Positions 1 to 64,000 of a stretch of DNA of 64,000 bases are shown piece by piece. The stretch is from Candidatus Brockarchaeota archaeon (GTDB lineage: Archaea; Thermoproteota; EX4484-205; JAAOZO01). The notes under the pieces are model-generated. The model saw nothing but the letters and a program-made list of their open reading frames with translations. It did no database searches and was not told the DNA's origin. How positions within the stretch are numbered: the stretch's first letter is position 1; the number at the start of each line of letters is the position of its first letter. The position numbers and the translations under genes were made by a program. The stretch is from assembly GCA_017601145.1 (NCBI GenBank), contig JAFNIV010000003.1:8769-72768 (forward strand), read 5' to 3'.

Positions 1-1191
1 ATTAAGCTACAGAGTACTGTAGGAGAGGAGAAGGTTGTAGTAACACTACTTTCGGAAGCTGAAAAAACATTAAACAAGTGGAAAGAAGAAGTAAACAAAC
101 TAACAAAAAGAGATAGTCTCAGACTTAGGCTAGAAGAACTAGAGATTGAGCTTTTGTGGTATAAGAGAGAGAATATGAATCAAATAAAAGAGGAAAACGA
201 AAAAAAATATGAAAGTATCAAAAACAAGTTAAAAGAGATTGAGGCACTTTTAAGTAGATACTCAGCACAACTAAAAGAAAAATCAAAGAAAATAGAGGAC
301 ACTATTGAAGAATTAATAAATGAAAACGATAACATAAAGAGAGAGACTTATGCAACTCAGCTGAGGTATGCCCTGAAAGATTATATAAAGTTAAGGGTAA
401 GAAGAGCAATAATTAGAAAAACACAAAAAATTATGAACAATGAAAAAAATAGATTAGAAGAAAAAATTACAAAGTTAAAAGAAGAATTAGAGAAAGTTGA
501 AGAAGAAGCAAGGAAAAAAGGACCTAAACCTAAGCAAATTAGAAATGAGGAAGAGATAAAGGACGAAATGGAAAAAGTTAGAATTGAACTAAATAGCTTG
601 GGAACAGTCGTAGAAAATGCTGAAGAAATATACAACAGTTACAAGAAGACATATGAGGACATAAAAGAAAAGGCAACAAAAATAAAGATAGAAAAAGAAA
701 AAGTTGAGGAAGAGATTAAAGAGCTTACAAACAAATGGAGGAAAAAAATAGAGGAAGTTGTTGAAGAAATAGACAGAAACTTTAAGGAAAGAATGGCAAG
801 AGTTGGTGCTGCTGGAGAAGTAAGACTCATAAACATTGAAGATTTAGAGCAAGCAGGTATTCAAATACTTGTTAGTTTTGGAGGATCTCCCCTTACTGAA
901 CTTAACTACTATATTCAGAGTGGAGGAGAGAGGAGCACATCTGTTATGGCTTTCATTCTTTCTTTGCAAAGTTTAATAAAGTCGCCAATCAGAGCACTCG
1001 ATGAATTTGATGTTCACATGGATCCAAAAACGAGGGAGACATTTTTTGGATTAATAGAAGAGGAAGCTAAGAAACATCCTAATACCTTATTCTTAGTTGT
1101 TACACCAGGCCAAATACCAAAAGGAATAAAGGATGCAACCGGAATAATAGTTCAAAAAGTTGGTAGGGAGGCAGTTGTTACAATTGCTTAG
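1..1191 (+). CDS. SMC-family ATPase, coiled coil plus C-terminal head (5' end outside window); tail motifs look Smc5/6-like
   Basis: Frame 1 is stop-free from base 1, so the 154 start in the ORF track is an internal TTG. K/E-rich heptad region. ABC signature QSGGERSTSV and Walker B RALDEFDVHMD near the C-terminus. Confidence 0.8.
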   Translation: MKLQSTVGEEKVVVTLLSEAEKTLNKWKEEVNKLTKRDSLRLRLEELEIELLWYKRENMNQIKEENEKKYESIKNKLKEIEALLSRYSAQLKEKSKKIEDTIEELINENDNIKRETYATQLRYALKDYIKLRVRRAIIRKTQKIMNNEKNRLEEKITKLKEELEKVEEEARKKGPKPKQIRNEEEIKDEMEKVRIELNSLGTVVENAEEIYNSYKKTYEDIKEKATKIKIEKEKVEEEIKELTNKWRKKIEEVVEEIDRNFKERMARVGAAGEVRLINIEDLEQAGIQILVSFGGSPLTELNYYIQSGGERSTSVMAFILSLQSLIKSPIRALDEFDVHMDPKTRETFFGLIEEEAKKHPNTLFLVVTPGQIPKGIKDATGIIVQKVGREAVVTIA

Positions 1192-1912
1192 CAACAAAAA
1201 AACAACCAATGAAAAAGAAATACAAAAGTTAATAGAAGAACTTGACAACATAATAAGTAAGAAAGAAAACATTCTTGAGATTAATCTTGATGAAAAAATA
1301 AGAAAGCTTGCAGAACTACTTAGCAGCAGCAATAGCTTAGAAGAAATCAACAATTGCTCCGAAGCTATTCAGAGATTAGCAGTAATAATTTTTGAAAAAA
1401 CTAAGGCACTGAAAAATAGATCGGGAATCTTGTACATTGATCCTTTCTTAATGAAATTGGCTATTCTTGGAAGCAACATAGAAAAACTAAGTAAGGCATT
1501 TATCCAATCGTGGAGACCAGTTGTTGGAAGAGACGTAATAAATTTATTCTTACTTAAAGATGCAATGACTTATTGGAACAGCATAACGAAGTATTCGTTT
1601 GAAGCAAGAGAAGAAAAAACTATTGAAAATGTAAGTAAGATAAGTTTTTTGGATGAAAGAGGAATAAATGAAGAAATTGAAGAAATGTACAATGAACTTG
1701 AAAGAAGAGGTGGAAAAGAGTTATACGATAAACTTATTGAAAGCAAAAATCTTTCTGAAAAGATCTTTAAAGCTGTAATTCTAAGCTTTATGATAACTTA
1801 CGGTTATGTAGGTATCATTAGAGAACCACTAAAAGGAAAAGTTTGGGTTGTTAAAAAAGAAAAAACTATTGAAAGCAAAAATCCTGAAAGTTTTGTAATA
1901 GTGGTGAAGTAA
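1160..1912 (+). CDS. putative kleisin-like partner of the SMC ATPase
   Basis: Overlaps the SMC stop by 32 nt. Only TTG starts are available (first in-frame ATG near 1450). C-terminal segment IFKAVILSFMITYGYVGIIREPLKGKVWVV fits a kleisin C-terminal winged helix. The call is largely positional. Confidence 0.4.
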   Translation: MVGRQLLQLLSNKKTTNEKEIQKLIEELDNIISKKENILEINLDEKIRKLAELLSSSNSLEEINNCSEAIQRLAVIIFEKTKALKNRSGILYIDPFLMKLAILGSNIEKLSKAFIQSWRPVVGRDVINLFLLKDAMTYWNSITKYSFEAREEKTIENVSKISFLDERGINEEIEEMYNELERRGGKELYDKLIESKNLSEKIFKAVILSFMITYGYVGIIREPLKGKVWVVKKEKTIESKNPESFVIVVK

Positions 1913-1914
1913 AA

Positions 1915-2457
1915 ATGGAAGAGGAGAGCACTAAAAAGTTAAGAAGAGCGGCACAATTACTTTTTTTTAAATCTCACAGAAATCCAGGTATAAAGGGATG
2001 GGAACTAAGAAAAGCTTTAGGGCAAGATTACACAAAGATTCTTAAAAAATTAGAGGAAAAAATTAACGAACTGGGGCTTACCATAAAAATAGTTTCTGAT
2101 TCTGGCGAACTAAGAACACTTTCAGATCCTCATGAGGTTTTATCTAACTGTAGGTTCTTTATTTCAATTAATGATCCTTTAACTATCACAGACCTGAGGA
2201 CTTCTGGATGGAGCATAGATGAAATTGCTGGACTTACAGTATGTATCGCAACAATAATATCAAAAGAAGGAAAAACGACTAGGCAGGAATTAGAACAAAT
2301 TTTAAGCCAGAAATTACCAAAGTGGAAAGCAACTAGGTTACTTTCCAAGTACATAAAGGCTGGCTATCTTGATGAAAAAGAAGATTACATTGTTTTAGGG
2401 TGGAGAACTAAATCAGAAGTAGATCTAGAAAACATAATAAGATATATCTTTTCATAA
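1915..2457 (+). CDS. winged-helix SMC accessory protein (ScpB-like or Nse1/3-MAGE-like)
   Basis: Starts 3 nt after the previous stop. N-terminal pattern AAQLLFFKSHRNPGIKGWELRKALG..ILKKLEEKINELGLTIKIV fits the WH pattern shared by ScpB and MAGE/Nse3 proteins. Confidence 0.4.
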   Translation: MEEESTKKLRRAAQLLFFKSHRNPGIKGWELRKALGQDYTKILKKLEEKINELGLTIKIVSDSGELRTLSDPHEVLSNCRFFISINDPLTITDLRTSGWSIDEIAGLTVCIATIISKEGKTTRQELEQILSQKLPKWKATRLLSKYIKAGYLDEKEDYIVLGWRTKSEVDLENIIRYIFS

Positions 2458-2461
2458 AAAG

Positions 2462-5320
2462 TTAAAGAACGAAACTCCTTCTTTTCTCTACCTCAATTAT
2501 TGCATCTAGAATTTCTTCCTTAGAATTAAACTTCGCTAAAATTGTCTCTGCATCCCTTAAGGAAATGTTGCTTACAAGTACTAGAGCTGCAAGATCTTTA
2601 TACCTATAGAGGAGTAAAGCCGTTCTTTTCGCTCGCTCTATAAGTTTTTTGGCTTTATTAGAGTCTGAGTGATACTTTATCAAATTCGCTTCTGCCTCAT
2701 CTCTTATAAGACCTACATATTCGGATCCGCAGTTTGGGCAATTTAGTGGAAATGTAATATTTGAAACCTTAATAGGTCCAAAGAAGTAAAAACAGTTCAA
2801 ACATATGAAGCTTACTAAGCTACTTTTCAGTCTAGCTAAAGAATATTTTCTAAATATTTTTTCTAACTTTTCTGGAGGGAAGATTTCAGATTTTCTTTCT
2901 GCAGAATGAAGACCTATATATGCAAAGGGAGATGGAATCTCTCTCTTTTCTATGAAACTTACTTTTAATTTTCCATTTTTTATTTCCTCTAAAAAAATTT
3001 TTAAGTTCTTTACATCGTAATCCTTAGTAAAGAGTTCGTTTTTTGCCTCTTCAAAAACTGGAGTTCCCTTTAGGAGATTCATTAGCGTGTTTAATTCAGG
3101 GGAAGTTAAGGAAACGTCTTTTTCGATTACTCCAAACCTTCGACCCACATGAATTAATCTTCTCTTAAACAAACCTATTGATTCTATTCCACTGGTTAAA
3201 GAATCGATTAAGTTTTTATCATTAACCTTCCTCATAAGATCTAGAACAAAATTAGGGTCTAAATCATAGTTTATGATTATTCGATATGGATCACTACTGC
3301 TAACAATTGCTTCTTCTCTCTCTAGAATTAATGAAGAGATAACTTTAGATAATGCAGAATTTACTTGATTCCCGTTGCATGCATGGATTATAGTTGTTCC
3401 TTTCCAATTTTCAATAACTACTTCCTCGTCAGTTGCAACTGGAAACCCTCCTTTATATGATTCGTATATTGGGCGAATCGCTTCTCTAATAACATCTTTT
3501 TTTATTGAAAATAACTCGGAAAAGTAATTAGTAACTTCTTCTAAAGAAAGGCCATTTTTTAGTTGTTCTAGTACCTTTCTTCTAAATAATCCAACCTCTC
3601 TAGCAACTTGAAACACTACAGGGATTTCTTCTCCAACCCAAAAAGGTACAGCCCCAATTGGATCTTCGGAAGGAGTAACAGAAATAAAATCTTCTTTTGC
3701 TTCATTAAATATCCAAACTCTACCCCCCATTATAAACTTTGTTCCTGGTAACCCTTTTTCTGCTACAAATTCTTCGTCTAGTGTCCCTATAACCTCTTTT
3801 GAGCGTGAGTCTATTACCTTAAACTGTTTAATTTCAGGAATAGTTGAAATATGGTCATAGTAGAATTTGTAAGTATAGAAATTAGACTTCCCCCGTCTAA
3901 TTACTCCTTTTTCCTTATCATAAATTAGTAGAGAAGGATACCTATTAACTAAAAATGAGACCAAAAAATCTAGTTCCTCTGAAGAAAGTGTTATATAAGG
4001 AAATGCGTTCCTTACAACTCTTAAAAGTTCACTCACTTCCCAACTTGATTTATACAAAAGTAGACCAATTATTTGATGAGCTAAAACGTCAAGAGGTTTC
4101 TCTATTATCGAAACTTCTTCCAATTTCTTTTCAAGTGCTCTTTTTTTTATAACTATAGATTCAATAGCATCTTCTTCATCTATAGCTATAACTAATCCTT
4201 TTGAGATACCTTGGATAGTATGTCCACTTCTTCCAACTCTTTGAATTAAATGAATCGCTTGACGGGGAGAGCCATACTGAATCACAAAGTTAACATTACC
4301 AACATCGATTCCAAGCTCCAAACTCGAGGTCGTAACCACACCTTTAACTTCTCCAGTCTTTAGCCATTTTTCAGCTGTTGCTCTTATAGCCGTTCCCAAA
4401 GAGCCATGGTGCACTGCTGTAGCTATATCACCTTTGTACAATGTAAGCTTATTAGCTAGAGCTTCAGCAGTTTCACGAGTATTAGTAAATATTAAAGTTG
4501 AGTTATTCGAAATTAAAAAATCTGAAATAACGTTTAACCTTGCTAATACTTCTGGATGCTCAATATTCTCTTTTGCTAACTCTATCTCAGCTTTGGAGGG
4601 CCGGGGTAATACTACATCTATTTCAATCCATTTCTCAGGAGAGGCATCGACTATCTTGTAGCTTCGATTTGCACCAAATAAAAACTTTGAAAGTGTATCC
4701 TGATCTCCAACAGTAGCTGAAAGACCAATCACTTGCGGTTCAGAGTCTGTTAACAATCTAAGCCGCTCTAAACCAAGAGTTAACTGCGAACCACGTTTAT
4801 CTTGCGCAAGTTCATGAACTTCATCAACAATGACCCACTTTACGGTCTTTAGATACTTTGAAAGCTTTTTACCAACTAAAAGGATCTGAAATGTTTCAGG
4901 GGTGGTTACTATAAGATCAGGAGGATACATTGATTGAAGTGATCTTTCTCTTTTCGGGGTATCACCATGCCTTACAGCGACTTTTATATCAAGTTTTGAA
5001 GCCCACCACATTAACCGTTCTAACATATCCCTATTGAGTGCTCTTAGGGGGGTAATGTACAATATTTTAAACCCAGGTTCATTTTTTAAACTTGATTTTA
5101 TTAGAGTATCAAAAATTGGCAGTATAGCAGCTTCAGTTTTTCCTGTTCCTGTTGGAGAAACTACTAATACATTTTCTCCTGAAAGAATTTGAGGGATAGC
5201 TAGCTTTTGTACATCACTTAGAGGAATTAGGTTTTTTTCTCTTATTAGTTCCACTATCCTATCTGTGAGTAAGCCGAGAACTTTGAGGTCATCAACACTG
5301 CAAGCTGTGTTTGGCTGCAT
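2462..5320 (-). CDS. lhr: Lhr-type large DEAD/DEAH-box helicase
   Basis: 952 aa. Walker A SPTGTGKTEA, DEVH box (VIVDEVHEL), motif VI QRVGRSGH. Long Lhr-type C-terminal extension with a Cys4 ribbon (CLNC...CPNC). Confidence 0.85.
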   Translation of the reverse strand: MQPNTACSVDDLKVLGLLTDRIVELIREKNLIPLSDVQKLAIPQILSGENVLVVSPTGTGKTEAAILPIFDTLIKSSLKNEPGFKILYITPLRALNRDMLERLMWWASKLDIKVAVRHGDTPKRERSLQSMYPPDLIVTTPETFQILLVGKKLSKYLKTVKWVIVDEVHELAQDKRGSQLTLGLERLRLLTDSEPQVIGLSATVGDQDTLSKFLFGANRSYKIVDASPEKWIEIDVVLPRPSKAEIELAKENIEHPEVLARLNVISDFLISNNSTLIFTNTRETAEALANKLTLYKGDIATAVHHGSLGTAIRATAEKWLKTGEVKGVVTTSSLELGIDVGNVNFVIQYGSPRQAIHLIQRVGRSGHTIQGISKGLVIAIDEEDAIESIVIKKRALEKKLEEVSIIEKPLDVLAHQIIGLLLYKSSWEVSELLRVVRNAFPYITLSSEELDFLVSFLVNRYPSLLIYDKEKGVIRRGKSNFYTYKFYYDHISTIPEIKQFKVIDSRSKEVIGTLDEEFVAEKGLPGTKFIMGGRVWIFNEAKEDFISVTPSEDPIGAVPFWVGEEIPVVFQVAREVGLFRRKVLEQLKNGLSLEEVTNYFSELFSIKKDVIREAIRPIYESYKGGFPVATDEEVVIENWKGTTIIHACNGNQVNSALSKVISSLILEREEAIVSSSDPYRIIINYDLDPNFVLDLMRKVNDKNLIDSLTSGIESIGLFKRRLIHVGRRFGVIEKDVSLTSPELNTLMNLLKGTPVFEEAKNELFTKDYDVKNLKIFLEEIKNGKLKVSFIEKREIPSPFAYIGLHSAERKSEIFPPEKLEKIFRKYSLARLKSSLVSFICLNCFYFFGPIKVSNITFPLNCPNCGSEYVGLIRDEAEANLIKYHSDSNKAKKLIERAKRTALLLYRYKDLAALVLVSNISLRDAETILAKFNSKEEILDAIIEVEKRRSFVL

Positions 5321-5537
5321 GCTTTGGAGAAGCTTACCTTTAAGCTAATTAAAAAGATTACCTTTATCGAAAAAACTACTAAACCTTTAAGTTTTTATAT
5401 AATTCTATGAGTTTCTCGTATTTTCAGTTACAAAAATATAACTGTTTTTCTTGATTTATTTGAGAAGATAAAAGTAAAAAAATGAACCAGAATAACTGTA
5501 ACATTACTGATTTTTTCCTTAGAGTTTAATGAGCCGT

Positions 5538-5690
5538 TTATTTGCTTTCCAAAAGGAATACCCCTTTCTTAGTAATATTGTCTAGAATTAAGTGATAAAG
5601 AGTAAAACCACTAACGATTCTTAAGAAAACAACGTCCTGAAAAACTAAAAAACTTAAAGAGAAAAGAGCAACGTAAAGAACAACTTTCAT
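5538..5690 (-). CDS. hypothetical 50 aa hydrophobic protein (below ORF-track cutoff)
   Basis: ATG to TAA reading MKVVLYVALFSLSFLVFQDVVFLRIVSGFTLYHLILDNITKKGVFLLESK. Sits alone in a 0.7 kb ORF-poor spacer. No homology recognised. Confidence 0.2.
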   Translation of the reverse strand: MKVVLYVALFSLSFLVFQDVVFLRIVSGFTLYHLILDNITKKGVFLLESK

Positions 5691-6016
5691 TTCTAGTTCT
5701 GAAAGTGACAAGCTTAATGGTTTTTTACAATTTAATAAACATAAAATAAAGCATGTATGAAGAACTTACATGAGTAACTCATTTCATGCCAATCTTAGCA
5801 AAAATTTTTGCATAAAAACTTTAAAAGATTAACAAATATTAGAATACATATATATTAATAAGAGAATAAAGAAAAACTCTAAAACTTTCATTACTTTCGT
5901 AAACTTTGCGACGCCTTGCACACCTAATCGTCATAAAAAATATATTTTAAACCATAAAAAATGAAATGAGGAAAGAAAAAGAGAGGAAGGAATTCTATTA
6001 AATTAGTTGGTAAAGT

Positions 6017-8446
6017 TTACTCTGGATCTGGAAGTTCTAAGTCTGGGTCTTCTCTTATTCCTCTTCCTGTTAACTTCTCTACTGTAATCCTTTGTTCTAT
6101 AGAAGCAACAAGCTTTCTTGTGTATACTGCAGCATCCGGATTTACTGAAACACTGTCTATTCCACTTCTAACTAAGAATTCTGTGAAATCAGGATATACA
6201 GAAGGAGCTTGTCCACAAATGCTCACTGTTTTTCCTTTTGAATGCGCAACTTTAATTAGATACCTGACGGCTCTTTTCACTGCAAGATCTCTTTCATCAA
6301 ATATGTGCGCTATAGTTTGGTTGTTTCTATCTGCACCAAGTATTAGCATTGTTAAATCGTTACTGCCAATACTGAAACCATCACAGTAATCACTAAACTT
6401 ATCTGCTAGAAATACATTGCTTGGAATTTCTGCCATTAACCATAACTTAAAGTCTGGACCTCTCTTTAGACCCTCTGCTTCCATGATCTGAACAACCTTC
6501 TTCAGTTCTTCTATTGTTCTAACGAACGGTATCATGACCCAAAGGTTCTTTAGCCCAAATTCTTCTCTGACCTTTTTTACTGCTTTTATCTCAAGCTTAA
6601 ATGCTTCTACATATTTTGGATCATAGTATCTCGAGGCGCCTCTCCATCCTAGCAGGGCACTTGGCTCTACTGGCTCATATTTGTCACCTCCCTTTAGGTC
6701 TCGATACTCGCTGGACTTAAAATCTACAAATCTTAGCACTACCGGTCTTGGATAGAATGCAGCACAGACTTTTCTTATGCCTTCTGCTAACTTGTCTACA
6801 ACCTTTTGAGCTTGGCCAATCTCTATTAAGTAGTTTGGATGTTCTCCGATTTCTGCAGCCCATATGAATTCTTCTCTCATTAAGCCAACTCCATCCACAG
6901 GAAGTTGAGAAGCTTTTTCTGCTAACTCTGGTTCTCCTAAGTTAATATATACCTTTGTACCAGTTATTGGATGCGACTCTGCTGCAACAGCAACTGCTGC
7001 AACTGCTGCTTTCTCTTCTGGTTTCTTTACTGCTTCTTCCAAAGCTCCACGATACACAATTCCAAGCTTTGCATCAACAGTTATTGTCTCTCCATTTGGA
7101 ATTGCTTCAGTTGCAGGTTTTCCTTTCGAAGCTGTCCCAACAATACACGGTATACCAAGTTCACGTGAGACTATAGCAGCATGCGAAGTCATACCACCTG
7201 AATTAGTTACGATTGCTGCAGCTTTTCTCATTGCAGGTACCCATTCAGGTGCTGTCATCTCAGTTACTAGTATCTCTCCTGCTTGAAACTCATTTAACTT
7301 AGATACATCCATTATGATATGTGCTTTTCCAACAGCTAGTCCTGGAGATGCTGGTAATCCTTGCACAAGAACTTCTCTTTCTTTAGTAACCCTAACTTCC
7401 TCAACCGGTTTCTGTTCTTCCTTGAATGCCCAAACTGTTTCTGGTCTTGCTTGAAGTATATATGTCTTGTTGTCTCTTTCATCAACACCCCATTCTATAT
7501 CCATTGCTCTTCCATAGTGTTTCTCTATCGCAATGCCATACCTTGCTAGTTCTTTAACTTGCTCATCAGTTAACACTTGAGCGTTTTGAAGTTCTGGTGG
7601 AACCTCTTTTTCTACGACTCCACCTTGTGGATTCCTGACCAACATTACTTTCTTTGGTGGAATGTTTTTCTTTACTATTTCTAGAGTATCTTTCTTAACA
7701 TAAAACTCATCAGGAGTTACCTTCCCTTGAACTATATATTCTCCTAGGCCCCAACTTCCTTCAATAAGTACGACTGAACGGTCTCCATTTGAAACGTCTA
7801 GAGTAAACATTACTCCGGAACATTTTGAGTAAACCATAAGCTGAACTACTGCAGATAGAGCAACTTTCATGTGATCAAACCCTTTTTGGACTCTGTAAAA
7901 TATTGCTCTATCGGTAAACAAGCTTGCGTAGCATTTCTTTATATTGTAGATTACTTCATCAGCACCTTTAACATTCAAATAAGTATCTTGTTGACCAGCA
8001 AAGGAAGCATCTGGTAGGTCTTCAGCTGTTGCAGAAGACCTTACTGCTACAAATGGATTTTCTTGCCCTATTATTAGTTCCAGCTCATGATAAGCCTTTC
8101 TGATTTCATCCTCTAGTTGTTTTGGTAAGCTAGCTTGCATTATTAAGTTCCTAATTTCCTGACCAACTTGTCTTAATGTTTCAGTATCGTTTGGATCTTT
8201 AAGCCTAGAAAGAACCTGTGCAATTTTTTCACTAAGTTGATTCTCTTTTATAAACAGCCTGTAAGCTTGTGCTGTTGTACAGAAGCCTGCAGGAATAGGA
8301 ACACTTGTTTTGTTTGTCATTTCTCCTAAGCTTGCACTCTTGCCACCGACTATTGGTACGTCCTCTTTTGATATGTCTTTAAACCATAGAATAAGTGCAT
8401 CTCTTTTGCTTGACATTTCTCTTCGCTCTGAAGTGACTTCTGGCAT
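6017..8446 (-). CDS. ppsA: phosphoenolpyruvate synthase (pyruvate, water dikinase)
   Basis: 809 aa. Phosphohistidine swivel motif GGMTSHAAIVSRELGIPCIVG. C-terminal PEP-utilising barrel (FSIGSNDLTMLILG). Confidence 0.9.
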   Translation of the reverse strand: MPEVTSERREMSSKRDALILWFKDISKEDVPIVGGKSASLGEMTNKTSVPIPAGFCTTAQAYRLFIKENQLSEKIAQVLSRLKDPNDTETLRQVGQEIRNLIMQASLPKQLEDEIRKAYHELELIIGQENPFVAVRSSATAEDLPDASFAGQQDTYLNVKGADEVIYNIKKCYASLFTDRAIFYRVQKGFDHMKVALSAVVQLMVYSKCSGVMFTLDVSNGDRSVVLIEGSWGLGEYIVQGKVTPDEFYVKKDTLEIVKKNIPPKKVMLVRNPQGGVVEKEVPPELQNAQVLTDEQVKELARYGIAIEKHYGRAMDIEWGVDERDNKTYILQARPETVWAFKEEQKPVEEVRVTKEREVLVQGLPASPGLAVGKAHIIMDVSKLNEFQAGEILVTEMTAPEWVPAMRKAAAIVTNSGGMTSHAAIVSRELGIPCIVGTASKGKPATEAIPNGETITVDAKLGIVYRGALEEAVKKPEEKAAVAAVAVAAESHPITGTKVYINLGEPELAEKASQLPVDGVGLMREEFIWAAEIGEHPNYLIEIGQAQKVVDKLAEGIRKVCAAFYPRPVVLRFVDFKSSEYRDLKGGDKYEPVEPSALLGWRGASRYYDPKYVEAFKLEIKAVKKVREEFGLKNLWVMIPFVRTIEELKKVVQIMEAEGLKRGPDFKLWLMAEIPSNVFLADKFSDYCDGFSIGSNDLTMLILGADRNNQTIAHIFDERDLAVKRAVRYLIKVAHSKGKTVSICGQAPSVYPDFTEFLVRSGIDSVSVNPDAAVYTRKLVASIEQRITVEKLTGRGIREDPDLELPDPE

Positions 8447-8727
8447 ATAAAAAAATTTCCTTTTACTTTAATAAGAAGAGAAAATTAGAGGATACCAGCA
8501 AACTACTAAAAACAATAGATTTTCTAGGCAAAATTAACAAAAGATCAACTTTCTAACCAAGAATGGCTAAAAAACTATTAGACTTGATGCAAACCTTGGT
8601 ACAAGTTTACCTAAAAGGTAACGGTGCAACACACAATGATGTTAGTTACAACTTGTTCAAAATCCTCTTTTAACAAATAGAAGGGTTTATATTTCCTTTA
8701 TTTTAATAAAAAGGTTGCGAAAGGAAA

Positions 8728-9015
8728 ATGGACGCAGACAACCAAGGAGGAAGAACTTTACTAGAGAACAAAAAACCAATTAGCGCTCTAAAAAATTTCC
8801 TGAATAAACAAATTTACGTCAAGTTAAAGAATGACTTAAGCTACGTTGGTACATTAGACAAGTTTGACCTTCAAATGAACCTAATAATTTCAAACACCAT
8901 AGAATATGAACGAAACAAGACCGTAAGAAACCTTGGGAAAGTCATAATCCGTGGCAATAACATACTTTATGTAGCTTTGGCAGAAAAAGTAGAATCAGGA
9001 CAACAAGGAACTTAA
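8728..9015 (+). CDS. Sm-like (LSm/SmAP) RNA-binding protein
   Basis: Sm1/Sm2 motifs YVGTLDKFDLQMNLIISN and LGKVIIRGNNILYV. Confidence 0.85.
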   Translation: MDADNQGGRTLLENKKPISALKNFLNKQIYVKLKNDLSYVGTLDKFDLQMNLIISNTIEYERNKTVRNLGKVIIRGNNILYVALAEKVESGQQGT

Positions 9016-9376
9016 ATTTAGATTCGAAAAATAAATCATAAAAATAGGTTTGCTAATACCTTGAAATTTGAGAGAGTTTTAATTGTACTGGTATACTTCT
9101 GATTTAACATAGTAGAACAATGCAAGACTTTAGCTGTGAGAATACCAAAAGCATAGCGGATCACTTTAACTTTAATGAGCTTGTCTAATAAAGCCAGTTA
9201 TACGTGCTACTAAGCTAGGAGAAGGGAAACAATTTTATGCCTTTATTAGATTAACTTTAAAGTATATTAATCCTTGCATGAACAGTACTTATATATCATA
9301 ATATTTTAAAGCTTTCTTAAAGTTTAAGAACTTCAATTATACTACACTAAACAAGAAGTTAGTAAAAAGTAACTAC

Positions 9377-10474
9377 TTAACTTCTTTTTAACTTCTTTTG
9401 AATCTCTAAGAGTTTATTTTTGCTTAAGTAGTATGAGCCACCTTCTTCAATGAAGGCCACCTGATCACTTGGAAAGAGAGAAATACCATTTTCAAAAAAG
9501 ACTTCAGAAAACTCATCTTTATACTCGTTTAAGAGCGCGTATTTAATTCCAAATTTGTTCAAAATCTTTGCTATCTTCGAAGGATCACCTTCAATTTTTC
9601 CCATGTATATCAAAAAGTTATCTCTTTTGTTTCTATTAATAGAGCTAAGTAGCAATTTCATGTTTTTTGCTGAAGCTTTTTCTAAGAAAAGTACTTCAAG
9701 ATAGTTTTGTTTTTTGTTAAAAAATTTTGAGGCCTCTATTTCATTTTCTTTTTTGTCGTTGTCATAAACAAACTTAAGAGTCGTTTCATTAACTTTTATG
9801 GTTTTTTGATTATTTTTTGCGTTTGAAGTCTTGCTTACCAAAGATTCTAGCAACTTAACTCTTTTTCTTAACCTAGATAGTTCTTCGTTCAAAGAACTAA
9901 CTTGTTTTAAAAATGCTTCGTCGTTTTTTGTATAATTTTCTATAGCATAACCTTTTATCAGATGCTTAATATGATTGTACAATGACCTTCTTGGAGGTAT
10001 ACCATTGATAAGGTCAAGTTTGATTGAATTCCTAAAGTTGATGTTAAGATCTGATACAAGCTTATCAAGTATATTGTCAATAAGTTTAAAATCATTTTTA
10101 AAGTGCTTGTATGCCTTAATTGCCGCAAAAAGTGCAACAATTTGATGTTCGTCAAACTGTGTACTATAGCTTGGGAGATTCTCGAAACTCTTAACTACGG
10201 CATTCTTTTCTTCGAAAGAAAAATCCTTCTCAGGGGAAAAGACTGGTACATTTAGTGTACTTGCTACATTCCTAACTAGCTCAGGTGTTGTTGTTTTATC
10301 AGTACATATGATTGCAGGTATTCCAAGACTTGTTATGTCCTTAAGTACTTCTTCAATTGATAAGTTTTTCGCACTCTTGCAGTAAACTACTTCTCCACTA
10401 AAGGTAACAGCAGCTATTCCAAAGTTTGTTCCAGGATCCAGACCTACTATGATGTACTTTCTTGAATCACTCAC
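9377..10474 (-). CDS. DUF460/COG2433-type protein with RNase H (RuvC/YqgF)-like N-domain
   Basis: IIVGLDPGTNFGIAAV ... AIICTDKTTTPELV N-terminal pattern followed by a coiled-coil middle. Family assignment is from memory. Confidence 0.6.
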   Translation of the reverse strand: MSDSRKYIIVGLDPGTNFGIAAVTFSGEVVYCKSAKNLSIEEVLKDITSLGIPAIICTDKTTTPELVRNVASTLNVPVFSPEKDFSFEEKNAVVKSFENLPSYSTQFDEHQIVALFAAIKAYKHFKNDFKLIDNILDKLVSDLNINFRNSIKLDLINGIPPRRSLYNHIKHLIKGYAIENYTKNDEAFLKQVSSLNEELSRLRKRVKLLESLVSKTSNAKNNQKTIKVNETTLKFVYDNDKKENEIEASKFFNKKQNYLEVLFLEKASAKNMKLLLSSINRNKRDNFLIYMGKIEGDPSKIAKILNKFGIKYALLNEYKDEFSEVFFENGISLFPSDQVAFIEEGGSYYLSKNKLLEIQKKLKRS

Positions 10475-11378
10475 TTTTAATTAACTGCTTAGCAAAGTTC
10501 AAGGTTTCATTTATAACTTTTTCTTCGTCTAGATTTACACCTTTTCGCTTAAAAAAAGAAGCTATGTTGTTTAGGTCTCTTGAGAGGTAAAAAAGAGAAT
10601 TTGGATGTCCAAGGGGGACCCATTGAGGAAAGTCTATTATGTAAACTTTCTTTTTATCGTTAGAAACTAAGATGTTAAATGAATTTAGGTCAACATGCAC
10701 AAACTTTTTCTTTAACATAAAATTTACTTGAGAAACGACTTGGTAAAACAAGTCAGTACTTAACTCAGATTCCTTTAAGTTCGAGAGTCTTTTACCTTCA
10801 ATGTATTCTATAACTAGTGTATGCCTATTCCGCCAAAAAAATTTTGGCACATTAACTTCTGAGTCTTTTAGAATGGCGTATGCTTTTTCTTCTGAGATGG
10901 CAGCCTTAGTGGAACGAACTAGCCAACTTGAACCTAACTTAAAAAAAGACCTTTTTCTTTTTACATCTCTAAAACTAGTTCTTCCAACCCTAAAAAACTT
11001 TATTACACAACTTCCAATAGAAGAACATTCTGCAGCGTAAAGATCAGATTCCTTTCCCTTTGCAATATTTGAACCAAAAAGGATAATGCTGAATTTTTTA
11101 TCGATTGACCTTAAAGCTAACAAATCATATCCAGAAAAAGTAAGCCTTATTAACTCTTTACTTCTACTTTTCCAAGCTACCAGCCTATTTTCAAAAAGAA
11201 GATTGAGGAAGGTTTCAAACTTCTTATTTTCTCTTGAATGCTTCTCATACAAGTACTTAAGGGTATTTTTTCTGATGCTATCAAAAATTTTACACTTTGA
11301 TTCAATGAGCAAGAGAAGTTTTACAGCGCCCTCAGGAAGTGTATATAAATTTGTCCACGCATTTAGTGCTTCATCCAT
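10467..11378 (-). CDS. rio2: RIO-type serine protein kinase Rio2
   Basis: N-terminal wHTH, then kinase motifs VIKFFRVGRTSFR, FVHVDLNSFNILV, YIIDFPQWV. 8-nt overlap with the next gene. Confidence 0.75.
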   Translation of the reverse strand: MDEALNAWTNLYTLPEGAVKLLLLIESKCKIFDSIRKNTLKYLYEKHSRENKKFETFLNLLFENRLVAWKSRSKELIRLTFSGYDLLALRSIDKKFSIILFGSNIAKGKESDLYAAECSSIGSCVIKFFRVGRTSFRDVKRKRSFFKLGSSWLVRSTKAAISEEKAYAILKDSEVNVPKFFWRNRHTLVIEYIEGKRLSNLKESELSTDLFYQVVSQVNFMLKKKFVHVDLNSFNILVSNDKKKVYIIDFPQWVPLGHPNSLFYLSRDLNNIASFFKRKGVNLDEEKVINETLNFAKQLIKSE

Positions 11379-11382
11379 ACTT

Positions 11383-13665
11383 TTAACTAACTAGTTTTTG
11401 AAGTATGTTTAGCTCAGCTCTATTTGTAGTTCTAGAGAATCTCTCTATGGCTTCTTCTACCATAGCACGTTCTTCCTTCGATAGTACTCTTACCTTACTA
11501 ATTGCTTCGAGAAAGTGTCTTTCAGAAATCTCTATCTTTGGATGCGAGTGAGCTATTTGTTCAGGAACTTTAAGTTCATGCAACGATTCTTTTAGTGCAA
11601 GAAGTCCAGCTTCGTTCACAACATAAGCAATGTCTGCTCCTGTAAAGCCTTCAGTAAGTTCCGCTAGTTTATGGATGTTAACGTCTGAAGCAATAGGTTT
11701 ACCCCTGAGATGGACTTCAAATATTGCAACTCTAGTTTCATAGTTAGGCCAGCCTAGTTTTATTATTTTGTCAAATCGCCCAGGACGAAGAAGAGCCGGA
11801 TCTATCATGTCAGGTCTATTAGTAGCGGCAACTATGACTACTCCTTTTAATTCTTCGAGGCCATCCATTTCTGTGAGGAGCTGACTTATCATCCTTTCAG
11901 TCACGTTTGAGTCACCAAATCCAGAACCTCTAACTGGAGCTATTGCATCTATTTCATCAAAGAAAATAATACACGGAGAAGCTTGTCTTGCTTTTCTAAA
12001 GATTTCTCTTATGCCTTTTTCACTCTCTCCAACCCATTTCGAAAGTAGCTCAGGACCTTTTATTGATATGAAGTTTGCTTCAGATTCTGTAGCTAAAGCT
12101 TTTGCTAGTAATGTCTTACCAGTTCCAGGAGGGCCTATAAGAAGAACGCCCTTAGGCTGTTTTATTCCAAGCTGCTGAAATAGCTCAGAGTACTTTAATG
12201 GCCATTCTATACTCATGTTTAGTTCTCTCTTTACGTCTTCTAAGCCCCCAATATCTTCCCAATGAACATTTGGAGTTTCTATCATCACTTCTCTCATAGC
12301 TGAAGGTTCTACTTCTTTTAGGGCATCAAGAAAGTCTTGCATTGTAACTTTTAATGAATTAAGGATTTCAGCAGGTATTTCTTCTGCTTCAAGATCAATT
12401 TTAGGAAGCACTCTTCTTAAAGCTCTTAATGCAGCTTCTTTTGCTAAAGCTGCTAAGTCAGCCCCTACGAAGCCATGAGTTGAATCAGCAAGTTGTTTCA
12501 AATTAACATCCTCTGCTAAAGGCATACCTCTAGTATGAATTTGGAGAATCTCCAACCTAGCTCTTTTGTCTGGAACTCCTATTTCTATTTCTCTATCGAA
12601 CCTTCCAGGTCTTCTTAGAGCAGGGTCTATAGCATTAACTCTATTAGTTGCACCTATTACAACAACTTTTCCTCTTGACTTAAGACCATCCATCAGGGAT
12701 AAAAGTTGAGCTACTACTCTTTTTTCTACCTCTCCTGTAACTTCTTCTCTCTTTGGAGCAATACTGTCGATCTCATCTATGAATATGATACTTGGTGCGT
12801 TTTCTTGCGCTTCTTTGAATATTTCTCTTAGCCTTTGCTCACTCTCTCCATAATATTTGCTCATTATTTCTGGACCACTTATACTTATGAAGTTAGCGTT
12901 TGTTTCATTTGCAACAGCTTTTGCTAGTAATGTCTTACCAGTTCCAGGAGGGCCATGCAAAAGAACACCTTTTGGAGCTTCAATGCCCAACCTTTCAAAA
13001 AGTTCTGGATGCCTTAGTGGGAGTTCAACCATTTCTCTTATTTTTTGAATGGCACTATCTAATCCTCCAATGTCTTCATAAGTAACTCTCTCAATATCTT
13101 TAGGAGGTGGTTGAGGCCTTTCACTAATCGAAACATGAGTATAATCGTTTATTATTACAGCATCAGCCCCTGGAGTAAAACTTGTTACTATCAAATTTAT
13201 AGTTCTACCCATTATTCTTACTGGAACAATATCACGCTTTGAAACTATTCTTCCAATCAATTGATTTTTTACATACTCATCTCCACCCATGATTTTAAGT
13301 GGCTCGGTCGGAGCTAACCTTAGTGTTTCTGCATACTTTGCCACAACCTTTCTGATCTTTACTCTATCGTCGATGCTGGCATCTGCATTTTCACGAGTGT
13401 AGCCATCTATTCTTATTAGTCCCTTTCCAGTATCCTTTGGATGCGCAGGCCATACCAGCGCAAAAGTTCTTTTCTTTCCAACTATCTCTATTGCATCTCC
13501 AGTTTTGAGATCGAGCTGCTCAGCTACAAGAGGATCTATCCTCGCTATACCTCTGCCAACGTCAGTAGAAAGTGCTTCAGCAACTCTTAAGTAAACATAA
13601 TTTTTATTATTAGAAGATTTCTTAGAATTATGGTTTTCATCTGAAGAATTGTTACTCGAATTCAT
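11383..13665 (-). CDS. cdc48: Cdc48/VCP-like AAA+ ATPase
   Basis: N-domain plus two AAA modules, each with [13 protein letters not shown] and a DEID Walker B. Start placed at the ATG giving MNSSNN; the ORF-track start 13704 is an upstream alternative. Confidence 0.9.
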
Positions 13666-13762
13666 CAAGACTTTCCCTCTCTTCGCTAAAAAGAATACTA
13701 ACAAAGCATCTTTTTAAGCATTTATTCTAAAAATTCAAGTCATAAAAAGTAAAGAACATTTA

Positions 13763-14683
13763 TTAAAGTTCTAAATTTTTAGAAAGAATCAAGTAGTGTT
13801 TTACTTTTATTATGTTTGGAATCTGAGCATAAAGAGGAGACTCAGAAGCTCTTGAAATTAGTACTCTGTCAAATCCCCGCAACTTCATTTCCCAAGCTAC
13901 TTTATAAAGTAGGACTTCTCCTATTTTTTGATCATTTTCACTAACAACGATGGGTCCCAACCAGTTAGTTTCTAAAGCGCTAATTAGTCCTAGTCCGACT
14001 ATGTTACCTTCTTTCTCAGCTATTATTATGCCAGGAGGATCATGCCTAAAACTCATGATAGTTTCAAAACTTAAGATAGGACCATTGTTGTTAAGCACCC
14101 AGCTAGCAATTGTTTCTTTCTCGCTTTTGTCAGGTATCCTGTAAACTGTTCCTTCTCTTCTTTGCCTTTCTTCCTCTTCTTTAACTAAAGAAGGAATAGA
14201 AAAACCAGCAAGGTCAATTACGTAGTCTGTTGTTTCTGCTACTTTGCTATAACCTTTCCTCAAGAAGAATTGTAAAATGTCTTCAGACCTACTGTTTATT
14301 CCTGGAAACACATACCAACCTGCAAAGTCAGTAGCTCTTATGTCTTTGTAACCACGTTCCATTAGTTCTGACTCAACTTGAGAAATAAGCCTATCAGCTA
14401 AACCCGAATGTAATTGATCAGGAGCGATAGCAAACAATTTTAGCCATGCATGTTCTTTATTGATTAGCTCTTTTGGTTCTTTACTTCTAGTTGCTCCAAT
14501 CGCACATCCAATAGGGATTCCATCTTCCATCGCAACAAAAGTTAAAGAAGGATCAAAGTTTGGATCTAAGACTGTAGTTCTTATTACTGACCATGTTGTT
14601 ACAGAATCATAAGGATAAGTCATGTTTAAGAGTCTAGCTATAGAAGCCGCTTGGTTTTCCTCAAAGCTAACAATCTCGTACAT
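13763..14683 (-). CDS. GNAT-family N-acetyltransferase (two-lobed, 306 aa)
   Basis: Size and repeated acetyltransferase-like beta-alpha pattern (LFAIAPDQLHSGLADRLISQVESELMERGY; GLGLISAL...IGEVLLYKVAWEMKLRGF). No substrate inference. Confidence 0.5.
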   Translation of the reverse strand: MYEIVSFEENQAASIARLLNMTYPYDSVTTWSVIRTTVLDPNFDPSLTFVAMEDGIPIGCAIGATRSKEPKELINKEHAWLKLFAIAPDQLHSGLADRLISQVESELMERGYKDIRATDFAGWYVFPGINSRSEDILQFFLRKGYSKVAETTDYVIDLAGFSIPSLVKEEEERQRREGTVYRIPDKSEKETIASWVLNNNGPILSFETIMSFRHDPPGIIIAEKEGNIVGLGLISALETNWLGPIVVSENDQKIGEVLLYKVAWEMKLRGFDRVLISRASESPLYAQIPNIIKVKHYLILSKNLEL

Positions 14684-14857
14684 CTTTTGCTTACTCCTAC
14701 TTTTTATGATTATTGCTAAATTTATAAAAGTTTTCTTAAGAATATGAGCACCATATTATAATCTATAAATTAGATCTATATGAGGCGCAGATTGAAGAGC
14801 CTTAACTTTCATGCACCACTTTAGAACAAGTAATTCTTTAAATCTAAGGAATTTAAA

Positions 14858-16585
14858 CTAAACTACTGATAAATTCCTAACAAGCTTCGACATATTCAAT
14901 AATGCTCTTGCCTCACCATAAATACTTAGGATCGGAGAAAAAATGCCAGGAAAACTTTGTTCATTGACTTTCTTAACTCTTGGTACACTATCGTACCAAG
15001 GCAACATTAAACAAAATCCTCCATAAAAAGTACTCATAACAAGTTTAAGTTTTTCATAGTCAAGATATGAAATTTCCTTTAAAAAACTAAGTAAAACTTC
15101 AGATAGTTCTTTCTCAAGTTTTGAGGTAAGCAACGTTAGAGCAGAAATTGCTCTTTCACTATAGCTCATGTAATGAGATCTGTCATTGCTAACTTTGTAT
15201 ATTAAACTTAAAATGAATTCATCGTTACTATCCCTGAGAGAAGAATCAAGTCTTTTTATTGACTCAAAGATTTTTTTATGTCTTTTTTCTTCGATTATTA
15301 TCTTTTGATCGATCCTAATTATTTTCTTAAGAATAGTACCTACTCTTCTAAGAGAAGAGGTTAGATCTAAAACATCATAAAAGATATATTCTGGAAGATT
15401 CGATTTAGTGTATGGAAGCATATTGATGAGTATTTTGTTTAGATTACGTATAGAATTAACAAGGTATCTGGAACTCTCTATTTTTTTGTGAACAACTTGA
15501 GGAGAAAACTCAAAAAATTTTTCTGGCGAATTTTGATTAACTTCAACAACTTTTTTTTGAGAGTTCCAGAGAATGTTAGCTAATAAAACTTGTCCTACTG
15601 GAAAACGAGGATCTTCCAGATGAGCAGAAACAAATATATATTTACCATGTTCTATTGTTTTTGAAACTAGCAAATCAAAGTTTGAGAGTTTAGGACCATT
15701 TTTTATTTTTATTCCAAGTCTCTTATTTTTCTTAGGGATAGCACCCTTGACAACCACTTCAGAATCATCAGAAATGTTAACAACTGGACCTTCTTGCCAA
15801 AGCTCAAATTTTTTGGGTAACCCAACTAAGAAAAAGCTACTTGTCTTTTTTACGTTACACAATACTGGACCCATTACTGGATAAGTTCTTACAGTATTAT
15901 CGCGATAAACCTTGTAAGACCATCCTACGAAACTATTCTTTAAAGAATCGTTAAATACTTTTGCGTTAATTTGCCCCAACATATTTCTTGTAAGGATGTA
16001 AGTATCATCGTTTGGCGAAATTTCACTTAAACTTGGCTTTAGCTGTAAGAATGAACCAGCGCAAATACCAACTAAGGTTCCTCCAGATTTCACAAAATCG
16101 TAGATGAGTTTTGCGTTCTCTTCTCCAAGCTCTGCAGCAATCTCTGTATGATCGCCTCCTGGAATTATCAAAATGTCAATTTTTGTTAAATTCTCTCTTA
16201 AAGTATCTGGTGTCAAAAAAATTTTTTTATAAAAACCAAGAGAGTCTAGCGTTAAAGAGAGATTAATTAAAGAATTTAAGCTGACTCCATATCCAGACAA
16301 AATACCGACAAGCGGAAATGAAACTTCGATTAAACCATTTTTAGAAGAAACTTCAATTTTTTTGACAGACAATCCAAATTTTTCAAGATCATTCTTCAGT
16401 AGCTCATAAATAGAGGCATTATTAGCATCATCAATTAAAATACTGTCCTTACGTAACGGTGGCTTTCTTTTTGCTTTTAGCAGAACAAAAACATGAAAAC
16501 CTAAAGCTTGAAGAAGATTAGAGTAAAGTATTGCAACTTTTTTTGCATGCATACTAGTAGAAGGTTTAAAGCCTATTACGATCAA
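14858..16585 (-). CDS. hypothetical protein with class I glutamine amidotransferase-like / BPL_N-like N-domain
   Basis: IDILIIPGGDHTEIAAELGEENAKLIYDFVKSGGTLVGICAGSFL matches the GATase1/BPL_N nucleophile-elbow region. About 250 aa of helical C-terminus is unassigned. TTG start, alternative ATG at 16552. Confidence 0.4.
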   Translation of the reverse strand: MIVIGFKPSTSMHAKKVAILYSNLLQALGFHVFVLLKAKRKPPLRKDSILIDDANNASIYELLKNDLEKFGLSVKKIEVSSKNGLIEVSFPLVGILSGYGVSLNSLINLSLTLDSLGFYKKIFLTPDTLRENLTKIDILIIPGGDHTEIAAELGEENAKLIYDFVKSGGTLVGICAGSFLQLKPSLSEISPNDDTYILTRNMLGQINAKVFNDSLKNSFVGWSYKVYRDNTVRTYPVMGPVLCNVKKTSSFFLVGLPKKFELWQEGPVVNISDDSEVVVKGAIPKKNKRLGIKIKNGPKLSNFDLLVSKTIEHGKYIFVSAHLEDPRFPVGQVLLANILWNSQKKVVEVNQNSPEKFFEFSPQVVHKKIESSRYLVNSIRNLNKILINMLPYTKSNLPEYIFYDVLDLTSSLRRVGTILKKIIRIDQKIIIEEKRHKKIFESIKRLDSSLRDSNDEFILSLIYKVSNDRSHYMSYSERAISALTLLTSKLEKELSEVLLSFLKEISYLDYEKLKLVMSTFYGGFCLMLPWYDSVPRVKKVNEQSFPGIFSPILSIYGEARALLNMSKLVRNLSVV

Positions 16586-16851
16586 TGCTAACTCTAGTGT
16601 TGTTTTACCTATTAATTAACCTTATCGCTTAAAAACTATCAGAAAATCTAATTAAAATAAAAAAGGGAAACTTTCTAGTTTCAGAGAGTTGCAAATCTAA
16701 ATCTTATTTTAACTAAAGAATAATTCTCTTTAAAATCTGTGATAAAACTTAAATTAAAGCTAAATATAAGTTTCTAGAATCTTGCAGGAATTGCCAAAAA
16801 ACTTAAAAACTTAATACCATTAGTTTTGATGGTAAAGTAGTAGTTGATAAG

Positions 16852-18411
16852 ATGAATCAAAAAAGTTTTCAGAAGTTTAATTTAGAGCAACAAGTTAGCG
16901 AACTATTTATGGTTAGAATTAATAGCGATAACCTGACGAGCAAGGATAAAAAAACGATAGAAGATATAACACCAGGAGGATTCTTATTTTCTAGCAAAAC
17001 GATAAGTAACGTGAAAGCTGGAAAAGAGTTGTGTAAAGAACTAGAAAGAATTGTTCAAAGTTCCACAAAAAAAATTACACCATTTTTCGCTGTAGAGCAT
17101 GAAGGAGGGGAGATTTTTGCTTTACCGCAAGAAGCTACACCAATTCCAAGCGCAATGGCTATTGGAGCAACAGGATTAACGAATTTTGCGTACACTACAG
17201 CTTACATTACTGCACTTGAGCTTAGAGCTATAGGGATAAACATGAATTTTTCTCCATTAATTGAACCTGCAAGTTTAAACAATTGTAGGTTGAGCAGAAG
17301 TAGAAACTTTTGGGACGACCCTCAAAGTGTAGAACGATTTGTTTTAAAGTATATTCGAGGATTAAGAAACGGTGGTATAATTAGCATCGCAAAGTACTTT
17401 CCAAGTTGTTCTTTAGCAAAGGAAAACAATGACAACGAACTTGAAATTGACATCGAAGACATAAAACAGGCTTTACCACTACTAAAAAGGATAACCTCCT
17501 TAAGTAAAGTTGATGGACTTATGATTTTAAACGCTACAATAGTAGATAGAAAACAAAAGAAAACCCCAGCATTCCTTTCTAAAGAAGTTGTGAAAGAAAT
17601 TTTAGCAAAAGATTTAAGTTACCATGGTTTGCTGATAACAGAACTACTTTCAGAAAACAAAAACATAAATGAAGAAAACCTTGAAGATATAGCTATAAAA
17701 GCTATAGAAGTAGGAAATGACATATTAGTTATTGATGAAAATTTTGAAAACCTACAAAAGCTTAAAGATGCTGTTGTAAAAGAGGCAAAAGAGAACCCTC
17801 TTTTAGCCGGAAGAATAAAGAAGGCTTTCAGTAAAGTGATTAAGAAAAAAACAGAGTATTTAGAGTATTTTCGAAAACCAACCCTCCAAGTAATTGGATG
17901 TAAAAAACATAGAAACGAAGTTGAAAAAATAACCAGAAAATCAGTAGGATTGGTATTCGATGAAGGGTTACTACCTCTTAAACCAAGGATCCAGAATATT
18001 GTAATTTTAGTTTTTGCAGATATAGAGACTTATGATCTTATTCTAAGTTTAGTTGAAGAGTTTGAGTTTAAAAAGACAAATGTTTTTTTAGCAAACGAAG
18101 AAAATACTCCTCTAGTAACAACTAAGGTGAGGAAGGCTAATGCAGTAATCATTTTTTCCCAGAATTTATTCAATAAAACGAAAGAGAGAATAAACGTTGA
18201 TAAAGTAATCGAACAAAATGAGAAGAGTATACTAATTTCTGTTAGTGACCCTTACGATGTTATGTTTGTACGAAAGCCGTATGTGTATATTGTTGCTTAT
18301 AGTCCAGATTTTTATTCGATAAAATCAGCATTAGAAGTTGTCACTGGAAGGCTTAAGCCAAACGGAAAAATACCTAAGAGCTTAGCAGAAATCATAAATA
18401 ATGGGAGGTAA
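16852..18411 (+). CDS. glycoside hydrolase family 3-like protein (NagZ/BglX fold, motifs degenerate)
   Basis: GH3 N-domain pattern FMVRI..GGFLFSS, FFAVEHEGGEI, ELRAIGINMNFSPLIEP. The KHFPGHG region reads KYFPSCS. Confidence 0.55.
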   Translation: MNQKSFQKFNLEQQVSELFMVRINSDNLTSKDKKTIEDITPGGFLFSSKTISNVKAGKELCKELERIVQSSTKKITPFFAVEHEGGEIFALPQEATPIPSAMAIGATGLTNFAYTTAYITALELRAIGINMNFSPLIEPASLNNCRLSRSRNFWDDPQSVERFVLKYIRGLRNGGIISIAKYFPSCSLAKENNDNELEIDIEDIKQALPLLKRITSLSKVDGLMILNATIVDRKQKKTPAFLSKEVVKEILAKDLSYHGLLITELLSENKNINEENLEDIAIKAIEVGNDILVIDENFENLQKLKDAVVKEAKENPLLAGRIKKAFSKVIKKKTEYLEYFRKPTLQVIGCKKHRNEVEKITRKSVGLVFDEGLLPLKPRIQNIVILVFADIETYDLILSLVEEFEFKKTNVFLANEENTPLVTTKVRKANAVIIFSQNLFNKTKERINVDKVIEQNEKSILISVSDPYDVMFVRKPYVYIVAYSPDFYSIKSALEVVTGRLKPNGKIPKSLAEIINNGR

Positions 18412-18413
18412 CT

Positions 18414-18770
18414 ATGAAGAATCCAAAAGCAAAGGGAACAAAGTCGGAGTATAAAGTTAGGAATTTATTCGAAAAAAAGGGGTGGCTCGTTGTCAGGTCG
18501 ACTGGAAGCTTCAGCCCAGTAGATTTAGTTTGCATAAAGAAGAAGAAGATAATACTAGTACAAATAAAGAGCAGCTCAAAAAAGGTGCTCTACCAAAAAG
18601 AAGTTGTACCAAATAGAATAGAGGGCATAAAAACAATTTTGGTAGTTGACTTTGGACGTTATGGCATTAAAGTAACAAAAAGTAAAAAGAAAATAAAAGC
18701 TTCAGAGGGAATTAAGCTAGAGGAATATCTTGAAAAGCTAGAAAGGAAGAATAATGGGCCCGTGGCCTAG
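18414..18770 (+). CDS. hjc: Holliday junction resolvase Hjc-like PD-(D/E)XK protein
   Basis: KGTKSEYKVRNLFEKKGWLVVRSTGS..PVDLVC..ILVQIK parallels Hjc (E..D..ExK) but has Q in place of the last acidic residue. The last 15 nt overlap tRNA-Arg. Confidence 0.55.
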   Translation: MKNPKAKGTKSEYKVRNLFEKKGWLVVRSTGSFSPVDLVCIKKKKIILVQIKSSSKKVLYQKEVVPNRIEGIKTILVVDFGRYGIKVTKSKKKIKASEGIKLEEYLEKLERKNNGPVA

Positions 18771-18831
18771 TATGGATTAAGGCACCAGCCTGCGGAGCTG
18801 GTTATCGTGGGTTCAAATCCCACCGGGCCCG
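18756..18831 (+). tRNA. tRNA-Arg (anticodon GCG), 76 nt, no intron, no encoded CCA
   Basis: Manual cloverleaf: GGGCCCG/CGGGCCC acceptor, GCCT/AGGC D-stem, CCAGC-CTGCGGA-GCTGG anticodon arm, GTGGG-TTCAAAT-CCCAC T-arm. A T-run follows. Confidence 0.9.
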
Positions 18832-18993
18832 CTTTTAATTATTTATTAACTTAAGATTCTAAAAAATAAAGAGTATTCTAACAACATCAATCTTAGCTAG
18901 TAGCCATCTTACAATTGAAACTACATAGTTTTTAATCGAGTATGTTTAAAAAAATTTTTATAGTTTTATAAATTAAAAAACGCTTGAAGAGAC

Positions 18994-19521
18994 TTGAGCA
19001 TACTAGGGAAGAGTGAAATAATAAAGTTAGTAAAAGAGTATAGAATTATTCATCCCTTCGATGAGAGGTTGCTAGATGGGGACTCCTACGTCCTAACTGT
19101 AGAAAAAACTATAGAGCTGAACTACCTCGAACATCAGAATGTAATTTCTCATGAAATTGTGTTTTTACCTAGTAATATAGTGGCACATTTAACAGCAAAA
19201 AGCAAGTTTGGAAGAATGGGGCTATCTTTTTTAAACGCTGCAAAAGTACATAGTGGCTTTATAGGAAGGCTTGTACTTGAAATAGTAAACTTAAGCAACT
19301 TTAGAAAGCCAATAGTTATTGAAAAAGGAGAGCAATTTATGCATATTGAGTTTATAGAACGGAAAGGAGAACCATCACCATATGAAGGAGAGTATCAGTT
19401 TCAATACATGAGTAAAGAAGAGATAGTAAGTTATATTCCATACCTAAAAAGGGTATTTGGGAGTGAGTTTGATAGACTTTACAAAGTATGGAAAGTGGAT
19501 GAAAAGATTGGACAAAAGTAG
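18994..19521 (+). CDS. dcd: dCTP deaminase / dUTPase-fold protein
   Basis: 175 aa. N-terminal ILGKSEI..LV....I.PFDE..L.G.SY.L plus the SGFIGRLVLEIVN beta-barrel motif. TTG start. Confidence 0.7.
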   Translation: MSILGKSEIIKLVKEYRIIHPFDERLLDGDSYVLTVEKTIELNYLEHQNVISHEIVFLPSNIVAHLTAKSKFGRMGLSFLNAAKVHSGFIGRLVLEIVNLSNFRKPIVIEKGEQFMHIEFIERKGEPSPYEGEYQFQYMSKEEIVSYIPYLKRVFGSEFDRLYKVWKVDEKIGQK

Positions 19522-19632
19522 CCTTAAAAAGCTTAGCTATTTTTGAGCATTTTTATCTAAAAACAAGCCTTTTCTCTAGAAATCTAACCAAAAATGTTTT
19601 AAAAGACCATCGCGAACTAATTGAAATAAGAA

Positions 19633-21537
19633 TTGTCCTTTTTGCAAGTTATAGAAAAAATAGGAGAGGAATTAAAAAGGAGTACAAAAGAGCTAGGCTA
19701 TGAACAAATTGAGCCTGAAGTATCGGAACCTACTGTAAAAGTACACGGCGACATTTCTAGTAGAGTTTGTTTTGATATTTCAAAGATCTCAAAAGAAAAC
19801 CCAGTAGCTATAGCTGAAAAAATTTCTTCGAGAATAAAACTAGACTTTAGTGAAGTTGAAGCCAAAAATGGTTACATAAATTTTAAGTTTAATGATAAAT
19901 ACATTTTTGATGTGATTGAAGAAATAAGGAAAAAAGGTCATCAGTATGGAATTCCAGCTATAGAGAATAAGAATAAGAAGATCATAATAGAGCATACAAA
20001 TTCAAATCCAAACAAGCCAATTCATATGGGCATACTCAGAAATACAATTCTGGGAGATACCCTAGCCAGAGTTTTTAGGTATGTTGGTTACGAAACAATA
20101 GTACTAAACTATATCGATGATAGTGGAGCGCAAGTATCAGACAATATATTAGCTATAACAGAACTAGGTTACCTAAAGGAACCAATAGGAGAGAGATATG
20201 ACTATTACTCTGGGAGAATTTACGCTGAAGTTCATGAAAAAATTGAGAATGATCTTCAGTTAAGAAAAAAGAAATACGAAATTATAAAAAAGATTGAAAA
20301 TGGTAAAAATGAAGTTGCACAACTTGCAAGACAATTTTCAGAGAGAGTAGTCATGGACCAACTAAGAACGTGTTGGAGGGTAGGAGCATTTTTTGATCTC
20401 CTAAATTGGGAGAGTGATATCGTAAAGTCAGGATTGCTAAACGTTGTACTAAAAGAACTTAATGAAAAAGGAAAATTATACGTCCCAAAAGAAGGAAAAA
20501 ATGAAAAATGTACTGTTTTAAAGCTTAGTGACCAAGAAGAATTTAAAAATTTAGAAGAGCCTGATGAAGTTTTAATTAGATCTGATGGAACAATAACTTA
20601 TGTTGGAAAAGATATTGCTTATGCATTTTGGAAGATAAGTAAACCACCAATAGATTTTAAGTATAGACCATTCGTAACTCAACCTAACGGTAAAACTTTA
20701 TGGACTACCGACGAAGAGAAGGGAGAACCAAAAACACTTAACGTGAACAATGCAGACTTAGCGATAACCTTAGTAGATACAAGGCAAGAGTATCCTCAAA
20801 AAGTTGTTAAGACAGCACTCACTTTTATTACAGATAAAGCAAAATATGCTTATAGGCCATTTTTATACGGAATAGTAGCAATAAGTGGAGAAACAGCATA
20901 CAAAATTTCTGGAAAAAAAGAATACGTTAGTAACAAGATAGTCCATATGTCCGGGAGAAAAGGTTTAGTTGTAAATGCTGAAGATATGTTAAACGAGTTA
21001 GCAAAGGTTGCAAGAATGGAAAGTAGAAAGAGGAATCCAAATATTAGAGAAGATTTGCTTGAAAGCATAAGCAATGAAATAGCTGTAGCGGCAGTAAGGT
21101 ATTTTATGCTTAAGACTGACTTAAACAACATAATTGTTTTTGATATAGATGAAGCATTAAGATTAAATGGAGATTCCGGTCCTAGACTTCAATATACTTA
21201 TGCTAGGGCTTACAGCATAATAGAAAAAGCAGGAAAGTACGATAGAGGAAGCATTAACCAAAAATTAATTAAGAAAGAGATAGAAAGAGAACTGATAAAA
21301 GAAATCTCAAAATTCTCGTTTTATGTTAAAGAGACGATTAAAGATTTAGAACCAAAATATTTAGCAAGGTATGCCAAAAACTTGGCTGACAAGTTCAACT
21401 TATTTTACGAGAGCTGTCCTATCCTCACTGAAAAAGAGGAAATAAGAAACAATAGACTTATAATCTTAGAATCTTTCTTAGTTGTTTTTGAAAAAGTTTT
21501 AGACCTACTTGGGATTCCAGTCTTACAAGAAATGTAA
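19633..21537 (+). CDS. argS: arginyl-tRNA synthetase
   Basis: 634 aa. Class I HIGH-region SNPNKPIHMGILRNTILGD. C-terminal helical DALR-type anticodon-binding domain. TTG start. Confidence 0.9.
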   Translation: MSFLQVIEKIGEELKRSTKELGYEQIEPEVSEPTVKVHGDISSRVCFDISKISKENPVAIAEKISSRIKLDFSEVEAKNGYINFKFNDKYIFDVIEEIRKKGHQYGIPAIENKNKKIIIEHTNSNPNKPIHMGILRNTILGDTLARVFRYVGYETIVLNYIDDSGAQVSDNILAITELGYLKEPIGERYDYYSGRIYAEVHEKIENDLQLRKKKYEIIKKIENGKNEVAQLARQFSERVVMDQLRTCWRVGAFFDLLNWESDIVKSGLLNVVLKELNEKGKLYVPKEGKNEKCTVLKLSDQEEFKNLEEPDEVLIRSDGTITYVGKDIAYAFWKISKPPIDFKYRPFVTQPNGKTLWTTDEEKGEPKTLNVNNADLAITLVDTRQEYPQKVVKTALTFITDKAKYAYRPFLYGIVAISGETAYKISGKKEYVSNKIVHMSGRKGLVVNAEDMLNELAKVARMESRKRNPNIREDLLESISNEIAVAAVRYFMLKTDLNNIIVFDIDEALRLNGDSGPRLQYTYARAYSIIEKAGKYDRGSINQKLIKKEIERELIKEISKFSFYVKETIKDLEPKYLARYAKNLADKFNLFYESCPILTEKEEIRNNRLIILESFLVVFEKVLDLLGIPVLQEM

Positions 21538-21538
21538 T

Positions 21539-21614
21539 GGACCCGTGGCCTAGTATGGATTAAGGCACCAGCCTCCGGAGCTGGTTATCGTGGGTTCAAA
21601 TCCCACCGGGTCCG
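21539..21614 (+). tRNA. tRNA-Arg (anticodon CCG), 76 nt, no intron
   Basis: Differs from the 18756 copy at 3 positions only: the G3:C70 to A3:T70 pair and anticodon G34 to C34. Begins 2 nt after the argS stop. Confidence 0.9.
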
Positions 21615-21739
21615 CTTTTTAACTAATTTTTTTTTAACTTCATTATGAAAGTAAAAAATAAAAACGTATTGAGGAAAGTTCTGCTCGTTATCATTCAGTT
21701 AATAATTAGAAACTCTTTTTTTATATGTTAGTCTTCACT

Positions 21740-22423
21740 TCATGTTTTTCCTATTAATGCGTTTCCCATTTCTGTGAGAACTTTCTTTGGGTCCTTTGCT
21801 TTAACAACTCCGCTTGCAAGCAAAACTCCGACTGTTCCTAACCTTAGTGCTGCCCTTACATCATCTCCTGTTGTTATCCCAGCTCCACAAATAACCTTAG
21901 ATTTTGAATTTACACTTTTAACTTTATCTAATGAGTTCGTAACAACTTCTGGTTTTGCTTTTGAAACAGGTATACCAGTACCAATTAATTCTGGAGGCTC
22001 AATGGCTACAAAGTCAGGATTAAGTGCAGCTACAGCAGCAGTAACTTCAGGAGTATCAGCACAAACTATAGTTGTTAAGTTAAGTTCTCTCGAAGCTTTA
22101 ACTACTTCGCTTATTAAAGAAATTTGAACCCTTCTTTCAGAATGATTAATTAATGTACCTACAGCTCCAGCGTCTTTTATACTTTCTATCGTTACATGAC
22201 CTGTTAATGCGCCTATTGTTGTGGAATCTACCGCTTGCGCAAATACAGGAATTGATACCGAAGATGCAACTAACCTTATGTCAGTAGCTTGAGGAGCAAC
22301 TGCTATTGAGACGTTTAGTTCTCGGCTAACTTCTTCTGCAATTTTCGCTAACTCTATAGCTTTTTTCCCTAAGGATTCCCTATAAGCTTTAAAATTAACA
22401 ACTATCATTGGAGTTCTTAACAT
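21740..22423 (-). CDS. tpiA: triosephosphate isomerase (short archaeal type)
   Basis: 227 aa. VVNFKAY, LINHSERRV, VAIEPPELIGTG. Confidence 0.9.
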   Translation of the reverse strand: MLRTPMIVVNFKAYRESLGKKAIELAKIAEEVSRELNVSIAVAPQATDIRLVASSVSIPVFAQAVDSTTIGALTGHVTIESIKDAGAVGTLINHSERRVQISLISEVVKASRELNLTTIVCADTPEVTAAVAALNPDFVAIEPPELIGTGIPVSKAKPEVVTNSLDKVKSVNSKSKVICGAGITTGDDVRAALRLGTVGVLLASGVVKAKDPKKVLTEMGNALIGKT

Positions 22424-22554
22424 AGTTTTTCACCATGGCAGAATTAACCGCAAAAAGGTAAAGATGAGCTTTTAAATGTTCCTCACCGAAAGCAACTACT
22501 AGCCTTTATTTTTGCAAGATTATTAGCTCAGAATTGATAAAAAATATACTTTTC

Positions 22555-24318
22555 TCACGTATAGTAATATTGCCCCAACTGTTTCTGTTCTAAGTCATTT
22601 CTTGATCCCGGCTTATTTATTCTTGGCCTGTTTGTATCTATATCTCTTCTAAATGTTATTGACAACTTCGATAGAAATTTGTTCATTCCATCTTTCATGG
22701 ACTTTGGAGAAGAAACATAACCATGAACCCCAGGTATTCCATCTACTACTATAAGACGATCTGAAACAAAATCTATAAATAGTACGTCATGTTCTACTAC
22801 AAACGTTGTAGCAGCTTTAATTTCAGTTAACCTTCTTATCATTCTTTGGACAGTTACCCTTTGTTCTACATCAAGGAAAGAGCACGGTTCATCAATGAAG
22901 TAAAAATTACTGTTTGAAATCAAAGAAGAAGCTACTGCTAAAGCCTGAAGTTCACCACCGCTTAAAGTTTCGGTCGACCTTTCCATAAGCTTGTTTAATC
23001 TTAGTGGCTTAAAGAGTTCAGTTTCGATCCATGAAGGAAAGTTAGAACTTCCAAACCTTTCTTCGAGTACTTCTTTAACTGTTTTTCCTTTAAATAGGTT
23101 CGTTATTAGTTGAGGTTTGTAGCTTATTTGCTGGTTTTCGAAACCAAAGTAGCTCTCTACAATTCTCTTAACAAAAGTTGTCTTACCTATTCCATTTTGC
23201 CCTACTATGCCCAATACTTCACCCTTATATGCTTCTCCACCCTCAATAGTAAGCGTGAACCCATCTAACTTTAGCTCATCCTTTAACCACTTAAAAGCCA
23301 CTGATAAATCTATTTTTTCTGGAGGTGGCCTAGACTCAAATTTTATTTCAAAAGGTCTTATTTGGGTATTTTCAGCCTTAAGAAACCCGTTTAAATAAGA
23401 GTTTATACCTACTCTAGCAGACATTAGCCTTGACACAATTCCATATACGCCAGGTTCACCATATATTATTGAGACATAGTCCGCTAGGTAGTCAATCATT
23501 CCAAGGTCATGTTCTATTACTATTAGAGTCTTTCCTTTCCCTTTAAATGAAAAAAGTAGCTTCGAAACAAGTAACCTTTGTTGTACATCTAAGTAGCTTG
23601 CAGGCTCATCTAGTACAATTACATCGGTATCTTTAAGAAGTGTTAAAGCTATCGCCAGTTTTTGTAATTCTCCACCACTTAACTGACTCAACTTACGTTC
23701 AAGGATGTTAGTCAATTCCATTGAATCAATTACTTCACTATAATGAGAACTATCTTCGTACTTCAAAAGAGCTTCTTTTACATTTCCACCAAAAACTAGA
23801 GGTAAAAGTTCGACATGCTGTGGTTTAAAAGCTACTGTAAACTTTTTTTTGAATATGTTCTCAAGAAGCTCTGAAGATGTAGTTCCTTTTAATTGATCTA
23901 TAACTTGTTCAATTGATGGTTTAGAGGCAGGATCGCCTAAATTCGGGATTAGTTCACCAGATAATATTTTTGCAATGGTTGATTTACCCATACCATTTTG
24001 GCCTATAATTACATTAACACTTTGGGGCTTAATTTCTGGAAATCTATAAAGTTTAAAACCATTCTGGCCATATCTATGAAAAGCTTCTTTCTCAAGCTGA
24101 TCAGGAAGGTTGACAATATAAATGGCATTAAAAGGACATTTTCTTACGCAGATTCCACAACCTATACAAACAACTTCATCTATTATTGGCGGTAAGTTTT
24201 CATCGAGAAAGTAAATTGCATCCTGTCCGGTTCTTACAACAGGACAATTTTTTCTACAAGGATGACCACAATCTTTAGGTCTACACGACTTTTTATCTAT
24301 AACAGCAACTCTAACCAT
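22555..24318 (-). CDS. abce1: ABCE1 / RNase L inhibitor-type ribosome recycling ATPase
   Basis: N-terminal Cys clusters CRPKDCGHPCRKNCP and CIGCGICVRKCP. Two ABC cassettes (GQNGMGKST, GQNGIGKTT; LSGGELQ twice). Confidence 0.9.
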   Translation of the reverse strand: MVRVAVIDKKSCRPKDCGHPCRKNCPVVRTGQDAIYFLDENLPPIIDEVVCIGCGICVRKCPFNAIYIVNLPDQLEKEAFHRYGQNGFKLYRFPEIKPQSVNVIIGQNGMGKSTIAKILSGELIPNLGDPASKPSIEQVIDQLKGTTSSELLENIFKKKFTVAFKPQHVELLPLVFGGNVKEALLKYEDSSHYSEVIDSMELTNILERKLSQLSGGELQKLAIALTLLKDTDVIVLDEPASYLDVQQRLLVSKLLFSFKGKGKTLIVIEHDLGMIDYLADYVSIIYGEPGVYGIVSRLMSARVGINSYLNGFLKAENTQIRPFEIKFESRPPPEKIDLSVAFKWLKDELKLDGFTLTIEGGEAYKGEVLGIVGQNGIGKTTFVKRIVESYFGFENQQISYKPQLITNLFKGKTVKEVLEERFGSSNFPSWIETELFKPLRLNKLMERSTETLSGGELQALAVASSLISNSNFYFIDEPCSFLDVEQRVTVQRMIRRLTEIKAATTFVVEHDVLFIDFVSDRLIVVDGIPGVHGYVSSPKSMKDGMNKFLSKLSITFRRDIDTNRPRINKPGSRNDLEQKQLGQYYYT

Positions 24319-24366
24319 TCTATCTTACTATAAGTAATAGAAAATAAGATTATGAAGAAGTCTTGT

Positions 24367-25104
24367 TTAAAGTTCATCAGAAGTTAGGCTTACTGTTGTT
24401 CTTTCTTCTATTCTTTCGATTTGGCCATCTCTAATCCATGCAAGCCTGTCACTTACATCGACCATTTTGAGGTCATGAGTCGCACAAATAACAGTAGTAT
24501 TTCTTTCAACTTTAAGTCTATAGAGTAAGTTAACTATTGCAAGACCAGTGTTTAGGTCTAAGTTACCTGTTGGTTCATCTGCAAGAATTATTGAAGGATC
24601 ATTTGCTAGAGCTCTAGCAATGGCAACTCTTTGTTGCTGACCTCCACTTAACTCAGTAGGCCTATGGTTTATTCTTTCTCCTAAGCCTACCAGACTTAAG
24701 AGCTCTTTAGCCTTCTTTATTCTTTCTTCTTTTTTCATTCCTGTAAAGATCATGGGCAACATAACGTTTCCAAGAGCAGTAAGGACAGGAATAAGGTTGA
24801 ACGTTTGAAACACATAACCAATTTTCCTTGAGCGTACCCAAGCGAGTTGTTTAGCAGACATCTTAGAAAGGTCAACATTGTCAATCTTTACTGTGCCTTT
24901 CGTTGGCTTATCAAGCCCCCCGATCATATTAAAGAGTGTTGTTTTTCCAGAACCAGAAGGCCCCATAACTGCAATATATTCACCTCTTTTCACAGAAAGA
25001 TTAATTCCACGAAGGGCATGCACTGCACCACCTCTTAGCACATAATCTTTGTATAAATCTTCTACTTGAACAACTGTAGAAGCGAGCATATCCTTGCCTA
25101 GCAA
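24367..25104 (-). CDS. ABC transporter ATP-binding protein (MacB/LolD-like), no permease adjacent
   Basis: [35 protein letters not shown]. Confidence 0.85.
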
Positions 25105-25289
25105 TTTACTCTACTCCAGTATAAAAAGTTTTTTAATATAACTCAATTGTATTATATTTTTTATAATAAATTAACTGTTAAGCTATGAGTCCTTGAAAGA
25201 ATGAAGAAAGCCTAGTAAACTTAGTTTTGGACAATTAATTAAACTTTTACTAAAAAATATAAGGGTTATTTTCGTACTCAAGCAGTAAC

Positions 25290-25763
25290 ATGGCTGTAAG
25301 GTCGAGTTTTATTCTAATAAAGACTAACAAAGATTATGAACTAGATGCATACTTAGAAGCATTTAGTTTACTAGTTACATATGGTGAGAAGTTTAACTTA
25401 TTCGGAAGTCCAAACGATGGACAAGTTATCTTAGTTGCTAGTACAAAATTAGAAAATGATAGACTTAGAGAATTAGTAGAAAGATTAAATCGTAACATAA
25501 ATAGATACGTAAAGAGAGCTTTCAAAGTCGACATAATAGCAAGAATTGAGGAATTAACTCACTTTGATGCTCTAGTAGAGTACAAACTTTTCGAAAATAA
25601 CAAGATATTGCTAGCAGATGGACCAAAAAAAGCAAAGAAAAAGTTTATCGAAAGTTTAAAAAACAGCGAACTTCTAAATTATATAATAAGAGAGAAAGGA
25701 ATTTTAGGTTCTATTGTAATTTATCCCTTTAGTTGTGATTTTGTTGGAATAGGATATCCATAA
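25290..25763 (+). CDS. hypothetical protein (157 aa)
   Basis: Backbone-like codon usage and clean ATG start. No family recognised. Confidence 0.4.
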   Translation: MAVRSSFILIKTNKDYELDAYLEAFSLLVTYGEKFNLFGSPNDGQVILVASTKLENDRLRELVERLNRNINRYVKRAFKVDIIARIEELTHFDALVEYKLFENNKILLADGPKKAKKKFIESLKNSELLNYIIREKGILGSIVIYPFSCDFVGIGYP

Positions 25764-25780
25764 AAAACGTTTTGAAGAGT

Positions 25781-26266
25781 TTACTTGTACCAAACATAGA
25801 ACAAGGCAAATTTCTCAATGAGACCTAGATCATTCAAACTAAAGGAAGTTTTTAGATTAGCTTCTTCTAACTCACTGCTCAAGTTCGTGCGAATAAAGCT
25901 TTCAGCTTTTTGGATCTTACTTTTATCATCGCTTAAAAGAACAATTAAAGTACAATCTCCAGCTTTTGGAGTTATTTTATCGACAGCCTCATGAAAAACA
26001 TTTTTTCCAGCTAGTACTAAGATTAACTCTGAATCTAACTTTCTTAGTTTATTATAGCCATATTTATGGGCAGATGCTATATTGTAAACTAAACTCAAAA
26101 GAGCATGTTCTGAGATGATAACTCTGCATGAGATAAGTGCTAAACCCACATCCAACACACTCTTAAGATTCTTTATCTTTTCAATTGTTGAGTTATCTAT
26201 AGATGACAACTTACTTACTGTAACGAAGATGCCAAGAACGTTGTAGATCTTGTTATCCACGAGCAA
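25781..26266 (-). CDS. hypothetical protein, possibly KEOPS subunit Cgi121-like
   Basis: Size (161 aa) and the segment LDSELILVLAGKNVFHEAVDKI are reminiscent of the Cgi121 helix pattern. Weak. Confidence 0.3.
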   Translation of the reverse strand: MLVDNKIYNVLGIFVTVSKLSSIDNSTIEKIKNLKSVLDVGLALISCRVIISEHALLSLVYNIASAHKYGYNKLRKLDSELILVLAGKNVFHEAVDKITPKAGDCTLIVLLSDDKSKIQKAESFIRTNLSSELEEANLKTSFSLNDLGLIEKFALFYVWYK

Positions 26267-26370
26267 ACATGCAATAAGAAGGATTATAAGGTTTGCTTTC
26301 TTACTTTAGTTTTAGCCAACTAAGACTAAGAAGAATAAATTTTTATAACCAACTATTTAACAAAGAATTG

Positions 26371-26967
26371 ATGGACGAATCGGAATTTGAAATAGTAGAC
26401 TGGCAAACATTTTATAGCTTGTGTTTAGAAGCTGCAGATAAGGTAAAAAGGAGCAAAAAAAGGTATGACGCATTTGTTGGAATAAGCAGAGGTGGCTTAG
26501 TCCCACTTAGAATATTGTCAGATGAATTGGAACAAGAAAACCTTTTTGTTATAAGAGTTGTATTTTACGAAGACATTAAAAAGACCGCAACTGAACCAAT
26601 TATTAAGGATGATATAAAAATCAATGTAAAGGGATTAAAATTACTTGTCATTGATGATGTCTCAGATAGTGGAAGAAGCTTAAAGAAAGTCATTGAATAT
26701 TTAAGGGATGCAGGAGCTAAAGAAGTGGATAGCTTAACTATATTTTATAAGCCTCATAGTGAAGTAATCCCAACTTTTTATGTCAGAGAAACAAAGAAGT
26801 GGATAGTTTTTCCTCATGAAAGAAGAGAAACTATTTTAAAAATAATAGAAAAGGAAAAAAACAAACCTATGGAGAAACTGAGAGAAGACTTAATCAATAT
26901 AGGTTTTGAACCTTATGTTGTAGATAGAGTTCTTACAAGCAAGTCGGAGAAAGAAACAGAAATTTAA
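26371..26967 (+). CDS. purine phosphoribosyltransferase family protein
   Basis: PRPP-binding loop LLVIDDVSDSGRSL. Start moved to the ATG giving MDESEF; the ORF-track start 26293 is upstream. Confidence 0.75.
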   Translation: MDESEFEIVDWQTFYSLCLEAADKVKRSKKRYDAFVGISRGGLVPLRILSDELEQENLFVIRVVFYEDIKKTATEPIIKDDIKINVKGLKLLVIDDVSDSGRSLKKVIEYLRDAGAKEVDSLTIFYKPHSEVIPTFYVRETKKWIVFPHERRETILKIIEKEKNKPMEKLREDLINIGFEPYVVDRVLTSKSEKETEI

Positions 26968-26985
26968 TTTAAAAATAACTAAAAA

Positions 26986-27402
26986 CTAAGAAGCATCCCA
27001 TAAAATTAATACAGTGTTAAAAATTTGCTCTATTTCGTTAAGTAACTTTTTAGAGAGATCTAAAGCTATAGAGGATTTTTCTTCTGTTGAAAGTAAAAGA
27101 TTTACAAGGCTATCTACTAAAGTAGAAAAGTTCTCTTCTTGAGGAGTAGCTCCTGAAAAATCTGAAGGAATGTAATCAGGTTGTAAGTTCTCTAACTTAA
27201 GCAAATAGAGGACGTGCTTAAGTTTTAGAAAAGAAAGTGCTAGTTTTTCATTCACCTTTGGATCATTAGAGGATGAATAGGAATTTAGAGAAGCCTTTAC
27301 TTCATCCAGGTATCTCCTTGACCAACCCAGCTCTAGCTCTGAAAATAAGAGGCTGTTGTTTTTTTCATTCTGCTTTTTCATTTTCTGCTTCCTCTGATTC
27401 AT
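26986..27402 (-). CDS. hypothetical helical protein (138 aa)
   Basis: Overlaps the S17e gene tail by 38 nt on the same strand. No family recognised. Confidence 0.4.
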   Translation of the reverse strand: MNQRKQKMKKQNEKNNSLLFSELELGWSRRYLDEVKASLNSYSSSNDPKVNEKLALSFLKLKHVLYLLKLENLQPDYIPSDFSGATPQEENFSTLVDSLVNLLLSTEEKSSIALDLSKKLLNEIEQIFNTVLILWDAS

Positions 27403-27619
27403 TATTTTCTTCCTCTTTAGCTACTACTTTTTTCTTTACCTGGGAAGTAACATAGCCAGTTATTTTATTTATTAAGAATTTAGAGTTTGTGTTTACAATT
27501 GAAGAGATAAGCTTTTTATTTTGATAAAAATCTGTAGAAAGCTCGTGAGAATAGAGTGCAAGAATCTTTTCACCTACTCTTTTTACCTTTGAGTCATATA
27601 TTTTGCCCAATTTAAGCAA
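27365..27619 (-). CDS. rps17e: 30S ribosomal protein S17e (with acidic C-terminal tail)
   Basis: LGKIYDSKVKRVGEKILALYSHELSTDFYQNKKLISSIVNTNSKFLINKITGYVT parallels the S17e consensus (GxI..K.IKR.A.....y...ft.DFe.NK......sK..RN.IAGYit). TTG start. Confidence 0.75.
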   Translation of the reverse strand: MLKLGKIYDSKVKRVGEKILALYSHELSTDFYQNKKLISSIVNTNSKFLINKITGYVTSQVKKKVVAKEEENNESEEAENEKAE

Positions 27620-27738
27620 AGTATGCTAAAATAAGGTTTTTAAGCTTTCCTAATTACTTGTAGCTATTATAATATAAATAATAAAAGGAAAGTTTTTATT
27701 GAGCCTTTATAGATTAGAGGGAAATGGTGGGTTAAGAA

Positions 27739-29382
27739 ATGGCAATTCCTGTAGATGCTAGTGGGCAGCCTGTTTATGTGATGAAAGAAAATGTTGCTAG
27801 AAGGACAGGAGATGAAGCTTTAGCCAATACTTTAACCGTTAGTTTAGTATTAGAAGAAATAACGAAGTCAGCATTAGGACCTTCAGGTTTTAATAAAATG
27901 TTAGTAGGAAGCTTTGGAGATATAACGTACACGAAAAATGGAGTAACAATACTTTCTGAAGCAAATATCGAACATCCTGTGGGGAAGCTCTATATTGAGG
28001 CTTCAAAAAACCTTGATAAAATGGCTGGAGATGGAACAAATAGAATGATTTACTTAGCTTCCAAGCTGGTTGAAACAGGAATAACCTACTACAAGAAGGG
28101 AGTTCACCCAACAACAATAGCACTGGGATACGAAGAAGCAAGAAAATTCTTAAACGACTATGTAGAAAGCATTTCTAAAAGACCAGCTTCAGAAAAATAC
28201 GATACAGTTTTGAGAAATATCATTAAAACAGTAGTATTACCTTCCATAGGAAGGTCAGAACTAGTGTACTATGAAAACATAGTAAACGCAATATTTCAGG
28301 CAGCAAAATCAGTGACACGTGAAGTTAATGGAAAAAAGAAGATAGAAGTAGATGACGTTGCAATAGTTAGTAAAACAGGTGGTTCTGCTTTTGAGACGAG
28401 TTTTATAGATGGAATAATCATAGATAAAGAAGTTGCGCACCCAAATATGCCAAAAAGAATAACAGGAGCAAAAATAGCACTTATAGACTTTCCTTTGGAA
28501 GTTAAAAAAACAGAAATTTCTTCTGAGCTAGAATTTAAGAGCCCAGAAGAAATCCTGAAACTAAAAGAGGAAGAAAGAAAATCTGTAACAGAAAAAGTTG
28601 AAAAAATAATACAAAGCGGAGCTAACGTACTTATCTCTCAGAAAGCAATAGACGATAAAGCTGCAGCAACGCTTGCAAGAGTAGGAATACTAGCAGTAAA
28701 GAATGCAAAAAGATCAGACCTAGAGAAACTTGCAGAAGCAATAGGAGCAAGAATAATTAGTGATTACACGGACGTTTCTGAAAAAATACTCGGAGAAGCA
28801 AAATTAGTAGAAGAAAGGAAGTATGAATCCACTGAAAAAGTAATCGTTGTAGAAGGCGTGAAAGAAAGTAAATCGGTAAGCATACTTATAAGAGGAGTTA
28901 GCAAAGAGTCAACAAAAGAATATGAAAGAATTGTTAAAAAGGGATTACAGAGTGTTGCAAACTTCTACGAAGATGAAAGATATGTACCAAGCGGTATAGC
29001 AGATATAGTTGGTATGGCTGTTGCCCTTAGAGATTACGGGATGCAAAAAGGAGGAGAAATAAGTCTCGTAATAGAAGGATTTTCTGAAGCACTATTTGAC
29101 TTAGCGGGGGCAATAGTAGGGAATAGTGGTATGCCAGTAACAAAAACTATAGGCGATTTGAGAGCCAGGAACGTTAAAACCAAAGATAAATTATTTGGAA
29201 TAGATGTGCTCACAAGAAAGGTAGTAGACGTTGAAGAAGCAGGAATAATTGAACCAATAAAATCTGTAAAACTTACATTAAATGTAGCTACAGAACTTGC
29301 TTCAACGTTGCTAAGAATAGACGACATGTTCTTAACACTAAAGTTGCCTGAAAAGAAAGAAAGTAAAGCTGAAAGACGATAA
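27739..29382 (+). CDS. ths: thermosome (group II chaperonin) subunit
   Basis: 547 aa. SALGPSGFNKMLV, ILSEANIEHPVGK, MAGDGTN, C-terminal IDDM. Confidence 0.9.
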   Translation: MAIPVDASGQPVYVMKENVARRTGDEALANTLTVSLVLEEITKSALGPSGFNKMLVGSFGDITYTKNGVTILSEANIEHPVGKLYIEASKNLDKMAGDGTNRMIYLASKLVETGITYYKKGVHPTTIALGYEEARKFLNDYVESISKRPASEKYDTVLRNIIKTVVLPSIGRSELVYYENIVNAIFQAAKSVTREVNGKKKIEVDDVAIVSKTGGSAFETSFIDGIIIDKEVAHPNMPKRITGAKIALIDFPLEVKKTEISSELEFKSPEEILKLKEEERKSVTEKVEKIIQSGANVLISQKAIDDKAAATLARVGILAVKNAKRSDLEKLAEAIGARIISDYTDVSEKILGEAKLVEERKYESTEKVIVVEGVKESKSVSILIRGVSKESTKEYERIVKKGLQSVANFYEDERYVPSGIADIVGMAVALRDYGMQKGGEISLVIEGFSEALFDLAGAIVGNSGMPVTKTIGDLRARNVKTKDKLFGIDVLTRKVVDVEEAGIIEPIKSVKLTLNVATELASTLLRIDDMFLTLKLPEKKESKAERR

Positions 29383-29612
29383 AATTTTTAGTTTTTACAC
29401 CTTTTTCTCGCTCTAAATAAAGAGACAGAAATACCTAAGGAACTGAAAAATCTATGCTAGATAGATAAAGACAATTTTTCTAAAATTAACTTTTAACTTT
29501 AAAAAACATAATAAGTGCTCCGGGCGGGGGAGAGACTCTCCTCTCAGAGTTACGTCTGAAAAAAGCCTTTTTTCAATTTTGGAGGCTGAAACGGGATTTT
29601 CGACTTTAAGGG

Positions 29613-29885
29613 TTAAGGCGCTCTAGCGACAACCTTTAGGAAAACAGACGATTGCATCTGAACCTCTTCAACCCATCCGCGCCTAACGGAGGATTTCAAT
29701 GTGCCTTTCCACGTTCCGCCCTTGAGGTGCGTCGTCGCTTTCAGCTTTGAAACCGTAACCGCGCGTCCATCCTTCTTAGCAGCCAATAACGCCTTGAGAA
29801 GCCTTATCCTCCCACGGCTTCCAAGGACCTCTTCAGCCTCTTCACCAGCCAATCTGTTCACCCTTCTGCATAGTCGCCAGAACAC
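29613..29885 (-). CDS. small winged-helix DNA-binding protein (island I)
   Basis: GSRGRIRLLKALLAAKKDGRAVTVSKLKATTHLKGGTWKGTLKSSVRRGWVEE looks like an ArsR/MarR-type wHTH. The start is uncertain. Confidence 0.4.
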   Translation of the reverse strand: MFWRLCRRVNRLAGEEAEEVLGSRGRIRLLKALLAAKKDGRAVTVSKLKATTHLKGGTWKGTLKSSVRRGWVEEVQMQSSVFLKVVARAP

Positions 29886-30034
29886 GGCTGAGGTCTTTAA
29901 CTAGCTTTTGGTCGTTTGAGAGCATCGCTGAGTCTGCTTCAACGCGGCCAGGATTCGTTACTTGGAAAAGGGCGAAAACCTTGGCTTGAAACCACTGGAA
30001 GCGCCGCAAAAGCCAAGCAGAGCGCACCAGAGGA

Positions 30035-31687
30035 CTATTGCTCGATAAAGAGAATTCCTAAACGCCCATCGCCTCCGACTAATGCAAATTTTCCGTCGGA
30101 ACTTACAGCTAAGCCTCCTTCAGTGGGTCTATAGCAATAATGTTCCTCAATTACCTTATGGTTTGAAACCGAAACTATGCTTACTTTGTCATGGCTTCTT
30201 ACTAATAGAAACCGGCCGTCCGGCGTGATTACCATGCTGTCCATGCCAGCCTCTGAGACATTATAGTTCAGCGTTGCTTCTATTTTGTTTGTCTCCATAT
30301 TCCACCACCAAATGTACCCCCTGGAGGCCCCCATGTCTACTAGCACCAAGGCATGTTTGTTATCGGGCATAAGCTCCATGTCCCAAGGTCCAGAATTGCA
30401 CTTGGTGAAGACAGTGCGTTTAGCGATGGCCTTTGCTGCCAGATCTATTTTCTCAATGAAGCCCCCGGTGAGGGTTTCTCCAGACGCTCCCTTGAATTCT
30501 CCGGTGAAGCAACCAACGTATAGGAAGGCTCCATCAGGAGATACGGCGTACGGGGTAACAGGATTGCTGGTGAGGGTTGCGCGCTCATATACATGGATGT
30601 AGTCGACAACGTGAGCTGAGGGCACATCCAAGACGGATATTACATAATCAATATAGTCGCGAATATGAATTGGATTCAGCAAATCATTGCAAAGGTAGGC
30701 GATGTTGCTATTCGGCGCCACCAAGACATGTTCTGACAAGGGTATAATGTCAGGGATATCATATACGATTTTGCTGACGGCAAACGTGTTTAGATCAAGG
30801 GTATAGCTGTTTCTTGCAGCTGCAATCACAGCATATCTACTGTCATATGTTATTGCAACTCCAGACCTTGCGATGCCTGGCAAAGTAATGTTGGCTATGA
30901 TGTGCGGGGGGTCTGTTAAGGATATGACTGCAACGCTATCTTTTAAACTGTAGGTGACAACGGCCTTAGTGTTATCTGGTGCAACTGCCACATGCGATAT
31001 TTTGTCGCTTACAATTATGGATGTTGTAAACCAGTTAGGAGTATTTGACGCCGTAACGTTTCCCCACTCGTTCACGGCGAACATCCTATAATAGTATTTT
31101 TTTAACGCCTCCAGTGCAACCTCTACTGTGTGCTCTCTAGCATCCGCATCGAACTCTTTTCTATAAACAATCGTGTCACCGAACTGTGGTGTAGTTGCAA
31201 TCTCTAAAATGTATTTGTCGGCATAACGAGATTTTTGCCATCCGAAATATGGCGTTGGTCTTAAGTTGATGCTCTCCGGTTCTATATCAACTACACTGAA
31301 TAGTAAAGGTGGGCCCGGAGTCTTTACACAGATACTGCCGCCAGTTGCGCTGTTGCCACTACCATCTCGCGATATTGGTACGACATAGTAATAGGTGTGG
31401 AAAGCAAGGTCTGTAAGCCTATATGTGTGCTGTAGCGTAAGCGTACTGTTTTCCTGCAAGTGTACGTAATCAGTTTCCTTCTCGCTTCTATACATTACCT
31501 GAGTAGTTGCAGGCTCATCGGTTATCCAAGAAATTATAAATGAGGTGGGAGTTATGTTAGAAACGGTTACGTTCTCAATATTTGGCGGTGTTTTATCCTC
31601 AGAAAGATAATAGAAGCCAGCAATCGCCCCAACTGCAACCAACACAGCTATAATCACTATGGGAACATTTTTCATACCTACATCCAA
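30035..31687 (-). CDS. membrane-anchored surface protein with FN3-like domains and a YVTN/beta-propeller region
   Basis: N-terminal TM (VPIVIIAVLVAVGAIAGFYYL). FN3-like VSNITPTSFIISWITDEPATTQVMY. Repeated ..VSPDG..LYV / ..ITPDGRFLLV / AVSSDGKFALV blades. Alternative ATG at 31675. Confidence 0.65.
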   Translation of the reverse strand: MDVGMKNVPIVIIAVLVAVGAIAGFYYLSEDKTPPNIENVTVSNITPTSFIISWITDEPATTQVMYRSEKETDYVHLQENSTLTLQHTYRLTDLAFHTYYYVVPISRDGSGNSATGGSICVKTPGPPLLFSVVDIEPESINLRPTPYFGWQKSRYADKYILEIATTPQFGDTIVYRKEFDADAREHTVEVALEALKKYYYRMFAVNEWGNVTASNTPNWFTTSIIVSDKISHVAVAPDNTKAVVTYSLKDSVAVISLTDPPHIIANITLPGIARSGVAITYDSRYAVIAAARNSYTLDLNTFAVSKIVYDIPDIIPLSEHVLVAPNSNIAYLCNDLLNPIHIRDYIDYVISVLDVPSAHVVDYIHVYERATLTSNPVTPYAVSPDGAFLYVGCFTGEFKGASGETLTGGFIEKIDLAAKAIAKRTVFTKCNSGPWDMELMPDNKHALVLVDMGASRGYIWWWNMETNKIEATLNYNVSEAGMDSMVITPDGRFLLVRSHDKVSIVSVSNHKVIEEHYCYRPTEGGLAVSSDGKFALVGGDGRLGILFIEQ

Positions 31688-31702
31688 TGTTATATGAACC
31701 TG

Positions 31703-31718
31703 TATATAAATTTATATA
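31703..31718. promoter_or_regulatory. perfect 16-bp AT palindrome TATATAAATTTATATA upstream of the surface protein gene (TATA-box candidate)
   Basis: Lies 16-43 nt upstream of the two candidate starts (31687/31675) on the minus strand. Confidence 0.35.
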
Positions 31719-31919
31719 AATTTTATGCGCCAATGGAGAGGTGGTCCCCCTCTTTAGATGGGTGCTAACATTGCTGAAGGGGGGAAGTTGGAAGCCATTA
31801 ACTCATAGGAAACAACCTTCTCCTTCAACTTTCTTTTCAGCCATCCTCGCACCGTTAAGAACGGTTAAGATTTCGAAGTTGGACTGATGGAAATGGTTTC
31901 GTGATCACCTTTTAGTACA

Positions 31920-32261
31920 TTAATGTACAAAGAATTTAGGGCATGCTTTCGACGCTTTTTCCGCCCATACGCAGTTTTGCGCCACCGAGAGGCTCTCGTT
32001 TTCTGAAGGCTGTTTGTTCTGTGTGCTGTTTATCCACGTCACGATGCGCTCCACGGCCTTCCTCGTTGCGGCCGCGGGGTCAAAGTCCATAGCCCTTAGA
32101 ATTGTTATTAAGTGGCCTGCATATTTGGCCAAGGATGCCTTGGAGAGGCTGAAAGACGCTATATGGTCGAGGAAGGATAACGCCAGTGCACCGTGTTTCA
32201 GCCCCGCAATTACCCTTCTATAACGCCCTATCGCAACGTCAAAGTTGTATATTTCATCCAT
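31920..32261 (-). pseudogene. tyrosine recombinase/integrase, N-terminal SAM-like domain only (catalytic domain missing)
   Basis: LSFLDHIASFSLSKASLAKYAGHLITILRAM..DPAAATRKAVERIVTWI fits the integrase N-terminal core-binding pattern. The ORF stops after 113 aa, with no R..HxxR..Y domain downstream. Confidence 0.5.
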
Positions 32262-32331
32262 TTCTCCATCGGAAATGGATTGTCGCGTAGGCTTAAAAGT
32301 GGGGGGAAGAGAATTGAACCCGAGTTGTAGG

Positions 32332-32450
32332 TGCTCCGGCCGGGACTTTCACCTCCTAAGTTTTGAACCCGGGTATCGAGCTTTCTTCAGCCATTCCTCG
32401 AGAGGCTCGAATGCTTTCGGCCTAGGATAACCGGACTACATCACCGGAGC
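32332..32450 (-). tRNA. tRNA-Glu (anticodon CUC) with three putative introns (D-arm 13 nt, canonical 37/38 16 nt, T-loop 59/60 16 nt)
   Basis: Minus-strand read: GCTCCGG TG ATGT AGTCCGGTTA TC[CTAGGCCGAAAGC]AT T CGAGC CTCTCG[AGGAATGGCTGAAGAA]A GCTCG ATAC CCGGG TTCAAA[ACTTAGGAGGTGAAAG]T CCCGG CCGGAGC A. The spliced product is a 74-nt cloverleaf resembling archaeal tRNA-Glu as I recall it. Confidence 0.75.
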
Positions 32451-32516
32451 ACTAACCAAAGCTAGAAGTAAAGGTTTTTATATTTTTCTTCTAGCGTTTT
32501 TAAATTAAAACTGAAA

Positions 32517-33101
32517 ATGTCTCAGAAAAGACAAATATTGTTCATAAGTGGTACACCAGGAGTAGGAAAATCTACAATTTGCAAAGAACTAGAAAAATTT
32601 AACTTTGTTCACTTAGATGTTGGGAAGCTTGTAAAAGATAAGAAATTATACTTAAAGTATGATGAAAAAACAGACTCTTTTGTTGTATCAATGAAAAGAA
32701 TGAAAAAATCAGTGGAGAAAATAATTAGAAAAACCAAAGTAAACATGACAGTTGATTGGATACATTCTTACGAATTAGCAAGTTTAGTTCGGAGTACTAA
32801 GAGAATAATAGTTTTAAGATGTGAACCGTTAATTTTGTACAAAAGAACTCTTAAGAAGTATGGAGTCAGAAAAACTAAAGAAAACGTATTGAGTGAATTT
32901 TTAAATCAAATATCACACGAAGCACATGTGATGTTTAGAAGTAATGTAATAGAAATCGATACTAGTAATATGAGCGCTGAAAAAATAGCACTACTCATAG
33001 TTGAGGATAAATATAAACCTGGAGAGAAAATCGATTGGATGAAAAAATATTTAAAAGAGAGATCAAAGCTCAATAGACTTTTTAAAATTGTCGAAAGATA
33101 A
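32517..33101 (+). CDS. Fap7/adenylate kinase isoenzyme 6-type NTPase
   Basis: 194 aa. P-loop ISGTPGVGKST at the N-terminus. Size and layout of archaeal COG1936 kinases. Confidence 0.7.
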   Translation: MSQKRQILFISGTPGVGKSTICKELEKFNFVHLDVGKLVKDKKLYLKYDEKTDSFVVSMKRMKKSVEKIIRKTKVNMTVDWIHSYELASLVRSTKRIIVLRCEPLILYKRTLKKYGVRKTKENVLSEFLNQISHEAHVMFRSNVIEIDTSNMSAEKIALLIVEDKYKPGEKIDWMKKYLKERSKLNRLFKIVER

Positions 33102-33312
33102 GTTTCTTGTAGTGAAGTGCCCTAGATGTGGTAAATTTATGGGAATAAATGATAGAAGTAATTACAGAATTTGTCCTTTTTGTGGCTATAAGGTAACGAA
33201 GAAAAATGTAGTTAGCGCAGAAAGAATGAGTGCAAAAGAGCTGGAAGAAAAAGTTAAATTTTTAAACAAATTAGCAGAAAATAGAACTAATTCTCATTCA
33301 CTTGGACAGTAA
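33088..33312 (+). CDS. small zinc-ribbon protein (DUF1922-like)
   Basis: CPRCGKF...CPFCGY ribbon at the N-terminus. 14-nt overlap with the upstream gene. TTG start. Confidence 0.5.
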   Translation: MSKDKFLVVKCPRCGKFMGINDRSNYRICPFCGYKVTKKNVVSAERMSAKELEEKVKFLNKLAENRTNSHSLGQ

Positions 33313-35095
33313 TAGGGCTTCTATTAGAAGGAAGAAAAACAAGAGCACGACCTACTGGTAAAGATTTAAGCTGCTCAAGTATATTTTTATCTATTCCTAG
33401 GATATCTTCGATCAAAGCTGCATCCCCAGCTGAAAAAAGCCTATGGACAATTTTAACCTCACATGACTTAAATAAGTCAGGATAAATTTGAGAAGGAAAT
33501 TGGGCAATTAGTATAAGAGATTCCTTATACTTTCTCATTTCAAAGAACATCTTCTCATATATTGAGGCTTCATCTGTTCTGTTTCTAAATGGAACAAAAT
33601 TTTGCGCCTCTTCCAAAGAAATAAAATGTCCAACGTTATCAGGTCCATTTACTAGACGATACTCGTATATCAAAGCGAGTAAAAGAGAAACTGTTAACTT
33701 TCTTAAATCAGAATCTTTTATATCAGAGATTTTTAAAATTACATTCTTATTGAGAAAATCATTAATCTTTAATAAATTAGAAGCTGCAAATATTTTATTG
33801 CCTTCGCCTTCACTTAAGAGCTTTAATCTTCGTAACAACGAAAATTTTGTCTCATTTTCATAAAAAGACTTTGGTTCATAACTTTCTAATCTATCTACTA
33901 CACCTTTTATTGTTGGACGAGCTTTGTTAACTTTTGAGTAAGCCAACTCAGAAGATAAAACGTCACGAAAAACGAAAAATTGAGAAGGTGAAAAAGAATA
34001 TACATTGTTAAAAACATCAGTCACAATAGAAACATGGTTTGAAAAATCTTTCATTTCAAATGGCGATAAAAAATCAACGGAAGTTTCTCCCAAAAATCTA
34101 AAGACGAAGGACGAAGTAAAAATTGAAAACTCTTGATCGTATTCATCATGAAAGTCGAACAGCAAAAAGTGAAAGCCAAGCTTGTTGAGTTCTTTTAAAA
34201 GTTGTTTATTTGTAGTAGACTTACCAGAACCAGTTACTCCAACTATGACTGAATGCTTAAACAATGAATCAATAGGTAAAACAAGCTCACCACAAAATTC
34301 TCCCTTGTATAGTTGCTTCCCAAGAATCACACCTCTTAAATTTTCTTTTCTTTTAGATGCAATAGATATACCATTGACAAAATCTGCACTTGGAGAAGGC
34401 AAGAATAACGAAGCTAGAACTTTACCTAGATTTTTTTGCTCTTCTAAATTATGGTTTGTTGTCTCTTTTTTGCTAAGAAAATATAGGTTTAAACTACTTA
34501 AGAGAGAAGAACCTTCTAGTCTAGTCAAACTAATAAAGTTAGAATATGCTTTCGAAGCAATAAGAAAGGAATTAAATTTCTCTTTAATTATAGGAATATA
34601 TTCTTGCTTTATATCTCCTTGTATTTCTTCATAAGCAAGTATTAGTATCTCAAAATTTCTATGATTATTTGGTTGACTGTAAATATCTGCAATTAATTTC
34701 ATGCTAATGCCAGACTTATAAAGAAAATCGAAAAATTGATTAAATTGATTAAGTCTATCAAAGTCAGAATACTCTAACCTAAACAACTGTAAGAAGTACT
34801 TTTTTGAGTCCGACTTTAATAAAGCTAAGTCATTTTCCAGTAAGGAATAACTTACATTACTGTTAGATTTGTTTAAACGTGGATATAGATACAGCAAGAA
34901 AACTATAAAAGTAGAAACGAAAATAACAAAGAAAAATAAAACTAAAAATTCATAAGGTGCAAAAAGTTTTTGTTGAAAAAGTAAAGGAAAATTATTGAGT
35001 ATAAAGATAAGCGCAAGAATGAAAATAGAAAGTACGACAACAAAATCTTCTGGTAAAGAAAGGTTCTTTGAATTCAATTTCAAGGATACGCCCAA
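33287..35095 (-). CDS. membrane-anchored HerA/VirB4 (DUF87)-like ATPase, last gene of the pilus operon
   Basis: Two N-terminal TM helices. Walker A VGVTGSGKSTT. Walker B-like HFISLEEAQNF. LILIAQFPSQI late motif. 16-nt overlap with the pilin-like gene. Confidence 0.7.
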   Translation of the reverse strand: MGVSLKLNSKNLSLPEDFVVVLSIFILALIFILNNFPLLFQQKLFAPYEFLVLFFFVIFVSTFIVFLLYLYPRLNKSNSNVSYSLLENDLALLKSDSKKYFLQLFRLEYSDFDRLNQFNQFFDFLYKSGISMKLIADIYSQPNNHRNFEILILAYEEIQGDIKQEYIPIIKEKFNSFLIASKAYSNFISLTRLEGSSLLSSLNLYFLSKKETTNHNLEEQKNLGKVLASLFLPSPSADFVNGISIASKRKENLRGVILGKQLYKGEFCGELVLPIDSLFKHSVIVGVTGSGKSTTNKQLLKELNKLGFHFLLFDFHDEYDQEFSIFTSSFVFRFLGETSVDFLSPFEMKDFSNHVSIVTDVFNNVYSFSPSQFFVFRDVLSSELAYSKVNKARPTIKGVVDRLESYEPKSFYENETKFSLLRRLKLLSEGEGNKIFAASNLLKINDFLNKNVILKISDIKDSDLRKLTVSLLLALIYEYRLVNGPDNVGHFISLEEAQNFVPFRNRTDEASIYEKMFFEMRKYKESLILIAQFPSQIYPDLFKSCEVKIVHRLFSAGDAALIEDILGIDKNILEQLKSLPVGRALVFLPSNRSPITVQVNEN

Positions 35096-35283
35096 CCAAA
35101 TAGTTCATATGCGATTTGGCCTATGCTATCTACTATATTTTTAAAGAAATTTGAGATTCCACCTATTATGGATTTATATACTCCAAAAACAGCACCTATC
35201 ATCACTAAAGCAAGAACTATCAAAAGGCCTTCTTCTATTAGCTGAGAAGCTCTAAGCTTTTTCATACTTCTGATCAACCTCAT
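35080..35283 (-). CDS. putative archaeal type IV pilin (class III signal peptide-like)
   Basis: MKKLRA/SQLIEEGLLIVLALVMIGAVF: basic N-terminus, candidate cleavage after A, then a hydrophobic helix. Confidence 0.5.
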   Translation of the reverse strand: MRLIRSMKKLRASQLIEEGLLIVLALVMIGAVFGVYKSIIGGISNFFKNIVDSIGQIAYELFGWAYP

Positions 35284-35326
35284 AGTATTATAGAGTCCAA
35301 AAACTTATTTAAGCGCCAATAATTAA

Positions 35327-36127
35327 TTAATAATTACCTAGGCGTAAAAATATTATTCTAAAAAACAAGTAAGAAACTAAAAACAAAATGCACGAAATAC
35401 CAAATTTAATAGGCTTATTACTAAAATTAAAATAGGACGAAGAAATAGTAAATATTGAAATAGAAAACATAAAAAGAGATAACTTTACTGCATTAACATT
35501 ATAGCTTAAATCATAAAAAAACAGTAGGTTCATAGAATTTTTTATAAGAGAACCAAGAGATTCAAGCGAAGCAGATAAAAAACCAAAGGAAGTAAACAAA
35601 ATATAAATTAAGAGCGTTACTCTGTTTTCAAATTCAGATAAGATCCTATTAGTTTCACGAATATAGTTTAAGTTATCGAACCACATTTCAATTGCTTTGT
35701 CCACTTCGTTAGATTGCATTCTTCCAGAGTGCAATTGTTCTGATATAAACGTAATGATTGGATCTTTATTACCTGAAATACTCTTTAAAAGAGCAGTCTC
35801 TAATGATAATCCATTTGAAATTAGGTAAACAAGTTTTTTGTGGTGTTTAACTTTTTGATTTTTTGAATCTTTTAAAAACGATGCTTCTTGGAAAAGTCCT
35901 TCTTTGTTTTTAGAAATTGCTCTTGAAAAATAGTCTAAAAGATTTTCCCTGTCTTTAATATTAATCTTTGGGCTTTCATTCCTTAACAACAGAGAAATAA
36001 GGAGCGAAAAGAAAGAAGCAATAATTATGCCAAAATTTTCTGATTTGAACAGAATCTGAATAATTAAAAAACAAAGTAAAAAAACAGTTACTGCAAAAAT
36101 TTTATTTAATGACATACTCATCTTCAA
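35327..36127 (-). CDS. polytopic membrane protein, TadC/FlaJ (T2SS-F)-like platform subunit
   Basis: Position after the secretion ATPase. N- and C-terminal TM bundles flank a cytoplasmic helical domain. Confidence 0.45.
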   Translation of the reverse strand: MKMSMSLNKIFAVTVFLLCFLIIQILFKSENFGIIIASFFSLLISLLLRNESPKINIKDRENLLDYFSRAISKNKEGLFQEASFLKDSKNQKVKHHKKLVYLISNGLSLETALLKSISGNKDPIITFISEQLHSGRMQSNEVDKAIEMWFDNLNYIRETNRILSEFENRVTLLIYILFTSFGFLSASLESLGSLIKNSMNLLFFYDLSYNVNAVKLSLFMFSISIFTISSSYFNFSNKPIKFGISCILFLVSYLFFRIIFLRLGNY

Positions 36128-36641
36128 CCTTTGCTAATCTAAGAAATAATGAAAGAAAAACAGGATAAAATAAGATAAAATAAGATAAAAAACTAATAGA
36201 ATCCCTAAAGAGGAAAAAAGAAAAAAAAGTAAATACAAATGGAATGATAAAGGATACAAAAGTGAATACTGTTAGAAATATCTTAAGGCGGTTTACGCTT
36301 TCTAAGTATATGTTTCTTTTATAGCTTTCTACAAAAGAAATTCTTTGATGGATACTTGATTTAAATTTTAAGTATTGCTCTGTTTTATTTAGCTCTAGTG
36401 GTAAGTATTTAGTAGTATCAAGACCAGAACTTATTGCAAGAATAAACCTATTATATGCATTACTTTTATTACTAAGCTTTAGTACACGCTTAGCAGCATG
36501 AATTTCATTTTCGCCAACTATCCTATAAGATACATATACCACATGTTGCAAAGTTGAGAGACTTGATTTCTTACTACTCAGTTTACTAGAGATGAAATTA
36601 AGATAAGCTTTTACTATGTTAATAAGCTTACTAAAATTCAA
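36102..36641 (-). CDS. membrane protein, TadB/FlaJ (T2SS-F)-like platform subunit
   Basis: 4-nt overlap with the ATPase gene. Helical domain followed by C-terminal TM helices (IFLTVFTFVSFIIPFVFTFFSFFLF). Confidence 0.45.
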   Translation of the reverse strand: MNFSKLINIVKAYLNFISSKLSSKKSSLSTLQHVVYVSYRIVGENEIHAAKRVLKLSNKSNAYNRFILAISSGLDTTKYLPLELNKTEQYLKFKSSIHQRISFVESYKRNIYLESVNRLKIFLTVFTFVSFIIPFVFTFFSFFLFRDSISFLSYFILFYPVFLSLFLRLAKVEDEYVIK

Positions 36642-38350
36642 GATGTTCCATCACTTTGCAAAAAGCAAAAATTACTAGTGTAACTGATTTCGTTTCTTTT
36701 TGCCAATATAATTTTGATCCATTTTTGGTAAACTTCTTCTACATCATCTAAATTATTGTCACCTAGGTTTATAATTTTCAGCTCATAGGGATATGCACTT
36801 GAGACGTTTATTAAACCAATGGAGCTTAATCTTCTTATAATCTTACCATCCTTTTCTATTTTTCTCATCTCTAAAACAACGTCAAGGTATGGAATTAAAA
36901 ACGAAGAAACTTTGTAAACATTTACAACTCTGTCAATGAATCCAGAAACACTCGGCGCATGCGAAGTATGAGCAACTCTCAATCCAGAAGATAATGCGTA
37001 GAAAAGAGACTTAAAATGATCTTCATACTGTAACTCACCAAGAACTACATAAGTTGGATTCCTATGTAACAGCTTTATTATTTCTTCTGACTTTTTTCTT
37101 ACTTTGACTTTAGACTCAAAAGGGTTAGTGAATAATTTTAGACAAAAATTTGAACCATAGAAAGAATAAGAGATTTCTGGAACATCCTCTAAAATTATGA
37201 CCCTCCAGTTTTTAGGAACAGAATTTAAAACTGAAGCAAGTAGTGTTGTTTTGCCACTTCCAGGTTCTCCAACTATAGACATGTTAGCACGAATTCTTAA
37301 CAAACTTATTAGGAAAGACGCTGTAGCCTTATCTATGGTACCATTTTGAATAAGATTGGATAAACTTTTTGACTCTTTGCTTAGCTTTCTTATATCAAAG
37401 GAAAGATAATTAACTAAAGGAAAAGAATCGAAGGAAACTCTTAGAATACAGTTGTGAAATGAAAGATCGCCCTTAATTGAAGGAGAAGAGAGACTTAGCT
37501 CTTGACCACTGTTTCTTCTTAAAGCTGAAAGAAGAGCTTTAACTTCTTTATCCCTTGGTTTGATGTTAGTAGATAATCTTCCATTCCCACTAAGCTCAAC
37601 GTACACGGCCTTACCCACATCATCGAGATAAATTTCGTTAATATTCTTATCGAAAAAAAGAGGGGAAATAGAAGCTAGACCCATAGAAACAAAAACGGAA
37701 TGAATCGCGAGACTACTAATTAATTGAGAAGAAAGATTTTTACTAATTTTATTTAAGTATCTTATAGCAAATTTATATCTGTATTTGACGAAATCATCAA
37801 ATCTATTTGGTTCAAGAAGTTGCTCGTTAACTATCCATCTGAGAAAGTATGCAGCATCAAGCAGAATTCTCTTTATGAAAGCACCTTTATACTTAATGTA
37901 GTACATATCTCTTTTAAAAACAATGCTTAAATGGGAGAGGCTATCAGGAATCTCAACGACAGCACTATTGGAATTTGCACTATACTTTGAGTCTGCAAGG
38001 AGATCTTCCTGCCTAATATTCTTATTCAAATTATAGAGTTCACCGAAAGTTGGATAGACCGATAAATAACTCAAGTTAAGTCCTTCAAGCTTACTCTTGT
38101 ACTTTAAAGCTATTGCCTTAACAAGTTTTGAGATTTGATAGGCTCTATTTAAGCACTTAGATAAGATAGCTTTATCAACGATTGTTTCTTTATAATCTTT
38201 AAACTCTACGTACACAGAACTTATATTCTTAAAAAAGCGCATATAAAAAATCACATAACTGAGAATTCCATCGACAAGCCCTTCATCAAAATTACTATTG
38301 ACAGTAATTAATAAGCTGTTCCCGAATCTTTTTACCTTTTTTATTATCAT
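36638..38350 (-). CDS. type II/IV secretion-family ATPase (FlaI/PilB/TadA-like)
   Basis: Walker A VGEPGSGKTTLL, Walker B VIILEDVPE, His-box region TSHA. About 270 aa N-terminal domain. Confidence 0.8.
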   Translation of the reverse strand: MIIKKVKRFGNSLLITVNSNFDEGLVDGILSYVIFYMRFFKNISSVYVEFKDYKETIVDKAILSKCLNRAYQISKLVKAIALKYKSKLEGLNLSYLSVYPTFGELYNLNKNIRQEDLLADSKYSANSNSAVVEIPDSLSHLSIVFKRDMYYIKYKGAFIKRILLDAAYFLRWIVNEQLLEPNRFDDFVKYRYKFAIRYLNKISKNLSSQLISSLAIHSVFVSMGLASISPLFFDKNINEIYLDDVGKAVYVELSGNGRLSTNIKPRDKEVKALLSALRRNSGQELSLSSPSIKGDLSFHNCILRVSFDSFPLVNYLSFDIRKLSKESKSLSNLIQNGTIDKATASFLISLLRIRANMSIVGEPGSGKTTLLASVLNSVPKNWRVIILEDVPEISYSFYGSNFCLKLFTNPFESKVKVRKKSEEIIKLLHRNPTYVVLGELQYEDHFKSLFYALSSGLRVAHTSHAPSVSGFIDRVVNVYKVSSFLIPYLDVVLEMRKIEKDGKIIRRLSSIGLINVSSAYPYELKIINLGDNNLDDVEEVYQKWIKIILAKRNEISYTSNFCFLQSDGTS

Positions 38351-38502
38351 TTTTTAACTTCTTCTGAATTTGGAAAAGTTTCTTTAAATTTCATTATATA
38401 GCCTTGTAACGTATCAATCCTTCTTTTTACTACAGACAATTCATTCTTTAAGTTTGAAATTTCATCTATTATAGCATCTATTATAGCATCTTCATACTTC
38501 AT
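38347..38502 (-). CDS. 51 aa coiled-coil protein, first gene of the pilus operon (below ORF-track cutoff)
   Basis: GGAG 5 nt upstream of the ATG. Reads MKYEDAIIDAIIDEISNLKNELSVVKRRIDTLQGYIMKFKETFPNSEEVKK. Its TGA overlaps the ATPase ATG (ATGA). Confidence 0.45.
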   Translation of the reverse strand: MKYEDAIIDAIIDEISNLKNELSVVKRRIDTLQGYIMKFKETFPNSEEVKK

Positions 38503-38548
38503 TTTTGCTCCTAAGTTGAAGTATCTATAGAGGAACTTATAAGGACAA

Positions 38549-39145
38549 ATGAAGCTTAAAAATAAAGAGTTGGAATGGCTAATTTTTATTTGGGTACCAC
38601 TTTGGGCAATAATGAGTTATGAAGACATAAAAGACAGAGAAGTTTCTATAATTTTTTTAGCAATATTTTTTGTATCAAGTCTAGCATTTGTATTTATAAA
38701 AGGCATTTTAGTAAGAAATACTCTTGAGTACTTACTTTCCATTTTAGAGGTTACATTAGTTTCAGGCATACAACTTATATTAGGATGTATAGGATTTGCA
38801 GATTTCATATTCTCATTGGCAATTGTACAATTAGTGAGCATAGGCATTTTTAGGGTAAGACTAATACTAGGTTTCTTTCCTACAAACTTACAGTTTGATA
38901 CTGGCTTAGTAGAACCAATTTACGTAAACATGTGCACAGTCTTACTTAGAATCGACTTCCTAAAGAAGATGCAAAATATAACTGATAAAAGGCTTGTTAG
39001 AATTATTGCATTTTCTCTTCCCTTTGCTTGGATTTTTGCAGTAATTTTTCCAAAGGTTAAAACAAAAAAGCCTGATGTACCATTCATTCCACTCTTTGGA
39101 ATGTTGGTGCTTATAACTAGTCTTGCGCATATTATTATTTTGTAA
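38549..39145 (+). CDS. prepilin/preflagellin peptidase (A24 family)-like membrane protein
   Basis: Polytopic. First Asp motif SYEDIKDREV resembles FlaK/PibD D-x-K-x-R-E. Second candidate motif is GFADF. Divergent from the pilus operon. Confidence 0.55.
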   Translation: MKLKNKELEWLIFIWVPLWAIMSYEDIKDREVSIIFLAIFFVSSLAFVFIKGILVRNTLEYLLSILEVTLVSGIQLILGCIGFADFIFSLAIVQLVSIGIFRVRLILGFFPTNLQFDTGLVEPIYVNMCTVLLRIDFLKKMQNITDKRLVRIIAFSLPFAWIFAVIFPKVKTKKPDVPFIPLFGMLVLITSLAHIIIL

Positions 39146-39149
39146 GTGC

Positions 39150-39311
39150 ATGAGCAGAATACTAGATAAGATGATGATAATAATGGTTGAAGGATTAGTT
39201 TCAGCATTAATACTTTATTTCTTTGCAAAAAATTTTTCTCAAATTATTCAAATACTTAAGGAACTTTTTTCTAGGATAAACTTAAGCAAAATAGTTTTAA
39301 GGGGAAAATAA
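39150..39311 (+). CDS. small protein with hydrophobic N-terminus (candidate minor pilin)
   Basis: MSRILDKMMIIMVEGLVSALILYFFA. Confidence 0.3.
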   Translation: MSRILDKMMIIMVEGLVSALILYFFAKNFSQIIQILKELFSRINLSKIVLRGK

Positions 39312-39315
39312 CAAA

Positions 39316-39657
39316 ATGGAAGAGGCTGAGTTTATTGGATCAGTTATAGCATGGTTTTTGCTGTGCGCAACTATTGGAATCCTTGAAGTAAAACTTGTAA
39401 CCACATATGAAAAAAGAGAAGTAGAAATACTAAAGATTTTATTTGAAAAAATCAATTTTATTACAAAGGCTAACAAAAAGATAGAATTTAAAATCAGCTT
39501 ACCAAAAATTGGTCTAGAAGTTACGAAGATAAAAAGAGTGAATGAATCGACCATTCAAATAATCGCCCCTTTTTGTGAAAATGTTACTGTTTCCTTTGAT
39601 GAAAATGTAAGTGTGTTTTTAAATGAACAAGGAATTGTTCTTACTAGGAAAAATTAA
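39316..39657 (+). CDS. small protein with hydrophobic N-terminus (candidate pilin-like)
   Basis: MEEAEFIGSVIAWFLLCATIGIL followed by a beta-rich tail. Confidence 0.35.
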   Translation: MEEAEFIGSVIAWFLLCATIGILEVKLVTTYEKREVEILKILFEKINFITKANKKIEFKISLPKIGLEVTKIKRVNESTIQIIAPFCENVTVSFDENVSVFLNEQGIVLTRKN

Positions 39658-39793
39658 TAAGAATAAGCTAGGAATTCTTGAATTAGGGTTTTCAGTCCTA
39701 TTGCTTTCAGTTTACTTAGTTGGGCTTATAATGGTTGATCATGAAATGAATAGAGTTTTAGAGGAACTTATAAGGAAAGCAACTAACATATGA
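39623..39793 (+). CDS. 56 aa protein with pilin-like N-terminus (below ORF-track cutoff)
   Basis: MNKELFLLGKINKNKLG/ILELGFSVLLLSVYLVGLIM. Overlaps the previous gene. Confidence 0.3.
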   Translation: MNKELFLLGKINKNKLGILELGFSVLLLSVYLVGLIMVDHEMNRVLEELIRKATNI

Positions 39794-39881
39794 GTAAGTT
39801 GGTGGTAAAAGTAAATGTATGAAGAAATAGATGTAAGCATTGCCTCTTTATTAATATGGTTGACTTTTTTTCTCATAAAGT

Positions 39882-40385
39882 ATGTTATTAAGAATAACAT
39901 CTTTTGAAGATTTAGTGAAAATGAAGATTTTAGGGGTTATACCTACATTAACTGCATTTACTTTTATATACATTTTATTTTCACTACTAATAGTAAAGGA
40001 AGCTACAAACATTTATTACAGCATTAACATTGTAAAAAGATTCAACATAGAAGTGAATGAAACTTCAAAGAGTGAACAAATTATAGACAAGAAAGTAAAA
40101 GAAGGAATAAGTACACTTGAAAACAAAACAATAAAATCTTCTGAGTTGTCGGAAGTTATAGACAGCATTTTTAAGAACGTAATAGAAGAGTTTTCTAAGA
40201 ACAACACTAAAGTAAGTTATGTATTTAACATAAACAGCATAAAAGTAAGTAGTGAAACATACAAAGTAAAGGTAAAATACAAAATAAACGTTGAAGTAAC
40301 AGAACAATACTTCTATATTAGGTCTTGGATAGAAGGAGAGAAAGATGTAACAGTAAATCTTCTGGAGGATTTCGCACAAAACTAG
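39882..40385 (+). CDS. membrane-anchored protein (candidate pilus-associated)
   Basis: N-terminal TM GVIPTLTAFTFIYILFSLLIV followed by a soluble domain. Confidence 0.35.
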   Translation: MLLRITSFEDLVKMKILGVIPTLTAFTFIYILFSLLIVKEATNIYYSINIVKRFNIEVNETSKSEQIIDKKVKEGISTLENKTIKSSELSEVIDSIFKNVIEEFSKNNTKVSYVFNINSIKVSSETYKVKVKYKINVEVTEQYFYIRSWIEGEKDVTVNLLEDFAQN

Positions 40386-41130
40386 AGAAGTATTTTTCAT
40401 AATTTTCTCTTACTGTATATTCAGCTAAATTAGATGCAACTGCTAAATGTTTTTGGGTCAGTCGTTTGCATTTAAAAGCTTTATATTTAACAATTAAGAG
40501 ATTCGAAGCATAAATTGAACAAGCTGCGATACTTCTCGGATTACTGCCTATAGCTTTGCCTTTTAGTTCATTCAGGAAATAATTGGAAATCAAGATTAAT
40601 GATTTCTTGTAATTGATTTTTTGGGATACTGGAATAACAAAAATTAGGCCCATATCTTCAAGTCTATTCATTATGGTATCAATAAAAGAAATCGGTTGTA
40701 AGATTTTATTGAACACTGTATTAGTTGACTTTATAAGAAACATATATTTAAGGACATGTCTTTTTTTAATTTTTGGATCAAAGTCCCTAACTATTTTTAT
40801 TACTTCATTAATACTCGTAGGATAATTATAAAATTTTGAGTATAAGACTACTAGCGAAACTAATAATGCCATCGAATTTATACTAGTCTTAGACGAACTT
40901 TTCTTTATTCTTAAGTATGTCTTAATTATAGCAGTGTCCATAGATAAAGGTAAGTTTAATTTTTCAAGTAATAAATGAACGTAGCGGTGTAATTTCTTGT
41001 TTACGTAACACTGAGATAAAGGATAATGTGAAGAGAAATCATTAAAAGAGAAAATAGAAGGATCTAGAGCTTGCTCTTCGATGTAAGGAGTATTATCATC
41101 GTTATTTTTTAGATATTCTAATTTTTCCAT
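40318..41130 (-). CDS. tfb: TFB/TFIIB core-domain paralogue lacking the N-terminal zinc ribbon and B-reader
   Basis: Two cyclin-like repeats. Second repeat GSNPRSIAACSIYASNLL...LTQKHLAVASNLAEYTVRENYEKY matches the TFB HTH motif. No Cys4 ribbon in the first 60 aa. Confidence 0.65.
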   Translation of the reverse strand: MEKLEYLKNNDDNTPYIEEQALDPSIFSFNDFSSHYPLSQCYVNKKLHRYVHLLLEKLNLPLSMDTAIIKTYLRIKKSSSKTSINSMALLVSLVVLYSKFYNYPTSINEVIKIVRDFDPKIKKRHVLKYMFLIKSTNTVFNKILQPISFIDTIMNRLEDMGLIFVIPVSQKINYKKSLILISNYFLNELKGKAIGSNPRSIAACSIYASNLLIVKYKAFKCKRLTQKHLAVASNLAEYTVRENYEKYFSSFVRNPPEDLLLHLSLLLSKT

Positions 41131-41410
41131 GAAAGATAGGAAAAACTAAGAAAGTAATAAGAAAATCGACTTTTTTAACCTTAGTACGAAACATGAAAAT
41201 GAAAAGTGGAGACTCTGAAAAGGTCTTTTGCAAAAATCGATAAGAAACTACGTTTTTAACCATGAGAGTAAATTTTCGATAAGCTTAAAATAGATGCTTT
41301 AGTATGCTTTTGAACGTATCGCTCAGAATACACTTTAAAAGAGAAAATATTATAAAAATTCACCTCTATTAAAGAAAAGCAATAAAAAGGCTTTAAACAG
41401 CAATTAAGGT

Positions 41411-41851
41411 TTGAAGATGATAAGGACCAGAGTAGAAACGGAATTACGAAACTTTATTGGGAAGAATGTAACTGTTGAGACTTCAGACGGAAAAAAGTAT
41501 AAGGGAGTTCTATTAAATTTTGACTCAAGTAACTTAACACTTATTCTTGGTGATGTCGAATTAGAAGGAGGACAAAAGTATTACAGGATAGTTCTGAATG
41601 GAAATTTAGTAAAAGCACTATTCCTTCCTAAAGCAATAATCGACTTGAAAGCACTTGCAGATCGACTAGAAAGAGTCTTTCCAAACATGGTTAAGTATAA
41701 CGAAGAAGCAGGAGTTATAATAGTGCTTGACAAGATAAGAGTTGATGAAAGAGGTGTTATCGAAGGCAAAGGTCTAGCTGCCGAAAGGGTTCAAAAAATA
41801 TATGAAGAGTACATAAAAGAGATGCAATCAACGCAAGAAGAAACCACCTAA
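41411..41851 (+). CDS. Sm-like protein with C-terminal extension domain
   Basis: LRNFIGKNVTVETSDGKKYKGVLLNFDSSNLTLILGDVE...YRIVLNGNLVKALFL. 146 aa. ATG at 41417 is the alternative start. Confidence 0.65.
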   Translation: MKMIRTRVETELRNFIGKNVTVETSDGKKYKGVLLNFDSSNLTLILGDVELEGGQKYYRIVLNGNLVKALFLPKAIIDLKALADRLERVFPNMVKYNEEAGVIIVLDKIRVDERGVIEGKGLAAERVQKIYEEYIKEMQSTQEETT

Positions 41852-41886
41852 ATTCTATATTTATTTTTAAAGTAAAAACTCATTCT

Positions 41887-42528
41887 TTAACTTGCGCTTA
41901 TTTTGTTTATTAGGATTAATAACTTATCATAAAGTAGTCGCGATGCAACATTATCAGGGATTTGTCCATTGGTTTCTGCTAGAAGAACACCACCTCTAAA
42001 GCCATAATATTTCGAAAGGCCTGCAATTAGCCCGGCAGCTCCGGTGATTTGACCACTAGCAAGTTTAAGTCCTTGAACGATGGAGAGTCGAAGAGTCATT
42101 AAGTCATTAGGTACTATAAAAACGCTTCTTGTTTTAAGTTCTCGTAGTGTTTGAAATCCACCTAAGGAGAACACGTATTTTACTCTTAGCCTTTTTGCTA
42201 AGTGTAAAAAAGTTTCTGCTAGCTTATACTGTTCAACTGCATTTTGCGATTGAAAAGAACCAATTAGAACTAAAATTGGTTTAAAGAAATCTTTTGAAGT
42301 GACATAATAAACATTAAAAGCTGAAGGAAAAACTACTCCGTTTTCAGAAACAATAAGATTACTTGATGAAGATTTAATTAGAATTTGATTAATTAAAACT
42401 GAATTTCCTTCAGAAACGAATAGCGATGCTGCGTTTATGCCAACGGCGCCTAACCCAGGCAAGCCTGAAACTGCTACAAGCGGCATTTCTCCAGTAAGAC
42501 CCTGTATTTTTACCACTTTACTTCTCAT
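41887..42528 (-). CDS. PAC2-family proteasome assembly chaperone-like protein (COG1938)
   Basis: PLVAVSGLPGLGAVGINAASLFV and IGSFQSQ...EQYKLAETFLHLAKRLRVKYVFSLGGF fit the PAC2 pattern from memory. Confidence 0.5.
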   Translation of the reverse strand: MRSKVVKIQGLTGEMPLVAVSGLPGLGAVGINAASLFVSEGNSVLINQILIKSSSSNLIVSENGVVFPSAFNVYYVTSKDFFKPILVLIGSFQSQNAVEQYKLAETFLHLAKRLRVKYVFSLGGFQTLRELKTRSVFIVPNDLMTLRLSIVQGLKLASGQITGAAGLIAGLSKYYGFRGGVLLAETNGQIPDNVASRLLYDKLLILINKISAS

Positions 42529-42755
42529 TTCTGTTACAACAAGCTTTCTAGAAGATTTAATTAAAGGTTTCCCAAACTTTAATTAGAATACTATTTTAAA
42601 AACCGCTTTTTTGCTCTTTTTGGGTTTTTATACGAAAAACTAATCTATAAGTAATTTTTGTATTTGCATGTTTGGAGCTTAGTCAATTACTTAATTTTTT
42701 AATGTTTATTAATGCTGCCTAAATTTGCTAGGGTTAAGTAGATGGTGAGCCAAGA

Positions 42756-42956
42756 ATGCCAAAAGAAATAAAGGATAAAAATGAATTCATAAAAATAGCG
42801 AACAACAGAGGAAAGAAAATTGTAGTAAAAAAAGTAGATGAGGCTTTCAAAGTTAAATTAAGAACTCCAAGATACTTATATGTAATTAAGCTAAATTCAG
42901 AAAAAGATGTGGATGAAATTCTTAACCAAGTTAAGCTTCCTGTAGAAAGACTTTGA
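42756..42956 (+). CDS. rpl38e: 50S ribosomal protein L38e
   Basis: MPKEIKDKNEFIKI...KVKLRTPRYLYVIKLNSEKDVDEIL parallels eukaryotic/crenarchaeal L38e (MPKQI.eIKdFL...KFKVRCSRYLYTL...KAEKL). Confidence 0.7.
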   Translation: MPKEIKDKNEFIKIANNRGKKIVVKKVDEAFKVKLRTPRYLYVIKLNSEKDVDEILNQVKLPVERL

Positions 42957-43053
42957 CATGTTCTATGCTAAATTCTGATATTTTCCGGTTCTTTTGCAGT
43001 ACTTTACCAAGGTTCTGGTTACGTAAACGGAGCTCTACTACAATATGTGAAAT

Positions 43054-44316
43054 TTAAACTTCGTAATTTTCGTTGATCTTTGGCATTATAGCTTTAGTGT
43101 CTTTCATGTTATTGTTTATTTCATTAAATAGGAACTCTATGTTTTCTCTGCTTCCATGAACAAAAAACACATACTTTGGATTTGTTTCTTTAATAAGGTT
43201 GATATAATCATTTTTTCCATTGTGAGAAGAAAAGTCAAATTGTTTTACTTCTGCATTAACTTTTACTAGTTTACCACCCATCGCTATAACTCTCTTCTTT
43301 AACAACGTACTTCCAGGTGTTCCTTCAACTTGATAACTTACTAAAAAGATTGCATTTTTTCTCCCTTTAGCGATTTCTTCCGAATATCTGACAGCAGGAC
43401 CTCCCTTCAGCATACCTGCTGGTGTTACTATTATTCCTGGCTCTCGAGTAACGTACCTTCTTTCCTGATCTGATTGTAGAATATAAGTTTTTTCTACGGC
43501 ATTAACAAATTGCTTATAGTCGTAAAGCTCCTTAGGATTATTCATGAATATTTCTGTAATCCTTTTTGCCATACCATCCAAAACAACTTTGTATGGAAAA
43601 TTGTTGGCATGAAGCACTGTAATAATTTCTTGAGCTCTACCAACCCCAAAAGCAGGAACTAGTACTGTACCTCCATCTTCTATTATTTTTCGTGATTCTT
43701 CAACAAACTTCTTTTCTACTTGATCTCTAGGAGGATGTTCTGTCGTTGCATACGTACTTTCTGTAATAAGAACGTCTATATTCTCATTGTAATTTGTATT
43801 TGCAGGTGGAACAGTTCTGGTTTTGTTTACGTTCATATCTCCAGTGTACAACATCACTTTATCTTTAAACTTCAAGAGAATTTGTGAAGCGCCTAATACA
43901 TGACCTGCATCCTTCATTTCCAAGAAAGTATTATCATTAATCTTATACTGCTTATCCTTTTCAATTTCAGTTGAATATTGAATGAATCTATTAATTTCAA
44001 GAGTTTCAAAAGGCAAATAAGTTTTTGAAACTTTTAGCATGTCCAACAATAGGATTCTAGAGAGCTCCTTTGTCATCTTAGTCATCAACGCTTTTTTTAT
44101 TCCTCCTATGAAGAATAAAGGAGCAGAACCGACATGATCTAAATGACAATGAGAAATTATTAGGGTATTGAATTCATCTGGAGATACATAAACTGGAAAC
44201 TTTATCGAATGATCAAGAGCGACGCCACTATCCAATAGAAAGCCTTCTTCTTCAGTTTTAACTAAGATTGCTGACCTTCCAACTTCTTCCACAGCTCCTA
44301 AAAATTTTATTTTCAT
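43054..44316 (-). CDS. beta-CASP metallo-beta-lactamase RNase (aCPSF2-like, no KH domains)
   Basis: HCHLDHVGS motif plus beta-CASP insertion. 420 aa. 4-nt overlap with tgtA. Confidence 0.8.
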   Translation of the reverse strand: MKIKFLGAVEEVGRSAILVKTEEEGFLLDSGVALDHSIKFPVYVSPDEFNTLIISHCHLDHVGSAPLFFIGGIKKALMTKMTKELSRILLLDMLKVSKTYLPFETLEINRFIQYSTEIEKDKQYKINDNTFLEMKDAGHVLGASQILLKFKDKVMLYTGDMNVNKTRTVPPANTNYNENIDVLITESTYATTEHPPRDQVEKKFVEESRKIIEDGGTVLVPAFGVGRAQEIITVLHANNFPYKVVLDGMAKRITEIFMNNPKELYDYKQFVNAVEKTYILQSDQERRYVTREPGIIVTPAGMLKGGPAVRYSEEIAKGRKNAIFLVSYQVEGTPGSTLLKKRVIAMGGKLVKVNAEVKQFDFSSHNGKNDYINLIKETNPKYVFFVHGSRENIEFLFNEINNNMKDTKAIMPKINENYEV

Positions 44317-45854
44317 CCTAAATCAATCTTATTTTTTATTTTTATGCCCTTCTCAAGAGAAAGCTTCTCTATAAACTTTTCGCTTAACAAACAACTACTC
44401 TTATCTCTTATTATAGTTATTTCAACTTCTTTAGACGAAAGCTCACTTACTAAGTGATTTATGACTTCCTCAATTTTTTCCTCAGGAAGAACATCTTCTG
44501 GACTAATTATCTTGTTAAAGGGAGAAGTGTAATAGGCCCAAATTGGAACAAACCCAAAATACTTATTTAGGTAGTATACACACTTTTTGTCTTCGTCAAG
44601 TTTTATATTTTCAATTATTTTTTTTACGATTTCGTTGGAAAGTTTGTCTTCTTCTATGAAAATTAATATCAATCGCTTACATTTTTGCTCAATTTTCCCT
44701 ATTTCTTTTTTTCTTAAGTAAACTATTTCAGGGCGTTCTTTAGACATCTGATCAAACATAAAAATCCCTTTTCTTTTGAAAATAGGAGATTCGTTGAATA
44801 TTTTTGGAGCAAATCGAGCTAATTCTTTAAACGCTGCAAAAGTCTTTGGATGGGACCTAGATCGAATTTCAATTAAATCCCAAAGAGTTCCTTCTTTTAT
44901 TCTTTCCTTTATTTCTCTTATTTCCCTATGAATTGTATAAAGGTTATGTTTTGCCAAAAGTTTTATGCGCTCATTTTTTTCCATTTCTTTTAACTCTTTT
45001 GGAGTATATTTACTGCATATATTGCACTCACATGGAAAATATGAAAGTTCATTTAATTTAAATGTTCCATGAGCAGTTATGTACCGATCCTCATAGGCAT
45101 AAAGTGCATATGAAGCAGAATCGAAGATATCGTAACCTAATGCTACTAAAAAACTAAGTATCATTGGATGACCTGCTCCGAAAAAATGAATTGGAATTCC
45201 GCTAGGTACGTTTGCTTTTGCTATTACACCCATCTTAATTAGTTGTGAGAAATCATACCTTTCCATAAGTTCAACAGGCGATCCTAAAGCTAGAATACTA
45301 AACCCTTTGTTTGACATTTCACGTGCGGAAAGAGATAATAGTTCTTCAAAGACTCCACCTTGTATTGGACCGACCCATAGTATGTCCCTTCTTACAATTT
45401 TTTGGATAGATTTATCTGCGTTCTCTATTGTTTTTTTCACGCTTTCTTTTGCTATTCTATAATCTTTTTTTATACCAGTAGGGATGTCCAGTATAGCGCC
45501 AATATCTACATTTAACTTTTCCTCAACTTCAACTATATCTTCGGGTTCAGCCTTTATTTTGCCGTATCTAAGTATTTGGTAACCCCCAGAATCTGTATAA
45601 ACTATTCCATCAAAGTTTAAGATTTTATGAATATCTTCAATTTCTAGTCCTTTATTTTCATATTCCTTTTTTATTAAGTATGCATTAGTCATTATTCCGC
45701 TTACTTTAAATTCATCTTTTAGCTCATTAATGGTAATAATCAACTTATTTTTATTTATGACAGGGAAGAAGTAAGGTGTTTCCAAAACTCCGCTTTTAGT
45801 ATAAAGTTTGCCTATTCGTCCATTAAGGTCTATGTTTAATATCTCAAAGCTCAT
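44313..45854 (-). CDS. tgtA: archaeosine tRNA-guanine transglycosylase
   Basis: VYTDSGGYQ, GPIQGGVF, GYDIFDSAS, zinc motif CECNIC..AKHNL. 513 aa. Confidence 0.85.
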   Translation of the reverse strand: MSFEILNIDLNGRIGKLYTKSGVLETPYFFPVINKNKLIITINELKDEFKVSGIMTNAYLIKKEYENKGLEIEDIHKILNFDGIVYTDSGGYQILRYGKIKAEPEDIVEVEEKLNVDIGAILDIPTGIKKDYRIAKESVKKTIENADKSIQKIVRRDILWVGPIQGGVFEELLSLSAREMSNKGFSILALGSPVELMERYDFSQLIKMGVIAKANVPSGIPIHFFGAGHPMILSFLVALGYDIFDSASYALYAYEDRYITAHGTFKLNELSYFPCECNICSKYTPKELKEMEKNERIKLLAKHNLYTIHREIREIKERIKEGTLWDLIEIRSRSHPKTFAAFKELARFAPKIFNESPIFKRKGIFMFDQMSKERPEIVYLRKKEIGKIEQKCKRLILIFIEEDKLSNEIVKKIIENIKLDEDKKCVYYLNKYFGFVPIWAYYTSPFNKIISPEDVLPEEKIEEVINHLVSELSSKEVEITIIRDKSSCLLSEKFIEKLSLEKGIKIKNKIDLG

Positions 45855-46078
45855 TATATTTCTTTACCAACATTAAAAATTAGATACTTTAAACGTTACG
45901 GAAGTTATGAACATGCTTGCTCTTCCTAAGCCTTAATCAGCCTCTTAATTACGTCATATGTTTCTCGGTAATGCTCCTTTAACCGCTAAGCTCCTTAAAA
46001 GCGTCCTTCTAATTCTGACAAGCACAGACATACTATATCAAACTATAACGACAGTATTTAAAAATATAAACTTATCGA

Positions 46079-46116
46079 AATTCATCCTCATAGTTAAAGC
46101 CACAAGCTTTCTTGCC
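46079..46116 (+). repeat. hairpin-containing repeat, copy A (AATTCAT..AGTTAAAGCCACAAGCTTTCTTGCC)
   Basis: 23/25 identity plus a shared AATTCAT with copy B at 58106-58141, same orientation. AAAGC/GCTTT stem. Confidence 0.6.
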
Positions 46117-46358
46117 TAAAGTAGCCTACTATTTGAAATGCCCAAAATGCCGTTAGAAATCTTGATGATTTCTGTTAGTCGCTGATGAATTCATAGTCGG
46201 TGGATTACTAGCGTTAGCTACCGTAGGTTTAGTATTGCTTGGCTTATGGTGGCTGAGCAATAACCAGAGAAGATAGCTCTTCTCTTTCTTTCAGCTTTTT
46301 GGAGTGTGTATTGAAAAACTTTATATATGAAGTCTTAGAACTGATGTTGGGATTTAAA

Positions 46359-46910
46359 ATGAGTGAAAAGAAAGTTGTAGATAGAAACGTAGCCATTGCA
46401 CTAGGAATAATATGTGTCCTTCTTGCAGTCGGTGTCGGAGCAGTTACGAATTATTACACATCAATAATAAGCGAAAAAGACAACACCATAGCTTCATTGA
46501 AGTCACAGATAGCAAGTAAGGATTCTCAAATTTCTTGGTTAAACTCTCAAATCACAAATCTGGAAAATCAAGTGAATGACCTTAACAGCATCATAAATCT
46601 GGAGAAATCAACCGTTTTGGTTTACGACCAGACTGTAAGCCAACCCGCAGGCTCATATACGTATTGGACAGTTTCCGCAAGTTATGCGGGATACGTTTCT
46701 GTTTGGGTTCAAACATCAACAACAGACAAAACATATGTTCGTGTAATATGGTCTTCACACGATGTCTACTACGACCATAGCATAACTGTCGGAGTAAGCG
46801 GAACAGCAGTTTTTCCGATTTTACCAGCTTCAAGCATAGAAATCATAGTAGGCAACTTAAATTGGCTGAGTGGAGCTACCGAAACCGTAACAATAACATA
46901 TCACTACTAA
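46359..46910 (+). CDS. membrane-anchored protein: TM, coiled coil, beta-rich C-domain
   Basis: MSEKKVVDRNVAIALGIICVLLAVGVGAV TM, SLKSQIASKDSQISWLNSQITNLENQVNDLN coil. Start moved to the ATG at 46359. Confidence 0.5.
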   Translation: MSEKKVVDRNVAIALGIICVLLAVGVGAVTNYYTSIISEKDNTIASLKSQIASKDSQISWLNSQITNLENQVNDLNSIINLEKSTVLVYDQTVSQPAGSYTYWTVSASYAGYVSVWVQTSTTDKTYVRVIWSSHDVYYDHSITVGVSGTAVFPILPASSIEIIVGNLNWLSGATETVTITYHY

Positions 46911-46960
46911 ATCGACACCTTATTTGAGAAAAACCTCAAACTGTAACAGTGAAGGAAAAG

Positions 46961-47152
46961 CTAAACCTGCACGCGCGCAGACTGCCCTTTCTCTTCGTTC
47001 AGTTCAAATGAACTTATCGGGAACTTATTTCCCTTCTTTAAAGTTGCAAGCTGTCTTTGTTTTGCAAGTTGCCTTTCAATCTCTAAAAGCGGGTAGGCAA
47101 GCTCAGCCCTCTGGAACGGCGTTAAATGGCTTTTAGGGCCTAGCCAGGCCAC
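46961..47152 (-). pseudogene. ParB-like domain fragment
   Basis: LTPFQRAELAYPLLEIERQLAKQRQ resembles the ParB/KorB helix region followed by the AKERQ motif. N-terminus missing. In frame with the upstream ORF across a TAA. Confidence 0.3.
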
Positions 47153-47163
47153 TACTTTCCCTT

Positions 47164-47439
47164 TTAAAGAAACGATGGGATCTTTACAACGCCAGCCCTT
47201 GGGCCTTCACCCTCTGCGGGGGGAAGTTCAATTTCAGCCGGCCCAAAAGGAGTCTCAAATGTCTGTTTAGTCGGTTTAGTTTTAGGTTTAGCTTCAGCTT
47301 TGGCTTCTGCGGGTTTTTTCTGGGCAGCTTCCTGGGCAGCAGCTCCCGTTAGGCTTTTCCATACGCCGTATGGGATGGACGGCCCCAGCCAAAAGGGCAT
47401 AGGCAGCAGATCCATATGTTTTCCATATACATCCTTCAA
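47164..47439 (-). CDS. hypothetical low-complexity (A/K/P/E-rich) protein
   Basis: ORF only. In frame with the ParB-like fragment across one stop codon. Confidence 0.25.
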   Translation of the reverse strand: MKDVYGKHMDLLPMPFWLGPSIPYGVWKSLTGAAAQEAAQKKPAEAKAEAKPKTKPTKQTFETPFGPAEIELPPAEGEGPRAGVVKIPSFL

Positions 47440-47676
47440 TGGACTTTGTTAATGTGAGAAATAAAGTTTTCTCAGCTTATTGACGTGAAGGTAAAAATGT
47501 TAATTAATAACAGTTTTCTATACTTTTGTCACTGTTAACGGATTCAAGCTTTGAATCACTTAATGTAAATTGCCTTGCATAACTTTGAGGATTCAAAGTC
47601 CTTCCCCGCACTTTTCACTGAAATCGGATATTTTGAAGCCTTGCGTTTTTTAACGGTTGCGAATCGAAAGGTTTAA

Positions 47677-47700
47677 GTATGTTTAGCATACTAAACATAC
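47677..47700. promoter_or_regulatory. 10+4+10 perfect inverted repeat GTATGTTTAG-CATA-CTAAACATAC, candidate operator
   Basis: Ends 18 nt upstream of the ATG of the AbrB/SpoVT-type gene. Confidence 0.4.
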
Positions 47701-47718
47701 CAATGAAGGTGCGAAGTC

Positions 47719-47943
47719 ATGAAAAATAATGAAAAGAAAGTATTAGAGAATAACCTGCGTGAAAGGGTTATTGTGAAGGGGTATATGCGCCCTGATGGAA
47801 CTTCATACTATGTTGTGATCCCTAAAGAGATAAGAGAGTTGCTTAGGCTTAAGGGCGGGGAATACTTTGTGATGAAGGCTAAGCCAGAGAAACGGGAAAT
47901 CAAGTTAAAGGTCGCGAAGTTTGTTGAAGAGGGCCAACCGTGA
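47719..47943 (+). CDS. AbrB/SpoVT (MazE-like) swapped-hairpin DNA-binding protein
   Basis: YYVVIPKEIRELLRLKGGEYFVMKA matches the SpoVT-AbrB motif. Confidence 0.65.
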   Translation: MKNNEKKVLENNLRERVIVKGYMRPDGTSYYVVIPKEIRELLRLKGGEYFVMKAKPEKREIKLKVAKFVEEGQP

Positions 47944-47994
47944 TACAATCATTTTCCCAGCCTTTCTTATCGAAGTGATGAGGAGGTCTTTTTC

Positions 47995-50664
47995 ATGGAG
48001 TGGCATTCGCTTAAGCTGCAGGAGATAGTTCAACAACTGAAAACTGACCCCAAGCAGGGATTAGATGATGCTGAAGCTAAGCGAAGGCTGGAGAAGTTTG
48101 GAGCGAACCTACTCGTTGAGGAAAGAGAAGTCAGTTTCTTTGGAATAGCTCGAGAAGAGCTTACGGAGCCCATGATTCTCCTTCTCTTGGCCGTGGGTGT
48201 GCTCTACAGCTTTTGGGGCGAGTTGCGAGACGCCCTAACAATCCTTGGTATTATACTTACAATAGTTTCGGTCGAGGTTTGGAGTGAGTTTCGAGCAAAA
48301 CGTTCCATTGCAGCGTTAAAAAGATTAGCCTCTCCTTCAACCGTCGTGGTAAGAGAGGGACGTCCAAAAGAGATACCTACCTCTGAACTTGTCCCAGGCG
48401 ACTTAATGCTCCTGAAGGTCGGACAAAGGATACCAGCAGACGCAAGGCTCGTCGAATCTTATGGCCTTCAAGTCGATGAATCCTCCCTTACCGGGGAATC
48501 ATTCCCAATTCCTAAAGATGCCAACGTTATTTTACCTAAAGAGACGGAAATCGCAGATCGGAAAAACATGATCTTCGCAGGAACGGTTGTGATCAAAGGC
48601 CGAGGCAAAGCCATCGTCGTAACAACCGGATCTAAGACCGAACTTGGAAGGGTCGGCAAGCTTGCCCAAGAGATCAAAGAGCCAAAAACACCTCTGCAAG
48701 TTGCTATGAAACAGCTTTCAGGCTCGCTCGTCTGGATTGCTCTTTTCTTCAGCGGACTCGTTCTAGTGCTTGGAATTATTAGAGGACTGCCGTGGAAACA
48801 AATGGTTCTTATTGGTCTTTCCCTGGCTTTCGCAACAATACCAGAGGAGATGCCAATAATCATTACCATGGTTCTGGGGCTTGGAGCTTATGCTCTCTCT
48901 AAAAAACATGCTCTGGTAAAGCGTTTGCGCGCCGCAGAGACATTAGGGAGCGTGACGGTTATAGCCACCGACAAGACTGGAACGATCACGCAAAACAGGT
49001 TGATCATGGTCAGCTTCTACTTTGATGATAAGATTTCGCAAATTGGCAGTTCTAGAGAGGTCCCTAGAAAACTGTTGGAAACAGCTCTCTTGGCAGGAGG
49101 CATCTTAACAGAAGTTGAGGACGAGAAAACGTCGTTGGGAAACCCGTTGGAGACCGCCATCCTTGAGGTGGCTCAAAACACAGGTATCAATGTTCAGGAA
49201 ATACAAAGCGGCTATACTCTTCGAAACGAATTTAGCTTTGACAACACTCGGAAAATAGCTTCCTATATCTATGAACATGACAAGAACCTCTACGTCTTCT
49301 CGAGTGGTGCCCCAGAGGCAGTCCTTGAAAGATCCATCAAAATATGGAAAAGCCATGGGGAACTGGATCTAAGTGCCGAAGACAGAGAAAAACTTGGAGA
49401 AATCATCTCTGAAATGGCTAGCAGAGGCTGGAGGCTTCTCGGCCTTGGCTATCGGAAAATCCCAGAAAAAGAGAGATTATCAGCAGGGGATGTAGAAAGG
49501 AACATGGTCTTCGTTGGCATCGTCGGTTTTGTTGACCCTCCCAGATCTGAAGTTAGGGAAGCTATACGTTCATGTCATGAAGCAGGAATAAGGGTTGTAA
49601 TGATTACCGGCGACCACCCAGACACAGCCAAAGCAATTGCCGCAGAGGTAGGCATCAACACCACTAGGGTTCTCTCTGGAGTCAATATTTCTAAGATGAG
49701 CGACGAAGAACTGAAAGAGGCACTGAAGACAACTTTCGTTTTCGCTAGGACCACCCCTGAACACAAGCTGCGTATTGTGCGTCTTCTCAGAGAATTGGGG
49801 GAAATCGTTGCTGTGACAGGCGACGGCATCAACGACGCTCCAGCTCTCAAAGAGGCAGAGATAGGCATAGCCATGGGCATTCGAGGCACAGATATTGCCA
49901 AGGAAACCGCCGACATGATTCTGACAGATGACAACTTTGCCACCGTTGCAACGGCAGTGAGAGAAGGGAGAAAAATGTATGACAATCTCAGGAAAGGAGT
50001 GCGCTATTACCTCGCCTGCAAAGTGGCATTAGTATCCAGCTTTCTCCTCCCACTCCTTCTAGGCGTTCCCCCACCTTTTGCTCCTATTCAGATCATCGTC
50101 TTGGAACTCTTCATGGATCTCGCTGCCTCGGCGACATTTGTTGCGGAGCCCGAGGAATCCGATGTAATGGTCAGGCCACCTCATAATCCCAAAGAAAAAT
50201 TCATGACGAGGGCGATGCAGAATAGCATATTCATAAGTGCCCTAGGACTTTTCATTGCGGTCTCTGTGAGCTATCTTTTCCACTGGTATAAGAGTTACAG
50301 CCTTGTCCAAGCTCAGACCGCGGCGTTTGCGGCTTGGATGCTTGGGCACATTTTCTTAGCTTTTAACCTAAGGTCTGAAAAGGAACCGCTTTATCAGATA
50401 GGCTTCCTCTCGAATAAACCAATGCTGGTCTGGACCACTACTGTAGTTCTCGCCCTGCTCTTAAGCACCAATGTTACTCCTCTTCAAGAATCCTTGAAAA
50501 CCACTTCCCTGCCTGAGGAAAGTTGGGCGCTAGTCTTAGGGATAGCCATCGCAACAACTTTCTGGATGGAGGCAAAAAAGGCTGTGCAGAGCGCTATCAC
50601 GAAGAAACGCAAAAATCGAGAATTTAAAACGAGTTTTAAACCCAACTCCCCGCACTTTCCTTAA
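47995..50664 (+). CDS. P-type cation-transporting ATPase (type II, Ca2+/Na+-like)
   Basis: LTGESFP, DKTGTITQN, MITGDHPDTA, TGDGINDAPAL. 889 aa with a 10-TM layout. Confidence 0.9.
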   Translation: MEWHSLKLQEIVQQLKTDPKQGLDDAEAKRRLEKFGANLLVEEREVSFFGIAREELTEPMILLLLAVGVLYSFWGELRDALTILGIILTIVSVEVWSEFRAKRSIAALKRLASPSTVVVREGRPKEIPTSELVPGDLMLLKVGQRIPADARLVESYGLQVDESSLTGESFPIPKDANVILPKETEIADRKNMIFAGTVVIKGRGKAIVVTTGSKTELGRVGKLAQEIKEPKTPLQVAMKQLSGSLVWIALFFSGLVLVLGIIRGLPWKQMVLIGLSLAFATIPEEMPIIITMVLGLGAYALSKKHALVKRLRAAETLGSVTVIATDKTGTITQNRLIMVSFYFDDKISQIGSSREVPRKLLETALLAGGILTEVEDEKTSLGNPLETAILEVAQNTGINVQEIQSGYTLRNEFSFDNTRKIASYIYEHDKNLYVFSSGAPEAVLERSIKIWKSHGELDLSAEDREKLGEIISEMASRGWRLLGLGYRKIPEKERLSAGDVERNMVFVGIVGFVDPPRSEVREAIRSCHEAGIRVVMITGDHPDTAKAIAAEVGINTTRVLSGVNISKMSDEELKEALKTTFVFARTTPEHKLRIVRLLRELGEIVAVTGDGINDAPALKEAEIGIAMGIRGTDIAKETADMILTDDNFATVATAVREGRKMYDNLRKGVRYYLACKVALVSSFLLPLLLGVPPPFAPIQIIVLELFMDLAASATFVAEPEESDVMVRPPHNPKEKFMTRAMQNSIFISALGLFIAVSVSYLFHWYKSYSLVQAQTAAFAAWMLGHIFLAFNLRSEKEPLYQIGFLSNKPMLVWTTTVVLALLLSTNVTPLQESLKTTSLPEESWALVLGIAIATTFWMEAKKAVQSAITKKRKNREFKTSFKPNSPHFP

Positions 50665-50862
50665 ATGAGCCAACTTTAAAGCTCACTTGGTGCGTGTGCA
50701 GAATGTAAATCTAGAATCCGCCGCTTCGCACCCAAATCCCCCTTTTCTTTAACACTCTTTAGAAATATGCGCAGAGTTTCGATTAGTTGCAGTAAACCGA
50801 AATATTTGTGTCCCATTTACGAAATATCTTTTAATTAAATATCTGAATTTGTATTGGTAGCG

Positions 50863-51549
50863 ATGGAGTGTTTCATTGGCACTTCAGGCTGGTTCTATTC
50901 TTGGAATCTTAACGGAAGCTTTGACTGGTTTGTTAGGTTTTCAGGCTTAAACGCTGTAGAACTGAACATGAGTTTTACCGTTTTCCATTCCCAAACATGA
51001 TTCGATCATGGGCTATGAAAGACAGGGCTTTAAAATGAGCAATAAAGGTTAACAGGCTATAACCCACACCTTCAAATTTGGATAAAGAGCCTATGAACCA
51101 TGGCAAAAATTTCACAGCCTATTCTTACCTCTAGGGTCAAACATAGACTTTTATCTTTTCCAGCTTCCACTATCAACGACGCCAAAATCACAACAAGCAA
51201 TTGAATAGTTCGTTACTAAAGCAAACCTTGTGAAAGATTCGCTCTCGAAGTTAGAAACATAAAATGGTTCAATAAGAAATATGTTGATTGGGCGGAAGAA
51301 CTGGGCATAACATGGGTTAGCGTCGACTCACCAGACTATCCCCTCAACATATACAACACAAACGTATAGTTTATGAAAGAATGCATGGCAGAACGGCATG
51401 GTATTCACACTATTACACAGACGAGGAATTGAGGGAAGTAGCCGAAAGGATTCTTTCAACAAAGCCCGAAAAAAGTATATGTATTCTTTAACAATAACCA
51501 TGCAATGCTTGAAAATGCAGAAGAATGCAAAAAATACTTGCAGAGCTAA
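50863..51549 (+). pseudogene. DUF72 (UPF0759) family pseudogene with several frameshifts/stops
   Basis: MECFIGTSGWFYSW...NAVELNMSF then a stop. The family pattern continues in other frames (FPNMIRSWAMKDRALK, AIKVNRL.THTFKF, LFQLP, YERMHGRTAWYSHYYTDEELREVAERIL, FNNNHAMLENAEECKKYL). Confidence 0.7.
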
Positions 51550-51550
51550 C

Positions 51551-51950
51551 TTAATTGAGAATTAGCTGTCTCTCACCACACAAAACTTCGCTTCTCAGCC
51601 TTTCTAAATTGTAGCCAAAAACGCTAAACAATGTTTTGCCAGCCTCAAGAATCATATCTAAATACTTTTTGAACATCAAACCGAGGCTTAGAGCCTAAAA
51701 GCTGAGCAGCCCCAACATGGTTATTCGGATTCCTATTATCTGCATCGACAATAATATATTGTACTGTTTGTCCAGGATAAACATCAAAACCAGCCGCCAT
51801 TAACTGTCTCGCCGCAATAGCTTGAAAAACGTCATGTGCATACTCTTGAGGATGCTTAGACAATCTCTTAGAAACAAGCAAATCATAAATGTCGACATCC
51901 TCGGCGATTAGCCTTTCTGTCCAGCTCTTCCTTGTTTGGCACACGCTCAT
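51551..51950 (-). pseudogene. family B DNA polymerase, C-terminal thumb fragment only, with a terminal frameshift
   Basis: DLLVSKRLSKHPQEYAHDVFQAIAARQLMAAGFDVYPGQTVQYIIV parallels the Pfu Pol segment KLVI.[40 protein letters not shown]. The tail YLDMILEAGKTLFSVFGYNLERL is in a shifted frame. Confidence 0.55.
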
Positions 51951-51967
51951 TAGCTATTCTCGGTGTA

Positions 51968-52293
51968 TCAGATTCGCCCCCTGATGTTGACCTTAAGCTT
52001 AACATTTATGCCGTTATAGGAAGGCCACGAGTTGAGCACTTTCTTAAACCTGGATAAATAGGAACCAGCTTTGCCTTCTTTCTCCATCATGCGGATAAAG
52101 TCTATGAAGTCGTCTCTGAAAGTCTTGGTACTGGCAACCTTAAGAATCGCCTTAGGGTCAGTTTTGTTAATCTCGCAGTAAAAGCCCAGGGTCCTAAGAT
52201 AGACTGTGGCGGTCACGATAGATTTCGCTGCAAATTTTCAAACCAGCGCTGACATCAGCGTCGTCCAGTAAACGCGCGTACTTTGCCTTCATA
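51968..52293 (-). pseudogene. integrase N-terminal remnant with two frameshifts
   Basis: Pieces MKAKYARLLDDADVS / WFENLQR / SIVTATVYLRTLGFYCEINKTDPKAIL...KAGSYLSRFKKVLNSW lie in three frames. They fit the N-terminus of archaeal tyrosine integrases (..RWYENL...TA.vYLR.Lg.FC) as I recall it. No catalytic domain. Confidence 0.45.
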
Positions 52294-52352
52294 CTTCACT
52301 AATTAGATGGGGAGAATGTTCCAATATTTAAGAATTCGCTTAAAAATTTAAG

Positions 52353-52426
52353 TGGGCCGGGCCGGATTCGAACCGGCGATCTCCGCTGTGTGAGAGCAGC
52401 GTCATAACCGACTAGACCACCGGCCC
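52353..52426 (-). tRNA. tRNA-Val (anticodon CAC), 74 nt, no intron
   Basis: GGGCCGG/CCGGCCC acceptor, CTGCT-CTCACAC-AGCGG anticodon arm, GCCGG-TTCGAAT-CCGGC T-arm, discriminator A. Confidence 0.9.
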
Positions 52427-52441
52427 GATAAGTTAAGCTAT

Positions 52442-52615
52442 CTACTTACTCTTCTTCGCTTTCAACATTCTCTTCTTAAGTCTTAAGTTAAAGCTGCGAC
52501 ATTTTCTGCATTTTACTGCAGTAATGCTATTCTTCGCACCACATTTTCGACATATTTTAAAGTAAAGGCGTCTCCTTTGAGCAAGTTGTATTAAGCTAGG
52601 ATCAGCTAGAGGCAT
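52442..52615 (-). CDS. rpl40e: 50S ribosomal protein L40e (below ORF-track cutoff)
   Basis: MPLADPSLIQLAQRRRLYFKICRKCGAKNSITAVKCRKCRSFNLRLKKRMLKAKKSK. Matches the L40e pattern incl. the CRKCG...C.KC...LR.KK zinc ribbon. Confidence 0.8.
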   Translation of the reverse strand: MPLADPSLIQLAQRRRLYFKICRKCGAKNSITAVKCRKCRSFNLRLKKRMLKAKKSK

Positions 52616-52677
52616 CTTCTCTCAACTTAGGATTTATTTACCCCTTTAAAAACGTTTAAAGGGAAGAAGGGAGTAAA

Positions 52678-53196
52678 ATGGTAAAAACACCATTTCATGA
52701 AATTTGTTTAAGTACTGAAATTTTTTGTCAGGAATGTAAAGAAAAAATTAACACTAAGTTTTCTTTTGTGGACGTAACGATAAGTAGGCTTATTTTAGAA
52801 TTGTTAGGTAAGAAGAAAGAATTTGAGAACCTTGAGTACGTTAGAAGCGTAGAAGATAACGAACTAATAATTTTAATTTTTAATGAAACAAACATCCTCG
52901 AACTTAGACCTAAAACTTTGAACTTACTACTTTCGCGTATGAGAGAGACAACGAAGAAAGATGTTGTAATTGCTGATAGAAAAGATAATTTAAGAACTCT
53001 GATAGAAAAAATAGCAAAAGGCTCAGTTAAGATATTGTACATTAGGAAACTATGGCTTCCAGATGGGAGTGAAGCAAGAGAAGTCAAGATAAGGGGAAGA
53101 CTTAAGTTTAATGAGAAAGAAATTAGTCAAGTTTTGTCTAAGGTTTTAAACGAGAGAATTGAAATATCTTTAGAAGAAGGTAAGATAGAAAAATGA
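52678..53196 (+). CDS. hypothetical protein co-transcribed with aspS
   Basis: ATGA overlap with the aspS start. N-terminal C..EC pair. No family recognised. Confidence 0.45.
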   Translation: MVKTPFHEICLSTEIFCQECKEKINTKFSFVDVTISRLILELLGKKKEFENLEYVRSVEDNELIILIFNETNILELRPKTLNLLLSRMRETTKKDVVIADRKDNLRTLIEKIAKGSVKILYIRKLWLPDGSEAREVKIRGRLKFNEKEISQVLSKVLNERIEISLEEGKIEK

Positions 53197-54488
53197 AGTA
53201 TAAAGACTTCTATATAAATCAACTCTCTGATTTAACAGACGATACAGAAGTCATAGTTGCAGGATGGGTCGAAGATCTAAGAGACTTAGGAAAAATAAAG
53301 TTTTTAAAGATAAAAGATTATACCGACTCTACGCAAGTTATCTGGAAAGTCGAGGAGTCTCCAGTAGAAGTTGGGAAACTGATAGAAACAATAAATCAAA
53401 ACGACGTAATAAAAGTAAAGGGAACTGTACGAAAAAGTAGAGTTGCAAAAAAGGGTTTTGAACTTGTTGCAAAAGAAATAGAAGTGTTGAGCAAATCAAA
53501 ACATCCACTACCGCTGGAAATTAGAGGAAAGATAGGTGCTAGTTTAGATGTAAGACTTGATAACAGACCAATAGATTTAATGAGACCGAGAACTGCAAAG
53601 ATATTCAAGCTTTTCTCTGAAGTTTTAAAGATTTCAAGAAACTTCTTTTACAAAAATGGATTTGTGGAAGTTGTCACTCCAAGAATAATATCAACTGCTA
53701 CAGAAGGAGGAGCAAACTTATTTGAACTAAGCTACTTCGATAAAAAAGCATTTCTTGCTCAAAGCCCTCAGTTATACAAAGAACAACTTACTATGGGTTT
53801 AGAAAAAGTTTTTGAGATAGGAACATTCTTTAGAGCCGAACCGTTCGATACAACTAGGCATTTAAATGAATTTGTTTCTCTTGATATTGAAGTGGCTTTC
53901 GCAGATTATAGGGATGTTATGGAAATACTTGCTAATTTAATTAAAACAATTTCTGAAGAACTTAATGAGCGCAGTAAAGAATACGATGAAGTTTTAAATG
54001 AAAAATTTTTAGAATATAAAGATAAAGAAATAGAGAGCTATAGCTATGAAGAGATCGTAGATATGGTAATCAAAAAAGGGGGAAAAATAAGTTATGGAGA
54101 AGATATATCTTCAGAAGATATAAAACTAATTAGAGATTTAAAAGATAAATTCTTTTTTGTAACAGATTGGCCAGAAAATACAAAACCGTTCTATATAAAG
54201 GTGAAAGACGATGGGACTACAGAATCATTTGATCTAATGTTCGGTGAGCTTGAAATCTGCTCTGGAGGAACTCGAGAAGAAAATAGGGAAAAGTTAGAGA
54301 GCAGAATAACAAGAATGAGACTCAATTTAAATAGTTTTTCTGAACATTTAAAGTTCTTCAGTTATGGTATGCCACCGCATGCAGGTTGGGCAATTGGATT
54401 CAATAGGTTAATGATGATTATTACTGGAGAAAGCAATATAAGGGAAACTACACTTTATCCAAGAGACAAAAACAGAATTACACCATAG
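53193..54488 (+). CDS. aspS: aspartyl-tRNA synthetase (archaeal/eukaryal type)
   Basis: N-terminal OB fold. Class II motifs FFRAEPFDTTRHLNEF, GELEICSGGTRE, YGMPPHAGWAIGFNRLMM. Confidence 0.9.
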   Translation: MKYKDFYINQLSDLTDDTEVIVAGWVEDLRDLGKIKFLKIKDYTDSTQVIWKVEESPVEVGKLIETINQNDVIKVKGTVRKSRVAKKGFELVAKEIEVLSKSKHPLPLEIRGKIGASLDVRLDNRPIDLMRPRTAKIFKLFSEVLKISRNFFYKNGFVEVVTPRIISTATEGGANLFELSYFDKKAFLAQSPQLYKEQLTMGLEKVFEIGTFFRAEPFDTTRHLNEFVSLDIEVAFADYRDVMEILANLIKTISEELNERSKEYDEVLNEKFLEYKDKEIESYSYEEIVDMVIKKGGKISYGEDISSEDIKLIRDLKDKFFFVTDWPENTKPFYIKVKDDGTTESFDLMFGELEICSGGTREENREKLESRITRMRLNLNSFSEHLKFFSYGMPPHAGWAIGFNRLMMIITGESNIRETTLYPRDKNRITP

Positions 54489-54491
54489 AAG

Positions 54492-55526
54492 TTACTCAGA
54501 AGGTTCAACGTCAGATATTCCTTTCTCATCTATTTTGAATATGGCTTCTCCTTCTGGTCTATCTACTGCAACTACTAGCCTAGCAACTCTGTTTCCTTTT
54601 CCACCTACAGCTTTCCTTAAGAAGATTCTTGTTTGACTTCTATGGCCAAGGATATGACCACCAATTGGGTATGTCCCAAGACCAAAGAATTCGTCAGGTT
54701 TTGCCATAACTTGATTTGTAACAACTGTAGCTAAGTTAAAGGCTACAGCAAGACGCTCCAACCTATGTAAGTGATTGTTTAACTTTTGTTGTCTTAATGC
54801 TAATGTATCTCTACCCAAGTATTCGCTTCTAAAGTGGGCAGTCAAGGAATCAATTATTACTAGTTTTATATTTTTTTCTTTTATTACCTCATCAGACCGT
54901 TCTAAAATTAACATCTGATGATCAGAATTGTAAGCTTCAGCTACAGTTATGTTCTTTAATGCTTCTTGTGGGTCTAAGCCAACATTGGCAGCCATTGTCA
55001 TTATTCTTTCAGGTCTGAAAGTGTTTTCAGTGTCTATATAGAGAGCACTACCAGCTAACCCACCTTTTTCATAAGGAAGCTGGACGTTAACACTTAGTTG
55101 GTGACAAATTTGAGATTTTCCAGTTCCAAATTCTCCAAAAAACTCTGTTATACTCATCGTTTCGACGCCACCACCAAGAAGTTCATCTAATGCTTTACTG
55201 CCAGTTGTTAGTCTTCTTATGCTCTTTCTTTTTTCTAGAAGGTCTAGCGCCGTTATGAAGCTTGTTTCGACTTTCCCTCTTGCCTCAGAAATTATTTTCG
55301 AAGCAACTTTTTCTGAAATACCAGCTTTAACAAGCTCTATTACAGACGCTGTTGCTAGAGATTCAGGAGTTGAGTATCCTATTTCTTTTAATTTAGCAAG
55401 AGTTGCTGGCCCAATTCCCGGAATCTCTTCAATGTCGCTATAAGAGTCTGAAAGCTTTTTCTCTTGCTCAGATTCGTTTTCTTCATCATCAGAATCTTTA
55501 GGTAGTTCAGACTTTCTTGGAGCCAT
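54492..55526 (-). CDS. radA: DNA repair and recombination protein RadA
   Basis: HhH domain [20 protein letters not shown], Walker [10 protein letters not shown], Walker B LVIIDSL. About 30 aa acidic N-terminal extension. Confidence 0.9.
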
Positions 55527-55576
55527 AATTGTGTAAGATTAAATAAGGGGTTCTTATTAAATCTTCTTCTAGAAGC

Positions 55577-56218
55577 GTGAAACATTTCTTTATGATAAAG
55601 AAAGAAATTATCAATGTTTTCGACAAAATCTCAAAAGAATACAAAAGATTAAGGAAGGAAAATGATTGCGTTAAGCGAATTTCAAAATGGAAAAAATATG
55701 AATTAGCTCTTGATGAAGGATGCGGCCCAGGGACTAATTTTCCAGCAATAATAGAAAATGTAAAATTTTACATTGCTTTGGATATTTCTTTAGGCATGAT
55801 TAGAGAAACTAAAGAAGAGATAAAAACGGCGAAATGGAAAGTAGATTTGATAGTAGCTGATGCTACCTTCTTACCCTTTAAGGATGAAGTATTTGATCTT
55901 TTGGTAGCAATAGCGGTTTTCCATCATTTGCCGAAAGACAACTTAAGAATAGCATTAGGAGAAGTAGAAAGAGTCCTAAATAGGTCTGGAATAACGATTT
56001 TTACTTTTTGGAACTTAAAAGTTATAAAAGAAAGTAAGATTCTCGAAAGAAAAGAAAATTTATTCTATGTAGCTTGGAAATCATTGAACAAAGAAATCTT
56101 GAAACGGCCCTACTTTAACTATACGCTAAAAGAAATAAGCGAAATAGTTAGAGAAAAGTTCATTTTTTTCGACATTTTTGTTTCATGGAACATAGTATGC
56201 TTTGGAATGAAAGAATAA
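55577..56218 (+). CDS. class I SAM-dependent methyltransferase
   Basis: Motif I ALDEGCGPGTN and post-I/II DLIVADATFLPF. ATG at 55592 is the alternative start. Confidence 0.7.
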   Translation: MKHFFMIKKEIINVFDKISKEYKRLRKENDCVKRISKWKKYELALDEGCGPGTNFPAIIENVKFYIALDISLGMIRETKEEIKTAKWKVDLIVADATFLPFKDEVFDLLVAIAVFHHLPKDNLRIALGEVERVLNRSGITIFTFWNLKVIKESKILERKENLFYVAWKSLNKEILKRPYFNYTLKEISEIVREKFIFFDIFVSWNIVCFGMKE

Positions 56219-56635
56219 AAGATACTTTTTGCATAAATTACACTGAAAAGAAAGCTACAAGAATTACTAAAGGAATAATTAATTTTCTTTTCAACAGTTT
56301 TCAGATCAGTTCTAAATTAACACTAAAAATACTCATGAATTAGTTTATTTCTCATACCAGAAGTAGTGCTCCAAGGAACTTTCCGAAGGCTCCAGTACTG
56401 AAAGAAACCTCGCGCTCTCCTACACTTAAAGTTTATACCACAAAAAGCTCGACCGAAATCTTCCCTGTATGTAGGTTTTCCTTAGATCAACAGTTTTCGT
56501 ATTTAATCGTTGAATCGTTATCAAGAATATAGCGCAGCTCTGATAAGTAGTAGATAAATTTTAAAAAAGTAGCTTTAACAGTGCTTCATCTATTAAGCAA
56601 AAAATTTTTTATTCGATTACTTTAGAATAGCTTTC

Positions 56636-57754
56636 ATGTTCTTTAAAGAAGATTGGATTGAGGCTAAGGAGCGGTTCTCAGCCTGGTGGGAGAAAGATGT
56701 TTTAGACAGACCACTTATACAAGTTCTTGCTCCTCGAAGCAGCCCAAAGTATGCTTCAGAAGGTGATTTAAAGTTCAACTATGATCACTGGGGTTTTCCA
56801 AAAGCAATTAATGATCCTGCTGCTGTAAGCAGAAACATAAAGGGTTTTCGGAAGCAGTGCGCAGAAATATACTATGGGGGAGAAGCCTATCCTAACCTTT
56901 GGGTGAACCTTGGCGCCGGTGTCCTCGGGGCGTACTTGGGTGCAGAACCAGTTCTGGAGAGCGAAACGGTATGGTTCGGAGCGCAAAGGAATAATTCTCT
57001 TGGGAAAAGCTGGAAGGAGCTGCGCCAATTAGAGTTTGATCCAAATAATGAATGGTGGATGTTTACGAAGAGGATAACTGAAGAAGCTTCTGAAACTCTA
57101 GCGGGATATAGCATTGTTGGTATGACTGATTTAGGGGGAATACTGGACGTTGTTGCGTCGCTGCGAGGTGCTGAAAACCTTGTTGTCGACCTCGTTAGGA
57201 ATCCTCAGGATGTTAAATCCTTGTCCTCGAAAATTATAGATTACTGGCACATATGCTACGATGAGTTAGACAGGATTATAAGAAGGAGAATAGAGGGCAC
57301 TTCCGCTTGGATGGGCATATGGTGCCCTGAAAAATGGTACCCAATACAGTGCGACTTTGCCTTCATGCTTTCTCCGAAGCTTTTTGATGAGTTTGTGCTT
57401 CCTCATGTTAAAGAGCAATGTGAAAGACTTGATCGGACAATATACCACCTCGATGGCCCTGGGGAAATACCACATTTAGATTCACTGCTTAAAGTTGAGA
57501 GGCTAGACGGCATCCAATGGGTACCGGGTGCAGGAGAAGAGCTTAAGGGAAACGACTGCGGTTCGCTAAAATGGATACCTCTTTACAAGAAGATCTTAGA
57601 AGCCAGGAAGCTTCTCGTACTATACATGCCTAAAGAAAAGGTAATTCCGATGCTTAAGGCGCTTGGCTCTAAGAAAGTATTAATTCAGACTTTCTGTACC
57701 AGCGAAGCAGAAGCTAAAAAGCTAGTTGTTGAGGCTGAAAACTTGTTTCGTTGA
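56636..57754 (+). CDS. uroporphyrinogen decarboxylase (URO-D)/MtaA-like superfamily protein
   Basis: 372 aa. N-terminal ERFSAWWEKDVLDRPLI and the later HLDGPGEIPHLDSLL..LDGIQWVPGAG pattern recall URO-D-like TIM barrels. Memory only. Confidence 0.4.
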   Translation: MFFKEDWIEAKERFSAWWEKDVLDRPLIQVLAPRSSPKYASEGDLKFNYDHWGFPKAINDPAAVSRNIKGFRKQCAEIYYGGEAYPNLWVNLGAGVLGAYLGAEPVLESETVWFGAQRNNSLGKSWKELRQLEFDPNNEWWMFTKRITEEASETLAGYSIVGMTDLGGILDVVASLRGAENLVVDLVRNPQDVKSLSSKIIDYWHICYDELDRIIRRRIEGTSAWMGIWCPEKWYPIQCDFAFMLSPKLFDEFVLPHVKEQCERLDRTIYHLDGPGEIPHLDSLLKVERLDGIQWVPGAGEELKGNDCGSLKWIPLYKKILEARKLLVLYMPKEKVIPMLKALGSKKVLIQTFCTSEAEAKKLVVEAENLFR

Positions 57755-57761
57755 GTTTAGG

Positions 57762-57955
57762 CGTTAAAAGCTTCTGGGCGACTATGAAGGCAGTCTTGTT
57801 CTTAACGAGCCCCCTCAGCGATTCGTATATTTCCCTCTTCGTTTCAGCATCGACCTTGAAATCAAATCATTTGGAATCAGTATTGATGGGTTACAAGGAG
57901 ATTCTCAGTTTTTCTAGGCTATCCTTCATAATACTGAGTTCGAGCTTATCAATTT
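57762..57955 (-). pseudogene. ABC ATPase remnant (signature/Walker B/H-loop region, frameshifted)
   Basis: 57762-57863 reads DFKVDAETKREIYESLRGLVKNKTAFIVAQKLLT (D-loop to H-loop pattern). Upstream pieces PSILIPNDLIS and LSIMKDSLEKLRISL lie in other frames. Confidence 0.35.
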
Positions 57956-58105
57956 AGCCTCTAATAGATATATAGCCCATAATCCATTTGCTGAACTGCT
58001 CTTCTTACCTAAGTTTGGAGCCTTATTCCAGCTTTTGGACATCTATCTGCATTTGAGCAACTCGCTCAGATTATATAAATTCAAACCTCTATTTATGCTT
58101 ATGAC

Positions 58106-58141
58106 AATTCATACAGAGTTAAAGCCATAGGCTTTCTTGCC
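58106..58141 (+). repeat. hairpin-containing repeat, copy B (AATTCAT..AGTTAAAGCCATAGGCTTTCTTGCC)
   Basis: See copy A. Here the stem is a perfect AAAGCC-ATA-GGCTTT. Confidence 0.6.
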
Positions 58142-58212
58142 GAATCCCACGCGATGATAATGCAAATGACTTTTAAGATTGTTTTCAGTATGCATAAAAA
58201 ATTTATTATACT

Positions 58213-59026
58213 CTAACCAATAACACTATTGTTTGAGGCCCAATTTGGAGTGCCAACGCTCTTAATTTTTCCATGCAGTAAAAGGGAGAATAAATTATCG
58301 TCATGTCTCTGTTTTAAAACATAAACATGTTGTGTAAATCCTTCACAACTCCCAGTCCAAGGCAGAATAGGGATTATTTCAGATGATCCATCCTCGTAAT
58401 CTACTTTAACTCCGGCGGAGAACACTTCCCACCTCGGATACAGGCGGATTACTGTAAAAGCATTCGTGTAGTCGAAGTACCGTTGAAGCAAGGTAGGTGA
58501 AGGTTACTCCTCTAAACACTATTTTCGTACCATTTTCTAGCATGTTCGTCGTTACCAGTAAGTATCTGAATTTTATGCCTTCCACAGTGACAAAACCTTC
58601 TGAAAGATCTAGGTTTTCGTAGAGTGGTATTTGTCTGGATACGACCTGGTAGAGCTCTAGGATTATCGTGGCCGAAAGCAGAACAACGATTAAAGCTAAG
58701 CTTAGAATCTTAAGTATCTTGTTCTTCCAAAACCCTACTGGTTTTGTCATGCTCATCTGTTCTACGAGCTGTGCAAACCGTAAAACTTCTCTCGCATCAT
58801 CACTCAACACATACCTTCCATAAGCGTCTTGCTTAACCATGCTACCCAGCCTCTCTAGGTGATACTGTAGATGACCGCTGCTCTCCATTTCAAGAGTCCT
58901 TTTAAGCTCAGAGAAACCCATAGGTCCCTGTTGAAGCATTTTCAATATTCTTATTCTTACAGGATGCGCAAGAGTGTCAAATAGTTCAGCTCTTCTCATA
59001 GAATCATCCTTTTCAGTACCTTCCAT
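58213..59026 (-). pseudogene. ArsR-type wHTH + TM + extracytoplasmic domain protein, apparently split by one frameshift near 58490
   Basis: LAHPVRIRILKMLQQGPMGFSELKRTL..SSGHLQYHLERL wHTH, then TM ILSLALIVVLLSATIILEL. The second ORF (58213-58491) continues the beta-rich domain in the +1 frame with an 86-nt overlap. Confidence 0.5.
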
Positions 59027-59746
59027 CGATTCTAGTATATCTCTTGTAACAATTTAAGTTTTTTTAAGTCTATAAGTCTAGACAAGCAGAATGTATTATA
59101 CTAAATTTCTAGATCTAATGAAGAATTATATATTGCATTTTAAACATTCTATTTTGATGCAAGGAACTTTTTTCAAAATCTAATTTTGATAATTTAAAGA
59201 AAAAAGCCTATCACTCTTCTTGCCACTGTTACTGCTTAATCTTCAACCTTCTGAGAAACTGATGGAGATCTCTCCATATTACTGCCTTGGATAGTTTAGT
59301 TAGAGGCGGAATAGTAGTTAACAATCTTTTACCTTTCGGAGCTAAAAAATCCGAGATTTTTGGGAAGAAAAACTTCGTTGCTAAAGACAGAATGGATTGG
59401 AGAAAACCAAATTATCATTTTGATGTCTGAGTTAAGAAATATTTCGATGCCTTGAATTTTGGTACAATAAATCTATGTCGAAAATTTTAGAATAACTAAT
59501 ACACTAAATAACACTAATTTGTTGATTCATTAAGTTAGTGCCTTGGGAGTGACTTTCACCACTGGAGAAAAATTCTCCAATGGGTTTTAAACTCATTCTG
59601 TCTTCTAATTCCAGTATCAAGCAAGTTTTTAAGGTATCACATACAACGCTTTTGCAGAACGTTATCTTTCTACTTGGCTACGGCCCAAAAATTTTATCTG
59701 GTTATTACAGCATTCTTACTTTAAAAAAATCAAACGATGGAGGTTA

Positions 59747-59821
59747 TGCGGCGCCCGGGATTTGAACCCGGGATTACCAGCTTGGAAGGCTGGTGTCCTA
59801 ACCAGGCTAGACCAGCGCCGC
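59747..59821 (-). tRNA. tRNA-Gly (anticodon UCC), 75 nt, no intron
   Basis: GCGGCGC/GCGCCGC acceptor, CCAGC-CTTCCAA-GCTGG anticodon arm, CCGGG-TTCAAAT-CCCGG T-arm. Confidence 0.9.
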
Positions 59822-59856
59822 CGTCTCCTTAATAGAGATGGTGGTTAATAAAAGTT

Positions 59857-60771
59857 TTAGTCCTCCTCTTTAAGCTCATCTATAGTTTTTATCAGTTGAA
59901 GCTTCTCTATGTGCTCCGGCTTCCTAGAGCCTATTTCCTCTATGAATTTCAGGTGGTCCTCTGCAGGAATAGTAAAACTATGTAGATCGCGCCATCCTGG
60001 TTTCCTGTGGTCTGTGCGGATCTCGTGAGGATGAAATCCTAAGTCTATGAACATCTGTCTCACTTCTTCCAGTCCCTCCTTGTATGTTGAGTAGATGCGA
60101 ATATTATGAGCGCGTCCTCCTTCCGTCATGGAGATATTTCCGTCGCCAGAGAAGAAACCCCTTAAGTATGCTCTTTTCCCCTCTTCGTCTAAATGGTCCA
60201 CAGGCGGATGAAACTCAAAGTCCTCTGGTCCCTTAATGCCCAGATCTGCTAAATCGTAAGCTATCTTCTTGCTGTATATCCTTGGCTTATGATATGCTTT
60301 CTCCCCTTCTCCCGTTTCTTCAAAACGAATGTAATCGCGAGCAGTTTCGTGATAGACTTCTCCAATTAAGTTAATGAAAAGTTCAGCGAGTTCCCTATCC
60401 TCACTATCGAAATAAACCTCATATATGCCTTTCTCACTATTAATGTAAATTCCACCGTCAGAAGCTATTAGACCACATAACTCTGCTTTTTCTGGAGCAA
60501 GTATTTCTCTAACTTTTCTCTCTAAAATTTCCAAGCTCATTCCTTTACTAAGCTTGAAAATGATCCTGCCTTCTTCAACCTTGGCTTCAGAAAAGATTCC
60601 GATAACTTCACTGCCTTTAAGCAGTTCATATCCGCCGCCCTCGGCTTCACGAACCTCATATTTCTCAAAAGTCCTTAAGACATGAAAAGACTCTTCTTCT
60701 CTCTCCCCTCGTACTTGTTCTCCCTCATAAAACCTTCTTTCATACTGCTTAACCCTAGAACCCCCGCCCAT
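59857..60771 (-). CDS. free-standing double-motif LAGLIDADG endonuclease-like protein with ~95 aa N-terminal extension
   Basis: Motifs LCGLIASDGGIY and YLRGFFSGDGNIS about 110 aa apart. The ATG directly abuts the stop of the upstream gene. Confidence 0.75.
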   Translation of the reverse strand: MGGGSRVKQYERRFYEGEQVRGEREEESFHVLRTFEKYEVREAEGGGYELLKGSEVIGIFSEAKVEEGRIIFKLSKGMSLEILERKVREILAPEKAELCGLIASDGGIYINSEKGIYEVYFDSEDRELAELFINLIGEVYHETARDYIRFEETGEGEKAYHKPRIYSKKIAYDLADLGIKGPEDFEFHPPVDHLDEEGKRAYLRGFFSGDGNISMTEGGRAHNIRIYSTYKEGLEEVRQMFIDLGFHPHEIRTDHRKPGWRDLHSFTIPAEDHLKFIEEIGSRKPEHIEKLQLIKTIDELKEED

Positions 60772-61869
60772 TTATCTTCCTCTCTTTAAAGCTTCATTCA
60801 TGTCGAGCAGATTGTGGAGAGCAAGTGTCTTGAGACCCAGCTCCTTATCGCTTAGCATCAGGTCGATCAATTCCTGCGGCATCATCCCTCCACATGCTTC
60901 ACAAGTGCACTCCTCAAATCTGATTTCTGGATCTTTGAAGCTGTGCAATTTTCCTCCTTTAAAGTAGTGTCCTTGTTTAGCCTCTAGGAACCAGGAGAGG
61001 TTGCTGTAGCTATTTATCTCCTTATGCCTAAGCCTGTGGCCAACGCCATAGATCAGCAACTCAAGATCCCTTCTTGTCCTTTTCGAGACCCGTCGAAGGC
61101 TCATAATGGCCCCAGGTAAAAGGTCTTCGAGCAGGTTATCCTCCAACAGTTCCCTCGCGGGCATAGCGAACGAAACGTAGCCCATCTCAACCTGCTTCTT
61201 GATGGCCCAGTCGATTTGAAGGTGGTTAGCGCCCTTAACCATGCCTATCAATGGAATATCTAGCTTGAGGAAGTCATTCGCAAAGGAAATAAGTTTAACC
61301 GTCTGAGACCAAGATAGAAAAAGCGGGTCATCGACATATGTGTAGTTGTCAGGTATTATCGTAGCGTCAGGTCTAAGGTCGTTAATCAGCTTGAAGTAAT
61401 CCTCTAGCCTAAGCTTATCGATAAGCTCATCAGGCATAACCATAGACAGGAAAATCCTTCCGTTAAACCCTAAGAAGTCATGCAGGCCTTTTGAGGAGAC
61501 TTCTGCAAGGAGGGTTTCGTTAACCAGTAGTTGCCAAAGAGGAACAAATATTTCTGGCAATTCTACTCCATGCCTCCAGAACCACGACTTTTTATCACTG
61601 ATATCGATTTGAGGAATGAATCTTTCAAAACCGATTTTGGCCATAGACTTTTCGCTTAATGAAGACATTTGCACAGAGGGTCTATTTGCTGTTTTAATCG
61701 GGCAATAAGGCCTGAGCCTGCAGAAGGACTTGGGATAGGTTATTCCAGTATATTGGAAACCCCTCTGGCATTGTGCTACGAGGCACATTTTAAAGGAGCA
61801 GCCGCGGCAGAGCTTATGAAAATACGGGCATCCCTTGCAATCAAAGCCGCACCATCCTTTTCTAGGCAT
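60772..61869 (-). CDS. TGT (tRNA-guanine transglycosylase)-fold paralogue with Cys-rich N-terminal extension
   Basis: Block-wise similarity to tgtA of this window (LHDFLGFNGRIF, PLIGMVKGAN, LLIYGVGH, CTCEAC..ALHNL). 9 Cys in the first 56 aa, incl. CGFDCKGC. Confidence 0.65.
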   Translation of the reverse strand: MPRKGWCGFDCKGCPYFHKLCRGCSFKMCLVAQCQRGFQYTGITYPKSFCRLRPYCPIKTANRPSVQMSSLSEKSMAKIGFERFIPQIDISDKKSWFWRHGVELPEIFVPLWQLLVNETLLAEVSSKGLHDFLGFNGRIFLSMVMPDELIDKLRLEDYFKLINDLRPDATIIPDNYTYVDDPLFLSWSQTVKLISFANDFLKLDIPLIGMVKGANHLQIDWAIKKQVEMGYVSFAMPARELLEDNLLEDLLPGAIMSLRRVSKRTRRDLELLIYGVGHRLRHKEINSYSNLSWFLEAKQGHYFKGGKLHSFKDPEIRFEECTCEACGGMMPQELIDLMLSDKELGLKTLALHNLLDMNEALKRGR

Positions 61870-61980
61870 ACTACTTTAAAAATCGAGCTAGAATAAAAAC
61901 TCTTTTCTTATGTACTCCAGAATAATTGTAGCATCAGTATCGGAGCATATAAATAGGTCTTACTCGAATAGAATTGGTGA

Positions 61981-62676
61981 ATGAACACAAGGGAAGGGGA
62001 GGGAAGGGAGCAAGGTGTTACTGTCTGGTATTGGGGTGAGGAATTCAAGGATGTGGGAAGGAATTGTGAGAAGTATGTTAGCAAAAGGTGGAGTGAAAGC
62101 GTTAAAGAATGCGGCGTTTGGATTCTGGCAAGAGAGAGAAAGGAGGGGATTATCTATACTGTCACCGCATTTGTAAGCAGTCCTAAGGGTATTGATAATC
62201 TGGCTCAACACCTATTCGACGTGACACTCCTTCAGGGAAGTACCAAAGTGGATTTCGTTGTGGTTCAATTGACTGATTCCGTCTCCTCGGCCAGCATGCA
62301 GTATCGGGATCCGATGGAAAAAGTGGAAAGCGAACTAGAGGAACTGATGAAAAAAATCGCTGAGAAGTTTGGCGAGGATCCTAGGGTTAGGGAAGCTATG
62401 AAAGGTAAAAAGGTAGTATTCATTCCAGAGATCTGTCTACTTTGCGAATTGGAATCCCATCGTGCCAGCAAGATACTTATCGAAGTTGTTCATCACTTTT
62501 TCTCGAATATAAAGGAGTTTCTAGATTCTTTAACCAATAATTTGATAAAGGAAGGTCTGGCAGAACGGGTCTTGGGCTATAAGTTAAATGTAAGCGTTGA
62601 CGATCTTGAGATCGAGGACGTGGAAGCTTGGAAGGATGAGGTTCACGTCTGGCTAAGTATAAGAATAAACTACTAA
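61981..62676 (+). CDS. hypothetical protein (231 aa), divergent from the TGT-like gene
   Basis: Island-like codon usage. No family recognised. Start uncertain. Confidence 0.4.
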   Translation: MNTREGEGREQGVTVWYWGEEFKDVGRNCEKYVSKRWSESVKECGVWILARERKEGIIYTVTAFVSSPKGIDNLAQHLFDVTLLQGSTKVDFVVVQLTDSVSSASMQYRDPMEKVESELEELMKKIAEKFGEDPRVREAMKGKKVVFIPEICLLCELESHRASKILIEVVHHFFSNIKEFLDSLTNNLIKEGLAERVLGYKLNVSVDDLEIEDVEAWKDEVHVWLSIRINY

Positions 62677-62805
62677 AAACAATCTTCAATAAACTTCAAG
62701 ACATCAAGTAGATAATTCTTCAACGAAAAAAATATAAGGTGACTCAGCTATAAACTTGTATGAAGTACAACGTCAATTTAGTCAAGTTGGGGGCTTCAAG
62801 TTTCC

Positions 62806-62937
62806 ATGAAATACGATGAAGAGAGCGAGCAATCACTAGCTCAAAATCCATATGTGAATATAAAGTCAATAGAAGCTACACTTGTTGCGCTCACTTTTTG
62901 TTTAGTTATAGTTAGTTTTACAGAGAAATTACGATGA
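62806..62937 (+). CDS. 43 aa tail-anchored membrane protein (below ORF-track cutoff)
   Basis: MKYDEESEQSLAQNPYVNIKSIEATLVALTFCLVIVSFTEKLR. Its TGA overlaps the Rpp21 ATG (ATGA). Sec61-beta-like layout, but not demonstrable. Confidence 0.3.
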   Translation: MKYDEESEQSLAQNPYVNIKSIEATLVALTFCLVIVSFTEKLR

Positions 62938-63248
62938 AGAAAGGAAAGAAGGAACTCCAAAAAATCGCTAAAAAAAGAATAAAGAATTTAATTAACTTTG
63001 TCATAAACAACAGTGAGATAAATTATGAGGACAGAAAAAAAGTTTTAGAACTATGTCTTAAGATTTGGAAAAAATATAACTTAAGAAACTTCTCTGTTTT
63101 TAAAAGATACTTTTATTGTAAAAACTGTAAAGAACTTATTATACCAGGAGAAACTGCAAGAATAAGAATTAGAGGAAATAAAAAGAAGTACATAACAATA
63201 AGATGTCTAAACTGTAACCAAAACAGAAGAATACCCCTTTCAAAATGA
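62934..63248 (+). CDS. rnp4: RNase P protein component 4 (Rpp21/Rpr2 family)
   Basis: Basic helical N-terminus plus zinc ribbon CKNC...CLNC. 104 aa. Confidence 0.75.
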   Translation: MKKGKKELQKIAKKRIKNLINFVINNSEINYEDRKKVLELCLKIWKKYNLRNFSVFKRYFYCKNCKELIIPGETARIRIRGNKKKYITIRCLNCNQNRRIPLSK

Positions 63249-63469
63249 ATTTTAAAAGTCAGGTTTTCGCTTAACATGATAAAAAGCTTCTGATAAGCTT
63301 AACATTCTATTGGAAAAAAGTATTAAGAGTTTTAATTATTAGAAAGTTACCGTCCTTTAAGTAAAAGTTATTACTTGATAAAGTAAAATATTAATGACAA
63401 AAATATAATGCAAGAATAAGATAGAGACAAGTATATAAATATGTACTTATTCTAGTTTTCTAGAAAAAC

Positions 63470-64000
63470 TTGAGCAGTAGTGAGTTTATTAAATGCGAGG
63501 TATGTGGAGCGCCAATTCACTCTTACTATAAGTTTTGCCCAAATTGTGGAGCACCGGTAAAGAGCACAATAGTTAGTAGAAGAGTTCCAACTGGCGTCCC
63601 AGAACTAGATAAGATTACTGAAGGTGGCTTTGAAAAAGGAAAAACATACTTAGTAGCAGGAGAAACTGGAACTGGAAAAACAATATTTTCTCTTCAGTTC
63701 TTAATTCATGGCGCTAAGAATTCTGAACCTGGAATTTATGTAACTATTGATGAAAGACCTGAAGCATTAATTGCAGACACACGAAGATTTGGGTGGGACT
63801 TACAGCAGCTGGTTGCTGAAAGAAAGTTGGTAATAGTTCCAGTTAGGCAATATTTTGCAGCTAAAATGTGGGGAAAGGAAATGGATGTAATAGTAAAGAA
63901 TATTGTCAGTGAACTTTCAAAAATTCAGAAAACAATAAATGCAAAAAGGTTAGTTATAGATCCAGTTGCACCTCTAGTTACTATGAGCACCACTGAAGTT
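63470..64000 (+). CDS. KaiC-like RecA-superfamily ATPase with N-terminal zinc ribbon (3' end outside window)
   Basis: TTG start after the stop at 63461. CEVC..CPNC ribbon. VPTGVPELDKITEGGFEKGKTYLVAGETGTGKT. Open to the window end. Not in the ORF track. Confidence 0.75.
   Translation, partial: MSSSEFIKCEVCGAPIHSYYKFCPNCGAPVKSTIVSRRVPTGVPELDKITEGGFEKGKTYLVAGETGTGKTIFSLQFLIHGAKNSEPGIYVTIDERPEALIADTRRFGWDLQQLVAERKLVIVPVRQYFAAKMWGKEMDVIVKNIVSELSKIQKTINAKRLVIDPVAPLVTMSTTEV

Follow-up and report, generated by a model that had tools for sequence, protein, structure and literature searches.

A tRNA-Glu(CUC) gene with three predicted endonuclease-type introns in a Brockarchaeota genome

Introduction

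Archaeal tRNA genes can carry up to three introns, and the phyla known for multiple non-canonical introns are the Crenarchaeota and Thaumarchaeota (PMC8450103; PMC4033280), for the latter of which a specific bulge-helix-bulge (BHB) model exists in tRNAscan-SE 2.0 (PMC8450103). The closest described systems are those of the Thermoproteales, which have a mean of 0.84 introns per gene, with 71 introns in 46 genes in P. calidifontis (PMC8450103). According to the sources on Pyrobaculum, Thermofilum and Caldivirga (Sugahara et al. 2008, via PMC4033280 and PMC8450103), their tRNA genes have up to three short introns with BHB or relaxed bulge-helix-loop (BHL) motifs at canonical and non-canonical sites, are missed by standard gene finders, and occur in hosts with an endonuclease of the alpha-beta type.

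The tRNA-Glu(CUC) gene of a Candidatus Brockarchaeota archaeon described here resembles these genes in all of these respects, with a predicted endonuclease of the alpha-beta type, and the intron density of its genome (~1.0 per gene) is likewise similar. Unlike the Thermoproteales, this lineage has congeners that were deposited as 'Thaumarchaeota archaeon' and 'Nitrososphaera sp.' MAGs, its GC content is ~33%, and its introns are strongly biased towards one non-canonical site, 59/60 in the T-loop, which is occupied in 15 of 41 genes. The families of intron sequences shared across unrelated tRNAs that are described for the Thermoproteales have left no clear sign here beyond one resemblance between Thr and Leu introns.

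Two other systems are comparable. The pre-tRNA-Thr of Aeropyrum pernix also has a D-loop intron, which is processed by an (alpha-beta)2 EndA (Hirata et al. 2011, PMC3241643; structure 3P1Z), as is predicted here. Among the Thaumarchaeota, Cenarchaeum symbiosum has a BHL intron in pre-tRNA-Tyr, and like the present genome this group has relaxed BHL motifs, AT-rich DNA against which the tRNA exons are GC-rich, and an alpha2-beta2 endonuclease, which is a prediction in our case. The order studied here nevertheless differs from the complete Nitrosopumilus-like genomes sampled, with which it has the 'same phylum' only in common.

Methods

The window is the whole stretch of DNA that was analysed, 64,000 nt of contig JAFNIV010000003.1 (positions 8,769 to 72,768 of the forward strand; NCBI GenBank assembly GCA_017601145.1). 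The assembly (genome G000) comprises 1.62 Mb in 55 contigs and is 86.5% complete. Genes were read with a parser that follows the tRNA cloverleaf and jumps over any BHB-compatible segment. Under its pairing rule, exon bases -6 to -3 of the 5' cut pair with intron bases -6 to -3 of the 3' cut to form the central helix (H), which is flanked by 3-nt bulges cut after the second base and by the outer helices h (exon/exon) and h' (intron/intron). The genome-wide census was performed with an acceptor-plus-T-stem seed search followed by this BHB-aware parser, with a score of at least 20 required. Orthologues were sought by BLAST of the 119-nt gene against 61 genomes.

Results

Anatomy of the gene

The gene is divided into the following features.

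32332..32450, minus strand: tRNA-Glu(CUC) gene, 119 nt; four exons (75 nt) and three introns (44 nt)
32428..32450, minus strand: exon 1, 23 nt; acceptor 5' strand, U8 G9, D-stem 5' strand AUGU, D-loop to 20b
32416..32427, minus strand: intron 1, 12 nt (UCCUAGGCCGAA); D-loop 20b/21, relaxed bulge-helix-loop
32399..32415, minus strand: exon 2, 17 nt; A21, D-stem 3' strand GCAU, U26, anticodon stem 5' strand, loop CUCUCG to 37
32383..32398, minus strand: intron 2, 16 nt (AGGAAUGGCUGAAGAA); canonical 37/38, hBHBh' with 3-4-3 geometry and one C.A mismatch
32362..32382, minus strand: exon 3, 21 nt; A38, anticodon stem 3' strand, variable region AUAC, T-stem 5' strand, T-loop UUCAAA to 59
32346..32361, minus strand: intron 3, 16 nt (ACUUAGGAGGUGAAAG); T-loop 59/60, perfect hBHBh'
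32332..32345, minus strand: exon 4, 14 nt; U60, T-stem 3' strand, acceptor 3' strand, discriminator A73

The gene runs from 32450 to 32332 on the minus strand; its 119 nt begin with GCUCCGG-UG-AUGU-AGUCCGG and end with CCCGG-CCGGAGC-A, and CCA is not encoded. Following splicing in silico, the 75-nt product is called tRNA-Glu(ctc) by ARAGORN and is read by the parser as a canonical cloverleaf with a 7-bp acceptor stem, a 4-bp D-stem, and anticodon and T stems of 5 bp each. The conserved positions U8, A14, G18-G19, U33 and purine 37 are kept, together with the anticodon CUC and the loop UUCAAAU. A preliminary description of this DNA, made from the sequence alone, had proposed a tRNA-Glu(CUC) interrupted by three introns, and the ARAGORN call and the motifs at each junction bear this out. 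Its statement that three excisions leave a normal cloverleaf was also correct, but the mature length is 75 nt and not the 74 nt given there, owing to the D-loop cut discussed below.

At the unspliced locus no call was made by ARAGORN, with or without its intron mode, and no Rfam tRNA match was returned at the gathering threshold or at E values of up to 10. The failure to reach the RF00005 gathering score of 29 bits is expected because of the three inserts. The window contains four other tRNAs (Arg GCG, Arg CCG, Val CAC and Gly UCC), which are each 74-77 nt long according to ARAGORN and align with the Rfam tRNA model over its full length; they are therefore intron-less, as had been noted before. 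The minimum free energy (MFE) fold of the 119-mer contains the 7-bp acceptor, the D-stem AUGU/GCAU, the anticodon stem CGAGC/GCUCG and the T-stem CCGGG/CCCGG, with additional hairpins within the D, anticodon and T loops. The z-score of this fold is only -1.74, so thermodynamics by itself is unpersuasive.

The parser returned a single best parse, with introns at pre-tRNA positions 24-35 (12 nt), 53-68 (16 nt) and 90-105 (16 nt) and H/h/h' pair counts of 4/1/1, 3/5/2 and 4/5/3, respectively. All three pairs of junctions form a BHB or an accepted relaxed BHL, including those in the D-arm and T-loop, whose folding had been suggested as a check. The 16-nt introns at 37/38 and 59/60 are exactly where the preliminary description had put them. 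For the former, H has three of four pairs, h' has two and the outer helix h at least five (five or six, according to how far pairs are counted). The C.A mismatch in this central helix is found within genus g1 (G000 and its congeners), whereas in the other genera (g2, G004 and family f3) the helix has 4/4 pairs in the same register. At 59/60 the geometry is perfect: U54-U55-C56-A57 pairs with UGAA of the intron (H 4/4), the bulges are AA/A and AG/U (the slash marks the cut), the T-stem serves as h (5 pairs) and h' is a 3-bp hairpin.

No second or intron-less copy of tRNA-Glu(CUC), as the preliminary description had considered might exist elsewhere, was found by BLAST and the parser census in the 86.5%-complete assembly. 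Judged from its sequence, the locus at 32332-32450 is a true gene for tRNA-Glu(CUC), interrupted by three introns of the predicted endonuclease type. It is very probably the genome's tRNA-Glu(CUC) gene, from which the introns at 20b/21, 37/38 and 59/60 would be spliced to give the 75-nt tRNA.

Placement of the D-loop intron

When intron 1 is cut after pre-tRNA nt 23 (Sprinzl 20b/21), its central helix has 4/4 pairs, with C17a-G18-G19-U20 paired to GCCG of the intron. The 5' cut falls within an 8-nt hairpin loop and the 3' cut in the 3-nt strand AA/A between H and the D-stem. This is the weakest motif of the three, as its outer helices have 1 bp per side.

The preliminary description had instead placed an intron of 13 nt within the D-stem 3' strand (22/23 or 23/24), leaving a 74-nt tRNA with the D-stem 3' strand UCAU. 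The product resembles a generic archaeal tRNA-Glu as given there, and it too is called tRNA-Glu(ctc) by ARAGORN; as the program accepts the 74-nt and 75-nt products alike, it is unable to choose between the two models of the D region. The pairing does distinguish them, since cuts at 22/23, at 23/24 and in a 21/22 variant retain only 1, 1 and 2 of the four central pairs, compared to 4/4 for the 12-nt D-loop intron. In addition, the 13-nt rule cannot be applied to G004, G006 and G010, because no UC precedes their insert.

Orthologues without the intron give an independent view of the same region. The order also includes genus g6, in which the Glu(CUC) gene of 15 species is 75 nt long and free of introns. 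Its D arm is GUGU-AGCCCGGUCAA-GCAU, with CAA followed by GCAU and an 11-nt D-loop. The gene of G010 is 91 nt long, and after removal of its 16-nt insert by the cut rule it is identical base for base to the intron-less genes of g6. The D-loop cut is thereby validated, with an 11-nt D-loop, GCAU and a 75-nt tRNA. As A residues flank the junction, the cut could shift by one base with the product unchanged; among the equivalent positions, BHB geometry selects 20b/21. We regard a 13-nt intron in the D-stem as highly improbable.

A further reading is that two introns only are removed and the 12-nt insert is kept in the mature tRNA as an enlarged D-loop, which would fit the weakness of its motif with the 1-bp outer helices. 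It would mean a 23-nt D-loop with G18-G19 paired away, for which we know of no precedent. The insert is moreover absent from 15 orthologues of otherwise identical sequence, its central helix covaries, and the catalytic EndA of this genome has the loop lysine needed for bulge-helix-loop cleavage (PMC3241643), so that retention is very hard to credit. A 12-nt D-loop intron that is removed with the other two is the reading followed below.

Conservation and variation among orthologues

Across the 61 genomes, BLAST detected full-length orthologues in both congeners (G001 and G002) and in three other species of the family, and the matches in another three families of the order were partial; Glu(CUC) orthologues are present in at least ten related genomes. 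The exons are identical at 75/75 positions across G000, G001 and G002, while the flanks are 82-85% identical. In the anticodon-loop and T-loop introns, no more than 10-14 of 15-16 aligned positions agree among these three genomes and the lengths differ, and the D-loop intron is the same in G000 and G002, with two changes of 13 in G001. Despite this divergence every motif helix is kept in all three, and the first h' pair of the 37/38 intron covaries in the congeners, from G.U to A-U. The D-loop central helix also shows compensatory changes, pair 1 being C-G in most orthologues and A-U in family f3, and pair 4 being U.G, C-G or U-A.

Exon structure stays constant while intron content varies along the tree. 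All three introns (D-loop, 37/38 and 59/60) are present in genus g1. Genus g2 (G003 and G005) has the D-loop and 37/38 introns together with a 19-nt intron at 53/54 (H 4/4, h' 4), which replaces that at 59/60; G004 has the D-loop and 37/38 introns only, and G006 and G010 have the D-loop intron only.

The locus could alternatively be a decaying pseudogene with random inserts, perhaps tied to the adjoining integrated element, given that it borders a degraded integrated block and is missed by standard finders; this is most unlikely in view of the perfect exon identity over three species whose flanks diverge by 15-18%, the BHB/BHL pairing kept by all inserts with compensatory changes, the same introns in congeners that lack the island, the conserved promoter box, and the status of the gene as the only Glu(CUC) found in the assembly. 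A working tRNA-Glu(CUC) gene is probable from these comparisons.

Two groups of orthologues deserve separate mention. In family f3, two loci (L009, G007:C203; L010, G009:C124) carry a 168-nt Glu(CUC) gene with introns at 20b/21, 37/38 and 59/60 and an extra insertion of 52-53 nt after D-loop nt 15, which holds a degenerate second copy of the D-loop. The BHB at this insertion is weak (H 3/4, no outer helices) and the parser did not resolve it. If it is a separate intron, the f3 gene is possibly a four-intron gene, above the maximum of three given in reviews. In genus g6 (L025, L026 and L043), the D-loop intron is present in the Glu(CUC) gene of G010 and in a gene of G008 with a UUC anticodon, the exons being otherwise identical, and is absent from 15 other species and from the Glu(CUC) gene of G008 itself. 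This distribution is read as an intron recently gained or lost at one fixed site.

Promoter and flanking sequences

A TATA-like box is located upstream of the gene.

32476..32483, minus strand: TATA-like box ATATAAAA, 26-33 nt upstream of the mature 5' end, with a purine-rich stretch before it

Both G001 and G002 have AAAAATATAAAA at this distance from the gene, and the box in G003 and G005 is similar. The preliminary description had placed an AT-rich promoter about 27 nt upstream; this corresponds to ATATAAAA at -33 to -26, a putative promoter element that is conserved in the congeners.

The 3' end of the gene directly abuts a block of different composition.

29395..32331, no strand: GC-richer block, ~2.9 kb, directly 3' of the tRNA gene
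29516..29528, plus strand: partial copy of the last exon, 13 nt, TGCUCCGG(G/C)CGGG, next to the original spacer

The GC content of the block is 0.42-0.47 compared to ~0.30-0.35 in the backbone. BLAST showed that the tRNA gene is linked to a thermosome gene via ~130 nt in G001 and G002, and via 2,936 bp (29395-32330) in G000; as the congeners lack the block, it is an insertion, and the earlier remark that the gene sits at the border of a GC-rich island agrees with this. Oligo-T tracts occur within 10-30 nt downstream of the gene in the congeners, and the first T-run in G000 is ~33 nt downstream. The oligo-T tract present after the gene in the congeners has thus been lost in G000 through the island insertion. 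The thermosome gene, next to the island, has 90% identity to proteins from MAGs deposited as 'Thaumarchaeota archaeon SJ3.Bin70' and 'Nitrososphaera sp. MAG7'.

Of the 13 nt in the repeat, 12 are identical to the 14-nt last exon of the tRNA, and its end coincides with the start of the T-loop intron. According to one idea, introns protect tRNA genes against the integration of mobile elements. From this att-like repeat, the last exon alone seems to have sufficed for integration despite the introns.

Splicing enzymes and proposed processing

Two matches to tRNA_int_endo (EndA paralogues) were found in the assembly.

L001 1471-2040, minus strand: catalytic EndA, 189 aa; 1.5e-46 to the A. pernix EndA catalytic chain (3P1Z_B)
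L002 1477-2001, minus strand: EndA paralogue, 174 aa; best alignment to M. jannaschii EndA

The 189-aa protein keeps all three catalytic residues, Tyr (in FAVY), His (in YDHAPF) and Lys (in VKKKF), and its K45/K47 align to K44/R46 of the Crenarchaea-specific loop. This loop confers cleavage of D-loop BHB/BHL introns, with K44 as the recognition residue (Hirata et al. 2011, PMC3241643). The 174-aa paralogue keeps Tyr115 and Lys156 and has Thr at the position of His125, which is what a structural subunit would look like. It is closer to M. jannaschii EndA than to the A. pernix beta chain. The search for a heterotetrameric-type endonuclease that the preliminary description had proposed thus yielded one paralogue with the triad and the broad-specificity loop, and one that is His-less, and because both are present a heterotetrameric EndA is plausible in this genome. 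An RtcB is also present in the assembly (5e-176).

We infer the quaternary structure of the enzyme, and likewise transcription, cleavage and ligation, from these sequences. Transcription probably starts from an archaeal TATA/BRE promoter and yields a pre-tRNA with a leader, a trailer and ~119 nt between them. The acceptor, D, anticodon and T stems would already be formed in this pre-tRNA, with each insert folding with neighbouring exon bases into a splicing motif. A two-subunit endonuclease of the alpha-beta type with the lysine of the Crenarchaea-specific loop would cut all six sites, after which RtcB would join the four exons into the 75-nt tRNA and CCA would be added. The D-loop and T-loop introns are predicted to sequester G18-G19 and U54-C56, the bases of the tRNA elbow, so the L-shape would be possible only after splicing.

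tRNA introns across the genome

Of roughly 45 tRNA genes in this genome, 27-28 were recovered by ARAGORN and Rfam. The census parsed 41 genes, with 17 lacking introns, ten having one, 11 having two and three having three, which amounts to ~41 introns in 41 genes, or ~1.0 per gene; these totals are approximate as the parser failed on Gly(GCC) and Cys(GCA). Ten solutions with four 'introns' had scores below 20 and were discarded as spurious. Introns are present in about half of the genome's tRNA genes, and the interrupted gene, which had stood out beside its four intron-less neighbours in the preliminary description, is not exceptional in its own genome.

The T-loop site 59/60 is occupied in 15/41 genes, and all of these introns have H 4/4 on U54-A57 and an h of 5; examples are C1:31033-31138, C33:79872-79975 and C55:14182-14270. 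Two other genes with three introns are a tRNA-Trp(CCA) of 175 nt (C2:41476-41650, plus strand; introns of 28, 53 and 19 nt) and a tRNA with a CAU anticodon of 130 nt (C55:50765-50894, minus strand; introns of 17, 22 and 17 nt). In each of the two tRNA-Gln genes, an intron lies at 10/11. The Glu(UUC) gene (C11:106044-106135) has one 16-nt D-loop intron, at a position unlike that in Glu(CUC). Introns in Thr(GGU), Thr(CGU) and Leu(CAA) share a ACGAUUGCGAAA-like core, which hints at copying between genes.

A tRNA-His was not found in the 86.5%-complete assembly by any of the methods used; it may either be on unassembled DNA or be hidden by a structure that the seeds miss. A repeat of ~150 nt, which starts with GGAGGTCTTGCCCTCAGCAGGCGT and ends with CAGCTTTCGCAGGGGGACTTCCC, lies at or near many contig ends (C2, C3, C7, C25, C32, C46 and C49) and is probably a multi-copy element that breaks the assembly.

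Discussion

The gene is of a known kind, a multi-intron tRNA gene in the style of the Thermoproteales, and multi-intron tRNAs as a phenomenon are already well described in other archaeal lineages. Our literature search found no published account of tRNA introns in Brockarchaeota, and as far as that search reached the gene is new in this lineage. As pipelines based on ARAGORN and Rfam find 27-28 of roughly 45 tRNA genes, MAGs of this kind falsely look tRNA-poor.

Within a single order, orthologues of one tRNA have no, one, two or three introns and form a clean series of gain and loss at defined positions. This series may be used for calibrating BHB/BHL predictors and for studying the co-evolution of relaxed motifs and the endonuclease loop.

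Turnover is visible in the exchange of 59/60 for 53/54 between genera, in the D-loop intron, which only some members of one genus have, and in the possible four-intron gene of f3. It is possible, though we would not yet call it probable, that the order underwent its own burst of tRNA introns on the scale of the Thermoproteales, focused on 59/60 (15/41) and with turnover ongoing, and that the integration in the last exon is a natural test of intron shielding. If this is true, the genus would provide a direct natural test of how far introns limit the integration of elements, and integration would have occurred regardless, in the last exon.

Follow-up and report, generated by a model that had tools for sequence, protein, structure and literature searches.

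A TGT-fold protein and a LAGLIDADG endonuclease share a three-gene, tRNA-linked mobile cassette in Brockarchaeota-type archaea

The stretch of DNA analysed here (64,000 nt of contig JAFNIV010000003.1 from a Candidatus Brockarchaeota archaeon, assembly GCA_017601145.1; hereafter the window) carries two adjacent genes on the minus strand, one for a 365-aa TGT-fold protein (60772..61869), assigned from family/profile, alignment and model evidence, and the other for a 304-aa LAGLIDADG endonuclease (59857..60771; Pfam LAGLIDADG_3, E 1.8e-16). The junction between them reads ...GAGAGGAAGATAAATGGGC, in which the TAA of the TGT-like gene (60774-60772) directly abuts the ATG of the nuclease gene (60771-60769) and a purine-rich stretch precedes this ATG, as the first-pass annotation had described for both open reading frames. 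A third gene, c1 (61981..62676, plus strand, 231 aa), was identified from gene-cluster maps and is divergent from the TGT-like gene, and the 111 nt between the two (61870..61980) are presumed to be a bidirectional promoter from A/T-rich TATA-like boxes read by eye. A functional tRNA-Gly(TCC) gene (59747..59821, minus strand; 66.6 bits on the Rfam tRNA model, and ARAGORN) is located 35 nt downstream of the LAGLIDADG stop codon, within a horizontally shared block (59744..62654) that has 88–92.6% DNA identity to loci L001–L003 in blastn, while the flanks of these loci have no similarity to the window detectable by the same means. Moreover, the GC content of the cassette is 0.44, against a window mean of 0.355. 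At 62765..62858 on the plus strand, inverted relative to the functional tRNA-Gly, there is a sequence with an intron-like insert that we take, with low confidence, to be a decayed tRNA-Gly remnant; alone it is not significant as a tRNA in the window, and it is accepted only as a homologue of a fragment in L007 (8855-8933), to which the Rfam tRNA model gives 33.7 bits (positions 7–64). It occupies the position and orientation of the native tRNA-Gly in L001-3, L057 and L058, just upstream of the gene for RNase P component 4. The window copy is rearranged: c1, which is usually on the same strand and directly downstream of the LAGLIDADG gene, is divergent, the tRNA has its 5′ end toward the LAGLIDADG gene, and the second copy of the tRNA stands inverted and has decayed. 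Both c1 and the tRNA context had been missed in the first pass. Several host tRNAs bear introns, and one native copy appears to have decayed beside a cassette-borne one. An ORF at 31920-32261, considered as an N-terminal integrase fragment, was dropped for lack of Pfam support.

The window also encodes a genuine archaeosine TGT (44313-45854, minus strand; TIGR00432 488 bits against a cut-off of 350), already recognised in the first pass. The TGT fold proposed for the product of ORF 60772-61869 is supported by its predicted structure (AF2, pLDDT 83.8), whose best match in the PDB by Foldseek is arcTGT 1iq8 (E 5e-14, TMq 0.64), and on this model the protein is placed in the TGT superfamily at the level of the fold; viral TGT-like structures match it more weakly than arcTGT does. 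In sequence it falls below the curated cut-offs of the arcTGT and bacterial TGT families PF01702, TIGR00432 and TIGR00430 (PF01702, 18.3 bits against 26.3; TIGR00432, 11.1 against 350; TIGR00449, 12.6 against 47.6), and neither the ArcS model NF040592 nor the DpdA model NF041059 gives a match. The nine-Cys N-terminal domain (residues 1–~60) is followed by a TIM barrel, and the protein stops after a C-terminal zinc subdomain of the CxCxxC...H type; the alignment ends at about residue 318 of the 582-residue 1iq8, and the C-terminal tRNA-binding domains (C1–C3, PUA) are absent. The nine Cys that had been counted in the N-terminal region (positions 7, 11, 14, 21, 24, 29, 34, 50 and 56) are all invariant in 22 diverse homologues. 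A radical-SAM or DUF3795-like identity for this CX3CX2C-containing region found no support, with no Pfam match even at E≤10 and a poor AF2 model there; the domain possibly binds a metal or an Fe-S cluster.

In TGT and DpdA three Asp are invariant, namely the equivalents of Asp95 and Asp249 and the base-recognition Asp (PMC10164549), the general acid/base residue being numbered Asp95 in the Ph and Sm proteins and Asp102 in Zm, and the nucleophile Asp249 in Ph and Asp256 in Sm DpdA. The replacement of the Asp-bearing segments and the zinc motif, both seen by eye in the first pass, were reproduced by profile alignments. TDSGG is replaced by LSMVM, so that an invariant Ser142 takes the position of Asp95 (seen both in the alignment to PDB profiles and in hhalign with the arcTGT of the window), and the nucleophile of the (Y/L)FDS segment corresponds to the variable position 289 (occupied by Ser, Ala or Ile), with no invariant acidic residue in the alignment of the homologues between residues 275 and 300. 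The zinc site is preserved, C321, C323, C326 and H352 being invariant and aligned to the arcTGT zinc ligands, and so is the base-recognition residue Asp130, found as the invariant D174 in a PDNYTY motif. This retention of D174 had not been noticed before. About 65 residues are invariant, grouped at the C-terminal ends of the barrel strands, which argues that the protein is under selection and is not a dead gene. The protein represents a new branch of the TGT superfamily, which has retained fold, zinc site and base pocket, while the catalytic Asp pair has been dropped and a Cys-rich domain has been gained. Its distant relatives match the ‘TGT’ profile of PADLOC, with E-values as low as 1.5e-11, and have other phosphoesterases, for example HD and calcineurin-like domains, as neighbours or fusion partners; one of these relatives adjoins a thymidylate-synthase-like gene.

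The LAGLIDADG protein has a conserved N-terminal domain of about 95 aa, for which no match was found in Pfam, followed by an I-DmoI-like core (residues ~99–279) with the two motifs reported in the first pass. The profile match in the PDB is I-DmoI (E 9e-10, with the whole enzyme covered), in whose alignment SDG falls on D21 and GDG on E117, and the catalytic residues D105 (Glu in 2 of 22) and D210 are conserved among the 22 paralogues. The protein is a predicted site-specific nuclease, and in PADLOC-DB v2 it gives a weak match to HEase (E 4.8e-4). Its ORF stands free and begins with a start codon of its own, and neither a Hint nor an intron context was found around it. An intein or split-gene reading of the two ORFs was rejected, because the stop and start are real, Hint blocks are missing and the gene boundary is conserved.

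The two genes are parts of a conserved, multi-copy and horizontally transferred three-gene cassette in Brockarchaeota-type archaea. The TGT-like gene is followed by the LAGLIDADG gene in 41 of the 44 related loci where the sequence continues, their identities co-vary (89/92, 75/60, 62/45 and 45/30%), the two are still found together in a relative with 36% identity, and the stop/start coupling is conserved across loci. The earlier proposal that the pair forms one unit is thereby supported. The first pass had offered the alternative of a selfish homing endonuclease whose gene came by chance to lie behind a TGT-like gene that is unrelated and possibly inactive, a reading that agrees with the free-standing LAGLIDADG gene and with the missing catalytic Asp; it is refuted by the conservation and co-divergence of the pair, by the conserved coupling and by the invariant residues of the TGT-like protein, and we give it almost no credence. 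The gene c1 is present in at least 35 loci, and it and the LAGLIDADG gene are the only recurring neighbours of the TGT-like gene, with no DpdB or preQ0 genes found in the neighbourhood search. The cassette is about 2.8 kb in size and occurs in up to 6–8 diverged paralogues per MAG; these paralogues are old (30–75% identity) and keep their synteny in different species, and about 15 copies are fragmented, although some of the frameshifts may be MAG assembly errors. Its distribution is restricted to one archaeal lineage, and a viral origin was discarded, since no relatives were found in 2.9 million viral contigs and the TGT-like protein has no PHROG match. In agreement with the first-pass remark that the pairing was not known to be described, no paper in the searched literature contains both ‘LAGLIDADG’ and ‘tRNA-guanine transglycosylase’, and the three-gene cassette is not described in any paper of that literature. 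The three-gene composition, the mobility of the cassette itself and its tie to tRNA genes had escaped the first reading.

The cassettes are closely associated with tRNA genes. Of 50 loci, about 30 have a tRNA gene or a fragment of a T-arm no more than 250 nt away from one end of the cassette, the background density being 0.061 tRNA per kb, while about 20 loci have no adjacent tRNA; at least 10 different tRNAs are targeted, and in at least 8 loci the c1 stop codon is 1–10 nt from the tRNA 3′ end. Direct repeats of 23–71 nt bracket the cassettes, and in L006 (61–68 nt), L008 (59 nt, 100% identity), L020 (37 nt), L025 (27 nt), L031 and L032 (23 nt each) the 3′ part of the tRNA is what is repeated, and only the three genes are enclosed. 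These repeats have an identical core with diverged arms; they start within the tRNA and extend as far as its 3′ end, so that one flank has the complete tRNA and the opposite flank a partial 3′ copy; the Gly-type repeat is the 3′ end of the LAGLIDADG gene and not tRNA sequence. Furthermore, the cassette is inverted in L013 compared with L037 and L044 at the same tRNA-Glu site, and the window's own orthologous tRNA-Glu site is free of a cassette. An occupied site (L001/L002) has a counterpart with a single repeat (L057); L056–L058 were at first read as separate deletion scars, and this was replaced after a second repeat copy was found in L001-3, so that L057 is better read as a recombinant between direct repeats. 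The window and L001-3 are 86–94% identical in the cassette proteins (DNA 88–93%), whereas outside the cassette the identity is 69% for RadA, 52% for the aaRS and 35–38% for RNase P component 4, and one tight cassette clade is found with different tRNAs in different genomes. In addition, four independent contigs of 2.82–2.85 kb equal the cassette and end inside the repeat, with terminal overlaps of 17 and 25 nt. They may be circular molecules, or assembly-graph loops on the repeat, which give the same picture.

These data bear on the possibility that the cassettes are host paralogues working in tRNA modification, processing or quality control, each beside the tRNA gene that it serves. The fold is that of tRNA-modifying TGT enzymes, the paralogues are old and syntenic, the copies are linked to tRNA genes, and LAGLIDADG proteins can have RNA maturase activity. 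Nevertheless, the incongruent identities of cassette and flanks, the inversion and loss at the same site, the frequent fragmentation, the lack of a PUA or other tRNA-binding domain in the TGT-like protein, the retained catalytic residues of the nuclease and the limitation to one archaeal lineage all speak against such a role, which makes this explanation very improbable in our estimation.

It could also be supposed that the cassettes are integrase-less islets moved in trans by tyrosine integrases encoded elsewhere, with the three genes as cargo that has no part in mobility, for example for addiction or a tRNA-related function. The span of the repeats from inside the tRNA to its 3′ end is the att layout of integrases in tRNA genes (PMC2853133), and among the three genes between the repeats no integrase or recombinase was found by family or fold. 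The c1 protein was considered as a recombinase and rejected: its AF2 model (pLDDT 89.6) consists of alpha/beta units, but the best Foldseek match in the PDB has only E 0.04 and TM<0.2, a PDB profile search with its sequence found nothing, and the invariant residues in its alignment are limited to W16, W37, G199 and Y200, which do not form a conserved catalytic set. Against transfer in trans, at least 10 tRNA targets would demand equally many matching integrases, the repeats time and again enclose nothing but the three genes, one site is occupied in both orientations, the Gly-type repeat comes from the LAGLIDADG gene, and the conserved, presumably site-specific nuclease is an obvious candidate for mobility. 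We therefore consider this explanation quite unlikely.

A further alternative is a mobile defence module resembling restriction-modification (R-M), in which the TGT-fold protein would modify or mark guanines in DNA and the LAGLIDADG nuclease would cut unmodified DNA. This is close to the base-exchange plus nuclease module suggested in the first pass, of which one part stands, namely a single conserved unit on mobile, GC-deviant DNA, while the part concerning DpdA-like exchange is not supported. In its favour are the coupling of a TGT fold to a nuclease in one operon, the retained base-recognition Asp and zinc site, the stand-alone architecture like that of DpdA, the PADLOC matches of the distant relatives together with their phosphoesterase partners and the thymidylate-synthase-like neighbour, and the known insertion of R-M units with long target duplications (PMC2853133). 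On the opposite side, exchange by DpdA is abolished by mutation of either Asp whose equivalent is missing here (PMC10164549), and canonical DpdA-like exchange is thus unsupported, because two of the three invariant Asp are absent. The proposed relationship to DpdA likewise found no backing: no DpdA or ArcS model matches, a search of PDB sequences with the profile of the window protein or with a distant relative did not retrieve DpdA, and the cassette is without DpdB or preQ0 genes. In PADLOC-DB v2 the match of the TGT-like window protein stays below significance (TGT, E 0.058), and the 6–8 diverged copies per genome, each at a different tRNA locus, are unlike any known defence system. Finally, enzymes of the I-DmoI type recognise long, rare sites and not short motifs. 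Taken together, an R-M-like role appears unlikely.

Considering these results, we favour a selfish, nuclease-driven cassette of about 2.8 kb, whose three co-evolving genes insert at or next to tRNA genes with a long target duplication (23–71 nt) and spread horizontally, and to this reading we give a probability of about 0.5. The mechanism is inferred. A double-strand break would be introduced by the LAGLIDADG nuclease at a specific site, located either in the target or in that copy of the target segment which the cassette carries, and host recombination (RadA) would then bring about insertion or excision through the short shared segment; this would amount to integration of the Campbell or ‘ends-in’ type, for which ‘insertion with long target duplication’ is an equivalent description. 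The most likely role of the TGT-fold protein would be that of a base-flipping partner that recognises or protects the target nucleic acid; the latter is probably DNA, because PUA and other tRNA-binding C-terminal domains are lacking and there is an N-terminal Cys-rich domain. This protein would be incapable of base exchange by the canonical mechanism, and c1 might be an accessory factor. Classical homing with target disruption is unlikely, and simple target-disruption immunity fails to explain self-protection, because any target of up to 60 nt persists in at least one repeat copy. Further observations weigh against the selfish cassette: perfect att-like cores would also be expected from a tyrosine integrase acting in trans, about 20 loci are without an adjacent tRNA, the window copy is rearranged, the 2.8-kb contigs may be assembly-graph loops and some frameshifts assembly errors, and the long-term conservation of three proteins with syntenic paralogues would also fit a host-beneficial function.

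A more far-reaching version, which we put forward as tentative, is an integrase-free and protein-programmed integration system, in which the TGT-fold protein, deprived of its transglycosylase chemistry but still with a base-binding pocket, would flip, read or remove by hydrolysis a specific base in the DNA of tRNA genes, or else bind to the tRNA itself, and in this way direct or license the I-DmoI-like nuclease; the two proteins and c1 would jointly insert and excise the 2.8-kb element at chosen tRNA loci. If true, the cassette would represent an archaeal mobile element of a new class and the TGT fold would have acquired a new function, and the pairing of TGT-like proteins with interchangeable phosphoesterases (LAGLIDADG, HD and calcineurin-like) would point to a general mechanism leading from base recognition to strand cleavage. 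Should the cassette be moved by its own nuclease, site-specific integration into tRNA genes could proceed with neither integrase nor transposase, and the biology of homing endonucleases in archaea would extend beyond introns and inteins. The TGT branch devoid of the Asp pair is a candidate for new nucleic-acid chemistry or base-flipping recognition, and the diverged I-DmoI-like nucleases, which work with partner proteins and apparently have, each of them, a different long sequence at a tRNA locus as their target, amount to a natural panel of retargeted meganucleases. The findings also touch on the old notion of archaeal tRNA genes as battlegrounds for mobile elements.

Compared with known systems, the TGT-like protein resembles arcTGT/TgtA (1iq8; PF01702, TIGR00432) in the TIM-barrel fold, the CxCxxC...H zinc subdomain and the base-recognition Asp (Ph Asp130, D174 here), but the sequence similarity is only marginal, Asp95 has become Ser142 and Asp249 a variable Ser, Ala or Ile, the C-terminal tRNA-binding/PUA domains are absent, an extra domain with nine invariant Cys is present at the N-terminus, and the gene sits on a mobile cassette with a nuclease. 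With DpdA/TgtA5, the DNA 7-deazaguanine transglycosylase of the Dpd R-M system (PDB 7UI4; PMC10164549), it shares a TGT domain standing alone, a location on mobile or island DNA and an association with DNA-cleaving functions. However, DpdA keeps all three Asp and requires the DpdB ATPase and a preQ0 supply, whereas the cassette has no dpd cluster, DpdB or NF041059 match, lacks two of the Asp and has an I-DmoI-type LAGLIDADG nuclease as partner. As in free-standing homing endonuclease genes, the single-chain, double-motif core extends over all of I-DmoI with the catalytic acidic residues kept, and the gene belongs to a selfish, horizontally moving unit that targets conserved genes; unlike them, it is outside any intron or intein, has the extra N-terminal domain of ~95 aa and always occurs with two partner genes, and the cassette duplicates 23–71 nt of its target with no split recognition site, to which target-disruption immunity is inapplicable. 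The tRNA islands of tyrosine integrases likewise show tRNA-3′ direct repeats, full and partial tRNA copies, and occupied and empty states, but the cassette has three genes in ~2.8 kb and no integrase or other recombinase, stands in both orientations at one site and in one lineage has a non-tRNA repeat. A precedent for the insertion is given by R-M gene units inserted ‘with long target duplication’ and with no other mobility genes (Furuta et al. 2010, PMC2853133). Those units are bacterial and carry a methyltransferase, whereas the cassette is archaeal and tRNA-linked and has a TGT-fold protein without known modification chemistry; both are nuclease-bearing selfish units with long, variable target duplications and without transposase or integrase.

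In the window, the TGT-like gene (60772-61869, minus strand; an ORF of 365 aa) is followed by the LAGLIDADG gene (59857-60771, minus strand; an ORF of 304 aa), and the stop codon of the former abuts the start codon of the latter at the junction GAGAGGAAGATAAATGG, with a purine-rich stretch ahead, as the first-pass annotation had described. The gene pair is also conserved elsewhere. A genome scan for the TGT-like gene gave 55 loci (those referred to here by L-numbers carry coordinates within the locus), as many as 6-8 of them in a single MAG. The sequence continues past the TGT-like gene in 44 loci, and in 41 of these a LAGLIDADG homologue stands directly after it. All 131 close homologues of the TGT-like protein are annotated as hypothetical and come from Brockarchaeota or other 'Thermoproteota' MAGs, and no relatives of the cassette were found in the viral contigs searched. 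The identities of the two proteins move together (about 89/92, 75/60, 62/45 and 45/30% for TGT-like/LAGLIDADG). Clustering of the neighbouring ORFs revealed a third gene, c1 (~220-230 aa), and no further gene recurring beside the cassette. In most loci c1 is directly behind the LAGLIDADG gene on the same strand; the window copy of the cassette is intact but rearranged, with c1 (61981-62676, plus strand) divergent from the other two genes, as in its orthologues. The pair is still together, along with a third gene, in a relative at 36% identity, and about 15 cassette copies are fragmented. Diverged TGT-like genes (43-46% identity) in L041 (1657-2820) and L039 (2854-3567) have no LAGLIDADG gene behind them, its place in L041 being taken by an unrelated ORF of 387 aa, and in L038 a ~2.4-kb insertion (11423-13841) with two ORFs (200 and 392 aa) splits the LAGLIDADG gene. 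Cassette pairs of different lineages lie 5-9 kb apart on one contig in L021 (2443-5193 and 9998-12700) and L018 (35-1472 and 9980-11316).

The TGT-like protein, proposed earlier to be a TGT-fold paralogue with a Cys-rich N-terminus, matched PF01702 at 18.3 bits (cut-off 26.3) in the C-terminal zinc motif only, and the DpdA and ArcS models gave no match in the family model search. Its AlphaFold model (pLDDT 83.8, poor for residues 1-60 only) has the arcTGT structure 1iq8 as the best structural match (Foldseek E 5e-14, TMq 0.64), followed by bacterial TGT, while the fit to viral TGT/DpdA-like models is poorer (best E 2e-7, TMq 0.53). The family profile aligned with the whole barrel of 1iq8 (E 1e-7), and hhalign comparison with the genuine arcTGT already recognised in the window (44313-45854, minus strand; TIGR00432 488 bits, cut-off 350) agrees with this alignment; by its modelled fold the protein belongs to the TGT superfamily. 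The arcTGT gene itself overlaps by 4 nt the downstream gene for a beta-CASP/aCPSF1-like ribonuclease (43054-44316, minus strand), and the two may form an RNA-processing operon. The profile alignment bears out the replacement of the Asp-bearing segments: the general acid/base Asp95 corresponds to an invariant Ser142 and the nucleophile Asp249 to Ser, Ala or Ile at position 289, while the base-recognition Asp130 is retained as the invariant D174 and the zinc ligands as C321, C323, C326 and H352. These three Asp residues are invariant in TGT and DpdA alike, and guanine exchange was abolished by mutation of either catalytic Asp in a structural study of DpdA (PMC10164549). Since this essential pair is missing, the protein is predicted to keep the fold, zinc site and base pocket but not the canonical transglycosylase chemistry. 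Thus, of the base-exchange and nuclease module first suggested, the conserved and coupled pair stands and the canonical exchange chemistry does not. A decayed gene is ruled out by ~65 invariant residues among 22 homologues (43-73% identity), which gather at the C-terminal ends of the barrel strands (S142/D147/E148, D174/T177/Y178, K212/G213, P237/R239/E240, Y274/G275 and S292/W293), and by the nine N-terminal Cys, all of them invariant. The Cys-rich N-terminal domain has no Pfam match and the protein is without tRNA-binding domains; our confidence in the specific role proposed for it is low.

The second protein matched LAGLIDADG_3 in Pfam (E 1.8e-16), and its residues ~99-279 align over the whole of I-DmoI (family profile, E 9e-10), with SDG opposite D21 and GDG opposite E117 of that enzyme. 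The acidic residues, on which the nuclease reading hinged, are conserved: D105 is kept in the 22 paralogues (Glu in two of them), as is G209-D210-G211, so an active nuclease is plausible. Its conserved N-terminal domain of ~95 aa had no family match in Pfam. The third protein, c1, is fast-evolving, with W16, W37, G199 and Y200 as the only invariant residues, and its confident structure model (pLDDT 89.6) had no PDB match by fold or by sequence.

A tRNA gene or a T-arm-bearing fragment occurs within 250 nt of a cassette end in about 30 of 50 loci, compared with a background of 0.061 tRNA per kb. Among these tRNAs are Gly, four Leu isoacceptors, Met, two Glu, Thr, two Ala and Arg. A convergent tRNA follows c1 in at least 8 loci, with its 3' end 1-10 nt from the c1 stop codon. 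Moreover, direct repeats of the tRNA 3' portion enclose just the three cassette genes (61-68 nt with 96-98% identity in L006, 59 nt with 100% identity in L008, 37 nt in L020, 27 nt in L025, and 23 nt each in L031 and L032), T-arm motifs are present at both ends in nine loci, and cassettes of opposite orientation have the same repeat core. In L008 the identical tRNA core runs on into ~30 nt of diverged similarity over the c1 3' end, a layout that reads as an attL/attR-like architecture. The tRNA-Arg(CCG) genes beside orthologous cassettes in L020 (9833-9926) and L021 (9845-9921) are orthologous, that of L020 having ~17 nt inserted upstream of its anticodon stem; introns also occur in the cassette-adjacent Ala-GGC, Thr-TGT and Glu-TTC tRNAs. 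The tRNA-Arg(CCG) gene hosts a cassette in L020, L021 and L065 and none in the window, where two tRNA-Arg genes with GCG and CCG anticodons (18756-18832 and 21539-21615, plus strand) lie 2.8 kb apart with 97% identity over 74 nt.

At the tRNA-Glu(CTC) site, which has a HerA-like gene and the thermosome side as its flanks, L013 and L037/L044 carry the cassette in opposite orientations, whereas the flanks themselves are collinear. The same site is present in the window without a cassette, as a tRNA-Glu(CTC)-like gene (~32310-32450, minus strand) that carries three inserts missing from its intron-less orthologues: ~12 nt at the D-loop region, ~18 nt following the anticodon and 16 nt within the T-loop. 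Neither ARAGORN nor Rfam picked it up; when folded it retains the acceptor and T stems and has additional hairpins (z = -1.7), and it may be a multi-intron tRNA. Directly 3' of it, a GC-rich region (29400-32300, 0.445), which encodes an fn3-domain protein (30035-31687, minus strand) and small ORFs without family matches, may represent a distinct island located at this tRNA-Glu; an integrase fragment at ORF 31920-32261 was a guess that found no Pfam support. An occupied and an empty state of one site are seen in L001/L002, where a ~65-70-nt repeat of the LAGLIDADG 3' end lies on either side of c1-TGT-LAGLIDADG, and in the metagenomic L057, which has the same flanks and one repeat only, precisely what recombination between the two repeats would yield. 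The cassette proteins of the window are 86-94% identical to those of L001-3, and a DNA block of 2.9 kb (59744-62654 in the window) is shared at 88-93% identity, whereas RadA, aaRS and RNase P component 4 in the flanks are only 69%, 52% and 35-38% identical and the flanking DNA does not align; this pattern points to horizontal transfer of the cassette. The members of one tight cassette clade, of which each genome has a single copy, lie at tRNAs that differ from genome to genome. Furthermore, four independent samples and assemblers each yielded a contig (2.82-2.85 kb) that consists of precisely the cassette, with both ends inside the tRNA repeat; these four contigs may be circles or else assembly loops. 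We therefore regard the three genes as a conserved mobile cassette with high confidence.

The surroundings in the window are ordinary chromosome (thermosome, RadA, class II aaRS and P-type ATPase), and the cassette is richer in GC (0.44) than the window on average (0.355). A functional tRNA-Gly(TCC) (59747-59821, minus strand) is 35 nt downstream of the LAGLIDADG gene on the same strand, within the transferred block and with its 5' end toward that gene. A decayed, intron-bearing tRNA-Gly-like remnant (~62765-62858, plus strand), below significance by its own sequence in tRNA searches of the window, lies immediately upstream of the gene for RNase P component 4, where L001-3, L057 and L058 have their native tRNA-Gly; because it occupies this position, the cassette-borne tRNA-Gly may have replaced the native one. 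On the 3' side of the functional tRNA-Gly, ~3.1-3.4 kb separate it from a methyltransferase gene (55577-56218), compared with only ~450 nt in the close relative L007. This interval (56300-59746; GC 0.39), with a URO-D-like ORF (56636-57754), an ArsR/DUF7347 HTH protein (58406-59026) and ~720 nt of non-coding sequence, may be a further insertion at the 3' end of the tRNA-Gly, although no repeat was found.

There is no recombinase in the cassette; the conserved site-specific nuclease would be its sole evident mobility enzyme, and we put the probability that it drives mobility at about one half. Beyond the observed signatures, we infer that a double-strand break in the shared segment, of either the target or an excised copy, could stimulate RadA-dependent Campbell-type or 'ends-in' integration, which would duplicate the segment and so match the observed repeats; recombination between the repeats would then yield the L057-type product. 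Bacterial restriction-modification units inserted 'with long target duplication' and without other mobility genes provide a precedent (PMC2853133). Any target of up to 60 nt would persist in one repeat after insertion, so that self-protection of some kind would be needed. With its base pocket, lack of exchange chemistry, Cys-rich domain and lack of tRNA-binding domains, the TGT-fold protein is a natural, if speculative, candidate for the factor that recognises, licenses or protects the target.

In more distant TGT-like relatives the partner, paired or fused, is another phosphoesterase (an HD protein or a calcineurin-like domain). This suggests that base recognition is more generally partnered with strand cleavage, and that tRNA targeting would be peculiar to the LAGLIDADG cassette. 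In L060 (600-7200) and L061, such a relative (32% identity, Cys-rich N-terminus) is in an operon with an HD-domain protein and a terpene-cyclase-like protein, near a thymidylate-synthase-like gene and with no tRNAs close by, and the calcineurin-like phosphoesterase is fused to TGT-like relatives in L051-L055 and L015 (7840-9594); all may belong to a wider family of base-recognition and phosphoesterase systems.

Literature searches found no description of the three-gene module and, in the library searched, no paper with both 'LAGLIDADG' and 'tRNA-guanine transglycosylase'. That the cassette represents a new class of element without an integrase, in which the TGT fold has taken on a new role, is a real though less likely possibility. 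The TGT-like protein lacks the catalytic features that define arcTGT, bacterial TGT and DpdA, and it does not match the ArcS model. The nuclease is of the I-DmoI type but is neither intron- nor intein-borne, and the repeats resemble integrase att sites, although the cassette has no integrase. Among known kinds, the nearest are a free-standing homing-endonuclease cassette and a nuclease unit inserted with long target duplication.
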